Source: Squalus acanthias | Taxonomy: Eukaryota | Assembly (NCBI GenBank): GCA_030390025.1 | Contig: CM059432.1 | Coordinates: forward strand, 46,192,001 to 46,256,000 | Direction of reading: 5' to 3' | Length of the DNA: 64,000 nucleotides | Part shown: positions 1 through 64,000 of the stretch, piece by piece | Position numbering within the stretch: the first letter of the stretch is position 1 | Layout of the letters: every line of letters starts with the position of its first letter | Made by a program: the position numbers and the translations under genes | The notes under the pieces: generated by a model | What the model was told of the DNA's origin: nothing | The model's input: only the letters and a program-made list of their open reading frames with translations | Databases searched by the model: none

Positions 1-219
1 CTTTGAAACTGATCGCAACTTTAGGATTTGGTGCATCCCAAAGTTGCGGTCAGTCATTGACAGCTCCGAAACAGGCTCCGCTGTGCCCTTCCCCCCGCAC
101 TGCCCCCCCCTCCCCCACCCCTCTCCCCCCCCCCCGCCCCCCACCCAAAGAGCCGGCAATCTGTGTAATCAGCCAAATCAGGGAATCTGACGAAAACTTC
201 AGCTATTCCGCAGTAATTA

Positions 220-2432
220 CATAGAAACATAGAAGATAGGAGCAGGAGTAGGCCATTCGGCCCCTCGAGCCTGCTCCGCCATTCGATGAGATCATGGTTG
301 ATCATCCAAACTCAGTACCCTGTCCCTGCCTTCTCCCCATATCCCTTGATACCTTTAGCCTTAAGAAATATATCTAACTCCTCCTTGAATATATTTACTG
401 ACTTGGCCTCAACTGCCTTCTGTGGTAGAGAATTTCACAGGTTCACCACTCTCTGGGTGAAGAAATTCCTCCTCATCTCTGTCCTAAATGGCTTACCCCT
501 TATCGTTAAACTGTGACCTCTTGTTCTGGACTCCCCCCGCCATCGGGAACATCCTTCCTGCATCCAGTCTGTCTAGCCCTGTTAGAATTTTATAAGTTTC
601 AATGAGATCTCCTCTCATTCTTCTAAACTCCAGAGAGTATAAGCCCAATTGACCCAATCTCTCCTTGTACGTCATTCCTGCCATCCCAGGTATCAGTCTG
701 ATGAATCTTCACTGCACATCCTCCATGGCAAGAACATCCTTCCTCAGATAAGGCGACCAAAACTGCACACAATACTCAAGGTGTGGTATCACCAAGGCCC
801 TGTACAGCTGCAGCAAGACATCCTTGTTCCTGTACTCAAACCCTCTCGCTACGAAGGCCAACATACCATTTGCCTTCTTAACTGCCTGCTGTACCTGCAT
901 GCTTACCTTCAGCGACTGGTGCACAAGGACACCCAGGCCTCGTTGCACTTCCCCTTCACCCAATCTATTGCCGTTCAGATAATAATCTGCCTTTCTGTTT
1001 TTGCCACCAAAGTGGATAACCCCGCATTTATCCACATTAAACTGCAACTGCCATGCATCTGCCCAATCACCCAATCTGTCCAAATCATACTGGAGTTTCT
1101 CGGCATCCTCCTCGCAGCACACACGCCCACCCAGCTTTGTGTCATCTGCAAACTTGGAGATATTACATCTAGTTCCATCATCTAGATCATTAATATATAT
1201 AATGAATAGCTGGGGTCCTAGGACCGATCCCTGCGGAACCCCACTAGTCACTGCCTGCCACTCGGAAAAAGACCCGTTTATTCCAACTCTTTGCTTCCTG
1301 TCTGCCAACCAGTTCTCTATCCAAGTCAGTACCTTGCCCCCAATCCCATGTGCCTTAATTTTGCACGCTAATCTCTTATGCGGGACCTTATTGAAAGCCT
1401 TCTGAAAGTCCAAATACACCACATCCACTGGTTCTCCCTTATCTATTCTATCAGTTACATCCTCAAAAAATTCCAGTATATTAGTCAAGCACGATTTACC
1501 TTTTGTAAATCCATGTTGACTTTGTCCAATCCTGTCACTGTTTTCCAAGTGCTCTGCTATTACATCTTTTATAATGGACTCTAGCATTTTCCCCATAACC
1601 GATGTCAGGCTTACCGGTCTATAATTCCCCGTTTTTTCTTTACCACCTTTTTTAAACAGTGGGGTAACATTAGCTACCCTCCAATCCATGGGAACTGTTC
1701 CAGAGTCTATAGAATTTTGGAAGATGACCAGCAATGCATCTATTATTTCTAGGGCCACTTCCTTAAGTACCCTAGGATGTAGATTATCAGGCCCTGGGGA
1801 TTTATCGGCCTTTAATGCCATCAATTTCCCTACCACCATTTCCCTACAAATACTGATTTCATTCAGTTCCTCCCTCTCATTAGACCCTATGTTCCCCGAC
1901 ATCTCTGGGAGGTTATTTGTGTTCTCCTTTGTGAAGACAGAGCCAAAGTATGTATTTAATTGGCCTGCCATTTCTTTGTTTCCCATTATAAATTCCCCTG
2001 ATTCTGACTGCAAGGGACCTACGCTTGACTTCACCAATCTTTTTCTCTTCACATATTTATAAAAGTTTTTACAGTCAGTTTTTATGTTCCCTGCAAGCTT
2101 ACGCTCGTACTCTATTTTCCCCCTCTAAATTAATCCCTTTGTCCTCCCTTGCTGAATCCTAAACTGCTCCCAATCCTCAGGTTTACTGCTTTTTCTGGCC
2201 AATTTATATGTCCTCTCCTTGGATCTTATGCTATCCCTGATTTCCCTCGTCAGCCATGGTTGAGTCACCTTTTTTTTTTAATTTTTATGCCAGACAGGGA
2301 TGAACAAATTCTGTAGTTCATCCATGCGATCTTTGAATGTTTGCCATTGCCTATCCATCGTCAACCCTTTGAGTGACATTCCCCAATCTATTCTATCCAA
2401 CTCGCGCCTCATACCATCGTAGTTTCCTTTAT
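220..2432 (-). mobile_element. CR1-type LINE, 5'-truncated (RT region + 3' UTR)
   Basis: ORF 709..2052(-) has CR1 RT motifs [44 protein letters not shown]; (CATAGAAA)n tail at 220-234. Confidence 0.95.
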
Positions 2433-3366
2433 TACGCTGTTAAATTCCCCACTAAAAATTAGACCCGAAGGGATTATGTGTACCTGGGGTTTTTACAGCG
2501 TTATTACTTCTAAACAAATGTTAAGGGCTTGGAAAACTCATTTTAATTCTGTGCAGTGTGAAATTTGTCCATTTTAATAAAAATTTAAATTTTTCAGAAA
2601 CTTTTTAAAAAGCTTTCTTTTTAAAGTTTGTCCATCTTTATTTCAGGTTTGCCTTTCCTCATGTGAGAGCCCCAATCTTGCTTTTGCTCTCTCTACCTGT
2701 TTTAAAAAATTAGAATTTTAAGAGCTTACTCACTTCCTTGTTCACTGTCTGTAAGAATTCTGCCTTTTGATTGGCTGCTTAGTCAGACTGTTGATGTCGC
2801 AGCAGCTTGAACAAGGGAATCCTTACTGCAGTTCATTGATTTGAATTGAAGGTCGGAAAACCCATGATATTGGGGCCTAAATTTCTTAGCGCCCGCCGCA
2901 AAATGGGCACAATTCCAGCAAACAAGTTTAGAAGTCCAGATCTGAAATGAGCCTTGCACTCATTTCAGGCAGTTGCCAGGACCGCCTAAAAAAAGGCCCT
3001 GATCAATTTGACAGTGGCCCAAACCTCTATGTAGATTAGGACTGGGCCTCTGCACTGCTAAATTAATGATTGTTACGTCCTTGTCCTGCTCCATTTGAGT
3101 TGGCTAGAGTGTCCTGTGTCTAGTGACACACGAGGCAACCCATTTGTTCCACTACTATCTGTCCAGAGCAAGATATTTTACTCCATTGCAGTATCATCTT
3201 GCTTTACGTACAGCAGATCGTGGTTCTGCACAGTTGGCGTTTATATTTGCAAGTCCGTAACAGACATGTCCTGTCACTGGGTTTATCAAGGCTAACGGCG
3301 GAGCGGTGCAAATCATCCAGGAATTTGTGGAGAATCGGAACTCATGGTGTATCTCTTATTCACCTA

Positions 3367-4080
3367 GGGGGAAAAATTCAGTTGCTTTGTGCCTCCCGTT
3401 AGCGCCCCGCAAAGCAACTAGCACTCGGGCGCGGTGCCCGCTAACGCCTCCCGCCAAATTCAGCGGGAGGTTAGTGGCAGCGGTAGCCGGTAGTGCCCCG
3501 TGGCGCTGCGCCTCCGGCACTGATGTTATCACCATGCACAGCGCCCCGCTCGCACCCCAGCCGCAAACTTGGCTCTCACTCCCTGACGTACCGCCGGACG
3601 CGATGTCCGACAGGGTCATGGTGGCATTTTTGCGGTCGGGGCGGCGATAATTAAACGGCAGGTGCCAGACGGCCATTTTGCTTTGGGCCGCCTGCCAGCA
3701 CCTGCCCCCTCTGGCCTCCTCCTGCGGGTTGCCGGCCGCGATCTGTCAGCCCGGCACTCCTCTTGAGTGCCGGGCTGCTTTCCCGGCACCCCACTCCCCG
3801 GTGGTCCAACAGCGCTAGTCCCTTCCCCTTTAATCAGGGGAGGGAGGCTGCAGTACTGTGCGTTACGTGCCGGCACGTGTGGCGCTGCTGCATGTGGCGC
3901 CGCGATATTCAATGGGAGCGCCCCAAGAGGGAGGGGGAGCGCTTGCAGTAGTGCCCCGCCTCCTGCTTGGGGCGCTGCCATTGAATTTCGGGCGCGGGGG
4001 CGCTAACTTTTTCGGGGCACTAAAAGTAGCACCCCGGCGAAGTTAGCGCCCCAAAGGGGGTGCGAGCCAATTTTCACTCT
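3367..4080. mobile_element. Non-autonomous Harbinger-type MITE
   Basis: Left end GGGGGAAAAATTCAGTTG is identical to the right TIR of the Harbinger ending at 29058; imperfect TIR at the other end; 3-bp TSD CTA (3364-3366 / 4081-4083); many TTAGCGCC motifs. Confidence 0.8.
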
Positions 4081-4110
4081 CTATTCCTTTAAATCTACTT
4101 TAAAATGGCT

Positions 4111-4450
4111 GTGGTAGTGGTTATGTTACTGGACTAGTAATCCAGAAATGTGAATTCATGATCCCACCATAGCAGTTTGAGAATTTGAATTCAGTGTTAA
4201 GAAATCAGCAAAAGTGAGCATGAAGCTGTTGGATTGTTGTAAAAACACAATTGGTTCACTAATGTCCTTTTCGGGTAGGAATGCTGCTGCCCTTACCTGA
4301 TCCGGCCTATATGAGCCTCCAGTCCCACACCAATGTGGTTGATTCTTAACTGCACTCTGTAGTGGTCTCGCAAGCCACTCAATCATATCAAACTCTCAGG
4401 GCAACTAGGGATGGGCAATAAATGCTGATGCCCACATCCTGAGAATGAGT
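4111..4450 (+). mobile_element. tRNA-headed DeuSINE (SacSINE1-like)
   Basis: Degenerate A/B boxes, Deu-like core (GGTTCACTAATGTCC...CAATGTGGTTGATTCTTAACTGC), 3' tail GGGCAACTAGGGATGGGCAATAAATGCT shared with the LINE at 29470-32553. Confidence 0.75.
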
Positions 4451-5010
4451 TAAACAAATTTCAATTTATTGTGCAGTTATTCAAAAATAATGAGAACAAT
4501 ATATGCAGTTTTGAACATCTAGTTTTTATGTTCTCAGCACTTGAAGTATTTATAATATAACCTTTGAGGTAGCGGCCTCTTTAGCTGTCATATTAATATT
4601 GTGATGTAGGATCAGTGTGGAGGCTAGTCAAAAAGATATCCTGATTCCTGTTCAATGGTTTTATATGGACTCCGCTGTTTATAGCTGATGTGTCAACATA
4701 GTGGACTTACAGTGGCTTCTTTCTGGAGGATTACTGGTATTGCTTTAGATTAGAAATAAGTCTACTTATCCACCCACATTCCTCTCCAGCACAGAGCTGG
4801 AAATGATCAGCATGACTCAGATCAGCATGTACTAAAAGCTACATTGGGCTGCATTTTGCTCTGAGCAGCAATGCCATTCATTACACTCGCACTTGCCCAT
4901 AGACTTTCTCTGGGCTTTTGCACAGCAAGTTCCTGTCAGCCAACCATCCAAAAAGTGCAGCGCCCTCTACAGGGCATCTGGGACTTGTGTGAATGGGCAA
5001 GCAACTCTAT

Positions 5011-5754
5011 GGGCTAGAAATTCCGTAGTGCCCCAGGGGCGCTAACTTTTGAAAAGTAGAAAAAGTAGCGCCAGGCGCTAATGATTCTCTCCTGCCGGGA
5101 AATTCAGCTTTCGCGCTCCAAGAGGGAAGTGGAGCACTAAATCAAGCGTTAACCACTTCTCTTAGGGCGCTAAAGTCCGGGAGCGGGGCGGTAGCGGCAG
5201 AGCGCCGAACAATTTGGAGCGCATCGCTAACGGCATCAGAGGCTGCTTCCCTCACTTAAAGGGAAGGGCCAATGATGGTGCACAACCTACTTGTCGGCAG
5301 GTCTGTGTTGCAAGGTGACCCGTGCGACTGCCATTACAGCCCCAAACACACTCTCAAAGTGGAGGGCTTGGACATCTTGCAGCAATGAAACATCAAAAAC
5401 TTTGAGCAGGCACCTGACTGGTGCAAATAATAAAGGTTGGCCTACCTGAAAACCATTCCCTTTAATTAGCGCGCCCCAAGTGGCCAGCCGAGTTGACAAC
5501 TCTTCTTCCTGCCATTGTTCACGCCCGGCGATACAGCAGGGAGCAGGAGGCAATTTCACATCCGGGCGATAATGGGGCACTGCGCACTTTATGACATCAT
5601 GATCTGCGAGATGCTAGAGGCCCAGGCGGTAAGGACCGGCACTGAAGTTCGCGGGCGTCGCTGCATTCGCCGTGCCGGCCACTGACCCCTTAGTGCCCCA
5701 TTAGTGCCACCCCAGGTGCTAACGGGAGGTGCTAACCAACCGAATTTATCCCCC
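5011..5754. mobile_element. Non-autonomous Harbinger-type MITE
   Basis: Ends GGGCTAGAAATT...AATTTATCCCCC; the right end (GCTAACGGGAGGTGC..CCAAC.GAATTT) matches 29020-29058; no clean TSD. Confidence 0.7.
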
Positions 5755-6033
5755 CAAATCTCCTTAAGGAATCGTTAATGAGCAGCACAGAGTCTGAACC
5801 AGGTAGTGTCAGTTAGAATAGTGAATTCCATGTCAAATCAGGGACAAAGCAAAATAAAGAACTGGAAAGGCAGATTGTACTAAGAGAAATAAAAAAGACA
5901 GAAAGAAAAAGTAAAAAAAAATGAATGTTACTTTTTTTTAAATCTCGAACAATAATTAAAAGCTGAAGAAATGAGACTCCACATTTGTAAAAGTTAATTT
6001 TCAGTTCCAGAGAGGTTGTTTGGCAATAATTAA

Positions 6034-6899
6034 GGCCGCGATTTTGTCAGCGGTGTCGGGATGGGTGTGGGACAGCTGGGTTCCGGCTTCCAGTCCTGCC
6101 CCCAGCTGCCTCCGCTCCACAGACGTGATTTTCCCTTGATTGACCTTGTTAAGCCCACCCTGCGGGCTTACCGGCTAATTAACAGGAAGCGGATCTGATG
6201 ACGTCATTTGATGACGCGTCACCTGCCGGTTTCCTTAAAGGAACCATGCACAATTTTATTTTGACAGTTGATTTCTCAGTGTTTGACAGCATTGAGGTGC
6301 TGAAAACACTGATAATCACTGCACAAAGGTGAACTCTTGCGCCCAGGATCTCCAATGACTCCCTCCATATGCTGGAATAGATGGCAGCTGCAGGTGAGAT
6401 GGCAGAAGCAATCTGTCACTGGTGAGAGTGGTTCTCCCAATGAGGTGGCACTGGACATGGATTTAAAAAGTTGTAAGCTAAAGAAATCTGTAAATGTTTT
6501 AAAAATGCAGTACCCAACATTTTCTTTGCTCTGAAACTCACCATGTGCAACATTGGATCCTTCACACCACTTCTGCAGCTGTCATCTTTTCACAAACATT
6601 ACACCAGACTCACAACACGCCACACTTACCTGGCGTGGTGTCCGGACGTCGGGAAACCCGACCCAGAAGCGGGAAAATCTAAAAACAGGCTGAAAACTAC
6701 TGACAAGTAGCTGTTAATAGGCAGGTAATTGCCTTTAATCTGTTTCCCGCCACTAGGTGTCGGGTCCATTCGCAAATCGGGGATCCAACACTTGGGAAAG
6801 CTGTCTGGAGGCGGGTTGACGGCAGGTTCGGGACGCGCCATCGATCAATAGCACTTTAACCTCTGATCCGCCTCTCTGAGCGGCGGCAAAATCACAGCC
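6034..6899. mobile_element. Non-autonomous TIR element (Harbinger-like)
   Basis: Imperfect TIRs GGCCGCGATTTTG / CAAAATCACAGCC; flanks TAA / TTA. Confidence 0.55.
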
Positions 6900-7835
6900 T
6901 TAGACTTACCAAGTCAGATGGTGAGATGCCATTTTCACACAGTTTCTGGAGGAGCAGGGCATTTCGGACAGCAACATCCTGATTTCCATGTTTAACTGCA
7001 CATGTGTGGTCGCTGGAAGTTGCTGTCCAATTTTCACATAAATAACGGAGTGCTGATAGCCTCACATGGCCAGAATTTTAACCTAAACAACGGGTGGGTT
7101 TGGAGTGTGGGGGTAATTAAATTGTTAAAAATGGGATTCCCGACCTGATCCCGTCTCCAACCCACGCACTTCCGGTTTTAACGGAGACGGGATGGGGGTA
7201 CGACGGGGGGCGGGTGAACAATCCGCTCCCAGGAGGTGGAACGTCAATTTAAATATTATAATGAGGCTGGAAGCCTCTTTTTTAACCTCCATTTTGTTTT
7301 TAACAGCATGTGGACGGTTTCACAGAATTTTTAAAACCCAGCAGTTAAAGTGAGGTGGGGACTGCTGGATCCAGGAGGTAAGTGGCTTTATACCTAACTC
7401 CTGGATCCAGGATCCCTGCCTAACACCACTCCCCCCCCCCCACCACCGATGATGCTGAGGCCGGCCACAACCCTCTGGTGGCCAGCCCCGATTTACTGTT
7501 CACCCACCTCAATCACTGCCCGACCCTTCCCTCCGATCACCTGCCCCCTCCCCCTAATCCTTCTCACAGCTCGAACCCCGGTCTTCCCTCCCCCCCAATG
7601 CTTCCCCCGGCCCGAAACCCAGTTGTCTCCTCCCTCCTCGATGCTTCCCCCGGCCTGGCTCTTGGGCGAACCCTCTCACCCTGTTCTGTGCGGCCACAGG
7701 CCTACCCGCCCGCAGCCAGCCAGCCTCTCAATCTGGCAGGCTGCAGGCGGGAAACCGAGGCCTCACATGCAATTCAGGCCCTGCCGTTAAAGTCAGCATG
7801 GCCTGTGGGAAACCCGGCCTCCCAGGTTTCCCGAC

Positions 7836-10540
7836 CATATTGTTCAAAAAAGGATATAAAGATAAACCTAGCAACTACAGGCCAGTCAGTTTGACCTCGG
7901 TAGTGGGGAAGCTTTTAGAAACAGTAATCAGGGACAAAATTAACAGTCACTTGGATAGGTGTGGATTAATTAAGGAAAGTCAGCATGGATTTGTTAAAGG
8001 CGCTAACTAACTTGATTGAGTTCTTTGATGAGGTAACAGAGAGGGTTGATGAGGATAATGCGGTTGACGTGGTGTACATGGATTTCCAAAAGGTGTTCGA
8101 AAAAGTGCCACATAATAAGCTTGCCAGCACAGTTGAAGCTCATGGAATAAAAGGGACAGTGGCAACATGGATACGGATTGGCTAAGTGATAGGAAACAGA
8201 GAGTAGTGGTGAACGGTTGTTTTTCGGACTGGGGGAAGGTATACAGTGGTGTTCCCCAGGGGTCGGTACTGGGCCCACTGCTTTTCTGATATATATTAAT
8301 GACTTGGACGAGGGTGTACAGGGCACAATTTAAAAATTTGCAGATGACACAAAACTTGGAAGTATAGTGAACAGTGAGGAGGATAGTGATAGACTTTAGG
8401 AAGACATAGACAGGCTGGGGTGAAGGGATAATTACCAGTCCTAGCCCCTTTAGGGCTACCCCAGATCAGGCGTATTCCTCAGACGTTCACTTTCAACTAA
8501 AGTTAGAGGAAGCCGAATCCTAAAGATGCTTAATTGGATCTAAAGGTCCAGACTATCTCTCCCTAAAGGAAAGGAACAACCTGAAGATGTTACCATCCTC
8601 CAGATAGCACTTTTAATAAGTTTATCTAGACTGTAACGTTCCGGATATTATGAGGGTCCGGAAAACTCCCCCAGAATTCTGCAACTCCTCACCAAAGAGC
8701 GTACAGAGATTGAGTTCACGAGTTTGATACAGAAGTACTATGTGAGACAATTCTAAAAATATATAGATTTATTAAAGAGCCGACATGTAATTACAGTAGG
8801 TGTTTCAATTGTAACATTAACAGTTCCAAATACAAAAATCTTACAATTCTATTATCAGAGATCCTTATTCTCAAATCTTAACTTTGTTAGTTTTACAGTT
8901 CTTAGTTTATTCCAGGATATCCACCAAAATCAAATACAAGTACCTTAATCCCTGAGACTCAAAGAGTTGTAGACTTACAGAGCTTGCCTCTGAAGCTGAG
9001 AATCGCTTTGCCCCTTTACAGCGAATCTATCATCCCATTCGAAAGTTAAATTTTTATACCCTTTCTCAGTGGTATTTCCTTGGCCCCTGCGATTCTTACA
9101 GTCAGTTCAGCTGGTAGCATTAAGAATTATGTCTCTACCTTTAGGTGTTCGAAGCTTATCATAAAAATGATGTGGAGCAGGTGCATCTATTTGATGACAT
9201 TCTTACGAAGGTCTTCTGTTTGTGTCTTTTTACGACGTGTAAATTGAAAACACCTCAACTGGGTGCACCATTGTCTTCTTAGTTACCTCAGCTGTTTGCA
9301 ACACAGACTCGTGTCTCCTAGGTGTTCCAAGTTCAACACAAAAACAATGTGACGGCTAGTGCTTCCCCATTTGATGCCATTCCCATGAAGGCATATGTTT
9401 CTTAATTTCCTGTGTTTGTTTACAAAGTGTACTTTAAAACACCTTAACAGGGTATACCATTGTGTTCTTTCCGAAGCTTCAGACTTTCAGGAACCTCCAA
9501 CCTCCTGTTTCAATAAGGCTATTGGTTCAGTGTCAACAACTTATCTTATCTCAATAGCCTGTATGCTGTTTACAGCTTTTCCATTGTTGAGGCTTCCAGA
9601 TTTCCAGACCTAGTTTGTCATGTTTTAATAAAGTCAAAATTCTTTCATAGGATGGTGTATTTTTCTGAATATGGCTTATTCCTTCACAGGAGAAATGGGC
9701 AGACATGTAGCAGATGAAATTTAACACAGAAAAGTGTGAAGAGATACATTTTGGTAGAAAGAATGAGGAGAGGATATATAAACTAAATGGTACAATCCTG
9801 AAGGGGGTGCACGAACAGAGAGGCCTGGGGGTATGTGTGCACAAATCATTGAAGGTGGCAGGGCAGGTTGAGAAAGCAGTTAAAAAGGCTTATGGGATCC
9901 TAGGCTTCACAAATAGTGGTATAGAGTACAAAAGTGTGGAAATTATGATGAACCTGTATAAAACACTAGTTCGGCCCCAACTGGAGTACTGTGTCCAATT
10001 CTGGGCACCACACTTTAGGAAGGATGTGAAGGCCTTAGAGAAGGTGCAGAAAAGATTTATGAGAATGATTCCAGGAATGAGGGACTTCAGTTATGTTGAT
10101 AGACTGGGGAAGTTGGGGTTGTTCTCCTTGGAGCAGGGAAGATTGAGAGGAGATTTGATAGAGGTGTTCAAAATCATGAGGGGTCTGAACAGAGTAGATA
10201 GAGGGAAACTGTTCCCATTGGCAGAAGGGTCAAGAACCAGAGGACACAGATTTAAGGTGATTGGCTAAAGAACCAAAGGCGACGTAAGAAAAAACTTTTT
10301 TACGCAGCAAGTGGTTAAGATCTGGAATGCACTGCCTGAAAGGGTGATGGAGGCAAATTCAATCGTGGCGTTCAAAAGGGAGTTTGATAAGTATCTGAAG
10401 GAAAGAAATTTGCAGGGCTACGGGGAAAGGGCAGGGGGAGTGGGACTAGCTGAAGTGCTCTTGCAGAGAGCCGGCACGGGCTCGACGGACCGAATGGCCT
10501 TCTTCCGTGCTGTAACCATTCTATGATTCTGTGATTCTAT
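7836..10540 (+). mobile_element. CR1 LINE, 5'-truncated, interrupted by a solo LTR
   Basis: Frameshifted RT pieces ([27 protein letters not shown]); sequence resumes at 9689 after the insert; tail CTATGATTCTGTGATTCTAT at 10521-10540. Confidence 0.9.
8421..9688 (-). mobile_element. Solo LTR (1268 bp)
   Basis: TG...CA ends with inverted repeat (TGAAGGGATA / TATTCCTTCACA); flanks GGGG / GGAG; minus-strand TATAAAAA near 9052-9058 and AATAAA near 8768-8773; interrupts CR1 coding sequence. Confidence 0.75.
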
Positions 10541-12121
10541 CGGAGCCCGCCCGCCACCAACCCGCCTTCCACCAGAAAATTCCGGCCACTGTTATTTCTG
10601 CCGCAGAATCTGGCCCAATATAAAATCATTTTCAAATGTGGAAATGTATATTGAATCCATTTCAAGGAGGCAGCACATTCTGAACACTGCCTGCAGCTAC
10701 ATTATATTGGTGCTTTTAAAGTCAAAATTAAAACATTAAATATTGCTGGGGGTGAAGTTATTACAAAGTGCTGACACATCATCAGCTGGCCAATATAAAC
10801 ATGCTAATTCAGAGGAAGCATACTGAAGTGCACTAATTACCACACTCAATCTATATATGACATATCTAAAAATATACTTTATAATTTGCTTTTATTTTAA
10901 TTTTCTGTGTAAATTTTGTTCTCGTCAAGGTGAAAATGTTGTAGGAAAGAATATGAGACTTTCTATTGCATGCACCCAATGTCAGCCTGGAACAATCCCA
11001 GGTCAGGTATAGCACTTTTCGAAGTAGTGTGAAGCCCTTTTCACTGTGCCCCAATAATAGATCCTTAGCCCCAACTTCGTAAAAACAACCTAGCTGCCTG
11101 TTTCTTGCCTGAAAAACAGGCAGTCAGCAGTTAAAAATCAGGGGGGGGGGGCACCTTAGCCACCCCAATGATGCCCAAGGCCAGTGATGTAATTTTCAGG
11201 CTGGCCTGCAAATGGGTGATCAGCATGCCGACCTGTGTCAGGCAAGAGGCTGCTTACATATGCAAAATCCGGGCGCTATGCTGGTTGTAGGACCCCGCTT
11301 ACAACTTTCAGGTACAAATGAGCAGAGTGAGTGCCACGCAACTCTTCACATTTGTACCAGCCAGTGAGCAGCGTAACCAGCATTCCTAAAGGGGGGGTAT
11401 TTATGTGGGGCTCCACAAAATTACTGTAGCCTACCTTCCACCTCCTCTTTGATGGCCCCCCCCCCACCCCCCCCCCCCCCCCCGCCCACCACACCTCAGG
11501 CCCGACGTGCTGGCCAGCTCACCTGTTTGGTGCCCGCAGCTCAGCCAGCTACATTTAGATCAGTACCAAACCTGAAAGTGGTTCAGACCTCCCAACATGC
11601 CATCAGGAGGATGGTGCAGCTGCCCCGCTGACATCATGCCTGTTTGAGGCAGTAGTTGAAAATCCCCCCCCCGCCACAGTGTGTTCAAAGCTCAGTTTGG
11701 ATAGGACCCTTACAACCAGGAACCAAAAGAGACTTTAGTTTATGCTAGATTTGAACCTAACTCTGGGAAGTGAAAAGCCAGTGAAAACCCATTGCAGCAG
11801 CAGCCTATCATAAAAGTAGAATTTTTATCTGAATATAGTGAAAATGCATTCAGAATATTTACTAATCTATTTTTTAGGTTGTTATCTTCCAATGACTACA
11901 CAAATTTTTATTTTCCACCCATTTTTCAATTCACTTGTTCCCTCTCATCCCTATTTTCTCAGGTACTTGCATTCAAAGGGCAGAGCAAGCAGGGTGAGAT
12001 AAGTGGAGGAAAATCCAGTCCTTCATCATGCGCAGGGTCCAAAACTGAACACAATACTCCAAGTTCAGCCTTATATAAGCTAATTCTAGTACTCTTCATT
12101 TTGTACTCCTAGTAGCACAAC

Positions 12122-13153
12122 TGTAGCACCAGCTTTCTGGCTATTTTTATGAATCACATTTTATATCCAAAACCCCAAGAAAGAACTGTACTGTTGGGCA
12201 AGTTTGTGGGAGTGGCTCAGGGATAGGATTGCAAGCCAGGCTAACCTGACTAAGGTGTATTCATATGCAAATGAACATCTCACACTGACAGGCTGGGTGG
12301 AAGGGAACCCAGGCCGATTGACGTCATCACCATCTAACATGATTACTGGGAACAATACCCCAAGAGGTAACTCAGAGACACTATGCCCTCACATCAATAA
12401 AGCTCAGTCCCAACCGAAACTGGTGGAAGGCAGGAGATGGCCAGGCCATTGTCTTCCAGGAGATAAGCCAGTTAAGCAAGTTCGGTTTGAGATTGAAACC
12501 CATTACCTGCTAATGGGGGCCATCAACTCAGGAAACGACAGACATCCAGTAATCAGCACTCATTGTCTCTCCAGGTGCCAGGCCTGGGAGCGGAGAAATG
12601 GAATATCATTTTTCACAAAGATTTCAAAGGTCATGAGTCACTCCAGGCCACAGGAGGGTCCAGTCAGATCACCTGAGTCAATACATCGATCAGTATTGGC
12701 GGGATAAAAAGGTTTTGGGTATATAGGAGCCGTTCGGGGGCTGCTCTCTCTCTCTCTTCTCCTCGGCGTCAATCTGCAGCGAGTCTCCCGAGTGGGGCTT
12801 GGCTCGACGGAACACCGCCAGAAGCTGAGCGCTGCTCTTCAACCCTCATCAACGGACCTCGACTCAAACTGGAACTAACCAAACCTTAGAGGGTTTAGTG
12901 CTGGGGTCCTGTGTTAGTTTATTTCACGGGAGGGTTCTTTTACTAGTCCGTGGTAATTTAGCACTGGTATGGCTTGTTGGACAGGCCAGGGTTGTATTGT
13001 TTTGTACTGTTACGAGTGTCATTGTTAATCCGATTAAACACAATATGGTTGAGCTCAAACGGGTGTCCGAGTCTGATCTGTCCATATAATCCCTATCATC
13101 CAGAACTTGTAGTAAGAGGTGTGTTTTCAGTGCGCCCGAGAAAACCCCTTACA
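12122..13153 (+). repeat. E1 5' LTR
   Basis: TGTAGCA...CCCCTTACA; direct repeat of 21369-23110 with a few percent mismatch; lacks the 148 bp found at 22126-22273; ATTAAA at 13033. Confidence 0.95.
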
Positions 13154-13158
13154 GAGAT

Positions 13159-13176
13159 TGGTGATAGCTGGCAGGA
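13159..13176 (+). promoter_or_regulatory. E1 primer-binding site (tRNA-Ser-like, imperfect)
   Basis: TGGTGATAGCTGGCAGGA, 5 nt after the LTR; resembles the complement of a vertebrate tRNA-Ser 3' end (TGGCGTAGTCGGCAGGA, recalled from memory). Confidence 0.55.
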
Positions 13177-13227
13177 CGATAGGTTTTGTGTCAGATCATA
13201 GACAGTTTTAAGGGCAAGAGGCCCGGA

Positions 13228-14869
13228 ATGGAGGATAGGATTTCCTCCTAGGTGTTCAATAAGATTAACGTGTCTCAGTCATGGGTGCTGGAGATGCTGC
13301 GCTCTGAGTGTCCCCGGGATAGGGCTGCAGAGTGGACAGGTAGTAGGGATCACAGGAAGTCAAAGGAGAAAGCGATTTGGCTCCTGTGTCTGCAGAAGCA
13401 AGTTCAACTGCTCAGGGAGCAGGTTGAAAAGCTAGGGAACGAACTTAAAGAGTCTGAGGATAAGTCAGACGCGAGAGAGATAGTCGGGAGTAGACTATTA
13501 GAGGAACTGCACGAGGAAAGGCAGGAAAGACGTGCGCAAGAAGAGACCTGCCGGTAACACGGTTGAATACCTACAGTGTCAGGTTACAGAGGCCAAGGTA
13601 AACCAACAGGCCCTACGGGAAGAAAATGCGAGGCTAATAGCGACAGCTGACAGCTTGGAGGGCCAGCTAAGGGATATAAAGATAGCTTATAAAGTAGCCA
13701 GGGGTAGAGGCTATGAGGAAGCAAATCACGGACAATGTAAGGAAAGGATTCAAAAATTGACCCAAGCCTTGTCCGGAGCCAGAGGTATGGCCTGTTTAAT
13801 GTCACCTGGGGGAAACCAGGGTAGACTGGGACAAGGAGGGTCAGGAGCCTGATAATGGGGCTCAGGACAGGGAAGTCCGACCGGCGCCTGAAGCGCCACC
13901 GAGACCAATGTGGCCTCTGCGGCAGCAGAAGTTCAGTCCACCCGCACCAAACGGTGACCAGGGCCCACTGCAGAGCGATTACGTGGTCACGTACACAACC
14001 CCTCAGCTGCAAGCCATGCTATCAGGGACGCCCAAGCTCAAACGGGACGGGGACCCCTCAGTTCACTTTATGGAAGTAGAACAGGTAGGGGGGGTCAACG
14101 GATGTAGTGAGGGCGAGATCAACAGGCTGATGCTGTTTTCCCTTGACGGGGGATTGTATCAGAGCTTATCTGCAGCCACAAAGCTGGGAGGGGGCACCAC
14201 AGAGGGGTTGAAAGACGAGATCCTGAGGGCCATGGGGCATACCCAGAGTAGCCCGTTCTTACAAGTAGAACGGACCAGGCAGCTGGCCGGTGAGGCACCA
14301 GATGCATTCGCGGACAGGCTATGGCCTGTGTACGTAAAGGCAACTGGAGGGACGCTTGACCGCGCGCAGTTGATAGGGGCCCCCAGGAATCACTGGCTCA
14401 GGGTCCTTGTGGCGAACAGCTTGCCAAGGATCAGGGTCAGGGCAGAAGCGTGGTTTGACCCTGAGGACCTCGTGAATACGGAGGCAGGCATGCTCAGAAA
14501 GCTGAGTCTAGCCTTTAAGGCCGATTCTGGGGAGGTCAAATCAAAGGGAAGGGTCCACGAAATGAAAGCCAGTGAGGGTAATAGGAAGGAATGGCGACAG
14601 GAAAGGGTTAGTACCGACAAGTCCAGGACTTGTTTCGGGTGTGGGAGACGGGACACTGGAGGCGAGACTGCCCGTTCCCCAAAGGGGGGAGACCAGTCCC
14701 AGGGATCCTCCAGTGCAAACCACGTGTTACAGAGGCAGAGGGGACGACCGACGAGTCGTTCGAGCTTCTGGTGGCCGCCCTACTGAAGACTATGGGGAAG
14801 GACAAAGGCAAGTTAGACGCTGCCGTGAGCAGTGAAGCGCCTACCGCACCTGTACGCCCCCCACCCTGA
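13228..14869 (+). pseudogene. gag: E1 gag (coiled-coil N-terminus, capsid-like region, CCHC knuckle); stops and frameshifts
   Basis: ORF pieces 13252, 13532, 13908, 14630 align with E2 gag; CFGCG-x-TGHWRRDC knuckle split by a 1-nt deletion near 14647. Confidence 0.88.
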
Positions 14870-17800
14870 CTAGAACGCGCCCAGCCTGAGTACCTGTGCC
14901 TGCTCACGTACGATGAGTGGAGCAGGCCCTGTGTAAAGATGGGGGTGGAGACGGTGCAGGGGAAATATTTGGTGTGCACCGGGGCTTCCAGCACAGTGGT
15001 CCATTCAAAAAACCCGACCAATTCACCCTGGTCTAGCAGGGTCCCATTCAGGCTCGTGGGGTTCACAGCGAATGAGCAGGCTGGGGCAATCTCAAAACCC
15101 CTGGCCATAGAACTAGGATCCCTCCATATCACGTGGGAGTGTGTCCTGATGCAATGGGAACAGCCAGGATCAGGAGTCCTCGGGGCTGACTTTATGTTAG
15201 CCAGCCGAGTGATTGTGGATTTAAGGAATCACTGCCTATGGGGTGCAGCGGATTCAGATAAAGCCGAGGAGGTGCTAGTGATCCCAAGAGATAGGGAAGC
15301 AAGGGGTAGTGTGTGTACTATGAAGCCCAAGGGGAATTACGACCTAGAGCAGTTGGTCTGTAATACCCCAGCCAAGTATCAGGCGAACGTGCGGGACAAC
15401 CTCGCCGCATTCGCCACTCACAAGCACGACTGTGGCAGGGTGACAGGGGTAGAAGTCAGGGTGCAAGGGGACCCCATGTCACGGCCACAGAAACAGTACA
15501 GTTTCCCCAGAGAGGCAGAAGCCGACTTAGAGACGGCACTGGGATCCCTCGTAGAACAAGGGGTGTTGAGGCCGATAGCCACCCACGTAAACTCACCACT
15601 TTGGCCGGTTAGGAAGCCCGACCAGTCGTGGAGAGCCACCGTGGACTATCGAGTGCTCAATAAAAATATCCCAGCCTGCGCATCCACAGTCGCGGCTGTT
15701 GCTGACCTCATAGGGAGCATTCCAGTGACCACAACCACGTTCACGGTGCTGGATATCTCCAATGGGTTCTGGTCGGTTCCCCTCAAACGGAAAGACCAGT
15801 ACAAATTTGCCTTTACATTTAAAGGGCAACAGTACACCTGGACATGCCTTCCCCAGGGGTTTCACAACAGCCCCTCCATATTTCACCAGTGTATGGCCGA
15901 CGCACTCAAAGGCTTCAGCCGACCCAACCAGCTAATCCAGTATGTGGACGACTTGCTTTTGTTCTCCGCGGTGGCGGAGGAGTACAGGCCACTGCTGGAC
16001 GAGCTGTTGAGGCTGTTGCGGGAGACAGGGTTTAAAGTGAATCCAAAGAAAGCCCAGATCGGTCGGGAGGAAGTCAAATTCCTCGGGCTGACTGTGAGGG
16101 CTAGTGAGCGAGCGATAGATGAGGCAAAAAGAAAGGCAGTACAGGAGTTACCAGCTCCCAAGGATATAACAGGGTTAAGATCCTTCCTGGAACTCACAGG
16201 GTACTGCCGGGAATTCAGAGAGGGTTACGCAGCCACGGCAGCCCCTCTGCTTCGGCTCTCCGCAAGGGAGTCGGGTGGGAGTGGGACCAGAACTGCCAGG
16301 AAGCGTTCACCCGCCTCAAGGAGAATTTACAGACGGCACCCGTGTTGGGAGCCATTAACAGTAGTGAGGAATTCCTTTTGGAGGTAGCAGCCAGCGGGGA
16401 TAGCTTGAGCGCGGTGTTGCTCCAGGAGCGGCACGGCAAGCTACAACCCGCGGTCTACTCCTCAAGGGTTCTCACTGAGGTAGAAAGGGGATACTCCAAC
16501 TGCGAGAGGCATCTCCTAGCGACGCACTGGACCGTAAAGCTCTCCCAGCTCTTTACGGAATCATCCCTGATAACTTTACGAACTCACCACACCCCCACTC
16601 AGATGTTGTTAGACGGGAGGATAAAGGACGGAACAGTGAGCAGTGCCTGTATTGCTCGCTGGACTTTATTGCTCTCGCAAATGAATCTGAGAGTGCAGGG
16701 GTTGACAGAGCCAAAGCTGGCTATGAATTTAATCTACCCAGGGACTGCCCATGCGTGTACTGTAGAAGGGGTGTGGGACGTAGGTGTGGGATTCCGGGCC
16801 GGGATACACCCGACAGGCCGGGACATCTACGTAGATGGGTCCAGTTCGGTGGTGAACGGGGAGCATCTCAGCGGGTGTGGGATTTATGACCCCACAGCTA
16901 AGGTAGTGAAGGCCATTAAACTCCCCAGCACCCTGAGCGCTCAGCGCGCCGAACTGTCGGCGGTGGCGTACGTGGTTGCCCACCCCGACAAATTCCCCAC
17001 CCCCTATACCATCTGCTCGGATTCCATGTTCACCTGTAATTCATGCACGGAGTACTTGGCCATTTGGGCCAGGCGCGATTTCAAGTCCACAGATGGGAAG
17101 CCCCTAGCGACAGCACCGTTGCTAGGGAGAATTTTAAAAGTCGCGGGCACCCGGGGAGATTACTACATACACAAGGTTAAAGCCCATTCAAAGACAGAGC
17201 CCAAGTGGGAGGGCAACCAAAAGGCAGACGAGCTGGCCAAACAGGGGGCCAGGGAAGGAGTATTCTGGGATCCGTACAGAGCAGGTCTGGTAGCAGCAAT
17301 CTGGGACAAGGGAGGCACACGGGGTTAGCTTTGGCCCCGGACTTAACACAAGTCCAAGCACAGGATCCTGTACTTAAGGCCGTCCTTGTAAAAAGGGAGA
17401 ACGGCGCACCGGCAGAGGGTCCGTTCGGGGCAGTGGACATCACGGTTAAGGAAGGGATGCTTTTCAAAGGGGATCGTTGGATAGTTCCAGCACAGCACCG
17501 GGAGGAGTTCCTCCAGTTAGCCCAAGGGGGCCCGGGGGCAGGACACCCAGGCTGGAAACTACCTGGCAAAGGGTAGAGGAGGCGGGGTGGTGGCCCCATC
17601 TCAGGGAGGAAGTCAAAGAATTCTGTGCGAATTGTTTGGTGTGTGCGGCTAACAACCCCGATCCCCAGCGCAGAAAAGCCCCCATTGGACACACCAGAAG
17701 GGTAGAGGGACCATGGCGGTCCCTGCAGGTCGATTTCATCGGACCACTACCCACCACTAAAGCAGGTAGCAAGTACTGCTTAGTCCTGGTGGACGTATTC

Positions 17801-18748
17801 TCGAAGTGGTTGGAGGCCTTCCCATGCCGAGCAGCCACGGCACTAGTGACAGCTAGGATCCTGGTGAGGGAAGTATTCTCCCGATGGGGACTGCCACAGG
17901 TCGTGGAGTCCGACCAAGAGAGCCATTTCACGGGGCAGGTGATGCAGGCCACCTTAAAACTTTTGGGAATACAAGGGAAGTGGCATGTGGCTCACAACCC
18001 CCAGTCATCGAGGATTGCGGAGCGCATGAACCGGACACTGAAAAAAAGACTAAGGAAGGAGATAAGCCCGTTCCCGCAGAGATGGGACGAGGTCTTGCCT
18101 CTAGTCTTAATGGGTGTCCAGGCCAGCCCCTCCAGAAGCACAGGGTACTCTCCACATGAGCTCATAACCGGGAGGATTATGCGCACCCCAACCCACGTGT
18201 TGGCGCCGGTCCTCACCGAAGCTCAGGTCAGGGAGGTAAACCGGGACAGATTTGTCCACAATCTGTTTGACACTTTAAAACAGATTCACTGGCAGGCAGC
18301 CAGTAACCTGGGGAGCCAGCACTGAAAAAATCAGTTGTTGCTAGAGCCCCAGAGAACCCACGAGTGGAAGGTGGGAGACCAGGTAATGGTCAGGAACTAT
18401 GCCCACGTAGGGGTGTTCGAGCCACTATACATGGGGCCTCATAACATCGTAGATAAGGCGAGGCCCATGGTATATGTGGTGAGACTCCCGAAACGCATGA
18501 AATGGTATCACATCAACCAGTGCAAGTTGTTTAACCCCGAGGAGGGGAAAACAAAGGCAAGGAGAAACCAGGGCAGGATAATGAGCCTGGTGGATGCGGG
18601 TCTTCCTCCCATGGTGCGGGACGATGATGATGACCCGGAGGACGGGGCGGTAAGGAGAAGCAGTCGGGTCCCACGGCCTAGGGTGCCGTGGACGCCTCCT
18701 TACTCGCCGACCGCGAGCCACAAGAGGCCCCGGCTCGAGAGGTTTTAA
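14870..18748 (+). pseudogene. pol: E1 pol: protease, RT, RNase H tether, RNase HI, integrase; disrupted
   Basis: LVCTGAS (protease DTG mutated), LDISNGF, LPQG, YVDD, tether EVAAS...YSNCERHLLA, RNase H YVDGS/AELSA/SDS/GNQKADELA, integrase QVDFIGPL, ESDQ, ERMNRT, GPH. Confidence 0.93.
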
Positions 18749-18892
18749 CCGAGGGCACGCGATAACACGGAACGAACTATAAATATATGTAAATAACGAA
18801 AGCCAGACCTGTGGAGGAAAAACCTCTCACAGAGCGGTGTTGCTTTGTCTGTTTGTCTTAATATAGAAATCAGAAGAAACCGGAGAAGTAAA

Positions 18893-21125
18893 ATGGAGAC
18901 AACCCTAAGACTGAGCATGCTCATAATTCTGGTGGGAACGGGACACATGGAGAGAGGAGACACCGAGGTGTCCTTCCTCTACGGCTGCACAGGAGGAAAC
19001 GGACCCACCGTGACACGGGGGGGCAGGACAGGGGACACGGACGGGATGGCTGCTTACTTCCACGAGGGAAGGTGGCCGGGGTGGTTGGGGTTGAATTTGA
19101 CTAGATACTCCAACAACACCGGTTTCACATTTGGGGCAGCATCCATACCGTGTCCCAAGCTGCAGATCACAGCCACACGGGTTAGGGCGACCGAGGGGAA
19201 GCGCGTTTGTTTAAAATGTGAGGGACACATTCCCTTGGGACGGTGGTGGTGGTTGAGAAAGTTGGACCAGGCCAAGGGTAACAGATCCGCGGACTGGGAG
19301 AGACTGGGGGTCGACACGTACCGACAGATTACGGGGACGAATGGGGGAGTGGAAGTGTGCTGGAACAAGTGGTGGAAGGAGGAGCTGGGCATTTACGTGT
19401 GTGTGGGGGTCAGAACGGATCTGCCCGACGGATGTGTCGATTGCCTTTTCGCGGCAATGGCAGGACTCCGGGGCCGGGATCGGATGGGATCGGAGTTTGG
19501 ACTCCTGCGTGATCCCAGACCCTCCCAACACAGTAAATGCCACAGAACTCGTTGCACAAGAGAGGAAGCCCCTGCCCACAGCCCCACAGGCACAGGGAAC
19601 AGAAATTAGGTGTCCTGCCACCACACCGGGACCGAGAAACGGGTTAGTGTTGGTCCCAACGGGAAAGATCTTGTATCATGATGTACACTATGAGGTAGCA
19701 TCGGTCATTTTGAATTTAACCCGAGTGCAGCTGCCCCGGTGGTGTCCGGCAGAAACAGAGAGGCTTTACGAGACCTTGTTGAAAGTGATGCTCCGCCAGT
19801 TTTACGAGCTAAGTTATGAGGATGAGAGTCGGGAAGGGTTGTATACATTTAATACGAACAGTCGCGTTGGTTCGGGGAGACAGAGGAGAGGGGTGTTCAA
19901 CGATGCTGCCACAGTGTTCAGCACAGGAAAGTCTCTGATAAACAGTTTGGACGATGCACAGCTGCAGATGCAGGTCAACACTCTAGGGATCAGCTGCGAA
20001 AGATACTGCGGGAGGGTAACGAGCTAGAGGGGTCGGAGTTACGGGAGGACCAGGCTATGACCATACATTTAAAGGAGGTCATAGCCGAGCTGGAGGCGCA
20101 CGCTCAGACGATCAATAGTTTGATCAGGGAGGATCGGGATGCGTCGGCACAGGCAGCTAGAAATGATGCGTGTGTGCTGCACGGTGCGTGGCTGCTGAAC
20201 GAAGGGAGCAGTCATTTGGAGGACCTGCAGCAAGGTCGCGTCCCTTCCTGGGTTAGCAACCGGCATCTCACCGCGCTGAGCCCGTATGATAATCTGATGA
20301 GCCCGTGTCAACTCCAGCTGGCCTCAGAGGCCTACCCGGTTCTAGTTGATGGGGATCGTACTCCGAATGCTGGTAATGGGCAGGTCACAGCGGCCAGCAC
20401 TGGTATACTGGGTAGAAAACATTGGTGTCCTGAGGAACGGGGTGCACATGCGGCATAATGGGGCCCCACCGTTCGTAATAAAGTGGGAACACGCCATGAC
20501 CGGCACTGACCTCAAGGGGTGCCAGAGCAGGGGTGCGCACATGGTGTTGTGTCCCCAGCACCTGAACGCGTTCGATCGACCAGTGTGTGGGTTTGAATCG
20601 GAAAGTGCAGATCCCATCAAATGCACCATGGAGGTAATGGCCCAGGGCCACGTTCCACATCAGATAGCATCCGCGAGCAACGGGACGTACTGCGTCACGA
20701 CGAGTGTGGACCAGTATTGGGTACACCACGACACTTGGTGCCCTGTCGCTGACAAAACTTTCTGCTTCAAACCCCACACAGAGGTTCAGGTGGCGCAAGG
20801 GCGCATCATCCCCATTTCAGATTTCACCACGGTACACCTCACGGTGAGCGACACGATACAGGACCTGCAGCAATACGTAACACGGTTCAGGTATGAAATT
20901 CCTCCTCTGCCTGAACACCTCACAAAACTAATAAAGGAAGTTGAACTGTCTCAACAACACTTCTACACCCTCGAACAACGGAACAGGGAAGTGGGGGAAG
21001 AAATAGAAGAAATGGCTTCCCCGCCCTGGTGGGACTTTGATTTGAATGTCGAGATCCCTCCATGGATCCGAATAGTTTCACACACAATAGTGGTAGTACA
21101 ACTAATCATGGTGTTGTATCTGTAA
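18893..21125 (+). pseudogene. env: E1 env: signal peptide, Ig-like domain, F-like class I fusogen, TM; frameshifted
   Basis: METTLRLSMLIILVGTG signal; RQRR/GVFND cleavage site at 19878-19889; heptad region; Cys-rich region; PPWWD followed by hydrophobic TM. Confidence 0.85.
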
Positions 21126-22429
21126 AAGTTATCCTGTAAAAAGAGAAGGAAAGCACTCTGAAATCATTCGGAGGCCCTAATAAAAGGGTAACCAGGAGTT
21201 GTACTGCCTGTAAATATGGCGAATTGAATTGTTATAAGAAACGGGACCCCAGGTTTCATTGATAAGTAATGTACAGTTTGGTCGAGACCCACAATGTGCC
21301 TCCCGCAGCAGAAGACGACGAAATCCGTGATATTTCTGCTTTTGGTGACGAAATATCGAAGGGGGGAATGCAGCATCAGCTTTCTGGCCATTTTTATGAA
21401 TCATATTTTATATCCAAAACCCCAAGAAAGAACTGTACTGTTGGGTAAGCTTGTGGGAGTGGCTCAGGGAATAGGATTGCAAGCCAGGCTACCCTGACTA
21501 AGGTGCATTCATATGCAAATGAACATCTCACACTGACAGGCTGGGTGGAAGGGAACGCAGGCCGATTGACATCATCACCATCTAACATGATTACTGGGAA
21601 CAATACCCCTAGAGGTAACTCAGAGACACTATGCCCTCACATCAATAAAGCACAGTCCCAACTGAAACTGGTGGAAGGCAGGAGATGGCCAGGCCATTGT
21701 CTTCCAGGAGATAAGCCAGTTAAGCAAGTTTGGTTTGAGATTGAAACCCATTACCTGCTAATGGGGGCCATCAACTCAGGAAATGACAGACATCCAGTAA
21801 TCAGCACTCATTGTCTCTCCAGGTGCCAGGCCTGGGAGCAGGGAAATGGAATAACATTTTTCACAAAGATTTCAAAGGTCATGAGTCACTCCAGGGCCAC
21901 AGGAGGGTCCAGTCAGATCACCTGAGTCAATACATCGATCAGTATTGATGGGAGAAAAAGGTTTTGGGTACATAGGAGCCATTCGGGGGCTGCGCTCTCT
22001 CTCTCTTCTCCTCGGCGTCAATCTACAGCGAGTCTCCTGAGTGGGGCTCGGCTCAATGGAACACTGCCAGAAGCTGAGCGCTGCTCTTCATCCCTCATCA
22101 ACGGACCTCAACTCAAACTGGAACTTGGATATCACGTCGGCGGTAAGGAACCAGGAGCGAGATGTACAGGAAGAAGCTGCAAGCAAGACAACGGGCAATC
22201 GGGGTGAGCATATTGCCTGCGCCTACACATCCACAAGACCACTTAGCTGTGTGAGGGGGTGATTGTAAGTCCCAACCAAACCTTAGAGGGGTTTAGTGCT
22301 GTGGTCCTGTGTTAGTTTATTTCACGGGAGGGTTCTTTTACTAGACCGTGGTAATTTAGCACGGTATGGCTTGTTGGACAAGCCAGGGTTGTATTGTTTT
22401 GTACTGTTACGAGTGTCATTGTTAATCCT

Positions 22430-22977
22430 GATGTGGAGATGCCGGCGTTGGACTGGGGTGGACAAAAATGAGAAGTCGCACAACACCAGGTTATAGTCCA
22501 ACAGATTTATTTAATTTTACAAGCTTTCGGAGCTGTCGCTCCTTCGTCAGGTAAGTTAGCAATGAGAGAATCTCCCAGAATTCACAATTTAAACCCAGAC
22601 AAAATCTATTCACATTATTCGCTACAACAAAGAGCACAGCCAAGACAATGAGATGTGTCCCAGGGGGTCCAACGTGTCAAACCACCTGCTGGCTGCATAT
22701 CCTGTCAATTTGTGTTCTTGTGTTAGCCTTTTTAAAAAAAAAACAAAAAAAAAAAAACACCTGGGAAGACCGGCCATGATGTCAAGTCACGTTCTGTATC
22801 GTGACATGAACCCGATATCGCGATTGAGGCCATCCTCATGAGTGCGGAACTTGGCTATCAGTTTCTGCTCTATGATTTTGCGCTGTCGTGTATCTCGAAG
22901 GCCGCCTTGGAGAACGCTTACCCGCAGATCCGAGGCTGAATGCCCCTGGCTGCTGAAGTGTTGTGCGACTTCTCATT
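22430..22977 (-). mobile_element. Penelope-like element 3' fragment (GIY-YIG endonuclease C-terminus, pLTR, inverted tail)
   Basis: 12-bp TSD ATTGTTAATCCT (22418-22429 / 22978-22989); 22787..22960(-) translates HFSSQGHSASDLRVSVLQGG...EQKLIAKFRTHEDGLNRDIGF; terminal inverted copy of TGAGAAGTCGCACAACAC. Confidence 0.85.
22517..22552 (-). ncRNA. Minimal hammerhead ribozyme
   Basis: Minus strand CUGACGA-A-GGAGC-GACA-GCUCC-GAAAGCUU: both catalytic boxes, a 5-bp stem II and a palindromic short stem III. Confidence 0.75.
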
Positions 22978-23955
22978 ATTGTTAATCCTATTAAACACAA
23001 TATGGTTGAGCTCAAACGGGTGTCCGAGTCTGATCTGTCCATATAATCCCTATCGTCCAGAACTTGTAGTAAGAGGTGTGTTTTCGGTGCGCCCGAGAAA
23101 ACCACTTACACAACCGAAAACCTTATGAATGTCCTTAATAGCAACCTCACACTGCTGATTTAACAATTGATCATCTATTATCCCCAGGTCTCTTTCATGG
23201 TTCATCACCATTAACAGCTACTCCTGCACGGTATAAACATGCCAGGCCTTTCTTTACCCCAAGTGCATGACATTGCACTTCTCAATGTCAAATGATATCT
23301 GCCACAACTGTCCCATTCACGAATTTTTCTAAATCGGCCTATAATTTACTGATTTGACGTAAAGTAATTTTCACTATTCATATTTTTTTATGATCTGAAA
23401 ATTTAAGAATGGTTTTACTGAAGCCCTGCTTTGAATCATTAATGCAAATGATAACCAGCAATGGTCCTGATAAAGAGGCTTGTGCAACTCCATTCATAAC
23501 CAAGCCCCAGTCAGAACCATTCCTATTCATGACAGCCCTTTGATTATTATAACTGCCTAAAATCCTATGTGATCTAATTTTTGCTAATAGCTATCCATGC
23601 AGTACTTAATTAAACTTTGAAAGTTAAGGTATACAACATCAACCAAACTATTTTCAGCCACCATTCTGATCGATTCTAAAAGACCTCAATCAAATTAGTG
23701 AGGAAGAACATTTCCTAAAGCTATGTTGGGTATCCCTAATATCTGCTGAACCTGTCAAGTGATCATATATCACCTCCTTATGATTCTACCCAATAGTTTC
23801 CTTATGGCTATGATCACTTCTGTTTCTAATTTACGTAAATGACCTAGATTCAGAAACTTAATGCAAAGTGGTCAAATTTGCAGATAATATTAAATGAGGA
23901 GGAGTAGTGAAATTGGAAGAGGCAACTCAGGAACTACAGAATGAGTTGGACAAGA

Positions 23956-24562
23956 CATAGAAACATAGGAACAAGAGTAGGCTATTCAGACCTTCGAGCC
24001 TGTCCCGCCATTCAATTAGATCATGGCTGTCTGTATTTCACCTCCATCTACCTGCCTTTAATTGATATACCTTGATAGCCTGACCTAATAAAAATCAGTT
24101 GATTTCAGTATTGAAAATTTTAGTTGACTCAACATCCACAGCCTTTTGGGGAGAGAGTTCCAGATTTCCATACCCTTCGGGTGAAACAAATACTTCCTGA
24201 TTTCATTCTTAAATGGCCTACCTCTGAGTTTGCCTCTTGTTCTGGCTTCCCTCACCAAAGGAAATAGTGTATCTGTAACTACTGTACCAAATCCCTTTAT
24301 CATTTTAAATTAGATCATCCTTCAACCTTCTAAACTCAAGGGAATACAAGGCAAATTTATGCAACCTAGCCTCATAATTTAACACTTTAAGCCCTGGTAC
24401 CATTCTGGTGAATCTGCACTGTGCCCACTCCAAGGCCAATATATCTTTCCTGAGGTTCGGTGCTCAAAATTGAATGCAGTACTCCAGTTGGGATCTGACC
24501 AAGGCTCCGTACAATTCCAGCATCATATCCCCACTTTTGTATTCCAACAGCCTTGAGATTAA
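23956..24562 (-). mobile_element. CR1 LINE 3' fragment
   Basis: CATAGAAACATAGG tail; minus-strand LFPLV...WNSLP coding remnants. Confidence 0.8.
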
Positions 24563-25213
24563 GGCAATAGTTTATTGAGTTGTTACCACCATCAACCACC
24601 CAACTGTCCAGGTGGGACAGCAGCCATTATGAGTTATATTATCCCCTGTCCCAACCAATTTATAGACACTTGCTACATTCTGAGATAGTCTTTGAGCTCG
24701 TAACCAGTTCGAATGAAAGATATTCTCAGAAATCCTCCCAATGACTCGCAACAATCCAAAAACTTACAACCTTGCTTCTTTGTCCTTAAATATTCATGAT
24801 GCGGAGACTGGGGTGGACAAAAGTGAGAAGTCGCACAACACCAGGTTATAGTCCAAGGGGTAGAAATTAGGTCGCGCCCCATTTGGGGCGCAAATATCGT
24901 CCGAGCGCAAATATTAGCGCCTGGTGCTAATTATCGGCACTGACAGGAAACTTCACTTTTACCGCCCCGGGAGGTGAGTGGAGCGCTAAATTAGGCGCTG
25001 CACACCTCTCTTAAGGCGCAAAGGCCTAGGAGTGAGGCGCTACCTCAGCGCACGAGCGCAGCGCAGCTGCTGCCAGTTAGCGAGGGAACACAGACACACT
25101 GGCGCCGGACACTTCTTAAAGCGGGGGGGGCCACTTGCTCCCCAGCCACACCCTGCTCATTGCAGCCTTGAATCTCAGCCTGGAGAGACCTGTAATCCAT
25201 TTTGCTGCCAAGC

Positions 25214-27089
25214 ATGGAGAGGGTGAGAGAACGCGCTCATCGCTTCACCGAGCGGGCCTTGGATGCTCTGGTTGGCGCAGTGGAGCGCAGACGATGCATG
25301 CTGTTCCCGGAGAGTGGCAGGAGGCCTTTGCCACGCGAGTTCAGAAGAGTGTGGAGGGAGGTGGCTCAGAGCGTCTCCTCCAGGAGCATGGTGCCCAGGA
25401 CCCATGTTCAGTGCCGCAAAAAATTCAACGACCTCACTCGGGTCGTCAGGGTGAGTGGCTTTTTCTCAATACCTCTCCATCCCTCCATCTCAACCTCACT
25501 ATATGGCCAGAGGGTCTTAAAACCCCAATGCACAACACTCATGCAACACCTATGGCCCTTTCATCAAACACACACACACATTCCACACTTTGCATACAGT
25601 AAGGGCTATTCACCTATGGGAGGCACATCAGGCAAGACCATGGCTGCATATTGTAAGGGCTATTCACCTATGGGAGGCACATCAGGCAAGACCATGGCTG
25701 CATATTGTAAGGGCTATTCACCTATGGGAGGCACATCAGGCAAGACCATGGCTGTATATTTACTCAGATGCTGTCCTTTTTCTTGCAGGCTAAGCTGGCT
25801 CATAATCGGAGACAGCAGCAACGGACGGGTGGAGGGCGGCTTCAGCTGCAACCCCTCAGCGATCTGGAGGAGCGCGTCCACAGGATTGTGGCAAGCCGGG
25901 TGATCGGTCCCGTCGCCACTGGGGACGCCGACCCCGTTGTGGACAGCAATGGTAAGGTCATCACCTTTTTGTCCTCTGTCCTTCCACTTGTCCCTCACAA
26001 TACCAGCCTTTGACACTTTCAATCCAACTTGCTAACTCGCTGCACTTATTCCTCCCTTACTGCCACCCTGTCCTCACGCTAAAGCCACTCTTGTACCTCC
26101 CTGCTTTCAGATGGTGATTCACCAGCTGAGGAGATGGTCCCTGAAGCTGCCACTGGGAGTGATGCTGCAGCTGAGGAGGAAGAGGAAGCCGGAGCATCAG
26201 TGCCACCCTCTCCCGAGGAAGCCCATGGCCACACTGGGAACACGCCTTCCCCGGAGGGGAGCAGGGGGGAAGGGGCTGATGATGGTGAAGCTCCAGGACC
26301 CAGCGGGCTGCAGCAACGCCATGGGGGGGGAGGGAAGAACGGGAGCCTTCTCCCCAGAGGGAGAGTATGCCAGACACTCCTACTGCAATGGACGCAGAGG
26401 AGGAGCGGCTGATTGCAGAAATGAACAGCCAGGCGGTGGGCATGCACACTGAGCTCATGGGTGCAGTGGGAAGGGTGCCCGAATGCATTGAGGCACTGGC
26501 AAGGAGTGTGGAGCACTTCGCTGTAGCACAGGCGGATGCCACACTAAAGCTTAGTGCTGCAATTCAGTCACTGGCTGCCAGGAACCCATCTGAGACTGCT
26601 CTCATGCAGACTCAGATTGAGGCCACGTGAGCACTGACTGCTGCCATCCTCGATGGTTCGTGCACATGTCCCCAGGGCTGTCACCGCGCCGCAGCAGGCC
26701 AGCAATCTGTTCTCCGGCAAATTGCTCCGGATGCTGAAGTGCTGCCCCGTGGGAGTGCCAGTGTGTCGGGCGAGCAGGGAGTTGCTGTCCTCTCTCACGA
26801 TGACAGCATTCCTGCTGCCAACACTGTCACTTCTCCCCTGCACTTGCCACCGCCTGTAGGACAGACTGCTGCCGCCCATGCGGAGTTGGTGCAGTCTGCA
26901 GCCGGGCCCTCCAGGCCCAGAAGTGGTCGAGGCCGTCCTTCAGGGGCATCTGCAGTGTCAGGGTCTGACGAGCAGCAGCCTTCCACCAGCCTTGCTGCAG
27001 CCACTGAGGTCCCATTACGGAGGAGCAGTAGGGTTAGAAGGGGGGAAGTGCGCAAGGGAAGGAGATCACCCTCGAAGGGCAAAAAGTAG
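25214..27089 (+). pseudogene. Harbinger Myb/SANT-like DNA-binding gene; exons 25214-25450, 25789-25951, 26111-27089; frameshift and stop in exon 3
   Basis: RFTERALDAL...WREVAQSVS...RTHVQCRKKFNDL; GT-AG introns with matching phases (0 and 1); frame break near 26325-26365 and TGA at 26628. Confidence 0.8.
25599..25760. repeat. Tandem repeat, 54 bp x3, in Myb-gene intron 1
   Basis: Units start at 25599, 25653 and 25707 (GTAAGGGCTATTCACCTATGGGAGG...). Confidence 0.95.
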
Positions 27090-27383
27090 GAGGTGTGCCA
27101 AAATGCTGGTCATTTTTTTATTAAAGGCCGAGGTTCATGGCCCAACTTTTGTTTAGTGTTTTGGACATTATCTCCAGGTTGTGAGAACCAGTTATGTTAT
27201 TGACTGTTTTTTTGTGTTTATTTCTATGAGTTTGTCATGAGGAATTGACACACACAGAGTTTGTACAATAAATAAGTTTCTGTATTCAAAATATACATGG
27301 CTGGTGGTTGGAATTATTGGTGCCTTGGCCGGCTTAGGGGTTGCGTGCTGGGTTGATTCGTGTTTGTAGCAATGGCAGGGGCC

Positions 27384-28544
27384 CTAGAAGCGGCTTGCTA
27401 TTAGTCGTTGACGGACGGCCCTTGCAGTTTGACCATTGTGGGCCGCCCTCCTGCCTTGGTGCTGCTGCTGATCATCGTCCTCGTCCTGTTCCTCCTCTTC
27501 CTCCTCCTCCTCTTGTGGTGCTGCAAGGCCTGGTGGCATTGGCTGCGTCCTGAGGATTGCCATGTTGTGCAACATGCAGCACACGACTACGAAGTTCGAA
27601 ACTTGCTCAGGCGAGTACTGCAGGGCTCCTCCGGAATGGTCCAGACAGCGGAATCGTTGTTTCAGCACGCCGATTGTGCGCTCAATAATGTTCCTGGTTG
27701 CTTGATGGCTTTCCTGGTACCGCAGCTCAGCAGGGGTGTTTGGCGCACGGAGCGGTGTCATCAGCCAGGTGCTCAATGCGTACCCCTTGTCCCCCAGAAG
27801 CCAACCAACTGGCTGATGCGGTGCCTCGAAAATTTCTGCCACAGTACTCTGGCGCAGGATGAAAGCATCGTGGCAGCTGCCCGGATAGTGGGCATTGACA
27901 GCGAGAATCACCTGTCTGTGGTCACAGACCAACTGCACATTCAAGGAATGGAACCCCTTTCTGTTCCGGAACTCCTCTGCATTCTCTCGCGGAGCACGCA
28001 AAGCCACATGCGTGCAGTCAATGGCGCCCTGCACCATGGGGAAGCCCGCTACCCTCGCAAAGCCCATAGCACGGTCATGCTGCTTGTCTGGGGTCATAGG
28101 GAAGGAGATGAAGTCTCGTCTCCTTCTGAAGAGGGCATTGGTGACCTGCCGGATGCAGCGATGCACCGCAAACTGGGAGATATTGGCGAGGTCCCCAACA
28201 GCAGCTTGGAATGAGCCAGTGGCGTAGAAGTTCAAAGCCACTGTGACCTTCACTGCCACCGACAGAGACGTCCTGGACCTCAGCTGAGGCTGCAGATCTG
28301 GCTGCAGCAGGTGGCAGAGCTCAGTGACCACCTCCTTGCTGAATCGCAGCCTTCGCAAACACAGCTCCTCGGACATATGGATGTAGGAGAGCTGTTCACG
28401 ATATACCCTGGGAGGGTAAGCTCTCCTGTACATGCGCCTGATGGCCCTCCTCCGTCTGGCCATCATTGCCACTCTCTGTCTGCGTCTCACTATCCTCCGA
28501 TTGAGCTGGAGCAGGACGACGCCCCCAATCATTGCAGCCCCCAT
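27384..28544 (-). CDS. Harbinger DDE transposase (HARBI1-like), intact 386 aa ORF
   Basis: [58 protein letters not shown]. Confidence 0.93.
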   Translation of the reverse strand: MGAAMIGGVVLLQLNRRIVRRRQRVAMMARRRRAIRRMYRRAYPPRVYREQLSYIHMSEELCLRRLRFSKEVVTELCHLLQPDLQPQLRSRTSLSVAVKVTVALNFYATGSFQAAVGDLANISQFAVHRCIRQVTNALFRRRRDFISFPMTPDKQHDRAMGFARVAGFPMVQGAIDCTHVALRAPRENAEEFRNRKGFHSLNVQLVCDHRQVILAVNAHYPGSCHDAFILRQSTVAEIFEAPHQPVGWLLGDKGYALSTWLMTPLRAPNTPAELRYQESHQATRNIIERTIGVLKQRFRCLDHSGGALQYSPEQVSNFVVVCCMLHNMAILRTQPMPPGLAAPQEEEEEEEEQDEDDDQQQHQGRRAAHNGQTARAVRQRLIASRF

Positions 28545-29469
28545 ATTCTCTTTGCCAGAAAAGTAATGAGGTGTAGCAACTAAAGTAGCAGCAAAGTTAG
28601 GATGAACTAGGCCAAACTACCTCACAAAGCGTTGAGTCAATGTAGAAGTCTCTCTCTCTCTCTCTCTCCGAATCTCTCTCTCTCTCTCAGAACGAGTGGT
28701 GCATAAATGTCGACCACAGAAAAAGACAGGAAGAGGCCCCCTTTAAATAGCGCCCCCCCCAGCCCCACACCGATTGATAACGTTCCAGTCTTCCGGTCGT
28801 TGGAAGCGCCAGGCGGTAAGGCAGGGGGCGCCACTCAATTTCCACTCCGGGGCGCCCCAAGGGCGTTGCACCATGGAATGACGTCACAATCTGCGCGCGC
28901 AGGTGGTCGCAGTGGTAAGTTTTAGCGCCGCCGCACAATCTCAAGTTAAGTTCTCGAGCGGCGCAAACAGCGCTGTGCCCGGGCGTTAGCGGCTTAACGC
29001 CCCATTAGCGCCCTCTTAAGGCGCTAACGGGAGGTGCAACCAACTGAATTTTTCCCCCCAACAGTTTTATTTGAAAGCTTGTGATTTCAAATAAAACTGT
29101 TGGACTATAACCTGGTGTTGTGCGACTTCTCATTAAATATTCAGGCAATTTTTGAGTATTTATCTTTAAGAATTCCAACCCATTATATAACTCTTACCAA
29201 CATGCAAAGCAATTACAGTTGTCTTACTTTCTCCCTTCATCAAACCATCTAGCATAAATTTGTGCCCATAATCGGAGTCCTTGGAAAACTCAGTCGCCTT
29301 ATTACTTACCTTTAGATTTACTTTAATCTGTTTGGAGGTTGCTGTAACTCTGTCCATCCTCCCCTTTTGGGGTTTGCGAGTAGGTTTCCAGTAGCAGAGG
29401 TAAAGATATCAGATGAACTAGTGAGAAAAAGGGAATTGTTCTCAGAAACCTGTGAATAGTTATTTTTTT

Positions 29470-32400
29470 TTTAATTCATTTTTTTGGATCCAGGCATCGC
29501 TGGCAAGGCCAGCATTTATTGCCCATCACTAGTTGCCCTTGAGAAGGTGGTGGTGATCTGCCATCTTGAAACGCTGCAGTCCGTGTGGTGAAGGTACTCC
29601 CACAGTGCTGTTAGGTAGGGGGTTCCAGGATTTTGACCCAGCAACGATGAAGGATCGGCGATATACTTCTAAGTCAGGATGGAGTGTGACTTGGAGGGGA
29701 ACTTGGAGGTGGTGATGTTCCCATGCGCCAGCTGCCCTTGTCCATCTAGGTGGAAGAGATCGTGGGTTTGGGATGCGCTGCCGAAGAAGCCTTGGTGAGT
29801 TGCTGCAGTGCATCTTGTAGATGGTACACACTGCAGCCACGGTACACCGGTGGTGGAGGGAGTGAATATTTAAGGTGGTAGATGGGGTGCCATTCAAGTG
29901 GGCTACTTTGTCCCGGATGGTGTCCTTGATTGTTGTTGGAGCTGCACTCATCCAGGCAAGTGGAGAGTATTCCATCACACTCCTTACTTGTGCCTTGTAG
30001 ATGGTGGAAAGGCTTTGGGGAGTCAGGAGGTGAGACACTTGCCACAGAATACCTAGCCTCTGACCTGCTCTTGTTGCCACAGTATTTATGTGGCTGGTCC
30101 AGTTAAGGTTCTGATCAATGGTGACCCCCAGGATGTTGATGGTGGGGGATTCGGCCATGGTAATGCCGTTGAATGTCAAGTGGAGGTGGTTAGACTCTCA
30201 CTTGTTGGAGATAGTCATTGCCTGGCACTTGTGTGGCGCGAATGTTACCTGCCACTTATCAGCCCAAACCTGAATGTCATCCAGGTCTTGTTGCATGCGG
30301 GCAGGAACTGCTTCATTATCTGAGGAGTTGTGAATGGCGCTGAACACTGTGCAGTCATCAGCAAACAGCCCCATTTCTGACCTTATGTTGGAGGGTAGGT
30401 CATTGATGAAGCAGCTGAAGATGGTTGGGCCGAGGACACTGCCCTGAGGAACTCCTGCAGCGATGTCCTGGGGCTGTGATGATTGACCTTCAACCACCAC
30501 AACCATCTTCCTTTGTGCTAGGTATGACTCCAGCCAGTGGAGCGTTTCCCGCCCCCCCGATTCCCATTGACTTCAGTTTTACTAGGGCTCCTTGATGCCA
30601 CATTCGGTCAAATACTGCCTTGATGTCAAGGGCAGTCACTTTCACCTCACCTCTGGAATTCAGCTCTTTTGTCCCATGTTTGGACCAAGGCTGTAATGAG
30701 GTCGTGAGCCGAGTGGTCTTAGCAGAACCCAAACTGGGCATCAGTGTCACTTTATGGCACTGTCGATGACACCTTCCATCACTTTGCTGATGATTGAGAG
30801 TCGACTGATGGGGTGGTACTTGGCCGGGTTGGATTTGTTCTGCTTTTTGTGGACAGGACATACCTGGGCAGTTTTCTACATTGTTGGATAGATGCCAGTG
30901 TTATAGCTGTACTGGAACAGCTTGGCTGGAGGCGCAGCTAGTTCTGGAGCACAGGTCTTCAGCATGATAGCCAGGATGTTGTCGGGGCCCATCGCCTTTG
31001 CTGTATCCAATGCGCTCAGCCATTTCTTGATATCACGTGGAGTGAATCGAATTGGCTGAAGACTGGCTTCTGTGATGGTGGGGACCTCAGGTGTAGGCCA
31101 ATGTGGATCATCCACTGGGCACTTCTGGCTGAAGATGGTTGCAAACGCTTCAGCCTTGTCGTTTGCACTCACGTGCTGGGCTCCACCATCATTGAGGATG
31201 GAGATATTCATGGAGCCTCCTCCTCCCGTTAGTTGTTTAATGGTCCACCACCATTCATGACTGGATGTGGCAGGACTGCAGAGCTTTGATCTGATCCGTT
31301 GATTGTGGGATCGCTTAGCCCTGTCTATAGCATGCTGCTTCCGCTTTTTAGCATGCATGTAGTCCTGTGTTGCAGCTCCCCCAGGTTGGCACCACATTTT
31401 TAGGTATGCCTGGTGCTGCTCCTGGCATGCTCTTCTACACTCCTTATTGAACCAGGGTTGGTCTCATGGTACTGGTAGAGTGAGGGACATCCCAGGCCAT
31501 GAGGTTACAGATTAAGGTGGAATACAATTCTGCTGCTGCCCCGCAGCGTCTCATGGATGCCCAGTTTTGAGCTGCTAGATCTGTTCTGAATCTATCCCAT
31601 TTAGCACGGTGGTAGTGCCACACAACACGATGGAGGGTGTCCTCAGTATGAAGACAGGACTTCGTCTCCACAATGACTGTGCGGTGGTTACTGCTCCCAA
31701 TACTGTTATGGACAGATACATCTGCGACAGGTAGATTGGTGAGGACGAGGTCAAGTAGGTTTTTCCCTCATGTTGGTTCTCTCACCACCTGTCGCAGGCC
31801 CAGACTGGCAATTATGTCCTTCAGGACTCAGCCAGCTCGGTCAGTAGTGGTGCTACATTCTGTGCCCTTGCTGCTCTCAGTTCTTCTTCCAAGTGGTGTT
31901 CAACATGGAGGAGTACTGATTCATCAGCTGAGGGAGGGCAGTAGGTGGTTTCCTTGTCCATGAAACCATGAGACTTCATGGGGTCCGGAGTCAATGTTGA
32001 GGACTCCCAGGGCCACTCCTTCCCGACTGTATACCACTGTGCCACAACATACCCAGGGATGGTGATGGAGGAGTTTGGGACATTGGCTGAAAGGTATGAT
32101 TCTGTGAGTAGGACTATGTCAGGCTGTTGCTTGACTAGTCTGTGGGACAGCTCTCCCAATTTTGGCACAAGTCCCCTGATGTTGGTGAGGAGGACTTTGC
32201 AGGGTCGACTGGGCTGGGTGTGCCGTTGCCGGTGCCAAGTGGTCCATCCAGTTTCATTCTTATTATTGTGTTTCGTCGTGGTTTGTTACAATTGAGTGGC
32301 TTGCTAGGCCATTTCAGAGGGCAATTAAGAGTCAACCACATTGCTGTGGGTCTGGAGTCACATATAGGTAAGGACAACAGATTTCCTTCCCTAAAGGACA

Positions 32401-32553
32401 TTAGTGAACCAGATGGGTTTTTACGAAAGTAGTTTCATTTATTTAATTAACTGAATTTAAATTCCCCAGCTGCCGTGGTGGGATTTGAACTCACGCCTCT
32501 GGATCATTAATCCAGGCTTAGCCCAGTGACATTACCACTACACTACCATTCCC
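29470..32553 (-). mobile_element. Decayed CR1/L2-group LINE (APE + RT) with a tRNA/Deu SINE-like 5' end
   Basis: Fragments PDIVLLTES (APE), ALDIKAVFD, GVPQGSVLGP, LFADD, KAQVRSVMEYSP; A box near 32535-32545 and B box GAGTTCAAATCC at 32481-32492 on the minus strand. Confidence 0.85.
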
Positions 32554-33607
32554 CACTTGTTTTGACTCAAAACAAGCAAGTGATTATTAGTATTATAGAA
32601 CTGCTATGTAAATTTGATCTAGCCACTGGGGCAATGAAGTTGCTGCATACCTGCAAAGGTAAGTGTCAAAATCAACCGAGTAGTTTAAGTTTTGTTTCCC
32701 TATAAAGTTTAGACAGTTCTATTTCCAAGAAAGCAATTTTTGTATATTTAGAACAGGTATAGACATCACAAAGCCCCCTTTTAACCCCCTCCCTTTCCAA
32801 TAGAACATTAAATGGATACATACTACAGTCACTGGGCTGGAGTTTTTTTAGCCTTTTCTGTTAACTTCATGGCCATAATCTTCACTTGAAAGTGCTGTCT
32901 AGAAAAAAAGAGAGACAGAGGGAGAAAATACCCACCGAACTCCCAAAAAGGTCTGTATAAAGGTTAACGTGGACTAAGGAGAAGGAAGGTGATTAGGGCA
33001 ATGCACCACAAGCTGTGCACATTGCTGTCTGGGATGCCAGGGATGCCCTGATTATTGCGAGGTTCACTTAGGTTCCACCAGTGGATCCATCTCACAACCA
33101 AATGCAACAGTCACTTTTCTGCCCCCTCCCCAATGCCAGTAACACAAAGCAATCCTGCAAACAACCAAACACCCCTTTCTTGTCCCCCGATTGGTCGCTG
33201 TCAATTCATGTCTTCCTTTCATCATCAAACAACTTAAAAGGTCACTTGTCAGCCAGCAACCAAGAATGATTAAGATGAGAAAGTTGCAAAACAATAATAT
33301 TTATCTGCTTCAAGTAAAGAACAGAAACTTAACAACATAACAGTGTGAAAGACACCTAAGTGCATACCCTGGTGCAACTACAAATCTTTAATCTTCCCTT
33401 TCCTAGAGCTCCTACGTGGTGCAACCCCTGTGGCTTCAGCAGAGGTAGAGGCAGTCTGCTCAGATCCCTGCTCTGACTGTTGAGATGCTCTTGGCTGATG
33501 TCCTCTGGGTTTGGAGCTCATGAGTCCGCCAAAAACTGTCCCATCTGCAACTGTGCAGGGGAGACTCAGCCAACAGGAGACAAGGCAGCATGTCAGGTAC
33601 TGACTGA

Positions 33608-34542
33608 TGAAAGGATTCGCAAAATTTCATGTGTCCTCCCCGAAGATTTTTGTTGGACTTTTTAATAAGGAACCCTGGTCTGACTGAGTTTTAAAATCCA
33701 GGGCATAAAATGGCTGCGGTCAGACCTCGTGACCAAGAGCCTTTCAGACGCTGGCAAACTATCAGCTTGTGTATTCCGATGCAATGGGGACAAACCCAAT
33801 CAGGTCTACGCATAAGGCTTTCAAGGTGTTTGCTCAAATAATCAGCGGGGACATTGAGACTGGGCTGGCCCATCATCGAACCAGTCGGACAAAGGGGAGC
33901 AGTTGAAGAACTGGTATGATACAATTAACCTTTTGTTAAAATTCATCATGCCCAGATCAGACAATAGAAATGAGCTGATCTGAAGGGGGATTAGGACGAC
34001 CGCGAGGGTATAACTGGGAAGACCCAGCCCCTCTCTCTCTCTCTCTCTCTCTCTGCCTGGATCCCGGTTCACCCTGCCTGTCTGCCAGCAGCCAAGAAAG
34101 AAGACCAGAAACTTCATAGCCACGTTTCGACGGCAGAAACAGGGTACAAGGCCAGGCTTTTCCATCCATTTCACCGGTGAGCATTATCTTCTTCTGGCTG
34201 TCGCAAGACAATTTTAGTTAGGCATAAGGGTGGGAATTAATGGGGATATTGCTAAAATTGTAATTTTAGGATTTTCCCTCGATGTGTCCGTTCTCCTCCC
34301 ATGTTAAGTGTAAAACCGTCTTCATATGATACTGTTTCTCTGTAGTTTTACTTCTGTAAATAAACATTGGTTTTCCTCGCACCAATCCACGGGTCTGTTT
34401 GTTTGTCCTTATCGCCGCTCGATAAGTCCTGGGCTCAGAACTAGGAAGGGGATAGCAATTCGCAACCACACAATGGGCAGGACAGCTCAGGAAAACATAA
34501 CTGGCTGACCTACAAATAAGCCCGAGACAAAAACCCCTTACA
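33608..34542 (+). repeat. E2 5' LTR
   Basis: TGAAAGG...CCCCTTACA; TATAA near 34009, (CT)n tract, AATAAA 34359-34364; near-identical to 43641-44568. Confidence 0.95.
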
Positions 34543-34546
34543 GAAA

Positions 34547-34563
34547 TGGCGAACCAGGTAGGA
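34547..34563 (+). promoter_or_regulatory. E2 primer-binding site (imperfect, tRNA-Ser-like ends)
   Basis: TGGCGAACCAGGTAGGA, 4 nt after the LTR. Confidence 0.5.
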
Positions 34564-34617
34564 ACCCAGGTGAAAGCGTGTGATAAGGCAGACCGTGTTG
34601 CGGAGGAGGAATCCGCA

Positions 34618-36455
34618 ATGGAGCAAAGATTATCTATCTATGTGTGCGGCAAAGTTAATATCGCAAAAAAATGGGTGTGCGATATGTTAAAAGCCGAGCG
34701 CCCCCTAGATGCAGCTGCCCAGTGGACAGCAAGTAAAGAGTACAGGAGAGGTATTGAAAAAGCGGTCTGGCTCATGTGTTTGAAAAAGCAGGTTTTAGTG
34801 TTAGACCGTGCTGTTGCAACACGGGCAGCCAAGATCAAACAGTTGACCCGAGAGCTGCAGGAAAAGACTGCAGCGGAGGAGAAAGTAGTAGTGGCCCTCC
34901 AGGCAGTAAGCCAAGAGAGGGCACAGACGGCACGGGACCATCAGGCTGAGTTAGAGTGTATGAGGGCCCGGGCCGTTGAAGCTCAAAGGGAACACCAGGC
35001 AAAGTCAGAGCGCCTGGAAGACCGGATCGCTGAGCTCAAAAGTAGCGCTAGGCACAGGATGGAACACCTGGAATACCAGGTCAGAGAGGCGAGAGGTAGT
35101 GAGGTTAGGTTAATGGACAAGATTTCCAGCCTCACGCAAGAGTTGAAAGAGCAGGAGGAGAAAGTAGGCGAAGTAAAAGCAGCATATAAGCTGGCTTGTG
35201 CCCAGGGGTTTGAAGACACAGACCACGGCCCCTGCAGGCAAGAAATAGAAAGCTTGGGTATGGCCTTAGTAAGGGCGAAGGGCATGGTATGCCTCATTAG
35301 CCCAAAGATGGGCCAGTTGGATTTTACCAGCAACCCAAGCAGGGAAGTCCCACAGGCAGCTCCCAGAAAGGCACTGGTTAGGGAATCAGAGGTTTCGCGA
35401 CCGCCACCCATAGCCTCGAGTTTTCAGGAGGCCTGGCAGCAAGGTGGGGTGGAGGATGGAGCATTAGGGGAGATCCAGCAGGCCCTAGGGGATAAACCTG
35501 GTCCGGGACCAGTGTACCCCTTCCGACAACGGAGGTACAGCCCGCCAGCCGATGGCGAGGACCTAGGGGCCATCCAGAACCAGTTTGTAGTGCCGCATGG
35601 TACCCAACAGCTCAGAGCCATGGTTGGACACATCCCTAAGCTCACAGTGAGGGGGGACCCCTCTCTACATTTCCGGGAGATAGAGCAGGCAGCATCCGTT
35701 AATGACTGCAATGAGGCAGAACAAGCAAAAATGCTGCTGTTCTCTCTGGGTAGTGATCTCCTCCAAACCCTATCGGATGAGTGTAAGAAGGGACAGAAAG
35801 ATTACGAGGAGTTAAGGGATGAGATATTGAAGGCCATGGGACTAAATGATGGGAGTCCGTTCGCCCGAGTGGAAAAAATGGTATAGCTCCCCGGGGAGTC
35901 CCCGCAGGCATTCGCAGACAGGCTGTGGCCAGTCTACCAGAGCGCATGCCCGGAACGCCAGTGCGGACGTTCCTCAACAGAGACCAATTGGCCCACTGGC
36001 TCCGTTGTCTCATGACAAACTGCCTGCCCCAAATCCGAGCCCAGGCTGCGGCCTGGTTTGACCCCCGAAACCCCCAGACCACCGAAGAAACGGTGATCCG
36101 CCAGCTCACGGTAGCATTTAGAAATAACGGGAGGGGAATTGAGATGCCCCAGCCCAAAGGGAAAGTCCACGAGGTTAAACCTGGGGGCCAGAATAAGAAA
36201 GAGTGGCACCAGGAGGGAAACCGTCCCTCCTAGAATAAGTTAAACTGCTATGGCTGCGGGAAGGACGGCCACTGGCGCAAAGATTGCAAAAACCCCTGGA
36301 AGGACACCAAGGGAAAGAGCTCCACATCTCCAGGCCCAAAGGTAGACACTGGGACCCCCACAGTAGAGAGCGTTCTAGAATCACTGCGGGTTCTCCTGGT
36401 CAGTCAGGGGAAGATAGCAGTTCCCTCAGCCCCCTCTGACGATGCCCCGCAATGA
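34618..36455 (+). pseudogene. gag: E2 gag (long coiled coil, capsid-like region, CCHC knuckle)
   Basis: MEQRLSIY aligns with E1 MEDRISS; frameshift near 35930, stops at 35884 and 36231; CYGCGKDGHWRKDC at about 36246-36287. Confidence 0.88.
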
Positions 36456-39400
36456 CTGGAGGCCGCGCAGCCTGTCTACCTGTGTGCTCTCCGGTATGAT
36501 GGATGGAAGAGACCGCTCGTGCAGATGGAGGTAGAGAAGGTTAAAGGGACTTATCTGCTGGATACGGGGGCATCATGCACTGTAATCCACGCAGCTAATC
36601 CCACCACCTCACCTCTGTCTAGCGGGGTTCCATACGTTCTATCGGGGTTCACCGGCAAGGAACAGGCGGGAGCATTCTCCAAACCGCTCTCAGTCCGCCT
36701 GGGTCCACTCCAGACCAAGTGGACATGTGACCTGGCGAGGTGGGAAGCGGAGGGAGGAAAGGGGATCCTAGGGGCCGACTTCATCGTGGGCCACGGGATC
36801 CTCGTGGATCTCCAAAATCATTGCCTTTGGGGGGCTGATACGGGTAAGGAGAACGGTGTGGTAGTAATCCCAGGAAAGGAGGGGAAGGGAATCCTGTGTA
36901 CTGTGAAGCCGAAAGAAGGTTACGACCTCGGGCTCATGGTGGAGGGTGTCCCGGAGGAATTTAAAGCATTCGTGCAGGCTCACCTAGCTGCGTTCACCAC
37001 GCACAAACATGACTGCGGGAGGGTCACTGGGTTCGAGGTCAGGGTAGACGGAGACCCCATGCCCGGCTCCAGAAGCAGTATAACTTCCCCAGGGAAGCAG
37101 AGCCTGATATGGAGATAGCCATATCCTCGCTGGTACAGCAGGGAGTGTTGAGGCCCATAGCCACTCATGTTAATTCTCCGATTTGGCCGGTCAGGAAACC
37201 GGACAATTCATGAAGAGCCATGGTGGACTATCGGGTGCTCAACAGCAATATCCCCGCGTGTGCCCCCACGGTGGCAGCAGTTGCCGACCTTATTGGAAGC
37301 ATTCCAGCATCCGCGACTACGTTCATGGTGCTGGATATTTCGAATCGGTTTTGGTCGATCACCTTAAGGAGGGAAGACCAGTATAAGTTTGCCTTTACTT
37401 TTAAAGGGCAACAGTATACTTGGAACAGCTTGCCGCAAGGCTTTCATAACAGCCCCAGCATCTTCCACCAGTGCATGGCGAATAGTTTAAAGTAATTTAG
37501 TCAGCCCACCAAGTTGGTGCAGTATGGGGAGCATGGCCCGCTACTGGCCGAATTGCTGGAGCTGCTGCAGAGTATAGGGTTTAAGGTCAACCCGAAGAAG
37601 GCGCAGATCGGCCAGCGGGAAGTTAAATTCCTGGGTCTGACCGTCCGCGCAGGGGAGAGAGCCATAGATAAGGCAAGGAGGGAAGCGGTCCAAGAGCTAC
37701 CGGTCCCCAGTACTGTGAGGGGTGTGAGGTCGTTCTTAGGGCTAACGGGGTACTGCAGAGACTTTATCGAGGATTATGCAGCCACGGCAGCCCCTCTGCT
37801 CCGACTCCTACATAAGGGAGTGGAGTGGTCTTGGGATGGGGGGTGCCAGGCAGCATTTGTCCAGCTAAAGAGGGACCTGCAGACCGCACCAGCCTTGGGA
37901 GCGATAGATGGAGGGAGGGAGTTCTTTCTGGAGGTAGCGGCCAGCGGGGACAGCCTCAGTGCCGTGTTGCTCCAGGAGCGTCACGGCAGGCTGAGGTCCG
38001 TGGTCTACTCCTCCAGAGTACTCACTGACGTGGAGAGGAGCTACTCAATTTGTGAGTGGCACCTCTTGGCCACGTACTGGGCTGTGAAAAGATCATCGAT
38101 CTTCACAGGCACCTCTCCCATCACCCTCCTCACACACCACACGCCCACCCAGATGCTTCTGGACGGGAGGATTAAAGATGGGACAGTCAGCAGTGCACAC
38201 ATTGCGTGCTGGACCCTCCTCCTTTCCCAGATGGATCTGAGGGTGAGGGGCCTTTGCGAGCCCAAGCTCGCAGCCAATATGGTATATCCTGGAACAGCCC
38301 ATCGGTGTTCGATAGAAGGGGTATGGGAGGTGAACATTGGTCTGCGGACCGGGATACATCCCACAGGCTGCGAGATCTATGTAGACGGTTCCAGCATGGT
38401 ATCCGCTGGCGAACGTCTCACTGGGTGTGGAGTTTATGACCCAACAGCAAACATTGCCTTGGCGATCAAGCTCCCCAGTACCATGAGCGCCCAGCAGGCG
38501 GAGCTGTCCGCGGTGGTGTACGTGGTTACCCACCCCGAAATCTTCCCCACCCCATACACGATTTGCTCGGACAGTATGTTCACCTGCAACTCGTGCACGG
38601 AATACCTGGCAATCTGGTCCCGTCGCGGATATACCTCCGCTGACGGGAGGCCCTTAACAGTAAAAACCCTGCTGGAGAAAATCCAGGCAGCCGTGGGGGA
38701 GGAAGGCGAGGTCTTCATCCACAAGGTGAAGGCTCACTCCTCCACAGAACCCCGCGGCCAGGGTAACCAGCAAGCTGACGCGCTGGCCAAGGAGGGTGCC
38801 CGCGCTGGCATTTTCTGGGACCCCTATGGGTCCGGGTCCGTGGCGGCAGTTAGAGGCAGGATGGGACACAGAGGAGCTTAGGGGTAGCGTTGGCCCTGGA
38901 TCTTAAAACGGTCCAAGCCCAGGACCCTGTCCTGAAAACCGTCACAAGCGCAGTGAGCAAGGGTAGGAGGATAGAAGGCCTTTACAGCGCAGCAGCCCTC
39001 TCCATAAGGGAAGGCATGCTGTTTAAAGAAGGACAGTGGGTAGTGCCCCAGCAGCACCGGAGGGAGTTCCTTCAACTGGCCCATGAGGGTCCGGGAGCGG
39101 GACACCCCGGGCCTGAGGCCACCTGGCAACGGGTGGAACAGGCGGGATGGTGGCCGGGACTCCGGGAAGATGTCTGCGAGTTCTGTGCTAGCTGTCTTGT
39201 GTGCGCTGCAAACAACCCCGACCCCCACAGAAGGAAGGTGCCCATGGGACACGTCAGGAGGGTGGAGGGACCATGGCAGTCGATCCAGATCGACTACATC
39301 GGGCCCCTGCCCACCGCCCAGGGAGGCTACAAATACTGCCTCGTCCTGGTGGACGTGTTCTCCAAGTGGGTAGAAGCCTTCCCCTGTAGAACAGCCACAG

Positions 39401-40681
39401 CACTGGGCACTGCAAGGATCTTGGTACGGGAGGTGTTCTCGCGGTGGGGACTACCCCAGTTTGTGGAGTCCGACCAGGGATGCCACTTCACCGGCAAGTC
39501 ATGCAGAACACCCTTATGCTGCTCGGTATTCGGGGGAAGTGGCACGTGGCCCACAATCCACAGTCCTCCGGGATTGTGGAACGTATGAACCGCACCATCA
39601 AGGAAAAGTTGAGGAAGGAGACCATGGACTCGCCCCAAAAATGGGCAGAGGTCCTGTCCCTAGTCCTCATGGGGATCTGAGCAAGTCAGTCAAAGAGTAT
39701 GGGGTATTCCCCGCACGAGCTCATGACCGGCAGGGTCATGAGGACCCCCACCCACGTCCTAGCCCCAGTTCTTACGGAAGGGCAGCTTCGGGAGGTAAAC
39801 TGGGACCAATTCGCCCGAACGCTCCTTGAGCGCCTGAAACAGATTTATGAACAGGCCGCAGGTAGCATGGGGAAGCAGCATCGGAATAACCGACTGCTGC
39901 TCGAACCTAATAAAACACATCAATGGGAGATAGGGGACCTGGTAATGAAAGGAACTACGCCCGCATGGGGAGTTTTGAGCCACTGTACATGGGACCCTAT
40001 AGCATAGTGGATAAAGCCAGCCCCATGATTTACGCAATAAAATTGCCCCAGCGCACGAAATGGTTTCACATAAACCAGTGCAAGCTGTATAAGCCGGAGG
40101 CGAAGAAGCAGGCAGCTGGGACCCAATCCGAGGTTAGAAGTCCTCAGCTCCCAGCAGGTCTCAGCTCACAGGCAACACGCTCAGGTACAGTTTCGTGCGT
40201 TGAGGGAGGAGTCACCCAGGCCCCTGTTCAAACCACCCCCCCTCTCTTCTGGGACTCAGGTGGGGAGGAGGAGGAGCCTGAACCAGATAGCCCCGCCCCC
40301 GACCCAGGTTTTGAACCTGGAGGCGAGGACTCTCAGCCAACAGCAGCAGGCAGCGAGGGATTGCCTGTCCCCAGCTCAGACTTGGGAGGGGAGGAGCCAC
40401 GGGGGAAAAGCCCCCAGCCAGCGAGGACTGCAACCCACGGCAAGGGTCCGCTCGCCAGGGTAGCCCCACCTATAGCACTTCCTAGGAGGTCCCCTCGGAC
40501 ACCTCAACCTAGGAAGGCATGGTCGCCGACTCTCCAGTTTAAAGGGGTGACCTCCCGAGCAAAAGTTAAGTTAAAAGACAAAGGTGCCCAGCCAACTGTC
40601 GCAGGCTGTGAGGGACCAGAAGTAAGGGTCCATACAGCCACGCTGCAGGGAGCAGCCTGCCGCAGTCCTGACAGAGTTTAA
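36456..40681 (+). pseudogene. pol: E2 pol: protease, RT (YVDD deleted), tether, RNase HI, integrase with long C-terminal tail
   Basis: LLDTGAS, LDISN, LPQG, EVAAS tether, YVDGS...GNQQADALA, H-H-C-C zinc finger, QIDYIGPL, ESDQG, VERMNRT, GPY. Confidence 0.93.
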
Positions 40682-40936
40682 GCTAGCCGCTCGGAGACGG
40701 GTGGCGAATGTACAGAACTTGGTCTGAGAAGTTTGTAGTTTTAAGTTAGATTGTTGAGTTTGATTTTAAGGTGCGGAACCGTATAGCAGTTTTAAGATGG
40801 AACCGTTCCAGTGTATGTGTGTTTGTCCATGTGAGCTGAGGTCGAGGGACACGCTCACACTTCACCCCAGCCAAGGAGCCTATAGGGAGCCTGGCTAGAT
40901 GTTCTTCATTTTTTTTTTCAGGCAATTAAAAGGGAA

Positions 40937-43241
40937 ATGTTCGGAGGCCTGATCTTGCTCGCCCTGTCTGGGCTGAGCCTCGCGAGAAGGGGCGACACCG
41001 AGGACCACTGCATCTTCGGATGCTCTGGAAGGACGGCGCCTCTAGCCCACGATGGAAGTGGCCTACGCGAGGCGGATGAAATTGCCTCGTATACTCACGA
41101 GGGGAACTGGCCTGGATGGCTGGGGTCAAACTCGACCCAGTACTCGAGCCAGACCGGTTTTACATATGGGGAGGCCTCCCTCCAGTGCCCGAGGATACGG
41201 ATCATCACCCCAAGGATCAGCGTCACCGTGGGCAAAAGGATTTGTTTATCATGTAAGGGCAACGTTCCCCTGGGGCAATGTTCCCCTGGATAGGTGGTGG
41301 TGGCTCAGAAAATTAAGCAAAGACATGGGGAACCCCAGGGTAGAATGGGAAAGGTTAGGGAACGACACCCACAGGACCATCACGGGGACCCAGGGAGGGT
41401 TAAGTGTGTGCTGGGACAAATGGTGGGAACCGGATCAGGGGATCTATGTCTGTATGTGGGGATCAGAGAGAGTCTGCCCCATGGGCATTTCCATCATTTT
41501 CCACAGCCAGTGGCAGGATAGCGGGAGGGGGATGGACTGGGGGTCGCGCCTGGACGCATGCGCGATCCCATACTCCCCAATCTCGGTTAATGCCACTGAA
41601 TTAGTGACCCGTCCCCGACAGCCCCTGCCCACGACCCTGACGTCACGGACTGTAGCAGAGGCATGCCCCGCCACCACCAAGGGACCAGGGAATGGCCTGG
41701 TGCTGGTACCCACAGACCAGGTGCTCTATCAAGGGGTGCATTACGCGGTGGCCTCGGTGATCTTAAATCTCACTGAGGTGCAATTGCCCACGTGGTGCCC
41801 TGCAGAGACAGCTAAACTATATCAAGCCCTCTTAAGGGAAACATTTCAAAAGTTTTACGAATTCGATTTTGCGGAGATCGATAAGACCAAACTGTATACA
41901 CATAGCCACGAGGCTTGGGACGGGGTGGGGAGACAGAGAAGGGGTATTGTTAATGATGTTTTAACGGGTTTTAATGCGGGGTCTTCAGTTATTAATAGTT
42001 TAGATGACATTGAACTTCAGACGCAGATCAACGGTCAAGAAGACCCAATTAAAGAAGGTCTTAACTGATGAGAACAAGGTAGTGGGTTCGGAACTGCATG
42101 AAGACCAGGCCATGACTCTCCATCTAAAGGAGATCATAGCGGAGCTGGAGATATATGCAAAGACGGTGAATGCACTCATTAGGGATGATCGGAATACATC
42201 TGACCAGGCTGCGCAAAACGAGGTGTGCCTACTGTACGGGGCATGGTTGCTGGGCGAGGGCCGCAGAAATCTGGAGGACTTAAAACAGGGTTTGGTCCCC
42301 TCCTGGATCAGCAACAAGCACCTCGCAGCCCTCCACCCTTTTGAGAATGCATTAAGCCCATGCCAGCTCCGACTAGCTTCCGAGGCCTACCCAGTCCCAG
42401 TGGACTGTGGACGTTCCAACCACAATATCATGGGGATAATAGTAAGGATGCCGGTCATGGGCGGGACGGCCCGACCCGCGCTGGTATACAGGGTGGAGAA
42501 CATTGGTGTCATTCAGGGGGGTGTACACGTTCGTTTTACAGCGGTCCCGCCCTACGTCATAAAGTGGGATCACGCTATGACGGGTGTGACCTCTCGGGGT
42601 GCCGTAGCCGGGGAGCACACATCAGCCTGTGTCCCCAGCACTTGAATGCCTATTCGAAACCACAATGCGGGTTCAGAGCTGCTGACGCGAAACCTATAAA
42701 TTGTACCATGGAAGCCATGGCACAAGGCCATGTTTCCCCACAGGTAGCATATATAGGAGGCAGGACATATTGCGTCACCACAGGAGCGTCTCACTACCAG
42801 CACGGACAGCACAGCTGGTGCGCGGTGAGTGACAGCAGCTTCTGCTTTAAACCCAAGGCAGAAGTTCAAGTGGCCCAGGAACGAATTGTCCCCATTCCTG
42901 AACCATCCACGGTTCACCTAACTGTAAGAGAGAATTTCACCAACCTCCAAAAGTATGTGGCTCACTTCGGCTACCAGATTCCCCCTCTCCCAGAACACCT
43001 CATTAAACTATTAAGAGCCGTAGTGGTGTCGCAAAAGCATTTTTATACACTGGAACAGAAGACTATCCAGATAGGGGCCGATATTCTGGATATTATGACC
43101 CCACCCTGGTGGGACATCTTTGAGAATATCGAGGTCCCCTCCTGGATTCGTCTGGCATCACACGCGCTCGTAATTTGTCAGCTCGGGATCGTCCTCTACC
43201 TGGTTTGTGTCCAGTGTAGGAAAAGGGTCCCGAGGCAGTAG
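40937..43241 (+). pseudogene. env: E2 env: signal peptide, Ig-like domain, F-like fusogen, TM, short basic tail; frameshifted
   Basis: MFGGLILLALSGLSLA signal directly after a T-rich CAG acceptor (40921); DQGIYVC; RQRR/GIVND at 41931-41942; PPWWD, TM, RKR; a 16-bp tandem duplication (41257-41288) causes one frameshift. Confidence 0.87.
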
Positions 43242-43640
43242 CAAGAACCCAAAGGGTTTGGAGGGACCAGTATGCTCGGGTAGATGAGACACTCGCGTGA
43301 ATTCCGTGTCGCACCACTTACGAGTGATGGCGGCCTAATTTTATTATTTTTAATAAAGATGGTCCCCTCCGTTTGTTGTTTTTTTTTGATTAAAAAAAAC
43401 TGTTTTTTCCCAAGTGGTGCAGGGGTATGTTGGAACCCCTCCGTGCTGGGATTACTGGAAAAGAATTTGTTTCCTATCTAAAATGCCTGCTGTACACTGC
43501 GGTTATTCTCCAAGTGGGGGAATGTACGTGTCAGGGGAATTAGGATAGGTAAATAAAGGGGAAGGTTGTTTGCGACAGTCAGAAATTTTGTTCACCTCCT
43601 ATGGACACTTCAAGCAAGTTTAAGTCTCCACAGGGGGGAC

Positions 43641-44568
43641 TGAAAGGATTCGCAAAATTTCATGTGTCCCCCCCCGAAGATTTTTGTTGGACTTATTAAT
43701 AAGGAACCCTGGTCTGACTGAGTTTTAAAATCCAGGGCATAAAATGGCTGCGGTCAGACCTCGTGACCAAGAGCCTTTCAGACGCTGGCAAACTATCAGC
43801 TTGTGTATTCCGATGCAATAGGGACAAACCCAATCAGGTCTACGCATAAGGCTTTCAAGGTGTTTGCTCAAATAATCAGCGGGGACATTGAGACTGGGCT
43901 GGCCCATCATCGAACCTGTCGGACAAAGGGGAGCAGTTGAAGAACTGGTATGATACAATTAACCTTTTGTTAAAATTCATCATGCCCAGATCAGACAATA
44001 GAAATGAGCTGATCTGAAGGGAGATTAGGACGACCGCAAGGGTATAACTGGGAAGACCCAGCCCCTCTCTCTCTCTCTCTGCCTGGATCCCTGTTCACCC
44101 TGCCTGTCTGCCAGCAGCCAAGAAAGAAGACCAGAAACTTCGTAGCCACGTTTCGACGGCAGAAACAGGGTACAGGGCCAGGCTTTTCCATCCATTTCAC
44201 CGGTGAGCATTATCTTCTTCTGGCTGTCGCAAGACAATTTTAGTTAGGCATAAGGGTGGGAATTAATGGGGATATTGCTAAAATTGTAATTTTAGGATTT
44301 TCCCTCGATGTGTCCGTTCTCCTCCCATGCTAAGTGTAAAACCGTCTTCATATGATACTGTTTCTCTGTAGTTTTACTTCTGTAAATAAACATTGGTTTT
44401 CCTTGCACCAATCCACGGGTCTGTTCATTTGTCCTTATCGCCGCTCGATAAGTCCTGGGCTCAGAACTAGGAAGGGGATAGCGATTCGCAACCGCACAGC
44501 GGGCAGGACAGCTCAGGAAAACATAACTGGCTGACCTACAAATAAGCCCGAGACAAAAACCCCTTACA
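43641..44568 (+). repeat. E2 3' LTR
   Basis: Direct repeat of 33608-34542, followed by TSD CTGA. Confidence 0.95.
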
Positions 44569-44822
44569 CTGATGTGGGGGCTGGGGTGTGGTGGGAGGCA
44601 ATGGGTGAGAAGTGGAAGCGCTTTCAGTGGAGTCCCCACTTCCATGTCCCCTTTCGCCATCATCCATCTCACGGCCTAGCTGCTAACACTGTGCTGGAGA
44701 ACACTTTGGTGCAGAGCAGTGGGGCACTGCAAGGCCAAGGCTAGGGTATCAGTCATTCTACTGAAAGTGGCATCCAGAGTCTGCAAGTCCTTGCTCAAGG
44801 CCTGCCTGGACTCATGTGATTG

Positions 44823-46478
44823 TGTAAGGGTCACGGACTGGTGCGAGGTGAGGCTTTCGTTGCCTATACTATTGCTTGCTCTGGTCTCCGGCCAGACTTT
44901 TGCAATAAGCACCTGTGAGTGGTTCGACCCACTCGCCCTTACGGTTCTGACACCTGGACTTAGATGCAAGGAGCAGTAATGCAGAGAAAAGACTCAAATA
45001 GACCTGGTTGAATAGCACGAAATGAATGTCTTTATTGCATGGCGTCTAAAATCATGAAATACATGTCATAGGCGCAGATCAAAGAGAGTACCAGTATACA
45101 CACGTTCATAAAACTTGGTCTATGGAAATGGGGAACACACGACACATCGTAAAAGGGGGAACACATTATACATTAACCTTAGAAATCACCCTCCCTTAAT
45201 ATACCTAAACTACGTCTGGATTTGTAGGATCGGAAAACATGCTCACCACTCGGCTCACTTCGGAAATTTAAAATGAGGCTCTCAGCTCGTTTCGCTGCAG
45301 CGCCTGGCTGTCACGTGGCTGTAAGGGTTTCTGCCCCCGACTTGTTTACTCTCGCTGCCGCGAATGGGTCCACTGGAGACGGCCCCGGTAAAGTTCGCCG
45401 CGGATGGCTCAGGCTACCCGCTCAAAGAGCTGGAGGGTAAGCCAGACTCCCTGATGTCAAGAAGTGGTCTATGGGCTCAGACCGGATCGTGAAGTAGTCC
45501 GTAGAATTCAAAGAAACCGATTCATGCAGTAGCCTGTAGAATTCAAAGATGGATTCTGTCATTATATCTTCGGGCGCGGTCGGGGTTTACTGACCGCGGC
45601 AGCACGTGGAATTTCTTCTCGTCTTGCTTCTTGTTTTTCTTCTTGTTACTCGGGCCTCTGGGTCCGGACACCGTTTACCGAACGCTCGGGATGGTGTACC
45701 CTGTTACCTGCCCTGTCGAGGCAGGCTCGTTCCGATTGAGCTCCACCCAACACTCGAATAACCGACCAGCACAGCCCTGCCGAAGGAACCAGCGAGCGAG
45801 AGAAGAGACCAGCGGAGAGTCCAGAGCCAAGAGTCAAGAGACCGATGGACATTTGTTCCCTATAGTTATACTGCCTTGTCGGCCTTATCTCCCGCTCAAA
45901 TCTAAACGTTTATTCTTTGTGTGATTTTGGCGCCCAAAACTCCCAGCATGGGGCGATTATCTTCTTAACGGGTTTCGGTATCACCCGAAACTGGCCAACT
46001 ATCCGTTAATGCCTTCTCCATTGTTGAGCCAGCCAGGGTGGGTTTGAATCGTCTCCTCGACTGGTTTTGGTGCCCCCCGAATACTGGCTTAATCACCCGC
46101 CAATGTCTCTCTCATTGTTGAGCCGGGGGGCTATTCGTGTATTGATGTGTCTGGATGGGTTTTCGATGGCTCAGTTCAATGATTCTTACTGTGCGTATGA
46201 AACGATTCAAGCACTTATATCATTGCTATTGTCCAAAATGCAAACGGGTTGCATCCTGTCTTTTCAATGTGTACCGAGTATGATCTCATACTGAATGTAT
46301 ATTCAACGCCATCTTGTCTGCCCACTGTGTCTCTGGAAGCTTCTGCCACGATGCGCGGCGGCCATTTTACAGGCTTCTGTGTCCTTTATTATCAGGACAG
46401 CATTCTGTTTAATAAAAATGATCAATTGAACCTGCTTCTCTCATATTATTTGAATCGCGATAATTGCGAAACTCTACA
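44823..46478 (-). mobile_element. Solo LTR A (1656 bp)
   Basis: TGTAAGGG...CTACA; TSD ATTG (44819-44822 / 46479-46482); minus-strand AATAAA 45031-45036 and TATAAC near 45865. Confidence 0.85.
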
Positions 46479-46639
46479 ATTGCCACATTTGATGCTTCAT
46501 GTAGTTGGCCACTCTATCCATGCAACAAGACTTCATCACAATGGCCTGCGAAATCAATCCACTCATGCTTAAGGCAGACTCCTCCAATTTCTCTGCAATT
46601 GTGGACAGTGTGCTTGGAAGACTTATACTAACCTTTGCC

Positions 46640-49600
46640 TGTAGAAGTGTTTCCTTCCTTCACTCCTGAAAGGCCTGGTTCTAATTTTTAGACTATGCCC
46701 CCTAGTGCTAGACTCCCCAACCAGCGGAAATAGTTTCTCTCTATCTCCTTATCAGTTCCCTTAAATATCTTGAAAACTTCGACCAAATCATCACTTATCC
46801 TTCTAAATTCCAGGGAATACAACCCTAGTTTGTGTCATCTCTCCTCGTAATTTAACCCTTGGATTCCAGGTTTGATTCTGGTAAATCTACGCAGTACTCC
46901 CTCCAAGGCCAATATATCCTTCCTAAGGTGTGGTGCCCAGAACTGCTCACAGTAGTCCACGTGTGGTCTAACCAGGGCTTTGTATAGCTGTAGCATAACT
47001 TCTACCCCCTTGTATTCTAGTCCTCTAGATATAAAGGCCAGCATTCCATTAGCCTTTTTGATTATTTTTTGTACCTGTCCAAGACATTTTAATGATCTAT
47101 GTACATTGACCCCCCCAAGTCTCTTTGGACTCCCACTGTTTTTAGCTTTTCACCATTTAGAAATCACTCTGTTAAACCTTTTTAGGTTCATTAGTAGATG
47201 ACCTCACATTTGCCTACATTGAAATACATTTCCCACAGTTTTGCCCATTTGCTTAATCTATTAATAACTCTTTGTAATTTTATGCTTCCATCTACACTGC
47301 TTACCATGCCACCTATCTTTGTGTCATCGGCAAACTTGGATATGTGGCTTTCCATCCCATCATCTAAGTCGTTAATAAATATGGTGAATAATTGATGCCC
47401 CAACACAGATTCCTTGTGGGACACCACTTGTCACATCCTGTCAATTAGAATACCTGCCCATTATCCCTCTGTCTCCTGCTGCTCAGCCAATTTCCTAAAT
47501 AGGTCAATAATTTCCCTTCAATTCCATGAGCTTCAACTTTAGTGTAAGGGGTTTCGGTTCAGGGTGCTTGTGCGGGGTTAGGCCTTCGTTGCCTAATACT
47601 ATTGCTTGCTCTGGTCTCCGGCCAGCCTTGTTGCAATAAGCACCTGTGAGTGGTTCGACCCACTCGCCCTTACGGTTCTGATACTGGACTTAGGTGCGAG
47701 AGCAGTAATGCAGAGAAAACTCAGGTAGACCCGGTTGAATAGTACGAAATGGAAATCTTTATTGCATATTGTTCAAAATTACGAAGTACATGTCATAGGC
47801 ACAAATTAATGACAGTACAAGTATACATACATTCATAAAACTTGGTCTAGGGTAATGAGGAACGCACGGCACATCGTAAAAAGGGGAACACATTATATTT
47901 ATCCTTAATAAAACTACCCTCCCCTATCAATACCTACACTAATCTAGATTTGTAGGATCGAGGAAACATGCTCACCACTCGTGATACTTCGGAGAATTTT
48001 AAAGTAAGGAACTCGGCTTGTTTCGCTGCAACACCTGACTATCACGTGGCGGAAGGGGTCTCTGTACCCCACTTGTTTATCTTCTCTGCTCCAGCTAGCA
48101 GGCTGGGCTCCCCGTTGTCATGAAGAACTCGACAGTGCTCGGGCCCGGCTGTAGAACTCAAAGAAAAGTCTTTCTGGACCGACACCACTTAACCGGTAAA
48201 ATTCAAAGAAGAGTCTTCCTGTATTGACACCGGTTGTCGATAGAATTCGAAGAAAAGTCTTTGACCAGTTCATGCAGTAACCTGATAGAGTTCAAAAATG
48301 GTCTTTATATTTACGGGCGCGGTCAGGGTTTACTGACCGCGGCGGCACGTGGATTCTTCTTCTTCTCTTCTCATCTCATCTCATCTCCTCGGGCCTTCGG
48401 GTCCAGATACTGTTTACCGACCTTCGGGATGGTGCACCCGATTTCGCAGCACGCCACGAGGTCGACCCCAAAAGGGATCAGCGGAGCAAGAGAGAATAAC
48501 GGTCGTCCGGGATAAGAGCCGAGAGTCGATTCCAAGCGAATGAAAGGATAAGAGAGTGATGGACGTTTGTTGTCTATAGTTATAGTACTCGGTTCCCTTA
48601 TCTCCCGCCCAATCTTAATGTTCATCTTTTGTAAAATCTTGGCGCTTAAACATCTCAGTATGGGGTGGTTCTTGTTTGTAATGGGTTTCGGTGACACTTG
48701 TAACTGGCCAAATACCCGTTAATGTTTCTCCCATTGTGGAACCAGCTGGGAGCTTCCCTGGCGGTGTTTTGGGGGCCTCCGAAATATTTGTGTAAGCACC
48801 CGCGAATGGCTCTCTCATTGTAGAGCTGCGGGGAATTTGCGTATTGATGTCTTTTGGATGGGCCTCTGATTGCCCAGTACAATAGTCCTTACTTGTACAT
48901 GGAAAACGATTCCAGCACTTATATCTTTGCTATTGTGTCGAATGCAGACAGGTTGCATCCTGTCTTTACCAATGTTGGCTGCGTATTAACCAATCTTATA
49001 CTGAAATGTTTATTCGAACGCCATCTTGTCTGCCCACTGAAAATTCTGGAAGCTTCTGCCACGAGGCGCGGCGGCCATTTTACAGGCTTCTTGTGTCCGT
49101 TTTGAAACATGACAGCATTTTTCTGAAATAAAACTACTTGAACGAAACTGTATCTCTCTCTCGTTATTTTTGAATCGCGATAATTTGCGAATTTTACATT
49201 AGCTAATAGTCTATTATGAGGAACTTTATCAAATGCCTTCAGAAGTCTATATAAATAATATCCGTAGACATTCCTTTGTCCACTACTTTAGTCACCTCTT
49301 CAAAAAATTCAATCAGGTTCGTCAGGCATGACCTACCTTTTACAAATCCATGCTGACTCTCTTTGATCAGCTGAAAATTTACAAGCAGTTCAGTCTCTTT
49401 ATCCTTAATTATAGACTCTAGTAATTTCTCGACAACAGATGTTAGGCTAACTAGTCTTTAGTTCCCTGGTTTTTCCCCTCTTACCTTTCTTAAATAGCGG
49501 AGTGACATGCTCAATTTTCCAATCTAAAGGAACGGTTCCTGAATCAAGAGAACTTTGGAAGATTATAGTTAGGGCATCTGCAATGTGCTCACCTACTTCC

Positions 49601-49825
49601 TTTAAAACCCTGGGATGGAAACCATCTTGCCCTGGGGATTTGTCACTTTTTAGTGCCATTATTTTTTTAATTGCTGTTATTTTGCTTACATTAATTTTGA
49701 TGAGTCCCCGTCCCTGATTCAATATTAGTTTCCTTGGGATCCTTGGGATGTCCAGCATGCCATCCTCTTCCTCCACTCTAAATACTGACGCAATGTAATT
49801 ATTCAACATGTCCGCCATTTCCTTG
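46640..49825 (-). mobile_element. CR1 LINE fragment interrupted by solo LTR B
   Basis: KSPG.DG.HPRVLKEV, KFADD, MLAFISRGLEYK fragments; the sequence rejoins across 47542/49203. Confidence 0.85.
47543..49198 (-). mobile_element. Solo LTR B (1656 bp), same family as solo LTR A
   Basis: TGTAAGGGG...TTTACA; TSD TTAG (47539-47542 / 49199-49202); collinear with 44823-46478. Confidence 0.88.
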
Positions 49826-51112
49826 TTTTAGTTACAGTATCCTCCTCTGAGCTCCTCTGAGGAATCGTCATCCGCGACCTCCAGCAACTCCTGCTGTACG
49901 CGTGAAGGCGCTATGGGAGATAAAAGACATGAATGTGTACTAGGAAGGTGAAAGGTTGTGGTTATGCACACAGCATGATGTAGGTGAATGTGCCACTGTA
50001 CCCACCTGTCCTGACCTGGTTCGGTCATTAAAGTTCTTCCTGCACTGAATCAATGAAGGTGAAACTACGCTCCTGCTGCTGATCTCCTTTGCCATCTCCA
50101 GCCATGACTTCTTGGTGTCAGCAGCAGGTTTCTTCCTCCAGTTGCTGGGGAAGAGTACCGCTCTCTGACTCCTCACCGCCCCCAACAGCACATCAAGGAG
50201 GCGTCATTAAAGCGGGGCACAGCCTTTGAGTGTCCTGATTCCATGCTGAGAGGTCTTCCCCTGTTACTTTCAATTCCAAGCTCCTGCAAATTGCATCTTT
50301 GGATTGTCTCTTTAAATACTGGAGTTGAGATTGTGTTATGCGGGTCCTCATCACGCCCGCTGTCGCTGATTGGATGGAAAATCCAAAAGTAAAATGGTAT
50401 TGAGGTGGCTGCATTAAAATGCCACTAACAGACACGCAGAACTTATTTCCAGATTTCCCACGCGATATCGGGACCCCCACCCCCCACTCCCAGTGCGTTT
50501 CCCAGTTAATATTGGTGTCATAGATTTAAAAAACATAAACAGATTAAAATTGCAAACAGAAAAATATTTTTCATAGGTTTGAAATTAGTGGACGTAAGCT
50601 TTTGCAACTCCTCAGCCACCCCCCGCCCCCCGCCCCCCTCCCCACCATGGCGCACACATTACTAAACGCCACCACTGCTCATGGATATTTGATGGAGAAA
50701 ATTATGACATCAAAGTGATGATTTGACAAATAAAGAGGTCTATTGAATAATTTTGCTTAAAACAACAGCCTTTAAATAGTTAACATAATATTCAAAATGT
50801 TGGCTAGAACTTTCTTTGAAACAATTTTAGCAATGAGTGGCCAAAGTAACAACCCCTCAGAGTTGATATAAACAGGATGCAGCCATCAATGTCGGAAGGA
50901 TTTCTGCTGATGTTACTATAAAAAGGCTTGCGGTAGATTTGTCTCCAGAAGAATATTATTATAGAAATCACTCAGAAATGAGCCAAAAGTTTATTTTTAA
51001 ATACTGTATTTAGTGAACTTTCTGACAAACTTTGAATAATTTTGGAAAAGTAATTAAAATGCTCCAGACATTTAGAAAATGTTGCAAGTATTTATTTCTT
51101 ATAAGAACATAA

Positions 51113-51211
51113 GAAATAACAACAGAAAACGCTGGAAAAACTCAGCAGGCCAGGCAACATCCAGCGTTTTCTGTTGTTATTTCGGATTTCCCGCATCCGC
51201 AGTATTTTGCT
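51113..51211. mobile_element. Short Penelope-like fold-back remnant in a CR1 tail
   Basis: Perfect 24-bp inverted repeat 51113-51136 / 51160-51183, flanked on both sides by (CATAAGAA)n units. Confidence 0.55.
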
Positions 51212-51212
51212 A

Positions 51213-51605
51213 TCATAAGAACATAAGAAGTAGGAGCAGGAGTAGGTCATTTGGCCCCTCGAACCTGCTCCTCCATTCAATAAGATGATGGCTGATCTGA
51301 TCTTGGCCTCAACTCCACTTCCCTGCCCGCTCCCCATAACCCTTGACTCCCTTATCGTTCAAAAATCTGTCTATCTCCACCTTAAATATATTCAATGACC
51401 CAGCCTCCACAGCTCTCTGGGGAAGAGAATTCCAAAAATTCACAACCCTCTGAGAGAAGAAATTCCTCCTCATTTCCGATTTGAAAGGGTGCCCCCTTAT
51501 TCTGAAATTATGCCCCCTAGTTCTAGATTCCCCCACGAGGGGAAACATCCTCTCTGCATCTACCCTGTCAAGCCCCTCAGAATCTTATATGTTTCAATAA
51601 GATTA
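51213..51605 (-). mobile_element. CR1 LINE 3' end
   Basis: ORF 51309..51548(-) MFPLVGESRTRGH...WNSLP; (CATAAGAA)n tail. Confidence 0.9.
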
Positions 51606-54600
51606 TTGTCTCTGTGTATTCTGGTGCAAACAAATCTTTTGTGTTGTAATTCTATATTTGCATTCCATTCATTAAATGAATTATTTCAAATCAAAACATA
51701 AAAGAAAATAATATTTTATTCTGGATTTACTGGTACCAAGAGTCCAGCATCCATAGCAACATGTGCAAAAGTATCAAGTTAGCCTCCAACCGTTCATGGT
51801 AGTTAATGGCTGTTCATGGACTATGTCACTGAAAAATATATTAAATGCTTTTTGTTTCTGAATGTGTTTTCACAGAAGTTATGAACTACACAGTTCTGTT
51901 TTAACTTTAAATGTCAGTGAACTGAAAGGCTCCATTAATGTTCATGGATACATATCAACTCCCATAAATTACTTAGTCAACTGTGAAACACATTCATCCA
52001 AAAATCGCCCATGGAAATTTTTATGGAGCTTCAAAAACAATCCATAATCAATTTAGCTGGGAAATGGATATCTGTGTTAGTCCCCTGGCACAATTTTTTT
52101 TTTGTGTGTGCCAGGCTACATGGCGAGTCAGATTTAATATATATTTGATTAATAGTGCAAGCTGGTGCAATCTGCTTGTTGGGAAAAGGAATGTCATTGC
52201 TGCAGCCACAAATAAATGTATTCAAAGTACTTCAAATGACTGTAAATCGGATTTCATGTAAATTTCAATTTATACCAAGGAGCAGCAGACAGATGCCAGC
52301 CTCTAAGTGTCATTTCTCAGCATTAACTAATGTCTTTCTAAACAGTACTCACATTTCTTATTGTTCTTATACATTATATATTCCATGAGAGAAAGTTAAT
52401 GGGTTGAGGTTTATTGGCCTGATAGTTAATTGCAGCCTCTTGCTTTGCTCCAACCACAGGGGATATACCAAGAAACAGCACAAGTATAGATTCTAGAGCA
52501 CAGCAGACACCAAGTGATAAGAAGGGTTGGCACTATGGGATGAAGATTTAGATGTAGGCTCACTGATAGATTTTCATGTAAATAAATATTTTTGATGTGC
52601 TGCAATTGCTGTTTTTATGTGATTTCTTGCAATATTATTTGGTTTTCTGGAATTTGGTTGTGTTTTTTTTGGCAAGGCAAGATATCATTTTTGGGGGGCA
52701 GTATCAGAGGGATCGGAAGGGTCACAGAGGCTGGAGGCCAGGATGTTGCTGTCTAGACGGAGATGTTCAGGGAACAAAGAGTCTGTAATAAGAGTCTGCC
52801 AAGTTGCTAAGACTGACTGTGTGGAGTTCCCTGTGACTCTTCAGAATCCTTCTCTATCACCTTGCTGGTGGTATCAATTGAGTCACTAAAACTTTGCTTT
52901 AGGATCCTATTATTATTCTCGATGCGACTTTGGTAGATGTATGTGCCTCACTCTTTGCAGCTGAGGCTGGATTCCATAGAGAGATCAGAGCATGATGGGC
53001 TATGCCCGGTCTCCCACCAGCCTTCCTTTAAACCTGCATTACTCTCCAGTAGGGGGAATGGTGAATTATCTCAGGATGAAGGTGTCATGTGGGCTGCTGG
53101 TAAACCTGATCTGCATGACCTTGTGGCCGAGGCGGCATAAAAATTGAATATTAATAGGAAAAAAACACTTCCTGTTCATGTAGATTGCATTCTAGTCATG
53201 AGGGCTCACAGTTTGACATGAGTGCTATCTATTGAATCCTGAACCTTCAGAAATCCTGCTATGCTATAGAAACTATGGGCTCTGATGAAAGGTCATAAGA
53301 TGTGAAACATTAATCTTTCATCCACACCTGGCCAGCTGGGTGTTTTTGGCATTTTCTGTTTTTAAACCACTAACTTACCTGGCCCCTATTCCTGGGGGCA
53401 TACAACACCAGACCAGCGACCAACAGGTGTCCAGGAAAAAAGGTGGCAGTTTACTACAACATCATTCAGACCTCATTACCATGTAATTTTAATAACAATG
53501 TTCCCCTGAGATGCAACTAAGTGCAGGCCATACATATTTTTCCCCAGGAAAAATATGGACAGTGCTACTGAGGCATTAAACAGGTGCAGTAGGATAGCAC
53601 CCATTTTATGATTTGTTGTGACCCAGAATGGGGGCTAACCTCAGGAAAATCTACCCTATTATTCCCAAATGGTCCTGGCACTTCTCTGTTTTGCGCCAGT
53701 AATATGTATTCAATTCTGTTGCTGGGCAGCAGTGAATCTCAAGGAAGTGTATCTTTAATATCATGCTGATACTGCTAAAAATATTAAATCAGGCCTACAC
53801 TTTGACAATTGACTTTATAAACTTTACATCCTCAAAAAAGATGATTGCTTATGAATGTAGTTTTCATGTTGATGTAAACATATACAGTAGTTCATTCACA
53901 TACTGGCAGAAATTTAAATATGGGGTTAACAAATACGTGCATACTGGGCAGAATTAACATGTGTTAATTCTATTTACATAACACACCAGCACAAATTAGA
54001 GGACTAGCAGTAACTCTCGAAGCTGATGATTTGATTCATAACCTTAAATGCACTGAATTTTGCAAGGCTTTTTTGGTGCCTTATAGAAAAATTTGTGTTG
54101 ACTTTATTTCAATAGATTTTAAAGTACAAACTTTTTATCAGGAATAAAGTTGTTCTGGTATTAGAAAAGGAGGATCAATTGCACAACAGCATTACATGTA
54201 AGGCAGTGCTGCTTTTGTTTATCTCGGACTGTCTCTAAATAAAACTGATAACAGATGGTTTGATGCTGGTCTAATCTAACTCTTGCTGTGTTAATGTAGT
54301 GGCCGTTCCATGTAGCATTTCACATTAAATGAGCAGACTGTGACCTGCTTAATTTTACATCATCCCCACGTGTGCGGTTTTTATATTGGGACTATCTGGA
54401 GATCAGATGTTCACATTAAAACCTAACAATCAGAATTAGCTTGAAGAAAATGCAGACTGACACTCACACCACTATCAGAGGATATGCTGTGGAATATCGT
54501 TTTCAATACCAGTGAAGCAAATTTAGCATCTGAAGTGCAATGAGTGACTTGTGCAGTGCAATGCCTTGCCTTGCAGTGCCTTGTCTAGCTCCTAAGTAGA

Positions 54601-55074
54601 ATAGCAACAGGAGGCCATAGTTTCCAAACTGGGATGTGCCATCAGAGGGAGGTGCAGAGATGCGCAAGAAGGATCAAAGTCAGATCTCAACAACTACAGG
54701 CTAGTATCATGGAAAAAATGCTTATGCAAACTACAGCAAATGAGAAGCTGTTGGAAGAGCTCAATCATAACAACCCATTATCTGGTCAGTAATCTAACTT
54801 CAGAGCAAATCAGTCAGTTTATGACACGAACAATCCAACAGTCCATAATGTAGTGATTCTCTTGATGATCAAAGGCTGAAGTGAAAGCAGCAGCTGTCAA
54901 CAGTTTTATATCCATTAGTAGGGTCAGATGTCCCAGCCTCATTAAGAAACTGCCTTTCTGTGGCACATCTGATGAACTACTCATCTGGATGTGCAACTTC
55001 TTCAGAGGACACAAACACAGAGTCAGAAAAAATGGATATTTATCTTATTCTGAAGGGTCCACATCAATCACCTA

Positions 55075-56225
55075 TGGGGAATGTCTATGGATGCTTTTAT
55101 ATGGACGTTCAGAAGGCATTTGATAAAGTCCCTCATAAGAGACTGTTAACTAAAGTTGAAGGCAAATTATTGACCAGGTTAGGAAATTAGCTGAGCGGCA
55201 GAAGACATAGAGTCGGGATAATGGGCAGGCACTCTAATTGGCAGGATGTGACTAGTGGTGTCCCGCAAGGATCTGTGTTGGAGCCTCAATTATTCACCAT
55301 ATTTATTAACGACTTAAATGATGGGATGGAAAGCCACATATCCAAGTTTGCCGATGGCACAAAGCTAGGCGGCATTTTAAGCAATGTCGATGGAAGCATA
55401 AAATTACAAAGAGTTATTGATAGATTAAGCGAATGGGCAAAACTGTGGGTAATGTAGGCAAATGTGATGTCATCCACTTTGGACCTAAAAAGGATAGAGC
55501 AGGGTACTTCCTAAATGGTGAAAAGCTAAGAGACTTGGATATCCAGGTACATAGATCATTAAATGTCATGAACAGGTACAGAAAATAATCAAAAAGGCTA
55601 ATGGAATGCTGGCCTTTATATCTAGAGGACTAGAATACAAGGGGGTAGAAGTTATGCTACAGTTATACAAAGCCCTGCTTAGACCACACGTGGAGTACTG
55701 TGAGCAACTCTGGGCACCACACCTTAGGAAGGATATATTGGCCTTGGAGGGAGTGCAGCGTAGATTTCCAGAATAATACCTGGACTCCAAGGGTTAAATT
55801 ACAAGGAGAGATTACACAAACTAGGGTTGTATTCCCTGGAATTTAGAAAGTTAAGGGGTGATCTGATCGAAGTTTTCAAGATATTAAGGGAACTGATAGG
55901 GTAGATAGAGAGAAACTATTTCCACTGGTTCGTAAGTCTAGGACTAGCGAGCACAGTCTAAAAATTAGAGCCAGACCTTTCAGGAGTGAAATTAGGAAAC
56001 AAAGGGTGGTAGACATTTGGAACTCTCTTCCGCAAACAGCAATTAATGCTAAATCAATTGTTAATTTTAAACCTGAGATTGATAGATTTTTGTTAACCAA
56101 AGTTATTAAGGAATATGGGGCAAAGGCGGATATATGGAGTTAGCTCACAGATCAGCCATAATCTCACTGAATGGCAGAACAAGCTCGAGGTGCTAAATGG
56201 CCTACTCTTGTTCCTATGTTCCTAA
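55075..56225 (+). mobile_element. CR1 LINE 3' half
   Basis: YMDVQKAFDKVPH, GVPQGSVL, KFAD; 3' UTR ending CCTATGTTCCTA. Confidence 0.9.
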
Positions 56226-56642
56226 GACCAAATCGTTAACTGTTGACCGAGTTGGATCAAAATCTTACCACTCCATTAAAATAACAGGGAGAAATTAGTT
56301 TGCTGTGATGGATTTCAAGGTACGGAAACCCGATGAGAATGGTTCTGCTCCAATTTCTGGCCCTTCTGGTCCCGGGATACCCCAACAACAAATGGGATTC
56401 TATCTTGCTGACTGGCTCTTGTTGGGGTACAATTTCACAGGCACCACAGGCTGTTGTCACGTCATTCCCACACACACACACATGCACAGAGTTTGCAACA
56501 GGAATCACTAGATAGCAATAAGAAGCCTTCAAAGATTTTTCCTCTCGCTAGCTTTGGAGTGCTGATTCTAGTTGTAGAACCCTAACTGCTGCTCTGTTTG
56601 AGATCAAATCAGTGATGGATACCAACCCTATAACCTTCTGAT

Positions 56643-56791
56643 CTCTCTTCCGCAAACAGCAATTAATGCTAAATCAATTGTTAATTTTAAACCTGAGATT
56701 GATAGATTTTTGTTAACCAAAGTTATTAAGGAATATGGGGTAAAGGCGGATATATGGAGTTAGCTCACAGATCAGCCATAATCTCACTGAA
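56643..56791 (+). repeat. Local duplicate of 56023-56171
   Basis: 149 bp with one mismatch; flanked by direct repeat AACCTTCTGATCT (56632-56644 / 56790-56802). Confidence 0.9.
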
Positions 56792-58691
56792 CCTTCTGAT
56801 CTGTTTGACTTTGTACCACACCACAAAATACACAGACCCAAAGTCATAGGGGGAATTTCTTTTGTATTTTTTTGAATCTTATGAAGTTTTCATTGGTGTT
56901 CACTTGTTCAGTCATCTGTAATGTGACAAGTTAAAAAAAACAGTGAAAACTATCAAAGAGGTAACAGCATGGCAGAGCTAACAGGTATATATTTCTGCAT
57001 TGTGATAGTGTTTATGGACAGCAGCTACTTAAAAGCAGACTCGTTGCTACATCAGTTGCTAGTAAGTGTCCTGCCAGGTACTACGTTGACTGTAAATCAA
57101 GAGAAACTTATTCTGGTGGAAAAGTAGAAAATAATGATAACATTGCTCATTGTTATAATTTATACTACTGATGCTATCACATATCATGCTCAGTGAATCA
57201 GTGGCCTGTAGCACTTGCTTTAGAATGTGCATCCATCATTTTCGTTTGAGAAATTTCAACAAATAACAGCAAAAATGATTATAGCATTCCAAATGTTATT
57301 GTATCCCAAAGGGCATTATTTGTAGCTCTGTTGAGGATTAAAAATTTCATCTGCAATGGTGGAACTCACTACATCTTATAATGAGTAATATATAGGGTGC
57401 GGAACAGTATGGTACTTTATGTAAACGTTTGTGTAAAAAAGGTGATGACCGACTGCATCATTTAAAAAAGTATATATATAAACGGAAGAAACAGGAAACC
57501 AAAATAGAAAATGGTTGGAGTTAAGTATACATCTGTAGGGAAATGCTTGGAGCTTATAAAGACAGGATGTCAGCAAGAATCAAAAACACATAATTTAGTA
57601 TAAAATCAGTGCAAGCTAAATAAACTTTCAAATGAATCTCAGTATAATTATTATGTTATAAAATAACTTGTAATGTCAGGAAGACATGAAATAGAGCACA
57701 GCTAGCCATTTGGAAATTACTTTTGTGCTTCCCAGCCACTATTCAAAATAGTCTTAACAAAAATGTGAATTATGAAAGCAAAGGAAAAAATAATTAGGTA
57801 AACAACGCTTCTTAATTGAAAAGATACACCTCTTGCGTCAGTTCTGCCCATGCAGTCTAACACTTATTTCCAAACATCATCCATACAAACTTGGTTTTAT
57901 ACCAAAAGCGTATTGCTCTTTATTCTGCCGGTAATTCCACAGGCCATGATGGGATAATAAGTTTTGTGGCAAAAAAATTAAGTAAATAGAATGAAATGAT
58001 TAAGAAATCACAGATTTGGTGGTATATTATACTGACATTTCAATCATGTCAAAAGCCTTCATAACTCATAAGCAGCAGGGCAATTGTAACTTATTAATCT
58101 TTCATGCCTGTCACTGCCACTAATATGATATTACACAGTACAGTAAATAGTGTTTGAAATGATGTGCATTTTGGAAATCAGATTTTCTTTAGTCTTGCAA
58201 GAGAAATCCGCCCTAACTTTGGTACTGCAAAATTGGTGTAAAATAATGGTGTTACAATAGCTTTAAGCTTGAGGCTTACCAGAGCCACTATTGAAGTAGT
58301 AGCATAGGCTTACTGTCAAGAAAAATACTAGCAACTGTAGTTTTATAATTATATTGTATACTTATATATAAACCCAACAGAGGGAAACCTCATTCTGGAG
58401 GTACTGTCATTCATTTGGTAAGCCCCTGTCTGAAATGGAGGGAATCAACAAATTAGAACATGTCGCTGAAACAGACACTCTCCTCATAGTACAAAAGACA
58501 TCTTTGCGAGGGTCCCAAGCTTGTGTCATGACAGGCTTGATTGTCTAGTGGTCTAGTGATTGATCTGGTTTGAATACTTCAAGCAGTATAGCCATTCCCT
58601 CTCTGCAGCCAAATGTCTTACTACTCCAGAATCATTATGGAGTGTAAGGACAATCCCAAACTTCTCTTTTCCACCATAAACAGCCTCCTTG

Positions 58692-59270
58692 AACCTTGGT
58701 TAGACCACACTTGGAGTACTGCGTACAATTCTGGTCGTCATATTATAAAAAGGATATAGAGGCACTGGAGATGGTGCAGAGAAGAGTTACAAGGATGATA
58801 CCAGAAATGTGAGGGAATACCTACCAGGAAAGGATGAACAGGCTGGGTCTCTTTTCTCTTGAAAAGAGAAGGCTGAGGGGTGACCTAATAGAGGTCTTTA
58901 AAATTATGAAAGATTTTGATAGACAAGATACAGAAAGAGGGTTTCCACTTGTGGGGAAGAGCAAAACTAGATGACATCAATATAAGATAGTCACCAAGAA
59001 ATCAAATAGGGAATTCAGAAGAAACTTCTTTACCCAGAGAGTGATGAGAATGTGGAACTCGCTACCACAGGGAGTGATTGAAGCGAATAGTATAGGTGCA
59101 TTTAAAAGGCGGTTAGATTAGCATATGAGGGAGAAGGTAATAGAGGGTTATGCAGATAGGATTAGATGAGGAAAGACGGGAGGAGGCTCAAGTGAAGCAT
59201 AAACGCTGGCATTGACTGGTTGGGACAAATGGCCTGTGCCTGTGCTGTATATCCTATGTAATCCTATGTA
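58692..59270 (+). mobile_element. CR1 LINE 3' fragment
   Basis: [13 protein letters not shown] coding remnant at 58696-58735; tail ATCCTATGTA x2. Confidence 0.88.
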
Positions 59271-59272
59271 AA

Positions 59273-62200
59273 ATGCAGGCTCAGCACAAAAAAGCTGCCC
59301 CCAGATTTAGTGATGCCTCCCTGGAAATCCTGCTCCAGGGAGTAAGAGCCCGCAGGGAGATCCTCTTCCCTGGTGACAGGAGGAAGAGGCCAGCGGCAGA
59401 GACATAGCGGGCATGGCTGGAGATCGCAGAACAAGTGAGCAGCAGGAGTGTGGTTACCAGGCCCTGGATACAGTGCAGGAAGAGATTTACTGACCTCATG
59501 AGGTCAGGAAAGGTGAGTACAATGCCACATTCAACCACATCCTGATGTACATGTCACCCCAACCCCTTCACTCTGCCTTCCCAAGTCTACTCCTGCAAAT
59601 CACTCCTCACACTAACCTACCTTGCATGTGAACTCACCCCTCACTGTCTATGCACTTACTCACATCCCCATCTGACTAACCACCAATGACACTCACCCTC
59701 ATCGTAATGCAATCATGGAATCATAGAAATGAACGCCACAGAAGGATGCCATTTGGCAATGACATGCCACTCCCTCATAGTCACCCTCTACAGCCCATCC
59801 ATCTCTTACACTCATTTCATGACCCTCACTCAAAGGTCTCTTGTTTCCCTCCTTGCAGGAGAAGAGAGCACAGAACACCAGGGAGAGGCAGACAACCGGA
59901 GATGGCCCTCCAGTTGCCATACCATTGACTGCAGCAGAGGAGGAGGCGCTGGAGATCAGCGAGTTGCAGAGCTGCTGGCGGTGGGAGATGGAGCAAGGGG
60001 GACCTCCCAGCTACCTGGTGACAGAATTAAATATCATACAGCCACATGGCATACAACAGTCACTCATGGTGACTTGATGTCAGCAGCCAGTGAAATGTCA
60101 TCATGTGCATAATGGTAACTTAAAACATTCTTATCATAACAGTTCTAATTCATGTCTTTACTCTCCCACAGGTCCAACAAATGCCTCCCCCCCACTGTCC
60201 AGCCAGAGGAGGAAGAAGACTCCTCAGAGAAAGCTGCAATCTCTGAGGGTGTACCATCACACGACCCATGCACACCCAGCACCAGTGCAGATACGCACAT
60301 GTCGGTGGGTCCAGTGAGAGAGAGAGAGTAGTGTAGTCAGCTGGTATCTCACAGATCACAAGTGAGCAAGAGCAGATGGTGGAGACAGGGACAGCAGTGG
60401 AGCATCCTCATCGGAGCGTGCAGGATGCTCCAAACAGAGCTCAGCTGGATGCAGATGCTGAACCTCGGGGGGGCCGTTGACAAAGAGGATAATTCTTGAG
60501 GAGCAGCATAAAATGTGGGAGGCTCTGGCAGCTTTTCCAGCTACGATGTGCGTGATTGTAGGGAGAATGGAGGTGCTCTCCAGCTCCTTGCTAGCAGGGA
60601 AGTGCGGGTGGCCTATGAGAGGATGATGCTGAGAGGGGACATGGAAGTGGGGGCTCTGCTCAAAGCTCTCACACATCTCCCCCGTTGCATCTCTCTCAGT
60701 CAGAGCCCCACATGCTGCCTCGGATCCCGATGGCCGAGTCTGCCCCTGCACAGGTGCAGGAGGAGCAGTCTTTGGCGGGGCCCTCTCAGGCTTCAAAACC
60801 CAGAGGACGTCCGCCAAAAGTGTCTAAGCAGCCAGAGCAGGGAAGTGAGCAGCCTGCCTCTACTTCTGCTGAAGCCACAGGGGGTGCATGTCATAGAAGT
60901 AGTAGAAAAAGATAAATGACACAATTGTAGATGCAAGGGGATGCACATGGGTGTGTTCCAAAATGTTTAAGGGATAAGTTTCAGGTCAACTTATGAGCCA
61001 CATCAAATTATTTCTTTGCACCACTTTCCAGTCTTGTCCATTTTTGCCTGCTACCTGGGAAGTGGCCTTGTCAGTTGGAGTGAATGGTGAGACATTACTT
61101 AACCTTGAGCAATGGGTGTATGTGTGAGACAGGAATGGTATGGTTATTTTAGGACTGCTTTGTGGTGTTGGTTGGGTGGGGGAGGAGTGGAAGGTGGTTC
61201 AGCATCTGGGTGCCATATGTGCGCACTGGTGCAACTTAACTAAATTGTGCCATTATGAGGCCATCCCGGGCCTCCCGAGCAGCAATATGCGCCGCTGCTG
61301 GTTCCATCTCCACTTCAGATACATTCTCTTCCTCCTCCTTCTCATGTTCCACCTGTTCCTCCTACTCCTCCTCCGAAGAGGCTGTGTGCTGTGTGCCTTG
61401 CTCCTCCTGCAGCTCCAATCCTCGCTGCTGTGCTTTGTTGTGCAGAGTGCAGCATACGATGATCATTCTGGAGACCCTGGCTGGTGCATATTGAAGGGCT
61501 CCTCCAGATCTGTCTAGGCATCTGAAGCGCATCTTCAGTATCCCAATTGCTTGCTATATTACACATCTGCTCGTCATGTGGCTTTGATTATAGCGCTCCT
61601 CGGCCTCATTACTTGGCTTCTTCAAGGGTGCCATGAGCCATGTCTTCTGTGGATAGCCCTTGTCTCCAAGCAGCCAGCTGGTAAGTCTGTTTGGAGGTGC
61701 GAAGAGCTGAGGGAGGGTGAACTGGCGCAGGACGAAAAATCATGACAGCTCCCTGGGAATCTGGCACACACATGCATGATGATCTTTTTGTGGTTGCAGA
61801 CGAGCTGCACATTGAGGGAGTGGAAGCCCTTCTGGTTCACAAACACTCCTGGGTGATCTGGGAGTGTCTTGATGGCCATATGTGTGCAGTCGATGATGCC
61901 CTGCACCGGTGGGAAGCCAGCCAGAGCCGCAAAGCCGAGCTCCCGCTCAATCTGATCGGCTTCATCAGTGGCAATGTGTATATAAGTGCCTGACTTGTGA
62001 AACATGGCATCAGTCACCTGGGTGATGCATTTGCATGCAGCCAACTACGAGATCCTGCAAATGTCTGGTGCAGATGCCTGGAAGGAGCCTGAGATGAAGA
62101 AGTTGAGGGTGGTGGTGACTTTGACAGCCATGAACTGATGCAATAGCCTGAGCCTCCTCAGGCACTGCTGTTCAGTCATGTCGAGGAAGCTCACCCTCTG

Positions 62201-62917
62201 CCTATATACCCTGTTTGGGGGTATCACCTCCGGCGCGGTGCATATCCCCTCTCTCCTGTGGAGCCGTAGTTCGGTGAGGAAAAGGCTGCTGCTGCTGTTG
62301 CTGCTGGTGTCGCTGATGCTGTTGGTGCTGGGACTCATCTTGGTCCGAATCTTAGGTCCAAGGTGAAACAGCATAAGTGGCACCCATGCTGATCTGATAG
62401 GTGCCAGGTAAATTGGAGATCAGAGGCACAATTCTCCAATGTATTGAGAGTGACTTCCAATGTAGTGAGAGTGGCTTCCGAAGTTGTAGTAATCACCTAC
62501 AAACTCCTGAAAGCAAATTCTTAGCACAAATGGTGTCAGCAAGAGCTTTTTCCGTTAGGCAAGGAAGCAGGTGTGAGGTGTGAGTATTTATGTGATTTTT
62601 TTCAACTGTCAATTGTTCAACTCACATAATGGCTGCTCAGCTCTCACCTTGCTTTCACAGGCAAGGTTCAGGAAGCCTGTGAATCCCGTGGGCAGCCAGT
62701 AAAAGCTGCAACACCAGCTTAGAAAGGCTGATAATAGCCTGTTAACGAGCTCTCAAATACTTTAATTAGGTTGTCTGCCTTTCCCGAGCAGGTCTCTGGC
62801 GCGCTGACTAACGCGCCCGAGTAAAAGGCGGCTTCCCGACACGCTGTCAATTTCAGCCTTTTTAAGTGCCCACCTGCTCGCAAACCCGCACTCTCTTCAA
62901 AGTGAAAACTCCGGCCC
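59273..62917. mobile_element. Decayed PIF/Harbinger transposon (left end lost): Myb-like gene on + (59273-60915), transposase on - (about 61250-62390)
   Basis: APRFSDASLE...W.EIAEQVSSRS...QCRKRF.DL exon ending at 59512 with GTGAGT; transposase pieces [31 protein letters not shown]-like AAAACTCCGGCCC end. Confidence 0.85.
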
Positions 62918-64000
62918 TGCTCTCTGGCATTCTGTCCTTTTTCTTTTCTCTCTTTATGCCTCTCCTGCAGTTTTTGATTGCGGTGTTTTCAAATATCTAT
63001 CTAATTCTTCATGTAATTCTTTCCTTCCCTGTGTCTCCTCTTTCTGCTGTAAGTTTCCCAATCGCTCTGCATAGCTCTTACACATGTTCCTTAACTGATG
63101 TACAACATTCTTATTTCCTGCCATTTTTGAAGTAAAGAGTGCAAAGGATAATAGTGGTCAATGTGTGCCGAGTTGAAGATAAGTGCCGGGATCAACTGGC
63201 AGAAGTTGTCAATAAGCTGCTACAAAATGCATGTGTGAGAAGAAAGTGGGATTGAAGGCTCAGGAAAACTGGGGCCTTGGAGGAAGCTGGTGTGGGCTGG
63301 AACATGCAAATGGAACGGAGGCTTGGAAGCATTCAGGGAGGCACAGCCAGCACTGGGGGAATAGATGGAGCCTTGAAATACACAAGATGAAGGACCAAGG
63401 GCTATAGTATAGGCCCAATGAGCATTTGGTGGGCTGAGGTTTTGAGAGCACAGAGAGGGTCTGGTTTCCGGCTGGGGTTTTGAGAGCATAGAGTGGTATT
63501 AGTTTTTGGCATGGGTTTGCAAACACAAAGAGGTGCTGGTGTCTGAAAGCACATGAGGGTGACTGGGCCTTGATTGGTCAGACCAGGCCTCTCTTCTGCA
63601 GTCAGAAGAGAGGCTAGCAGTATTTTGGGCAGGGAAAAGACTGTCTATACCAGGAGCAGATGTTGATGCTGCACTGTTGGTAGGAGTCTGTGGATACTGG
63701 GCAAACAAGCAACACCTACAAGCACCAGGAACAGGCAGAGCATTTCCGAACAGTGGGAGGAATTTACTGGAGCCCTTCCAGGAGTGGACTTGCATGTGCA
63801 AACTAACAATGCAGGGCATTGACAGCCAAAGCATGCCTAGTGGCTCCAAAAAAGACATTTGAGGACACTGATGTCACACATGTATGGGACCATCGGAAAC
63901 CACCATGGGAAGGCCCAGGTAATAAGAAATGGCAGCTCGAGGTACTAAGCAATGTGTAAGGCCAAGGCTCTTGTGAGCACGGAAGCCCTTCAACAAGAAC

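Follow-up and report, generated by a model that had tools for sequence, protein, structure and literature searches.

The window analysed here, a stretch of DNA of 64,000 nucleotides, contains a complete endogenous retrovirus, referred to as E1, which the first-pass annotation had placed in or near the lokiretroviruses, possibly extending that lineage to the chondrichthyans. The question raised by this locus is to which retroviral lineage the element belongs. The reading favoured here, with fair confidence, is that E1 is a germ-line integration fossil of a deep fish/amphibian retrovirus lineage, whose nearest named relative is snakehead retrovirus (SnRV; GenBank U26458 / NC_001724). The presence of lokiretroviruses in sharks, which was the striking claim, is not upheld.

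Structure and preservation of the provirus

E1 harbors TG..CA LTRs, a short target-site duplication (TSD), a primer-binding site (PBS), a polypurine tract and the gag-pro-pol-env order, which together characterize Retroviridae in the broad sense (Table 1). Its proposed extent is upheld by the TG..CA ends and by the presence of CAAC on both sides, although the description as "full-length" applies to this extent and not to coding, since every gene is broken: there are about three frameshifts in gag, three frameshifts and one in-frame stop in pol, and three frameshifts in env. E1 is a real but dead endogenous retrovirus, from which whole proteins can no longer be made. The LTRs share 95.5-97% identity over the parts common to both, with a K2P distance of 0.062 (1031 aligned sites). 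The repeat nested in the 3' LTR is bordered by a 12-bp duplication (22418-22429 and 22978-22989), and its summed contig depth exceeds a million (DNA run X1). A cartilaginous fish is the most likely host, as had been proposed, the closest named Env relatives being those of sharks and of one skate.

Table 1. Features of the proviruses E1 and E2, in window positions
Feature	Position	Strand	Remarks
E1 provirus, complete from LTR to LTR	12122-23110		gag, pro-pol and env inside
TSD CAAC (4 bp), 5' copy	12118-12121	+	repeated at 23111-23114
5' LTR, 1032 bp	12122-13153	+	TG...CA
PBS-like stretch	13158-13175	+	degenerate
gag, N-terminal helix-rich, coiled-coil-like part	13252-13852	+	two frames; frameshift near 13530
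gag, capsid-like part	13800-14786	+	frameshifts near 13830 and 14650
MHR-like motif in gag	about 14265-14333	+
CCHC knuckle	14631-14671	+	divided between frames by frameshift
In-frame TGA, gag/pro-pol border	14867-14869	+	read-through arrangement
Protease and reverse transcriptase	14870-16387	+	unbroken 505-aa frame; RVT_1 3.9e-34
YVDD of reverse transcriptase	15941-15952	+
Tether and RNase H region	16123-17328	+	frameshift relative to reverse transcriptase near 16250
Tether (degenerate RNase H)	about 16282-16554	+	RT_RNaseH_2 1e-21
RNase H	about 16825-17250	+	RNase_H 6.6e-19
Integrase	17181-18748	+	zinc-binding part, catalytic core, GPY/F-type SH3 tail
GPHNIV in integrase tail	18434-18451	+
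env, predicted F-type class I fusion glycoprotein gene	18893-21125	+	four frame pieces
RQRR cleavage-type site in env	19878-19889	+
C-terminal membrane anchor of env	from 21063	+
Polypurine tract	21358-21368	+	adjoins 3' LTR
3' LTR, 1742 bp	21369-23110	+	TG...CA; longer through extra 148 bp and nested insertion
Extra 148 bp in 3' LTR	22126-22273
Nested repeat in 3' LTR, about 548 bp	22430-22977	.	very high copy
TSD CAAC, 3' copy	23111-23114	+
E2, second provirus of the E1 lineage	33608-44568	+	younger, also defective
E2 LTRs	33608-34542 and 43641-44568	+	TSD CTGA
E2 in-frame TGA, gag/pol border	36453-36455	+

The K2P distance between the LTRs of E2 is 0.019, and its pol shares 72-77% DNA identity with that of E1. 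E2 retains an intact CCHC (at 36246) and an MHR-like motif, and its env has three frameshifts.

Gag and Pol

The N-terminal part of E1 Gag is helix-rich and charged, and aligns to a coiled-coil-like stretch of about 150 residues in the E2-type Gag. The coiled-coil gag of the first-pass annotation holds in this helix-rich, charged character, the coiled coil itself being read from composition and from weak matches to Pfam coiled-coil families. Together with the MHR-like motif and CCHC of an orthoretrovirus-type Gag, the read-through arrangement is present as for the SnRV-related lineage. The protease of E1 is assigned through the RVP match in its E2 counterpart. The two RNase H-like domains that had been described in pol are confirmed, since the Pfam families RT_RNaseH_2 and RNase_H both match one ORF. 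Integrase_H2C2 and rve were also matched in E1 pol, where the integrase is broken by frameshifts near 17300 and 17500 and by a stop at 18323-18325. As for its GPY/F tail, the motif is present (GPH in E1, GPY in E2), but the SH3_Tf2-1 match to the E1 tail, with 21.8 bits, lies under the Pfam cut-off of 30.

Placement of the reverse transcriptase

Searches of reference ORFs with the E1 reverse transcriptase (RT), using phmmer, gave 208.5 bits for SnRV, 176.1 for foamy viruses and 155.4 for gammaretroviruses, followed by two epsilon-like fish/frog records (128-129), beta- (58.7) and lentiviruses (54.8). No other RT matched as well as that of SnRV, whose PR-RT region is 38-43% identical; likewise, the best of 15 confirmed IMG/VR loci (L001, 43% identity to E1) is SnRV, its RT letters being identical to the SnRV rows in the available part of the lokiretrovirus supplement. 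E1 and SnRV have RT motifs in common, and both carry the signature LDISNGFWS...LPQGFH.SP.IFHQ...QYVDDLL as read against that part of the supplement, where SNGFWS occurs three times, all three in SnRV rows. The integrase core of E1 scored 139 bits with a fish retrovirus record, 115 with gamma and 108 with SnRV, and its RNase H gave 35-37 bits with four groups, without discrimination. No similarity was detectable between E1-family Gag and SnRV Gag by hhalign (probability 3.9%), and tblastn gave no gag or env match between E1 and SnRV.

The RT trees contained no lokiretrovirus, ERV-L, CmiERV or fish FLERV sequence. FastTree placed SnRV in the same clade as the E1-like RTs. IQ-TREE with 43 sequences arranged the E1-like sequences, a coelacanth group and SnRV in a basal grade without resolution, and the same grade was obtained in a tree of 35 sequences with five Ty3/Gypsy outgroups. 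These outgroups stood on a long separate branch, and in one tree run the outgroup joined within the E1-like group. Supports ranged from 0 to 85, with no supported clade of E1 and SnRV.

SnRV and E1 also share an in-frame gag/pol stop codon (TAG in SnRV, TGA in E1 and E2), a CCHC in Gag, a tether followed by RNase H, and the LTR/U5 end TTACA, and the PBS of E2 (34547-34564) equals that of SnRV (L001 84-101) at 14 of 18 letters. They differ in that SnRV is an exogenous virus with a complex genome (ORF1-3 and a 3'ORF), whereas E1 leaves no room for accessory genes, only about 240 bp separating the env stop (21125) from the 3' LTR (21369). The Env of SnRV exceeds 1100 residues, against about 745 codons in E1, and its integrase tail matches MLVIN_C, whereas that of E1 matches SH3_Tf2-1 weakly. 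Accessory ORFs are a trait of SnRV and not necessarily of the SnRV-related clade ('Huo', Xu et al. 2018).

Previously described relatives in sharks and frogs

SnRV-like ERVs of sharks (CmiERV lineage I) were described by Han 2015, and a shark-frog pol cluster was reported as foamy-like (CmiFLERV/XtrFLERV) by Aiewsakun & Katzourakis 2017. The Pol of these elements groups with SnRV in the first study and lies at the base of the foamy-like ERVs in the second, which recovered pol alone from shark and frog; gag and an F-type env are added here. They come from cartilaginous fish and, as a partner lineage, from a frog (Xenopus tropicalis), as in the E1 family, and CmiERV-1 measures about 9.6 kb with an LTR divergence of 0.033. 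Among ten Env relatives of E1 that were looked up, seven belong to sharks and two to frogs, and a Xenopus tropicalis model (P0010) joins an E1-type RT to an E1-type Env; this distribution and P0010 agree with the published shark and frog cluster and with the SnRV-like CmiERV lineage I. The E1 group is probably CmiERV lineage I and the shark-frog "foamy-like" ERVs, equated by host pattern and published descriptions. As it stands, E1 adds a further defunct copy to a retrovirus lineage that was already on record for cartilaginous fishes. What the first-pass annotation had itself named as contrary to its proposal, an RT within a known class and a prior description of the family, is largely what was found (Han 2015; Aiewsakun & Katzourakis 2017).

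The envelope protein

The env of E1 has a signal-like start and a length of about 745 codons, and is broken near 19410, 19985 and 20350. No Pfam retroviral Env family matched it, in agreement with the earlier remark that normal retroviral TM motifs are lacking. PF00523 was matched neither by the env ORFs of the window (about seven; four of E1 and four of E2, three of those of E1 having been scanned twice) nor by the relatives of E1 Env in sets of 4 and 27 proteins. Its structure was approached through a model of P0005, a shark homologue 54-75% identical to the window env pieces, whose quality is modest (mean pLDDT 63.5). Foldseek ranked a foamy Env (8rm1_D, E 9.2e-6) first for this model and the F proteins of hMPV, PIV5, RSV and measles next, with 26 matches at E <= 0.001, and the nearest clusters in a language-model search of Env were PF00523 and PF12259 (score 0.92). 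VIA-align gave Z values of 5.0-5.4 for F and foamy Env, which are middling and may mean a common arrangement only. Along the protein, the cleavage site precedes the fusion peptide and the long HRA helix, after which come the beta-rich domains I-II and finally HRB and TM. As modelled through P0005, the Env of E1 is of the paramyxovirus-F / foamy-Env / baculovirus-F fold class. The resemblance to Mononegavirales-type fusion proteins that the earlier proposal implied is borne out by the Foldseek and language-model searches, the likeness to the PF00523 type being visible by fold and language model only.

The Env family profile aligned to SnRV Env by hhalign (probability 84%, E 7.3e-6), a match of moderate strength whose 268 columns span the cleavage site and the first heptad helix; as judged from this alignment, E1-family Env and SnRV Env are probably homologous. 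No report of an F-type Env in the SnRV-like lineage was found in the literature covered, which did not include Wang, Chen & Cui 2023. This type of Env cannot tell the lineages apart, because foamy viruses carry one too.

Alternative affiliations

It could be argued that E1 belongs with the true foamy-type viruses (Spumaretrovirinae-like), for instance as a "cartilaginous fish endogenous foamy virus", and foamy RT is the second-best match of E1 RT; among solved structures, the foamy PR-RT 7KSE comes first, with 178 bits against 150 for MLV/XMRV and 115 for Ty3. Foamy Env gp130 (PDB 8RM0/8RM1), the leading Foldseek match, has the same fusion-part fold class and a weak profile similarity to E1-family Env. 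It is the top PDB sequence match of the broad Env profile (E 0.011), which also hits the corresponding stretch of the Env ORF in 12 of 16 foamy genomes (domain E < 0.01, down to 4e-6 in this small local set). In addition, shark and frog pol sequences, probably of the E1 group, have been published as foamy-like. Foamy viruses are nevertheless characterized by a Gag without Cys-His box or MHR, by a Pol expressed from its own spliced mRNA and by a tRNA-Lys PBS, whereas E1 and E2 harbor a CCHC and an MHR-like motif, have gag and pol in the same frame with a TGA between them, and possess a PBS unlike that of foamy viruses. The space downstream of E1 env does not accommodate tas/bet-like genes, so that accessory genes also differ, and the RT score of SnRV lies above those of all 16 foamy genomes. 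None of the foamy-specific Pfam families matched gag, protease or env, Foamy_virus_ENV giving no match to the Env family; foamy Envs went undetected with the narrow Env profile (A4; best E 0.74), and the hhalign probability of the Env family with a foamy Env was 29%. A foamy affiliation is therefore considered unlikely.

The proposal that E1 is a lokiretrovirus, or a sister of the lokiretroviruses that extends them to cartilaginous fishes, draws on several shared traits. Lokiretroviruses (Wang & Han 2020) have the LTR-gag-pol-env organization, a dual RNase H and an Env of F type whose cleavage site is basic; some members carry a coiled-coil/SMC-like addition, which the coiled-coil front of E1 Gag resembles, and they branch deeply in RT trees, in which the E1-like RTs likewise lie close to or at the retroviral root. 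Lamprey lokiretroviruses were formerly assigned to the SnRV-related clade, and therefore the two lineages may be hard to separate. The RT best match and motifs of E1 are nonetheless those of SnRV: the palm-motif signature in the available part of the lokiretrovirus supplement is ...ANGFWT...RCPFGYSNSPAEFN...IYVDDIL, and a hand count over about 128 core RT residues, based on the same part, gave about 54% identity between E1 and SnRV and about 38% between E1 and a lokiretrovirus. Lokiretrovirus Env is recognisable by PF00523 (2.2e-7), whereas none of the E1-family Envs scanned is. Five family-specific words of the frog E1 relatives had no occurrence (0/5) in the available part of the supplement, and a sixth fell in gammaretrovirus reference rows at all six of its places there; by this word look-up, the frog relatives are not the published Loki-Xtr/Xla sequences of that part. 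Lokiretroviruses are unreported in cartilaginous fishes: Wang & Han found them in none of six genomes screened, three of which belong to the Orectolobiformes, one of the orders in which the E1-type Env family occurs. Membership in or near the lokiretroviruses is accordingly regarded as quite improbable.

An errantivirus-like identity of E1, as a Ty3/Gypsy element that carries an F-type env, is very improbable: such env genes are common across metazoan Ty3/Gypsy elements, the integrase has a GPY/F tail and one E1 Env relative (P0053) weakly matches Baculo_F (E 0.0011, below cut-off), but a tether followed by an added RNase H is a retroviral arrangement, retroviruses give 208-155 bits with E1 RT and Ty3 gives 115, the five outgroups branch separately, and a study of metazoan Ty3/Gypsy F-type env detected no homologue of the invertebrate elements among vertebrate ERVs.

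Proposed life cycle and implications

E1 would have been a simple retrovirus when alive. Transcription would start from the LTR, and reverse transcription would be primed by a tRNA at the PBS that follows the 5' LTR. Gag would begin with its coiled-coil region and continue with a capsid portion, which bears the MHR-like motif, and a single CCHC zinc knuckle, and putative read-through of the in-frame TGA would yield Gag-Pro-Pol. The RNA would be copied by the RT with its tether and added RNase H, and the GPY/F-tailed integrase would insert the DNA, generating the 4-base duplication. Env would act as a class I fusogen of the paramyxovirus-F / foamy kind, with a signal peptide and an outer part ahead of a furin-type cut at RQRR; beyond the cut would lie the fusion peptide, the long helix of heptad repeats, a core rich in beta structure, another helix and the membrane anchor. 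Its cleavage and fusion activity are likewise putative.

A more far-reaching view, possible but doubtful, proposes that the E1/E2 family of sharks, frogs and coelacanth is a separate deep basal retrovirus branch beside SnRV; that its Env and those of SnRV, foamy viruses and lokiretroviruses are one F-type fusogen; that this Env is ancestral, with the gamma-type a later replacement; and that, as the very many relatives in this genome with frequently open env frames would then mean, sharks were being infected by such a virus until very recently, or are so even now. Apart from this view, if the E1-family Env is indeed of the F type and homologous to that of the exogenous SnRV, one fusogen type would be common to three deep retroviral lineages, which would bear on the first acquisition of an envelope by retroviruses.

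The genome contains very many relatives of E1, many of them with open env frames. Recent infectious spread is suggested by this large set, because many young relatives keep open gag and env frames; such a large, young, open-frame set is unusual among fish ERVs.

Organization of the proviruses E1 and E2

E1, the provirus under study, is defective; it is probably a member of an SnRV-like (snakehead retrovirus-like) basal retrovirus lineage and has an envelope of F type or foamy type. The extent assigned to it in the first-pass annotation, 12122-23110 of the window, proved exact when the LTR ends were located by repeat search and BLAST. Its description as a provirus with LTRs, a 4-bp flank, gag, pol and env was confirmed by repeat search, BLAST and Pfam. 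Both LTRs start with TG and end with CA and share 95.5-97% identity over their common parts. CAAC stands on either side of the element, and a purine run adjoins the 3' LTR. The latter exceeds the 5' LTR by 710 bp because it holds 148 extra bases (22126-22273) and a nested repeat of about 548 bp (22430-22977), which has inverted ends and its own 12-bp target duplication and is among the commonest repeats of the genome, with a summed contig depth of more than a million in one DNA run. The LTR distance of 0.062 (61 of 1031 sites differ, 21 in CpG context) would correspond to an age of about 14 million years if the mammalian rate used by Wang and Han (2020) applies, and to about ten times as much under the slow rate that Han (2015) adopted for sharks. 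Rfam gave no match within 11000-24500 of the window.

Coordinates of the main features in the window
Feature	Position	Strand	Basis or remarks
5' LTR of E1	12122-13153	+	Direct-repeat search and BLAST of both ends
3' LTR of E1	21369-23110	+	Direct-repeat search and BLAST of both ends
E2 provirus	33608-44568		TSD CTGA; LTR distance 0.019
Myb/SANT-like ORF	25196-25903	+	Between E1 and E2
DDE_Tnp_4 transposase ORF	27384-28616	-	Between E1 and E2
471-residue open frame with RVT_1 domain (7e-33)	709-2124	-	Probably a LINE-type element

Between the LTRs, gag, pro-pol and env follow one another on the + strand. Pfam recognizes RVT_1, RT_RNaseH_2 (the tether), RNase_H, Integrase_H2C2 and rve in E1 pol, which bears out the two RNase H-like domains noticed earlier. 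A sub-threshold SH3_Tf2-1 match covers the GPY/F-type integrase tail, whose motif is GPH in E1 but GPY in E2, and the protease family RVP was detected in the E2 counterpart. Gag has a charged, helix-rich front; its capsid-like part carries an MHR-like motif, and there is a single CCHC knuckle, which E2 retains whole and which a frameshift interrupts in E1. Language-model search with Gag returned weak leads (score 0.79; retrotransposon Gag-like, Ty3 capsid), and its hhalign comparison with SnRV Gag was not significant. In both proviruses gag and pro-pol are separated by a TGA with the same frame on either side. No gene of E1 is whole: gag carries about three frameshifts, pol three as well as a stop codon, and env three. 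Parts of E1 are covered at low depth by contigs of three runs presumed to be RNA.

The same lineage occurs a second time in the window as E2, the younger of the two proviruses. E2 shares 72-77% pol identity with E1, its gag retains a 461-residue frame with a coiled-coil-like stretch of about 150 residues, and its env has three frameshifts. The integrase-tail frame of E2 (39914-40681) extends for about 170 residues that are rich in proline, serine and acidic residues and match no family; a shorter version is present in E1 (18326-18748). One env frameshift of E1 (19985) and one of E2 (42040-42044) fall at an equivalent site relative to the shark homologues, directly after the fusion peptide; they differ in kind, and their coincidence may reflect chance or a mutation-prone stretch. 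The two ORFs lying between the proviruses are consistent with a two-gene Harbinger transposon.

Position among retroviral reverse transcriptases

Compared with solved structures, the E1 RT scored 178 bits against foamy PR-RT, about 150 against MLV/XMRV, 115 against Ty3 and about 58 against HIV. An IMG/VR scan yielded 15 retroviral loci, the top one, at 43% identity to the E1 RT, being SnRV itself (locus L001), whose RT letters are those that the lokiretrovirus supplement gives for SnRV. After a second scan had added foamy, lentivirus and betaretrovirus genomes, several labels being checked against named supplement rows, phmmer ranked SnRV first (208.5), followed by foamy viruses (176), gammaretroviruses (155), two epsilon-like records (128-129), betaretroviruses (59) and lentiviruses (55). 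The order for the integrase core differs from that for RT (a fish record 139, gammaretroviruses 115, SnRV 108, foamy viruses 100), and RNase H scores do not discriminate between the groups.

In a FastTree analysis of 67 RT cores, E1, its coelacanth, frog and other relatives and SnRV formed one clade, sister to the remaining retroviruses. IQ-TREE with 43 sequences gave a basal grade without resolved order instead of this clade, and a 35-sequence run with five Ty3/Gypsy outgroups did likewise. SnRV was sister to foamy viruses and the rest with support of 98 in the 43-sequence tree and 96.6 in the 35-sequence tree, and the Ty3/Gypsy outgroup joined within or beside the E1-like sequences with low support. 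Sequences with fewer than 170 core residues (the relatives' proteins P0024 and P0025, and locus L015) were left out. Taken together, the clade and the grade suggest, from RT sequence, a near-basal place for the E1 family in the retrovirus tree, beside SnRV.

Relation to lokiretroviruses, foamy viruses and published shark elements

The first-pass annotation had placed E1 in or near the lokiretroviruses, the lineage of Wang and Han (2020). This placement is not supported by RT motifs, identity, supplement words or those authors' own screen of cartilaginous fishes; the comparison is drawn from the published supplement. The E1 RT agrees with SnRV exactly at the positions where lokiretrovirus RTs differ, and in a hand count over about 128 RT residues it was identical to SnRV at roughly 54% and to a lokiretrovirus at roughly 38%. 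Wang and Han (2020) included SnRV among their reference sequences, outside the lokiretrovirus clade, and found lokiretroviruses in none of six cartilaginous-fish genomes (one Carcharhiniformes, three Orectolobiformes, one Rajiformes and one Chimaeriformes), whereas the Env family of E1 is present in an orectolobiform shark (protein P0036), a member of a screened order. Among the supplement rows listed, all three occurrences of the motif SNGFWS are in SnRV rows, none of five family-specific words that would betray frog members of the E1 family occurs, and a sixth word matches only gammaretrovirus reference rows. The frog members include a Xenopus tropicalis model (P0010) that joins an E1-type RT to an E1-type Env, and two further Env relatives (P0061, P0049).

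That E1 is a true foamy virus, the group scoring next to SnRV by RT, is unlikely, since foamy viruses are known for a Gag without CCHC or MHR motifs and for separate expression of Pol, whereas the Gag of E1 and E2 has the knuckle and an MHR-like motif, their pol lies in frame with gag across a stop, their ORFs match no foamy-specific Pfam family, and the primer-binding site is unlike that used to retrieve foamy genomes, the E2 site matching that of SnRV at 14 of 18 letters.

An SnRV-like lineage has precedents among published shark elements. Lineage I of the elephant-shark ERVs clusters with SnRV (Han 2015), and shark 'foamy-like' ERVs, of which only pol was found, cluster with a Xenopus tropicalis element (Aiewsakun and Katzourakis 2017). 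Because the shark-plus-frog pattern recurs here, E1 and E2 probably belong to this published group, to which they are likened by host pattern. Endogenous foamy viruses of cartilaginous fishes were reportedly treated by Wang, Chen and Cui in 2023, and the E1/E2 family may be described there in full. What is added here, to some extent, is the envelope reading, together with the observation that the family is large and young in this genome.

The envelope

Pfam assigned no family to any of the seven env ORFs of the window, to four shark or skate relatives or to 27 further relatives, the sole exception among the latter being a sub-threshold Baculo_F match in P0053. The named relatives from a word-based search were sawshark and skate only; 31 relatives were found when 1.84 billion proteins were searched with a profile, and of ten looked up seven were from sharks and two from frogs. 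The named relatives favour a cartilaginous fish as the host, with which the genome size of 3.71 Gb, a usual value among elasmobranchs, agrees. The sawshark homologue P0005, 54-75% identical to the env pieces of E1 and E2, adjoins the PF00523 and PF12259 clusters in a language-model search (score 0.92). Its AlphaFold model (mean pLDDT 63.5) has post-fusion foamy Env as top Foldseek match (E 9.2e-6), followed by the F proteins of metapneumovirus, PIV5, RSV and measles virus, with 26 matches at E <= 0.001; VIA-align Z scores for foamy Env and F proteins were middling (5.0-5.4).

The broad family profile matched foamy gp130 weakly in the PDB (E 0.011), and the same Env ORF stretch in 12 of 16 foamy genomes (domain E < 0.01). 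The narrow profile (A4) found nothing relevant in the PDB (top match a ferredoxin, E 0.11) or in foamy genomes. By hhalign, the family profile reached 84% probability with SnRV Env and 29% with a foamy Env. As foamy Env is established in the literature as F-like, an F-type Env does not mark out lokiretroviruses among the deep retroviral lineages.

The profile alignment with SnRV Env (L001 7628-9160) takes in the basic cleavage site and the first heptad helix; no paper calling this Env F-like was found in the literature. A fold model of SnRV Env was poor (mean pLDDT 47.7). All its Foldseek matches down to rank 50 were paramyxovirus or pneumovirus F proteins, only one with E <= 0.001, and the model was set aside because its alignment consisted of the shark and frog members of the Env family and so gives no independent evidence. 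Two whole-Env MAFFT alignments (A1, A3), in which the outer half was set over the fusion half, were left unused.

Size of the family in the genome

Copies were counted in the window's own genome (3.71 Gb). Among 40 scored of 4534 first-look candidates for E1 pol, at least 23 were near full-length at 93-97%, others matching at 84-87%; about 20 env matches to E1 were found at 90-95%. The Env type overall gave 10,036 first-look candidates. In 87 of the 100 that were scored, the match of about 416 residues was free of stops, and open env frames reached 870 residues. E2-type gag gave 18,860 candidates, with an open frame of 656-657 residues in many scored copies. At about 46.9-47.2 Mb of contig C6, seven spaced open frames of 405 residues derive from E2-type gag, none with stops and all missing the same internal part; they could be a segmentally duplicated cluster of a gag-derived gene, or reflect a duplication that took in a deleted element.

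Follow-up and report, generated by a model that had tools for sequence, protein, structure and literature searches.

Two broken proviruses in the window

The window, a stretch of 64,000 nucleotides, contains two separately inserted, broken proviruses, E1 and E2, which are ~69% alike in pol and carry LTRs unrelated to each other (Table 1). Both have the layout of Retroviridae, LTR-gag-pol-env-LTR with a primer-binding site, a PPT and a 4-bp target-site duplication (CAAC flanking E1, CTGA flanking E2). In E2, an in-frame gag ATG at 34546 runs into the primer-binding site. The open run of the pol frame 5' of the gag stop spans 85 codons in E1 and 73 in E2; gag is broken in both, and E1 and E2 themselves are unable to make Gag-Pol. 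Some of the damage is private to E1: copies in contigs from other organisms differ from it at the break in its zinc knuckle, and the protease active-site codon at 14975 is altered in the E1 copy only. The E2 zinc knuckle lies wholly in the pol frame (Pfam zf-CCHC, E 8.4e-5). Runs X14 and X19 also show the E1-type PTAP motif, as read by eye in their loose-end rows.

Table 1. Features of the two proviruses, in window coordinates.
Feature	Positions	Strand	Remarks
E1 provirus	12122-23110	+	
E1 5' LTR (TG...ACA)	12122..13153	+	LTR pair 95.5-97% identical
E1 putative primer-binding site (TGG...)	13159..13176	+	5 nt 3' of LTR; predicted from sequence
E1 gag	13228..14869	+	frame broken by stops and frameshifts; start placed by eye from likeness to E2 gag
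E1 zinc knuckle (NC)	14631..14672	+	interrupted by copy-specific frameshift
E1 PTAP late-domain-like motif	14840..14851	+	begins 9 codons 5' of stop
E1 gag stop and context TGA-CTAG	14867..14873	+	type II readthrough motif
E1 spacer, stop to equivalent of HIV-1 protease residue 1	14870..14902	+	11 codons
E1 8-bp hairpin	14898..14927	+	genuine in E1, but without conservation in this form
E1 pol, PR-RT-tether-RNase H-IN	14870..18535	+	frameshifted
E1 env-like region	18797..21125	+	several frames
E1 3' LTR	21369..23110	+	interrupted by two insertions
E2 provirus	33608-44568	+	
E2 5' LTR	33608..34542	+	LTR pair 97.2% identical
E2 primer-binding site	34547..34564	+	14/18 nt as in L001 (SnRV)
E2 gag	34546..36455	+	broken; zinc knuckle from 36246; PSAP 36423-36434
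E2 gag stop and context TGA-CTGG	36453..36459	+	
E2 pol	36456..40100	+	broken; ATG 36525 (codon +24), DTGA 36561 (codon +36)
E2 env-like region	41046..43241	+	several frames
E2 3' LTR	43641..44568	+	

Pfam analysis recovered the order PR-RT-tether-RNase H-IN with dual RNase H. The RT groups with retroviruses, across a 100/100 split from 16 gypsy-like rows, and falls outside the gamma/epsilonretrovirus clade (14 rows, 100/99); the branch joining E1 and E2 with SnRV has a support of 81/53 in a tree built without foamy, ERV-L or loki rows. The RT sequence puts both elements in a putative SnRV-like grade rather than among gamma/epsilonretroviruses or lokiretroviruses. Lokiretrovirus identity was rejected by comparing RT motifs by eye with passages of the lokiretrovirus supplement: the loki rows have CPFGY.NSP..F.IF, and the E1 sequence, LPQGFHNSP.IFHQ, resembles the SnRV row. 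ERV4, which has no zinc knuckle and a 5-bp duplication (PMC4299795), was rejected since both copies have a zinc knuckle and a 4-bp duplication. Nor do they follow Spumaretrovirinae, where pol lies in a different frame from gag and begins at an AUG of its own: gag and pol here share one frame, with no usable AUG. Env was assigned by position, by a furin-like RQRR and a C-terminal hydrophobic stretch seen by eye, and by an Atlas match of low recognition to Monjiviricetes-fusion clusters (0.93); the Atlas score to PF00523 was 0.83, and the broken env pieces matched nothing in Pfam, PF00523 included.

None of six candidates from a viral-contig scan with E1 Pol alone was a relative, a metagenome scan kept 80 of 518 loci with none at the RT scores of retroviral loci (best identity 30%), and a degenerate junction pattern hit 43 loci in viral contigs, 0/43 with protease similarity. 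Because that pattern was built from E1 and E2, its two matches in the window are no evidence.

The gag-pol junction

In both proviruses an in-frame TGA stands at the same place, 36 codons 5' of the protease active-site position; upstream of it lie the zinc knuckle and then a late motif, P(T/S)AP. The original prediction had located it correctly, at 14867-14869 in E1 (CCC TGA CTAG) and 36453-36455 in E2 (CAA TGA CTGG), and had quoted the peptides that follow accurately. Its description of that peptide as free of Met holds within the 20 residues quoted but fails beyond them, as an in-frame ATG follows at codon +24 in each copy (14939 in E1). This is the only in-frame AUG nearby, and it comes too late: E2 codons 17-48 align gapless to HIV-1 protease 6-37, with WKRPLV identical, and a start there would lose the equivalent of residues 1-12, which in HIV-1 include the dimer strand and Arg8. 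Single-sequence structure prediction of the E2 protease was unusable (pLDDT 30).

Ungapped identity between E1 and E2 is 2-13/30 nt in five bins 5' of the stop and 16-23/30 in ten bins from the stop onward. The premature stops in the aligned parts of pol are never common to the two copies, and decay therefore does not account for a stop that both have at one homologous codon. Downstream pol differences lie mostly at third codon positions (13/22 vs 4 and 7), indicating that selection acted on the Pol protein at a time when the stop was already present. CT follows TGA at 8 of the 212 TGA triplets in E1 and E2 together (CTAG twice and CTGG once, junctions included), and the junction has the form of a type II (UGA-CUA/CGG) readthrough site, a conserved UGA followed by CUA, or CUD in alphaviruses. 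A −1 frameshift was rejected: gag and pol are in one frame, and the 200 nt 5' of the stop contain no slippery heptamer.

Invariance of the UGA across copies had been named as a check, and contigs of the E1 subfamily from four runs, representing four other organisms and studies, agree with it. At a depth of 1650-2670 over the stop (bin 14854-14874), positions 14861-14873 showed no change among the best 40 of 214 substitutions or the best 12 of 22 indels, while differences do appear at the neighbouring positions 14860 and 14874 and at the lesions private to E1. The stop is apparently the majority state in these four organisms; minority copies with a sense codon may exist beyond the best 40 of 214 substitutions. 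In run X19, 83% of the depth alters the amino acid of codon +2 and keeps the G of CUAG, which may be a weak sign of nucleotide-level constraint on CUAG; the CU and G could also be kept for the residues they encode (Leu, Glu/Ala). The stop, its frame and context, their conservation and the absence of a usable AUG are established directly.

Routes to Pol

Readthrough of the UGA is in our judgement the best explanation of the junction, and we hold it with good confidence; as originally proposed, it is well supported by the anatomy, by the other copies and by SnRV, whose homologous junction carries UAG. Translation of the full-length RNA of the ancestral virus would begin at the gag start, and most ribosomes would halt at the UGA, yielding a Gag that ends in NC and a short variable tail with the late motif. 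We infer that a few percent would insert a near-cognate amino acid and continue in frame, producing Gag-PR-RT-RNase H-IN, from which the protease would release itself ~9-12 residues after the stop; judging from the register, the E1 spacer probably holds this N-terminal cleavage site. At UGA the residue inserted would be Trp, Arg or Cys. How much leaks would depend chiefly on the CU(A/G)G that directly follows the UGA (a Beier-Grimm type II context), no conserved structure having been found nearby. That UGA-CUAG is a known leaky context agrees with the literature: UGACUAG gives at least ~1.3% readthrough in human genes, and UGACUA/UGACUD is the alphavirus signal (PMC13517186). For SINV, the context alone gave 0.4% (in vitro) or 2.0% (in cells; PMC3159437), and a comparable rate would perhaps be too little without an enhancer, none of which was found here. 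More distant relatives also count against readthrough: of 13 proteins with a locatable protease motif, two (P0004 and P0076) continue from Gag-like sequence, and several open with a Met 28-31 residues 5' of the protease Asp.

It is rather unlikely, in our view, that readthrough needs a 3' RNA structure, either the E1 stem or a longer-range one, an account that is a variant of UGA readthrough and does not exclude it. Type II sites are often structure-aided, and the arms at 14898-14905 and 14920-14927 do form a perfect 8-bp reverse complement in E1, with pair probabilities of 0.58-1.0. Of 500 synonymous shuffles, 98.8% fold less well than the 81 nt after the E1 stop, but this holds at one of three window lengths, and E2 retains 5/8 pairs and folds no better than its shuffles (z +0.3, +0.6). 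Perfect stems of at least 8 bp occur in 5/98 (E1) and 5/108 (E2) 80-nt windows, which makes the stem by itself a 1-in-20 event. Its proposed role as a stimulator is further weakened by its start 28 nt after the stop, versus 7-9 nt for known stimulators. Covariation, also named as a check, was mixed: the pair 14899:14926, at two third-codon positions, is C-G in E1 and U-A in E2, other copies having U-A or U-G, whereas at 14901 88-100% of the depth in four runs has a base unable to pair with E1 14924, for which no row appears among the best 40 of 214 differences, leaving one pair apparently broken in most other copies. Helices common to E1 and E2 after the stop number five, none of them beginning 5' of +45, and 11 control blocks gave 2-17; a conserved helix starting 7-12 nt 3' of the stop was absent from the two sequences, tested to +270 nt.

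A spliced mRNA for Pol alone, on the foamy virus model, appears improbable. The conserved TGAC would serve as a branch-point-like sequence, CAG at +15..+17 as acceptor and an upstream exon as source of the AUG; CAG|CCT does occupy one and the same position in E1 and E2, in pol phase 0, and entry at codon +6 would leave the protease whole, yet the ~18 nt 5' of the AG contain only 2 T and 39-56% pyrimidine. CTGAC of E1, which we take to match the branch consensus, counts for splicing, although its A is merely 15 nt from the cut. Within PDB the RT matches best to 7kse and 7o0h, chains of foamy virus Pol, which also speaks for splicing. On the other hand, codons +1 to +5, 5' of the cut, are conserved as protein in E1 and E2 (LE.AQ), foamy pol uses its own AUG in a different frame (PMC8278194), and SnRV is counted as a readthrough case (PMC13517186). 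An unspliced start of Pol, by reinitiation or internal initiation at AUG +24 or at a near-cognate codon, seems slightly less probable still. The AUG is present in both copies and P0001 begins near the same place, but entry there drops the protease N-terminus described above; E2 has CUG directly after the stop, where E1 has CUA, and a free Pol would require another route into particles.

We give very little credence to the stop being an inactivating mutation in a virus whose true form had a continuous gag-pol frame, with spread helped in trans. Both copies are otherwise broken, and among distant relatives 2 of the 13 proteins with a locatable protease motif, the gene models P0004 and P0076, continue from Gag-like sequence into PR; the same stop in two subfamilies, its apparent majority in four other organisms and the third-position divergence of pol 3' of it already largely refute this reading. 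Least credible of all is decoding of the UGA as selenocysteine: E1 has a hairpin close by, but the codon lies in the spacer rather than the active site, SnRV carries UAG at this position, and Rfam, SECIS included, returned no family at gathering score in 12000-45000 and none at E<=1 in 14700-15200.

Significance and comparison with known systems

Stop readthrough is a known retroviral trick, while the signal proposed here is better known from alphaviruses and host genes. The UGA had been presented as a departure from retroviral UAG; the stop is indeed UGA, but the novelty was overstated, since UGA occurs in SSSV, ZFERV and RMEV (PMC13517186) and XtERV-S (PMC8278194); by the RT tree, moreover, E1 and E2 are not gamma/epsilon-type. 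Neither a paper on this junction nor the exact UGA-CUAG in a retrovirus was found in print, in a search whose scope left outside most subscription papers and Repbase reports. Readthrough has been experimentally verified in gammaretroviruses, not in epsilonretroviruses (PMC13517186). We tentatively advance a joint proposal, with doubt slightly outweighing belief: that a shark-associated lineage set its Gag:Pol ratio by a bare, structure-free UGA-CUAG, and that at one homologous junction the basal retrovirus grade around SnRV switches freely among UAG readthrough, UGA-CUAG readthrough, continuous Gag-Pol and a Pol that starts from a Met of its own. If true, this would place in a retrovirus a motif of alphaviruses and vertebrate genes not yet shown for any. 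The junction suits a short reporter question, whether a retrovirus can run on type II UGA-CUAG without a pseudoknot, and E1/E2 versus SnRV offers a UAG/UGA switch at one homologous site. It also carries an annotation warning, as calling Pol of this group from its first Met loses the protease N-terminus. The general picture of retroviral Pol expression is unaltered, and both E1 and E2 are dead copies.

SnRV is the nearest named exogenous relative tested. Locus L001, taken as SnRV by its UAGGGC junction (PMC13517186), gave the best RT match to E1/E2 among 12 viral loci (43%, vs 34-36% for L002-L011). Like them it has a single zinc knuckle and an in-frame stop with no Met up to the protease Asp (32 codons vs 36); it differs in its type III-like UAG-GGC versus UGA-CU(A/G)G, in a Gag frame without P(T/S)AP, and in having no gag or env similarity to them at E<0.05. 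In the junction comparison, which had no row for L010 or L012 and a shifted one for L009, L002-L008 have an in-frame stop 27 codons before the protease Asp. MoMLV and other gammaretroviruses likewise place an in-frame stop after NC, just 5' of the protease, but use UAG-G with a pseudoknot 8 nt downstream, and their RT clade is separate (100/99).

XtERV-S, a class III frog ERV, resembles E1 and E2 in having gag and pol in frame, parted by a TGA for which suppression was proposed, and a PSAP; it differs in being ERV-L-related, with YIDD, a dUTPase, no zinc knuckle and a gamma-type env, and its relatives have 5-bp rather than 4-bp duplications (PMC8278194). SSSV, ZFERV and RMEV, described as distant relatives of epsilonretroviruses, share aquatic hosts and a UGA at the gag-pro junction, none of them with an experimental test as far as section 4.1.2 of PMC13517186 says; of their listed contexts (UGAAGA, UGACGA and UGAAGU) none is UGA-CUA, though ZFERV (UGACGA) shares UGA-C. 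Lokiretroviruses, found in 0/6 cartilaginous-fish genomes screened, share the dual RNase H, close database relatives named NYNRIN-like and an env with viral-fusion-like features but no Pfam retroviral match, and differ in RT and protease motifs (PMC7947760). Alphaviruses have unrelated genomes and often a stem 8-9 nt downstream, not found in E1 or E2. Nevertheless, alphavirus UGA-CUA and vertebrate UGA-CUAG have the stop and context of E1, UGACUG is listed for Trocara virus (PMC13517186), and in alphaviruses, too, the signal controls access to the polymerase, immediately ahead of a cleavage site.

Two proviruses and their setting

The window carries two endogenous proviruses, E1 and E2, both disrupted by frameshifts and stops. 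Their pol genes are 69% identical across 3.7 kb and their env genes 64% across 2.1 kb, while neither the LTRs nor gag of one gave a blastn hit to those of the other; given the unmatched LTRs and gag and the diverged pol and env, they are therefore separate insertions of two subfamilies. Features common to both predate either insertion.

Features located in the window (TSD, target-site duplication)
Feature	Positions	Strand	Details
LINE RT ORF (probable)	709-2124	-	related copies near 24300, 46800, 55500
E1 provirus	12122-23110		LTRs 95.5-97% alike; TSD CAAC, 12118-12121/23111-23114
E1 junction stop	14867-14873		TGA-CTAG
E1 stem	14898-14905/14920-14927		8 bp
E1 env-like gene	18797-21125
E1 3' LTR insertions	22126-22273; 22429-22977		break up the LTR; the first seemingly starts a short repeat
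Myb/SANT-like ORF	25196-25903	+	contains 54-bp tandem repeat
DDE_Tnp_4 transposase ORF	27384-28616	-
E2 provirus	33608-44568		LTRs 97.2% alike; TSD CTGA, 33604-33607/44569-44572
E2 LTR-proximal gag ATG	34546-34564		in frame, 3 nt past LTR; overlaps first bases of primer-binding site
E2 junction stop	36453-36459		TGA-CTGG
E2 env-like gene	41046-43241

Pfam domains in pol comprise a protease, an RT, a degenerate RNase H with a second RNase H, and an integrase. An RT tree of 51 rows (16 of them gypsy-like; foamy, ERV-L and loki rows absent) joins E1, E2 and the database Pol protein P0001 in one clade (support 100/100) within the retrovirus group (100/100 against the gypsy-like rows), the deeper order not being settled. 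Among 12 viral loci, the RT is nearest to L001 (43% over 247 aa; L002-L011, 34-36%), whose UAGGGC junction is that given for SnRV in the available text of PMC13517186. The closest named relative is a protein of the shark Heptranchias perlo (P0070, 83%), and the elephant shark has an SnRV-like lineage (PMC4422223, the available part of which mentions neither gag nor stop codons). Judged by this SnRV-like RT, the tree position and the shark relatives, E1 and E2 are ERVs of SnRV-like grade, with a shark as the probable host. Gamma/epsilon membership was rejected, as the clade falls outside the 14-row gamma/epsilon-like RT clade (100/99), and so was a lokiretrovirus identity, the E1 RT motifs following the SnRV row rather than the loki rows by eye in the alignment seen from PMC7947760.

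Both proviruses have 4-bp TSDs, the ERV1 value in the table of PMC4299795 (partial text), despite an RT outside class I. E1 is without the LTR-proximal ATG of E2, and its gag seems to begin at a later Met (13228). The env-like gene gave no Pfam match and, at E<0.05, did not resemble the env of SnRV or of gamma types; it carries a furin-like RQRR site, and negative-strand-virus fusion glycoproteins come closest to it in Atlas features (0.93, with low recognition). An SnRV-like pol is possibly combined here with a loki-type or other captured fusogen. Between the proviruses, the Myb/SANT-like and DDE_Tnp_4 ORFs probably represent a PIF/Harbinger DNA transposon.

The stop at the gag-pol junction

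The stops, contexts, peptides and stem arms of the original prediction were all located in E1 and E2 where it had placed them. Identical positions between the two number 2-13 per 30-nt bin before the stop and 16-23 after it, so that conservation starts at the stop, and subsequent differences mainly affect the third base of the codon (in 13 of 22 codons, versus 4 and 7). Decay stops (E1 has one, E2 three) are not shared and lie at different positions of the related Pol protein P0002. The E2 zinc knuckle sits in the pol frame, a variable tail comes next, and PTAP or PSAP begins 9-10 codons upstream of the stop; by these features (zinc knuckle, tail, late motif), Gag ends properly there. On these comparisons, the junction stop is authentic and conserved.

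Other copies were sought in sequencing runs: of 24 runs listed (20 holders, 9 organism labels), four, from four organisms and four studies, were compared with E1 over 14560-15160. All four cover the stop at a depth of 1650-2670, each with a listed contig bridging it. In these runs, no substitution lies at 14861-14873 among the best-supported 40 of 214 rows and no indel at 14857-14873 among the 12 of 22 rows shown; neighbouring positions 14860 and 14874 do appear among the differences. Other copies differ from the E1 zinc-knuckle frameshift in 57-100% of depth and from its altered protease active-site codon in 85-100%. A majority sense codon at the stop would be expected among the rows shown; minority ones could hide in the remaining 174. 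In run X19, the residue at codon +2 (counting from the stop) is altered in 83% of depth with the G of CUAG retained, a weak sign that the nucleotide itself matters.

Routes into pol

Pol continues in the frame of gag across the stop, and no slippery heptamer was found at the junction. The original prediction, in which the peptide after the stop lacks Met, had missed an in-frame ATG at codon +24 in both proviruses. Because E2 codons 17-48 align gap-free with HIV-1 protease residues 6-37, a start at +24 loses the equivalent of residues 1-12, which contain the dimer strand and Arg8. On this alignment, translation must enter pol by codon +12 at the latest. The main true rival, foamy-like splicing into a conserved CAG at +15..+17 to yield Pol, is improbable: this candidate acceptor nearly lacks a U tract, and the codons ahead of it are kept as protein. 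UGA readthrough is the probable route to Gag-Pol, and the likeliest reading of the junction, which fits the type II motif, is a UGA readthrough site of that type. The type II context is UGACUA (UGACUG in Trocara virus); in human genes, readthrough at UGACUAG reaches at least about 1.3% (PMC13517186, available text). TGA followed by CT occurs at 8 of 212 TGA triplets in E1 and E2, the two junctions counting as one evolutionary observation. Against this reading, context alone gave 0.4-2.0% readthrough in SINV (PMC3159437, in part).

The stem, put forward as a possible stimulator, is not supported in that role. It does form in folding of E1 (pair probabilities 0.58-1.0), and the 81-nt fold beats 98.8% of synonymous shuffles, although at 60 and 120 nt the shuffles do as well in 20% and 9% of cases; against dinucleotide shuffles, z was -1.1 (80 nt), -0.6 (120 nt) and -2.0 (46 nt cut around the stem). 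However, it starts 28 nt past the stop, whereas the stimulators already described start 7-9 nt past it (PMC3159437, in part), and E2 retains 5 of 8 pairs in a fold no better than shuffles. Pair 14899:14926 varies compatibly among copies (C-G, U-A, U-G), but 14901 is a non-pairing base in 88-100% of other copies' depth, uncompensated in the rows shown. E1 and E2 have five common helices past the stop (controls 2-17, 11 blocks). A conserved stimulator is not supported, though a comparison of two sequences could easily miss an element farther away.

Relatives and known systems

A set of 201 database proteins yielded 20 matches to the E2 protease, and 15 of these had at least 38% RT identity to E1 (the 5 more distant ones were dropped). 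The protease motif could be located in 13, of which 11 start within 31 residues of the protease Asp, as would be expected with an upstream stop and equally if Pol has its own Met. The other two, P0004 (coelacanth) and P0076 (frog), are continuous with Gag-like sequence upstream, whether genuinely or as the product of a predicted intron; some members of the wider group may therefore have no stop at the junction. In locus L011, a retroviral contig of 10,207 nt, TAG-GAC lies in frame 41 codons ahead of the protease Asp; the available text of PMC13517186 does not name this context. Of P0004, P0076, P0009 and P0010, some are joined to Gag with no intervening stop and others have a Met start 28-30 residues before the Asp, hinting at other modes of Pol expression within the same grade.

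An in-frame gag-pol stop is textbook for gammaretroviruses. Such stops are given for WDSV and SnRV in the available text of PMC13517186, along with UGA gag stops in SSSV (UGAAGA), ZFERV (UGACGA) and RMEV (UGAAGU), and a UGA version has been proposed for XtERV-S (PMC8278194, in part); the retroviral UGA gag stop, UGA-C included, is therefore already known. In the literature searched, which was of limited coverage, we found neither the exact UGA-CUAG in a retrovirus nor an E1/E2-type junction in shark ERVs, and the available portions of PMC12440569, PMC9040795, PMC5210030, PMC4977317, PMC4299795 and bioRxiv 10.1101/2021.11.23.469661 do not describe the junction. The layout itself is also that of SnRV, whose stop lies 32 codons ahead of the protease Asp with no Met in between, and that of L002-L008, where the distance is 27 codons.

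Follow-up and report, generated by a model that had tools for sequence, protein, structure and literature searches.

Two retroviral proviruses, E1 and E2, lie in one orientation in the window (64,000 nt of the Squalus acanthias assembly GCA_030390025.1, contig CM059432.1, positions 46,192,001 to 46,256,000), and they are separate germ-line insertions of two families belonging to one lineage. E2 is a complete but dead LTR provirus, and the first-pass annotation was right to call it a second provirus of the same lineage some 10 kb from E1: the two form a clade with 100/100 support and are separated by 10,497 nt, both on the plus strand. The account as a whole, comprising independent insertions, one envelope-bearing lineage, purifying selection, subsequent neutral decay and the workings proposed below, we consider probable. 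Coordinates are those of the window, and features lie on the plus strand unless stated otherwise.

Structure of the two proviruses

The boundaries of E2 (33608–44568) are exact: a 4-bp target site duplication (TSD; CTGA/CTGA, left 33604–33607, right 44569–44572) flanks the two LTRs (5′ LTR, 33608–34542; 3′ LTR, 43641–44568), each of which starts with TG and ends with CA. The 5′ LTR contains putative signals in the form of a TATA-like element (~34009), a (CT)n tract (34031–34054), a donor-like GTGAG (34177), and an AATAAA (34359), and its U5 end (34520–34542) carries a motif common to E1 (GCCCGAG...AAAACCCCTTACA) that holds the integrase att end. The primer-binding site (PBS; 34547–34564), presumably for tRNA-Arg, is identical at 14 of 18 positions to that of L005/P0010, a snakehead-retrovirus-like reference that we take, partly by the 10,688-nt length of that virus, to be snakehead retrovirus (SnRV) itself; the SnRV PBS is closer to contigs related to E2 than to E2. 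A polypurine tract occupies 43630–43640. The TG...CA LTR pair, TSD, PBS and polypurine tract are hallmarks of Retroviridae (ERV), and the domain order gag-pro-RT-tether-RNase H-IN-env, read from Pfam and env anatomy, is likewise that of Retroviridae.

The E2 gag gene (34618–36455; two internal stops, one frame change) encodes a coiled-coil-like N-terminus (read from the sequence, with a weak match to the SnRV Gag coil), an MHR-like motif broken by a stop (~35884–35925), and a single CCHC knuckle (36243–36293; Pfam zf-CCHC, E 8e-5). Pro-pol (36456–40681; three internal stops, four frame changes) was delimited with Pfam and comprises the protease (~36504–36719), an RT that has lost its active-site motif to a deletion near 37526, a tether RNase H (37832–38230), an RNase H (38369–38800), an integrase (39043–40090), and a low-complexity tail ending at 40681. 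A pyrimidine tract followed by AG (40900–40921) reads as the probable splice acceptor of env (40937–43241; three frame changes). E1 (12122–23110; TSD CAAC) has a 5′ LTR at 12122–13153 and a 3′ LTR at ~21369–23110 that carries extra segments of 148 and 560 nt; its coding regions contain three internal stops, about nine frame changes and an altered protease DTG motif.

Two families and independent insertions

Protein-level collinearity between E1 and E2 runs from gag to env (tblastx), with 62% amino-acid identity across 2227 gap-free codons, and the DNA is clearly divergent (69.0% identity in pol and 63.6% in env; no blastn match in gag at E<1e-5). Between the LTRs, alignment is confined to a (CT)n tract and the U5 end (20 of 23 nt, E 0.01), and the two members of each LTR pair differ by 1.9% in E2 and 3.9% in E1; on all these points the first reading of the sequence is borne out. 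Its proposed pairwise dN/dS check, carried out on the unrepaired gap-free segments (2227 codons), returned a pS of 0.74, with synonymous sites near saturation, a pN of 0.235, identities of 0.72/0.78/0.45 by codon position, and an upper bound on omega of about 0.13. High nucleotide identity, which had been named as the mark of a single family, is absent.

The flanks of the two elements are unrelated save for generic repeats, and those of E2 continue a single older repeat that E2 splits (33005–33607, continuing at 44595–44671, strand unassigned), an uninterrupted copy of which lies on the minus strand at 60616–61302 (70% and 80% identity). Because flanks and TSDs differ (CAAC vs CTGA), pol DNA is 69% identical and synonymous sites are near saturation, E1 and E2 are taken as independent insertions of two distinct families, as had been proposed, and not as products of segmental duplication.

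Two adjacent ERVs are ordinary, and their proximity would most simply reflect chance in ERV-rich, repeat-rich DNA. A non-random neighborhood, with insertions of the lineage favored or tolerated in certain regions such as a piRNA-like locus or a cluster of ERVs, would suit the density of transposons in the 64-kb window (LINE RT, Harbinger and other fragments) and the position of E2 inside an older repeat, but the 64 kb hold no further copy and no solo LTR from either family, and we regard such a preference as unlikely. That E1 and E2 represent one family or a local duplication whose divergence is mere decay, as their shared orientation, 10.5-kb spacing and collinearity might suggest, is scarcely credible against a nucleotide divergence of 35% concentrated at third positions (vs 1.9–3.9% within LTR pairs), differing TSDs and flanks, and relatives of E2 that are 97–99% identical in four sequencing runs.

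Age and decay

The E2 LTRs are 97.2% identical over 936 columns (17 substitutions at 927 sites, K2P 0.0186, two indels), and those of E1 show 39 substitutions at 1031 sites (K2P 0.039); the two divergences differ (Fisher p=0.01), and E1 looks older than E2. With published shark substitution rates (0.5e-9, excerpt of PMC10699275; 2.2e-10, excerpt of PMC4422223), the insertions date to approximately 19–42 Myr (E2) and 39–89 Myr (E1), and a mammalian rate would instead give 4 and 9 Myr. The suggestion that both families were active fairly recently was thus overstated, since a divergence of a few percent between shark LTRs probably corresponds to tens of millions of years.

After insertion, E2 decayed neutrally: its five internal stops compare with 3.1–6.2 expected, and its differences from related contigs are mostly T>C and A>G, as expected from CpG decay. 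These close relatives (97–99% identical) occur in sequencing runs of four organism labels. A programmed frameshift in the RNase H-integrase linker, where both elements change frame, was considered and rejected; because the related contigs from all four runs lack the change seen in E2, it is attributed to decay.

The first-pass annotation had also held that features shared by E1 and E2 are likely functional. In the coding regions (omega about 0.13 or less) this holds; it probably also applies to the U5 end and the gag-UGA-CUR junction, but the frame change in the linker falls outside it. With synonymous sites near saturation, the shared oddities of the pair reflect selection in replicating viruses. 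The shared features that are probably functional comprise, in Gag, a coiled coil, the MHR and a single zinc knuckle; an in-frame gag-UGA-CUR-pol arrangement; the dual RNase H; in Env, an F-type body and a head that is probably Ig-like; and the conserved U5 end.

The gag-pol junction and the U5 end

Both elements place UGA-CUR in frame between gag and pol, as UGA CUG in E2 (36453–36458) and UGA CUA in E1 (14867). Of the 23 codons from the junction to the first Met, 15 keep their amino acid, eight of them through synonymous change, and this conservation argues that the codons are translated. A UGA with CUA or CGG after it is the context for type II readthrough, and retroviruses of fish and frogs include some with a UGA at the junction (excerpts of PMC13517186 and PMC8278194). 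Judged by this context, the gag UGA-CUR is probably a readthrough site for pol; no stable RNA structure was found 3′ of the gag stop (z 0.03 and -1.20). The U5 pattern matches the window four times, at the four LTR ends, and none of 100 shuffles, and a U5-PBS consensus structure was not supported (-0.99 kcal/mol). The pair supports readthrough at UGA-CUR in a retroviral lineage of fish, together with a constrained U5 end.

The two viruses split long before either insertion and evolved under purifying selection, and each inserted copy then decayed neutrally. As to how they worked, we propose that full-length RNA from the 5′ LTR would yield Gag and, through occasional readthrough of UGA in the CUR context, Gag-Pro-Pol, while Env would be made from spliced RNA and cut at RQRR. 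Env may fuse membranes with a paramyxovirus/foamy-type F scaffold, its N-terminal Ig-like head probably serving attachment, and integrase would recognize the conserved TTACA U5 end and generate the 4-bp duplication.

The envelope

The E2 Env has a signal-peptide-like N-terminus, a probable Ig-like domain (~41200–41480), the RQRR cleavage site (41928–41939), and a TM helix (~43155–43211) followed by a very short tail; no shared accessory ORF lies 3′ of env in the 400 nt (E2) or ~245 nt (E1) available. From homologues rather than from E2 itself, we infer that the Env body adopts an F-type (paramyxovirus/foamy-like) scaffold: a sawshark homologue (P0214, 63–76% identical) matched Fusion_gly F0 with an Atlas feature score of 0.92 (201 of 256 features), and its Env body a TM of 0.58 to a Baculo_F-type model (Atlas). 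For Env, no F family emerged from sequence searches of Pfam and the PDB, with nothing credible from the PDB; AlphaFold modeled the Env body at a pLDDT of only 33, and the best Atlas score for the E2 SU/F2 piece was 0.87, a lead only. Foldseek returned no matches against viral models at E<=0.001.

Env probably carries an N-terminal Ig-like head, since Ig-domain proteins make up almost the whole of the 50 best structural matches to another homologue (P0218; Z up to 6.7, below 8); the model is of low confidence (mean pLDDT 40, 50–62 over the domain), and Pfam Ig_3 scored E 0.077 on the E1 Env. All Env homologues recovered come from sharks or a skate, apart from one further record. An RGD follows the signal peptide in E1, E2 and P0218, and a claim of integrin binding was dropped because the motif is absent from the skate homologues. 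A literature search for F-like envelopes among shark or SnRV-type retroviruses returned no papers. The pair supports the combination of a canonical-retrovirus Pol with an F-type Env capped by an Ig-like domain, so that an F-like Env would not be diagnostic of lokiretroviruses, and it bears on the origin of retroviral envelopes, for which four scenarios have been set out (excerpt of PMC7947760).

Phylogenetic placement

Placement was assessed with an RT tree of 32 rows (of 51, after removal of long branches and near-duplicates), an RT-tether-RNase H alignment of E2 with 17 of 24 references (coverage >=450 aa), and a broad RT tree (FastTree, 161 of 168 matches kept); the rows included one named foamy reference and no named gamma-, beta- or lentivirus, ERV-L or fish FLERV. 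The E1+E2 clade (100/100) falls inside canonical retroviruses with 100/99 support on 32 rows, and the longer alignment, with E2, gives this placement at 100/100. In FastTree and in a quick tree, E1 joins SnRV and Ovex1-like elements within a broad group, and the careful trees leave it with no supported sister. Sisterhood with SnRV is compatible with RT alone (AU p=0.24) and rejected on RT-tether-RNase H (AU p=0.013). A scan of viral contigs with the E1 RT gave four loci, all weak (32–44% over short stretches), and these were set aside. A literature search that did not take in the original SnRV and cartilaginous-fish foamy accounts found no published description of the E1/E2 lineage. Wang, Chen and Cui (2023) reportedly dealt with a cartilaginous-fish foamy element.

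In their mix of features, E1 and E2 depart only modestly from known class III-like ERVs. A bolder reading has them form a deep-branching group of canonical retroviruses, hitherto undescribed, that belongs to cartilaginous fishes and falls neither among the lokiretroviruses nor in the SnRV+epsilon group. Its members would combine an orthoretrovirus-type Gag and readthrough Pol with an F-type Env, which would carry an Ig-like attachment head of its own, and with a foamy-style donor in R. We consider this doubtful; if true, the layout would be a living fossil that connects foamy viruses with orthoretroviruses, and it would be evidence for an F-type envelope that was ancestral in retroviruses and gave way later to gamma-type Env, as in the RT neighbor CmiERV-I.

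It is unlikely that E1 and E2 are foamy or foamy-like viruses of cartilaginous fish, with Pol made from spliced RNA and an F-type Env like foamy gp130. Foamy Pol gives the best PDB matches to the RT (E 7.5e-51, vs 9e-42 for MLV), grouping with feline foamy virus, the one named foamy reference, is neither recovered nor rejected (AU p=0.395 and 0.22), the foamy Env has an F-like fold (excerpt of PMC11468914), and the short leader and donor-like GTGAG in R, 5′ of the poly(A) signal, resemble foamy LTRs (abstract of PMC3694450). However, E1 and E2 have an MHR-like motif and a CCHC knuckle, both of which spumaviruses lack (excerpt of PMC2717909), gag and pol share one frame across the stop with conserved codons before the first Met, and the short stretch after env fits no conserved accessory (bel-like) ORF. 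Moreover, RT-RNase H scores 138 bits to foamy viruses vs 449 to a frog ERV, and a 9-mer match as good as that at the donor is expected by chance (E 8.5).

An origin among lokiretroviruses, of which these would be the first from a shark, is very improbable. Their description is matched by the RxRR site, the putatively F-like Env, the two RNase H domains and the coiled-coil region of Gag (Wang and Han; excerpt of PMC7947760). That paper reports lokiretroviruses in none of three Chondrichthyes genomes. The RT of E1 and E2 lies outside the loki clade: the loki RT motifs PLSRWPM and FNIFL occur in 64 and 73 places and the E1/E2 GFHNSP in none (excerpt of the supplement of PMC7947760), proteins with loki RT motifs form a separate clade (100/100), and grouping is rejected (AU p=0.011). 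A loki origin is largely refuted for RT, and only the env gene could share one.

Comparison with known systems

In layout, E1 and E2 resemble SnRV. Like them, it has a coiled-coil Gag with one CCHC, an in-frame gag-stop-pol, a similar PBS, and a U5 that ends in TTACA and is preceded there by a similar heptamer; its Env shows weak collinear similarity that is not significant (hhalign E 0.06–0.12). The reference taken as SnRV has the UAG GGC gag stop and Gag layout described for that virus (excerpts of PMC13517186 and PMC2717909), in contrast to UGA-CUR in E1 and E2. In these two, again unlike SnRV, Env starts independently downstream of the acceptor and ends in a very short tail, and there are no conserved accessory ORFs. 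The Gag trait of SnRV-related and class III ERVs (‘clade Huo’, PMC6001957), a coiled coil with one knuckle and in-frame gag-stop-pol, is found in E1 and E2.

Compared by Pol only, the closest named elements are amphibian and coelacanth ERVs (Aquarana/Lithobates XP_073459965-type, Xenopus A0A803JYW4, Latimeria H3A6Q2/H3A008), with top scores of 449 and 404 bits and, in a separate search, E 1.6e-101; together with Ovex1-like reptile and bird elements, they occupy the same basal region of the canonical tree, with no supported sisterhood. A partial protein from Heptranchias perlo (P0019) also matches, at 80% identity. CmiERV lineage I of the elephant shark, placed with SnRV, has by eye very similar RT motifs, a gag that ends P-Q-TGA-C before the protease, and an LTR divergence of 0.033, whereas its gamma-type Env (CxxC, ISD and CX6CC, by eye), long leader and LTR ends, with CCCCTTACA in 0 places, set it apart from E1 and E2 (Han, 2015; excerpt of PMC4422223).

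Two Insertions of Long-Separated Viruses

Two proviruses on the forward strand, E2 (33608–44568) and its comparison E1 (12122–23110), were compared at the DNA, codon and flank levels. As DNA they are 69.0% identical in pol and 63.6% in env, and gag gave no DNA alignment; together with a pS of 0.74 (near saturation), these values bear out the first-pass annotation's claim of two distinct families and set aside the reading of one family of high nucleotide identity. Codons were compared over 22 natural gap-free in-frame segments with trimmed ends (2227 codons), giving 62% amino-acid identity, which ranges from 78% in reverse transcriptase (RT) through 71% in the tether/RNase H, 70% in integrase, 60% in TM, 58% in protease and 55% in SU to 44% in Gag. 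Identity at codon positions 1, 2 and 3 is 0.72, 0.78 and 0.45, pN is 0.235, and the dN/dS comparison that the first-pass annotation had proposed, made here on unrepaired segments, has a bootstrap upper bound of 0.13. A segmental duplication would show as flank homology, and comparison of the left and right flanks found none beyond a generic repeat. Therefore, given this divergence and the non-homologous flanks, E1 and E2 are two insertions of viruses long apart under purifying selection. Their adjacency is probably due to chance.

LTR Structure and Surrounding Repeats

Self-comparison of the window located the E2 LTRs at 33608–34542 (5') and 43641–44568 (3'), both on the forward strand and 97.2% identical, matching exactly the ends first proposed. 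They begin with TG and end with CA, CTGA lies on either side of the provirus, the primer-binding site (PBS) starts 4 nt after the 5' LTR, and a purine tract lies just before the 3' LTR. E1 is flanked by the target-site duplication CAAC. As had been suggested, the LTRs of the two proviruses largely fail to align; the exceptions are the U5 end and a (CT)n tract downstream of a TATA-like box. The U5 pattern occurs at all four LTR ends and in none of 100 shuffles.

The E1 3' LTR carries, at about 22431–22980, a 560-nt insertion with short inverted ends, flanked by an 11-bp duplication; by its motif, a minus-strand frame within it looks like the C-terminal end of a Penelope-type endonuclease. Related ends occur at 24806–24856 and 29073–29134. 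A 148-nt segment (22126–22273) is present only in this LTR (5' counterpart point 12876/12877) and was probably lost from the 5' LTR after insertion, because it contains a donor-like GTGAG.

One older repeat runs on across both E2 flanks, with an uninterrupted copy at 60616–61302; a decayed DDE_Tnp_4 fragment (61622–62041) adjoins the interrupted repeat. Between the proviruses lies a Harbinger-type DNA transposon (25196–28616) with a Myb/SANT ORF on the plus strand and a 409-aa DDE_Tnp_4 ORF on the minus strand. Non-LTR RT fragments at 709–2124 (minus), 30198–30572 (minus) and 46648–47521/55156–56001 include an inverted pair of 86% identity.

Age and Decay

Between the E2 LTRs there are 17 substitutions in 927 sites, 8 of them at CpG, and 2 indels (K2P 0.0186); between those of E1 there are 39 substitutions in 1031 sites (15 at CpG; K2P 0.039), an unequal divergence (Fisher p=0.01; p=0.02 without CpG sites). 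Published shark substitution rates, 0.5e-9 (PMC10699275) and 2.2e-10 (PMC4422223), date insertion to about 19–42 Myr for E2 and 39–89 Myr for E1; at a mammalian rate the estimates fall to 4 and 9 Myr. Thus, the few-percent LTR differences behind the description of both families as fairly recently active hold, but "recent" needs qualifying, since shark rates yield tens of Myr.

E2 has about 8 frame changes, a deleted RT active-site motif and 5 internal stops, against 3.1–6.2 expected at 1–2% neutral change. Between 41 and 48% of its sampled words are present in ten DNA runs (organism labels A–E plus one unlabelled). Long contigs in four runs lie about 1–3% from E2; among the differences listed, T>C and A>G predominate, and several of E2's breaks are absent. 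E2 belongs to a multi-copy family common to related species and is itself decaying neutrally. Over 34650–38500, gag contig depth, which is not copy number, was several times pol depth in all four of runs X3, X4, X8 and X10, which hints weakly at a subfamily lacking pol.

Gag, Pol and Env

The N-terminal region of both Gag proteins is long and charged, and each also has an MHR-spaced motif and a single CCHC knuckle. After the gag stop UGA comes CUG in E2 and CUA in E1, and protease lies in the same frame. Among the 23 codons ahead of the first Met, 15 keep their residue between E1 and E2, 8 via synonymous change, which makes their translation probable and would imply UGA readthrough. UGA-CUA/CGG is an alphavirus-type context, and UGA junctions occur in SSSV, ZFERV, a toad ERV and XtERV-S, according to PMC13517186 and PMC8278194. 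A search for a stimulating RNA structure at the gag-pol junctions of E1 and E2 detected none. Pol comprises protease, RT, tether, RNase H and integrase; the integrase ends in a low-complexity tail of about 190 aa in E2 (40110–40681) and 60 aa in E1 (18560–18748), alike only in a short RRS..P.PR..W.P motif.

Env opens with a signal-like N-terminus and contains a C-W-Y.C segment, an RQRR site and a TM helix before a very short tail; a probable splice acceptor lies ahead of the gene. Its homologues come only from sawshark, skate and one further record, a range that suggests a cartilaginous fish as host. For the homologue P0218, a low-confidence predicted structure finds its matches among Ig domains (Z up to 6.7); for the sawshark homologue P0214, the Atlas gives links to Fusion_gly F0 (0.92) and to Baculo_F-type models (TM 0.58). 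Because our own prediction for the same Env part gave no usable model and sequence searches with Env found no known family, these model-based F-type and Ig-like labels are probable rather than proven. Five shark or skate gene models (P0001, P0215, P0216, P0217 and P0219), labelled Niban-like, cadherin-like or uncharacterised, fuse env pieces to host exons; these are probably annotation artefacts, possibly exonised env.

Comparison With Known Retroviruses

Among 1.84 billion representatives, the best Pol relatives were frog, coelacanth and shark proteins. In a 32-row RT tree, E1 and E2 form a clade (100/100) within canonical retroviruses (100/99). The literature searched, whose coverage missed key works, held no description of this lineage's combination of features. 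Grouping with feline foamy virus was not rejected (p=0.395 and 0.22), but the Gag and gag-pol features of E1 and E2 are unlike those of foamy viruses. RT by itself does not reject a sister relation to L005, a snakehead-retrovirus-like sequence taken to be SnRV (p=0.24), but RT-tether-RNase H does (p=0.013). Lokiretroviruses, recognised by the RT motifs in the supplement of PMC7947760, form a separate clade, and their grouping with E1/E2 was rejected (p=0.011).

By eye, the elephant shark ERV CmiERV lineage I has similar RT motifs and a comparable TGA junction and, unlike E1/E2, a gamma-type Env. L005 and E2 agree at 14 of 18 PBS positions and also have the Gag layout, the in-frame junction and the TTACA end in common, and the charged Gag region of E1/E2 recalls the SnRV coiled coil. 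The E1 PBS (13159–13177) agrees with that of L005 at only 6 of 18 positions when no gaps are allowed, and by eye it is nearer that of CmiERV lineage I. The primer tRNA may differ between the two families. The env N-terminus of L005 (6131–6500) shows a V..G..V.L.C + Y.C pattern, and Pfam found no Ig-like domain there; it may carry such domains too. Taken together, the comparisons with SnRV, lokiretroviruses, foamy viruses and CmiERV lineage I indicate that E1 and E2, as judged from their sequences, work like SnRV-type, class III-like retroviruses.

Follow-up and report, generated by a model that had tools for sequence, protein, structure and literature searches.

The envelope protein of an elasmobranch provirus family, two members of which (E1 and E2) lie in the 64,000-nucleotide stretch of Squalus acanthias DNA analysed here (the window), carries between its signal peptide and its F2-like core an extension of 227 residues, at the centre of which sits an Ig-like domain. 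On balance, and with some hesitation, we lean towards the view that this domain is a lineage-specific Ig-like, probably receptor-binding head standing on an F-type fusogen, and that the extension was gained once and then kept by selection. No description of an Ig-like domain on such a retroviral Env was found in the literature searched, which agrees with the statement of a first-pass annotation of this DNA that none was known.

Both proviruses display gag-pol-env between LTRs, and their pol matches RT_RNaseH_2 / RT_RNaseH, then RNase_H, as well as RVT_1, rve and Integrase_H2C2 (Pfam). This dual RNase H (tether plus second), together with the gene order, is what characterizes lokiretroviruses. 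The gag-leader ORF at 34501-35886 matched no Pfam family, and the published 'smc' gene was not confirmed there. The two elements are delimited as follows:

12220..12876, plus strand: 5′ LTR of E1 (minimum extent; 94-97% identity with the 3′ LTR)
18893..21200, plus strand: env of E1, an older, diverged subfamily, with several indels
19124..19466, plus strand: Ig-like domain of E1, its frame lost at about 19395-19405, just past the F-strand Cys
21468..22125, plus strand: 3′ LTR of E1 (minimum extent)
33635..34338, plus strand: 5′ LTR of E2 (minimum extent, two repeat blocks; 99% identity with the 3′ LTR)
40937..43300, plus strand: env of E2, with four frameshifting indels (within 41257-41288, near 42037, 42585 and 43220)
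43669..44364, plus strand: 3′ LTR of E2 (minimum extent)

Within the env of E2, the following parts can be recognized:

40937..40984, plus strand: signal peptide, Env 1-16, a hydrophobic stretch judged by eye
40985..41167, plus strand: conserved N-terminal segment of the extension, Env 17-77 (GC.G, Y.HEG.WPGWLG.N.T.YS, one N-x-T site)
41168..41528, plus strand: Ig-like domain, Env 78-192 of the intact paralogue, interrupted in E2 by a duplication
41252-41254, 41301-41303 and 41451-41453, plus strand: B-strand Cys, C-strand Trp and F-strand Cys of that domain
41257..41288, plus strand: 16-nt tandem duplication (copies 41257-41272 and 41273-41288, identical at 15 of 16 positions), shifting the frame inside the B-C loop
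41616..41672, plus strand: Pro/Thr-rich stretch, Env 222-240, read directly, presumably a flexible linker
41682..41942, plus strand: F2-like core of 87 residues, from GPGNGLVLVP (Env 244) to RQRR, read directly
41931-41942, plus strand: furin-type site RQRR, Env 327-330
41943..43300, plus strand: F1-like fusion subunit, with heptad-like helical stretches, a Cys-rich middle and an anchor, all judged by eye
about 43146-43211, plus strand: hydrophobic anchor of this subunit, by eye

The product would be a type I glycoprotein, with the extension lying in the surface subunit before the F2-like core. The Ig-like domain itself sits in that subunit upstream of the Pro/Thr-rich stretch and of the furin-type site, the peptide that follows the cleavage site being only weakly hydrophobic as judged by eye. 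The first-pass annotation had set the domain between signal peptide and Pro/Thr linker: the order stands, but the domain does not follow the signal peptide directly, about 60 conserved residues preceding it and about 30 separating it from the Pro/Thr-rich stretch.

Although frameshifted, the env of E2 remains identical to its intact paralogue of 782 codons (L050) at 2285 of 2347 aligned bases (97.4%). A first frame, ...ISVTVGKRICLSCKGNVPLG..., ends at the stop at 41293, while a second one reads GNVPLDRWWWLRK...GLSVCWDKWWEPDQGIYVC...; the two are joined by the 16-nt tandem duplication, hence the shift of the reading frame. No letters were restored at this break, natural paralogues being used instead. 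In a sample of 30 fetched loci of the E2 family (L031-L060, including the window's own copy, L031), Env residues 1-240 are unbroken in 21, which read ...KRICLSCKGNVPLDRWWWLRK..., and the split at residues 108/114 is found in L031 only. The reading that had been obtained beforehand by removing the 16-bp duplication is therefore that of 21 uninterrupted natural paralogues, and no repair is needed. The domain had also been reported in E1 at about 19165-19420, and the same block is indeed present there in a single open frame (18893-19405, ...EGKRVCLKC...WWWLRK...ELGIYVC), within an N-terminal part of Env that is 49-62% identical to that of E2.

In both proviruses the N-terminal part of env includes some 110 residues that show a B-strand Cys, a C-strand Trp and D/E-x-G-x-Y-x-C, and the motifs h-x-L-x-C, W-L-R-K and D/E-x-G-x-Y-x-C all fall in register. 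Conservation was followed in 80 loci of this genome, which are the best-scoring copies, so that the following counts are biased upward: Cys106 and Cys167 of the intact paralogue, 61 positions apart with 60 residues between them, are each kept in 77 of 80 loci; Trp117, 11 residues past Cys106 and aligned with the Trp of host V-set domains, CRTAM and CD8 alpha, is kept in all 80; the Tyr of the F-strand motif (PDQGIYVC in the E2 family, E-x-G-x-Y-x-C in other subfamilies) is kept in 76; each of the domain's six Cys is retained in 74-79; and the four hallmarks stand together in 72 of the 78 loci readable there. This last figure makes a chance resemblance unlikely. The Ig hallmarks claimed at the outset, with their 60 residues between the two Cys, are thus confirmed: they stand in register, and the family conserves them. 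A B-F disulfide between Cys106 and Cys167, packed on Trp117, would pin the sandwich, and two further conserved Cys pairs may be proposed from the sequence.

For the domain, the most likely fold is a beta-sandwich of immunoglobulin type, with the size of a V/I-set domain. The best Pfam match of the isolated domain is Ig_3 (PF13927), over profile positions 2-74 of 78 (E 0.0024, 18.8 bits); the gathering cut-off of 30 bits is missed, and we therefore name the domain 'Ig-like' rather than file it under PF13927. The same family is matched at E <= 1 by 17 of 20 diverged members (best 4e-4), these members being mutually related and the tests accordingly not independent. A profile built from 20 members finds among PDB sequences the V domain of CRTAM (E 0.0044), end-to-end and with Cys, Trp and Y-x-C matched, and it also lists non-Ig chains: the zinc finger of ArfGAP1 (E 0.036), MOG1 (0.3) and an oxidoreductase (0.85). 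With a profile of 240 residues, Ig V domains make up 8 of 12 PDB matches. The ten best named clusters of the ESM Atlas are all Ig families (scores 0.92-0.95). AlphaFold2, given the domain alone, returns seven strands in the order B-C-C'-D-E-F-G (pLDDT 65.1, pTM 0.60), pLDDT falling under 50 at residues 93-101, in the F-G region; a model of the N-terminal 240 residues, from 16 natural copies, was too poor for use (pLDDT 41). Foldseek with the domain model gave no match at E <= 0.001, its best neighbours being V-type domains (TM 0.36-0.48), and none at E <= 0.001 among the predicted viral structures of BFVD, where the top rows were unrelated phage proteins (TM 0.2-0.45). Finally, hhalign against 20 host V-set exons aligned 77 columns (score 17.4, P 0.017, probability 2.7%), a score reached by none of 40 column shuffles but marginal beside the controls (fn3 against V-set 17.7, host I-set against V-set 78.6); the match to I-set spans 15 columns only, its score being reached by 1 of 40 shuffles, and an fn3 negative control scored 7.1 against the domain.

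Taken as the Pfam and structure checks that had been called for, all these tests lean towards Ig, yet every score stays below the curated or customary threshold, and the fold itself has to be considered as weakly supported. We have therefore to weigh the view that the block is no Ig fold but a Cys-rich domain knotted by disulfides, with another or a new fold, its Ig resemblance arising from beta-rich composition and motif-driven selection. The sub-threshold scores speak for it, as do the poorly modelled F-G region and the six Cys, which include a C-x-x-C that attracts zinc-ribbon and ArfGAP matches (Zn_ribbon_11 is matched by 3 of the 20 diverged members). We nevertheless find it unlikely: seven different tests favour the Ig superfamily and none consistently another one; the alignments with CRTAM, CD8 alpha and host V-set put Cys, Trp and Y-x-C in canonical columns; strand order and spacing fit Ig; and the fn3 control remains low. 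As for a zinc-binding role of C-x-x-C, zinc fingers are unexpected in the extracellular domains of glycoproteins, and this reading is unlikely here.

Keeping to the Ig-type sandwich, we may ask what selection has made of it. The domain is present in all subfamilies of this genome, and its dN/dS between subfamilies is 0.09-0.33, with a median of 0.125 (8 computable pairs of 21, dS being saturated in the other 13). The flanks of the extension are under weaker constraint, with medians of about 0.20 and 0.33, the segment Env 17-77 ranging over 0.15-0.39 (16 computable pairs of 21). The Ig-like domain is under purifying selection, the strongest among the three segments of the extension. Variation is concentrated in two of its loops, C-C' (entropy 1.55 bits) and B-C (1.25 bits), and strands C and C' vary least (0.14 bits). 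In the scenario that we favour, a single gain of the extension preceded the divergence of these subfamilies, and purifying selection retained it during virus replication. In this scenario the domain would form a receptor-binding head in cis, held by the Pro/Thr-rich tether above a fusion machine of the paramyxovirus/pneumovirus type (subclass Ib), a function that we infer; the head would supply the attachment function that paramyxoviruses give to a separate protein, and the most variable loops, B-C and C-C', may form its binding or antigenic face.

Variable loops could also belong to an Ig-like block of quite different use, one that would modulate host IgSF receptors or act as an immune decoy or shield; receptor binding would then be the task of another part, such as Env 17-77 or the F-like body. 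Immune modulation through Ig-like proteins is widespread among large DNA viruses, which lends some colour to this alternative; furthermore, the segment 17-77 is likewise conserved and matches no Pfam family at E <= 0.01, and some subfamilies have N-x-S/T sites in the C-C' loop. We hold it as distinctly unlikely, considering that the domain lies covalently within the surface subunit of the sole envelope protein, that of the three segments it is the one most constrained, and that the acquisition of a means of attachment is the more parsimonious change. Of receptor binding and immune decoy, the former would be the more probable role.

The comparison with lokiretroviruses, made by eye on the 21 Env consensus proteins with an N-terminus in the supplement of PMC7947760, places the extension in context. 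In the part of that source at hand, all 21 have a PGPxxG[IV]VL-like motif right behind the signal peptide, and an R-x-K/R-R site about 85-100 residues past it; none of the 21 has room for an extension between signal peptide and F2 core, where the present Env has 227 residues. Whether other lokiretrovirus Envs have the domain had been put forward as a check: for these 21 proteins the answer is negative, and the extension is hence a lineage-specific addition, not a family trait. Published relatives lacking it as a whole, it follows that the extension is not needed for fusion itself. Six short motifs of the Env and WWWLRK likewise have no occurrence in the searched part of the supplement (PMC7947760). 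In other respects the published lokiretroviruses and the present elements agree. A single env follows pol, whose product combines a tether-type RNase H with a second one; Env opens with a signal peptide, has a furin-type R-x-K/R-R site and continues as a long fusion subunit, Cys-rich in its middle and anchored at its C-terminus; and, by eye, the opening motif (here GPGNGLVLVP) and the length (here 87 residues, about 85-100 in the published proteins) of the F2-like core recall mature lokiretrovirus F2. Two features differ from what is reported there: the lokiretrovirus Env matches PF00523 (E 2.2e-7 as reported, PMC7947760), unlike this one, for which neither the intact paralogue nor the pieces of the window match that family at E <= 10, and the peptide after the cleavage site is here much less hydrophobic, by eye.

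The label 'F-type fusogen' that had been given to the body of the protein is to be taken as resting on leads only. Speaking for it are the nearest ESM cluster of Env 240-730, which is PF00523 (score 0.92, 200 shared features), the N-terminal motif and F2 length seen by eye, and the general architecture; against it stand the unmatched PF00523 profile and an Env profile search of PDB sequences that gave 5 matches at E 0.5-0.6 with no F protein among them.

Where the domain came from is a separate question. Searched with the profile, 1.84 billion representative proteins, elasmobranch proteomes among them, gave 13 matches at E <= 0.001. Nine reach E <= 1e-10 and consist of fragments of retroviral Env, present in gene models or on metagenome contigs; the four weaker ones comprise two repetitive proteins (P0014, P0016), a gene model derived from a provirus (P0015), and P0013. 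None of the nine, nor P0014, P0015 or P0016, is a recognizable host protein with an Ig domain. Two word-index searches returned elasmobranch env-derived proteins only, and of 52 host Ig/fn3 exons sampled, the highest-scoring one reached 7.3 bits against the domain profile. An internal duplication of the Ig-like domain II of F1 was also considered as a source and rejected, a BLASTP search with the domain having reached no better E than 0.35 elsewhere in Env. The domain had first been regarded as a captured host Ig module, and a search for the closest host Ig domain had been suggested; no donor was found, and the similarity to the host V-set profile is marginal, so that a recent host capture is not supported.

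That the module is a piece of host Ig-superfamily exon or mRNA whose kinship with its donor can still be recognized had points in its favour: canonical IgSF hallmarks in sequence are rare among convergent beta-sandwiches, CRTAM, the top PDB sequence match, belongs to the nectin-like family, the extension is additional relative to all 21 lokiretrovirus Envs of the supplement consulted (PMC7947760), and there is a precedent, in the portion of PMC4299795 at hand, with the nectin3 of CrocERV31. The gene captured there shares about 76% identity with that of the host (PMC4299795); nothing comparable is seen here, and neither the profile and word-index searches nor the sampled exons and hhalign gave more than has just been described. 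Recent host capture is therefore disfavoured, and in this narrow sense we hold it to be very unlikely. If a host Ig-superfamily origin there was, the event would be too old, or its product too diverged, for tracing.

A bolder version of the receptor-binding head may be formulated, which we consider as possible, if doubtful: in an old retrovirus lineage of sharks and rays, a genuine IgSF V-like domain would have been grafted on a bare paramyxovirus-type fusion protein, at the N-terminal end of its small subunit, and would have made it self-sufficient for attachment and fusion; the domain would mimic a host adhesion ligand like those of the nectin/CRTAM type and engage a host IgSF receptor. Were this true, it would be a third independent route by which the F scaffold came to a receptor-binding module, beside coronavirus spike and foamy virus Env, and lokiretrovirus-type elements would extend to cartilaginous fishes, where the published screen found none. 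In the part of PMC7947760 at hand, lokiretroviruses are indeed reported from none of six chondrichthyan genomes, Rhincodon typus among them; Rhincodon typus itself, like Pristiophorus japonicus and Rhinoraja longicauda, has gene models that contain domain-bearing relatives. Despite that screen, our data suggest that cartilaginous fishes host elements of this type.

It is worth considering what this implies for the way such viruses enter cells. The F proteins of RNA viruses usually require a second protein for attachment, and how a single-env retrovirus with an F-like Env finds its receptor is a question for which the extension offers, in one lineage, a concrete answer open to testing. The case also joins those behind the view of the F fold as a minimal scaffold to which receptor-binding modules have been added time and again. 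The env family is abundant in this genome, where proviral copies, in their thousands, saturated the search of the genome itself, and young copies are included. Natural intact genes are therefore at hand, and the domain can be expressed alone from them.

Several known systems may be set beside this one. In gammaretroviral SU, the core of the receptor-binding domain is an Ig-like beta-sandwich and a proline-rich region comes next, as described in the structural literature on the Friend MLV domain; an N-terminal beta-sandwich head with variable loops, a Pro-rich tether and then a part contacting the fusion subunit would be common to both. The MLV domain is not known to carry the Cys-Trp-Cys signature of the IgSF, and its fusion subunit belongs to another class I subclass. 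The V domains of CRTAM and CD8 alpha align end-to-end with the present one, canonical Cys, Trp and Y-x-C being matched, with E-values of 0.004-0.07; unlike these cellular domains, it has a short C'-D spacing, with probably no C'' strand, four extra conserved Cys and an unusually high Trp content (WWW, WW). With paramyxovirus and pneumovirus F the Env would share, as a lead only and by way of the published lokiretrovirus link, the presumed scaffold of small N-terminal subunit, furin site and large C-terminal subunit. There, attachment falls to a separate gene acting in trans (HN, H or G), whereas the candidate attachment module stands here in cis, at the N-terminus of the small subunit.

CrocERV31 nectin3 offers, as far as the available part of PMC4299795 goes, a product of IgSF type at the env position of an ERV, likewise kept by purifying selection, for which a host IgSF protein has been proposed as binding partner. 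In CrocERV31, env has given way to an entire host mRNA with three Ig domains; here, a single Ig-like domain, without traceable donor, is integral to an Env that looks competent for fusion. The closest parallel in principle is drawn in the part of PMC11468914 at hand, where F is described as the minimal subclass Ib scaffold, accepting receptor-binding modules N-terminally or internally. No foamy virus Env family appeared among the Pfam matches. As in coronavirus spike, the candidate module has been added N-terminally, that of foamy virus Env being inserted (PMC11468914); and in place of the galectin-like NTD and RBD of spike, or of the large RBD of foamy viruses, there is a single small domain of Ig type with its flanks.

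The Squalus acanthias genome extends over 3.7 Gb, and the window, on its contig C8, holds two proviruses of a very abundant family:

about 12220-22125: provirus E1, with gag, pol and env between LTRs; LTR blocks 94-97% identical
18893 onward, forward strand: start of the E1 env
about 33635-44364: provirus E2, with gag, pol and env between LTRs; LTR blocks 99% identical
40937 onward, forward strand: start of the E2 env

The pol regions of both encode protease, RVT_1, Ty3-type RNase H (RT_RNaseH_2 / RT_RNaseH), a second RNase_H and integrase, as recognized with Pfam. Two N-terminal queries yielded 8937 and 7655 first-look candidates, from which 150 and 145 matches were scored, and many family copies (loci L032-L060 and L079-L086 of the same genome) have an env frame that stays open for some 780-815 codons. 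The 99% identity of the E2 LTR blocks makes part of the family look young. Numerous small or terminal contigs (C128, C2462, C11:149022-220062, C9:223149, C13, C22, C491, C1050 and others) bear members of a subfamily 52-54% identical to the E1 N-terminus, each time with one TAG and the same 310-codon open frame, which suggests amplification within a larger repeated unit. Two near-identical copies on the same strand some 7.4 kb apart (L002 at C1:246114932, L003 at C1:246122349) point to a provirus having been duplicated, in tandem or as part of a segment. The E2 gag region opens with a 461-codon frame (34501-35886, forward strand) that has no Pfam match at E <= 0.01 and a long, charged, helical-looking N-terminal half; it might be the extra 'smc' gene known from some lokiretroviruses. 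The E1 gag frame (13800-14786) is without this charged part. Elsewhere in the window, judged by eye only, a 410-codon frame resembles Harbinger/PIF-type transposases (27384-28616, reverse strand), and two others carry motifs like those of non-LTR-retrotransposon RT (709-2124, reverse; 9711-10268, forward).

The first-pass annotation had held that a 16-bp duplication breaks the E2 env, and that its removal exposes an immunoglobulin-like domain in the N-terminal part of the protein. The frame opened by the start codon at 40937 does end ...ISVTVGKRICLSCKGNVPLG, with a stop at 41293, and a second frame resumes GNVPLDRWWWLRK...GLSVCWDKWWEPDQGIYVC, the two being joined by a 16-nt tandem duplication (41257-41272 / 41273-41288, 15 of 16 bases identical). 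Rather than repairing this copy, we left it as it stands and used natural paralogues: among 30 loci of the E2 family, the window copy included, 21 run without interruption through residues 1-240, and these read ...KRICLSCKGNVPLDRWWWLRK..., exactly as had been deduced by removing the duplication. Residues are numbered after L050, a paralogue with a natural 782-codon env to which the E2 env is 97.4% identical, with four frameshifting indels. E1, which represents a diverged subfamily (N-terminal env 49-62% identical to E2), retains the Ig-like block, as claimed, in one open frame until just beyond the second cysteine. The proposed hallmarks are all present, namely the B-strand cysteine (Cys106), the C-strand tryptophan (Trp117) and the F-strand Y-x-C (Tyr165, Cys167), the cysteines being spaced by 61 positions, that is, with 60 residues between them. 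The domain had also been placed between signal peptide and Pro/Thr linker; the order stands, the adjacency does not, as about 60 conserved residues separate it from the signal peptide and about 30 from the Pro/Thr-rich stretch. The 60 residues that open the extension (40985-41167, forward strand; L050:1228-1410) keep GC.G ... Y.HEG.WPGWLG.N.T.YS in all subfamilies, and gave no family match and no confident predicted fold.

Conservation was followed in the 80 best-scoring loci of the same genome, a biased sample, where the four hallmark residues were readable in 78 and all kept in 72 of these, each of the domain's six cysteines being kept in 74-79 of the 80. Pairwise comparison of seven representatives of six subfamilies gave the domain a dN/dS of 0.09-0.33 (median 0.125; 8 of 21 pairs computable, 13 being dS-saturated), with 0.15-0.39 for residues 20-79 (median about 0.20; 16 of 21 pairs) and 0.19-0.71 for residues 191-239 (median about 0.33; 14 of 15 pairs). 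Variation reaches 1.55 bits in the C-C' loop and 1.25 in the B-C loop, the two highest values, and falls to its minimum of 0.14 in strands C and C', a distribution that fits a conserved framework bearing variable loops.

The Ig fold was probed in seven ways, including Pfam, PDB profiles, AlphaFold2, Foldseek, the ESM Atlas and hhalign. The best Pfam match of the isolated domain was Ig_3 (positions 2-74 of 78; E 0.0024, 18.8 bits for a cut-off of 30), which gave E 0.13 on E1 and appeared at E <= 1 in 17 of 20 diverged members (best 4e-4); Zn_ribbon_11 (3), MT-A70 (2), CBP_BcsS (2) and two singletons were the other families among these 20. Against PDB sequences the 20-member profile aligned end to end with the CRTAM V domain (E 0.0044 and 0.0076), followed by the ArfGAP1 zinc finger (0.036), CD8 alpha (0.06), MOG1 (0.3) and an oxidoreductase (0.85), and a 240-residue profile found Ig V domains in 8 of its 12 matches. 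AlphaFold2 was unusable on 240 residues (pLDDT 41); on the isolated domain (pLDDT 65.1, pTM 0.60) it gave the strand order B, C, C', D, E, F, G, with a poorly defined F-G region. Foldseek retrieved nothing from the PDB with this model at E <= 0.001, and the chains listed (E 0.02-0.08, TM 0.36-0.48) were all antibody, TCR, nanobody or shark IgNAR variable domains or CD147 Ig0, antibody-fragment identity being deduced from chain length in a few receptor complexes. The ten best named ESM Atlas clusters were all Ig families (0.92-0.95). With hhalign, against profiles built from host exons of the same genome (20 V-set, 16 I-set, 16 fn3), the domain scored 17.4 with V-set (P 0.017, 77 columns; B Cys, Trp and D..Y.C in register), 18.2 over only 15 columns with I-set, and 7.1 with fn3; among 40 column shuffles none reached the V-set score and one the I-set score. 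Host I-set against V-set scored 78.6, and fn3 against V-set 17.7. The tests are unanimous in direction and canonical in register, yet the similarity lies far below that between true cellular Ig families, and none reached its own threshold. The Pfam and AlphaFold/Foldseek check proposed at the outset favoured Ig families, with every score sub-threshold. This evidence is consistent, and we consider it quite probable that the domain has an Ig-type fold.

The remainder of the protein had been called an F-type fusogen. PF00523 does not match this Env at E <= 10 and the Env profile retrieves no F chain from the PDB; nonetheless, the ESM cluster nearest to residues 240-730 is PF00523 (0.92, 200 shared features), with Baculo_F next, and this, together with agreement of motif and length with lokiretrovirus Envs and the overall layout, makes the label likely. 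The supplement of the lokiretrovirus paper prints 23 Env consensus proteins, 22 of which we compared by eye, 21 with an N-terminus; all 21 mature chains open with a PGPxxG[IV]VL-like motif a few residues past the signal peptide and have an R-x-K/R-R site about 85-100 residues later (PMC7947760). The first-pass annotation had asked whether other lokiretrovirus Envs carry the domain, and it is absent from these 21. In the present Env the like motif, GPGNGLVLVP, stands at residue 244, and RQRR at 327-330, 87 residues on, so that residues 17-243 form an extension that the 21 published proteins lack. Parsimony therefore makes the extension a gain. The F proteins of RNA viruses are not known to have it either. 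As read from the sequences, partly by eye, the evidence for a lineage-specific extension is good, and the domain is apparently an addition in this elasmobranch lineage, not general to lokiretrovirus Envs. The words immunoglobulin and Ig-like are absent from the main text of the paper, which screened six chondrichthyan genomes, Rhincodon typus included, and reported lokiretroviruses in none (PMC7947760); the present elements either fall outside lokiretroviruses as defined there or were missed by that screen. The lokiretrovirus and broader literature searched reports no such Ig-like Env domain, in keeping with the first-pass annotation, which knew of none.

That annotation saw the domain as a captured host module. 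At E <= 0.001 an exhaustive protein profile search yielded no more than 13 proteins, no recognizable host Ig-domain protein among them: nine, at E <= 1e-10, are Env pieces inside gene models or short metagenome contigs, and the weaker ones inspected were two repetitive proteins and a gene model derived from a provirus. The named sources of relatives are Pristiophorus japonicus, Rhinoraja longicauda and Rhincodon typus. Pieces of the provirus env lie within three Pristiophorus japonicus gene models (P0004, P0012 and P0017, named zinc finger ZFP2-like, Niban 1-like and cadherin-related 5-like), in which annotation has probably fused host genes with provirus fragments. The best of 52 sampled host exons reached 7.3 bits against the domain profile. 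These results depict a domain stably kept in one lineage of elasmobranch proviruses, with no nameable donor, and do not support recent host capture; a crocodilian ERV, by contrast, captured nectin3 at about 76% identity (PMC4299795). Ancient capture, from the host or from another virus, is possible. Internal duplication of the fusion subunit's Ig-like domain II found no support (best E 0.35).

A retrovirus has a single env gene, hence its protein must do receptor binding, and published relatives manage without the extension, which is accordingly dispensable for fusion as such; together these considerations favour a receptor-binding role acting in cis, to which, granted the fold, we would give an even chance. 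In this picture the Ig-like head, its B-C and C-C' loops variable, would occupy the N-terminal part of Env, followed by a Pro/Thr-rich tether, then by the F2-like core, the furin site and the fusion subunit. The main functional rival is that the head might act as an immune decoy or shield. A receptor-binding head would find its place in a published framework, where the F fold serves as the minimal scaffold of subclass Ib, to which receptor-binding modules were added N-terminally in coronavirus spike and at an internal site in foamy virus Env (PMC11468914). Of these two arrangements, the present Env fits that of coronavirus spike.
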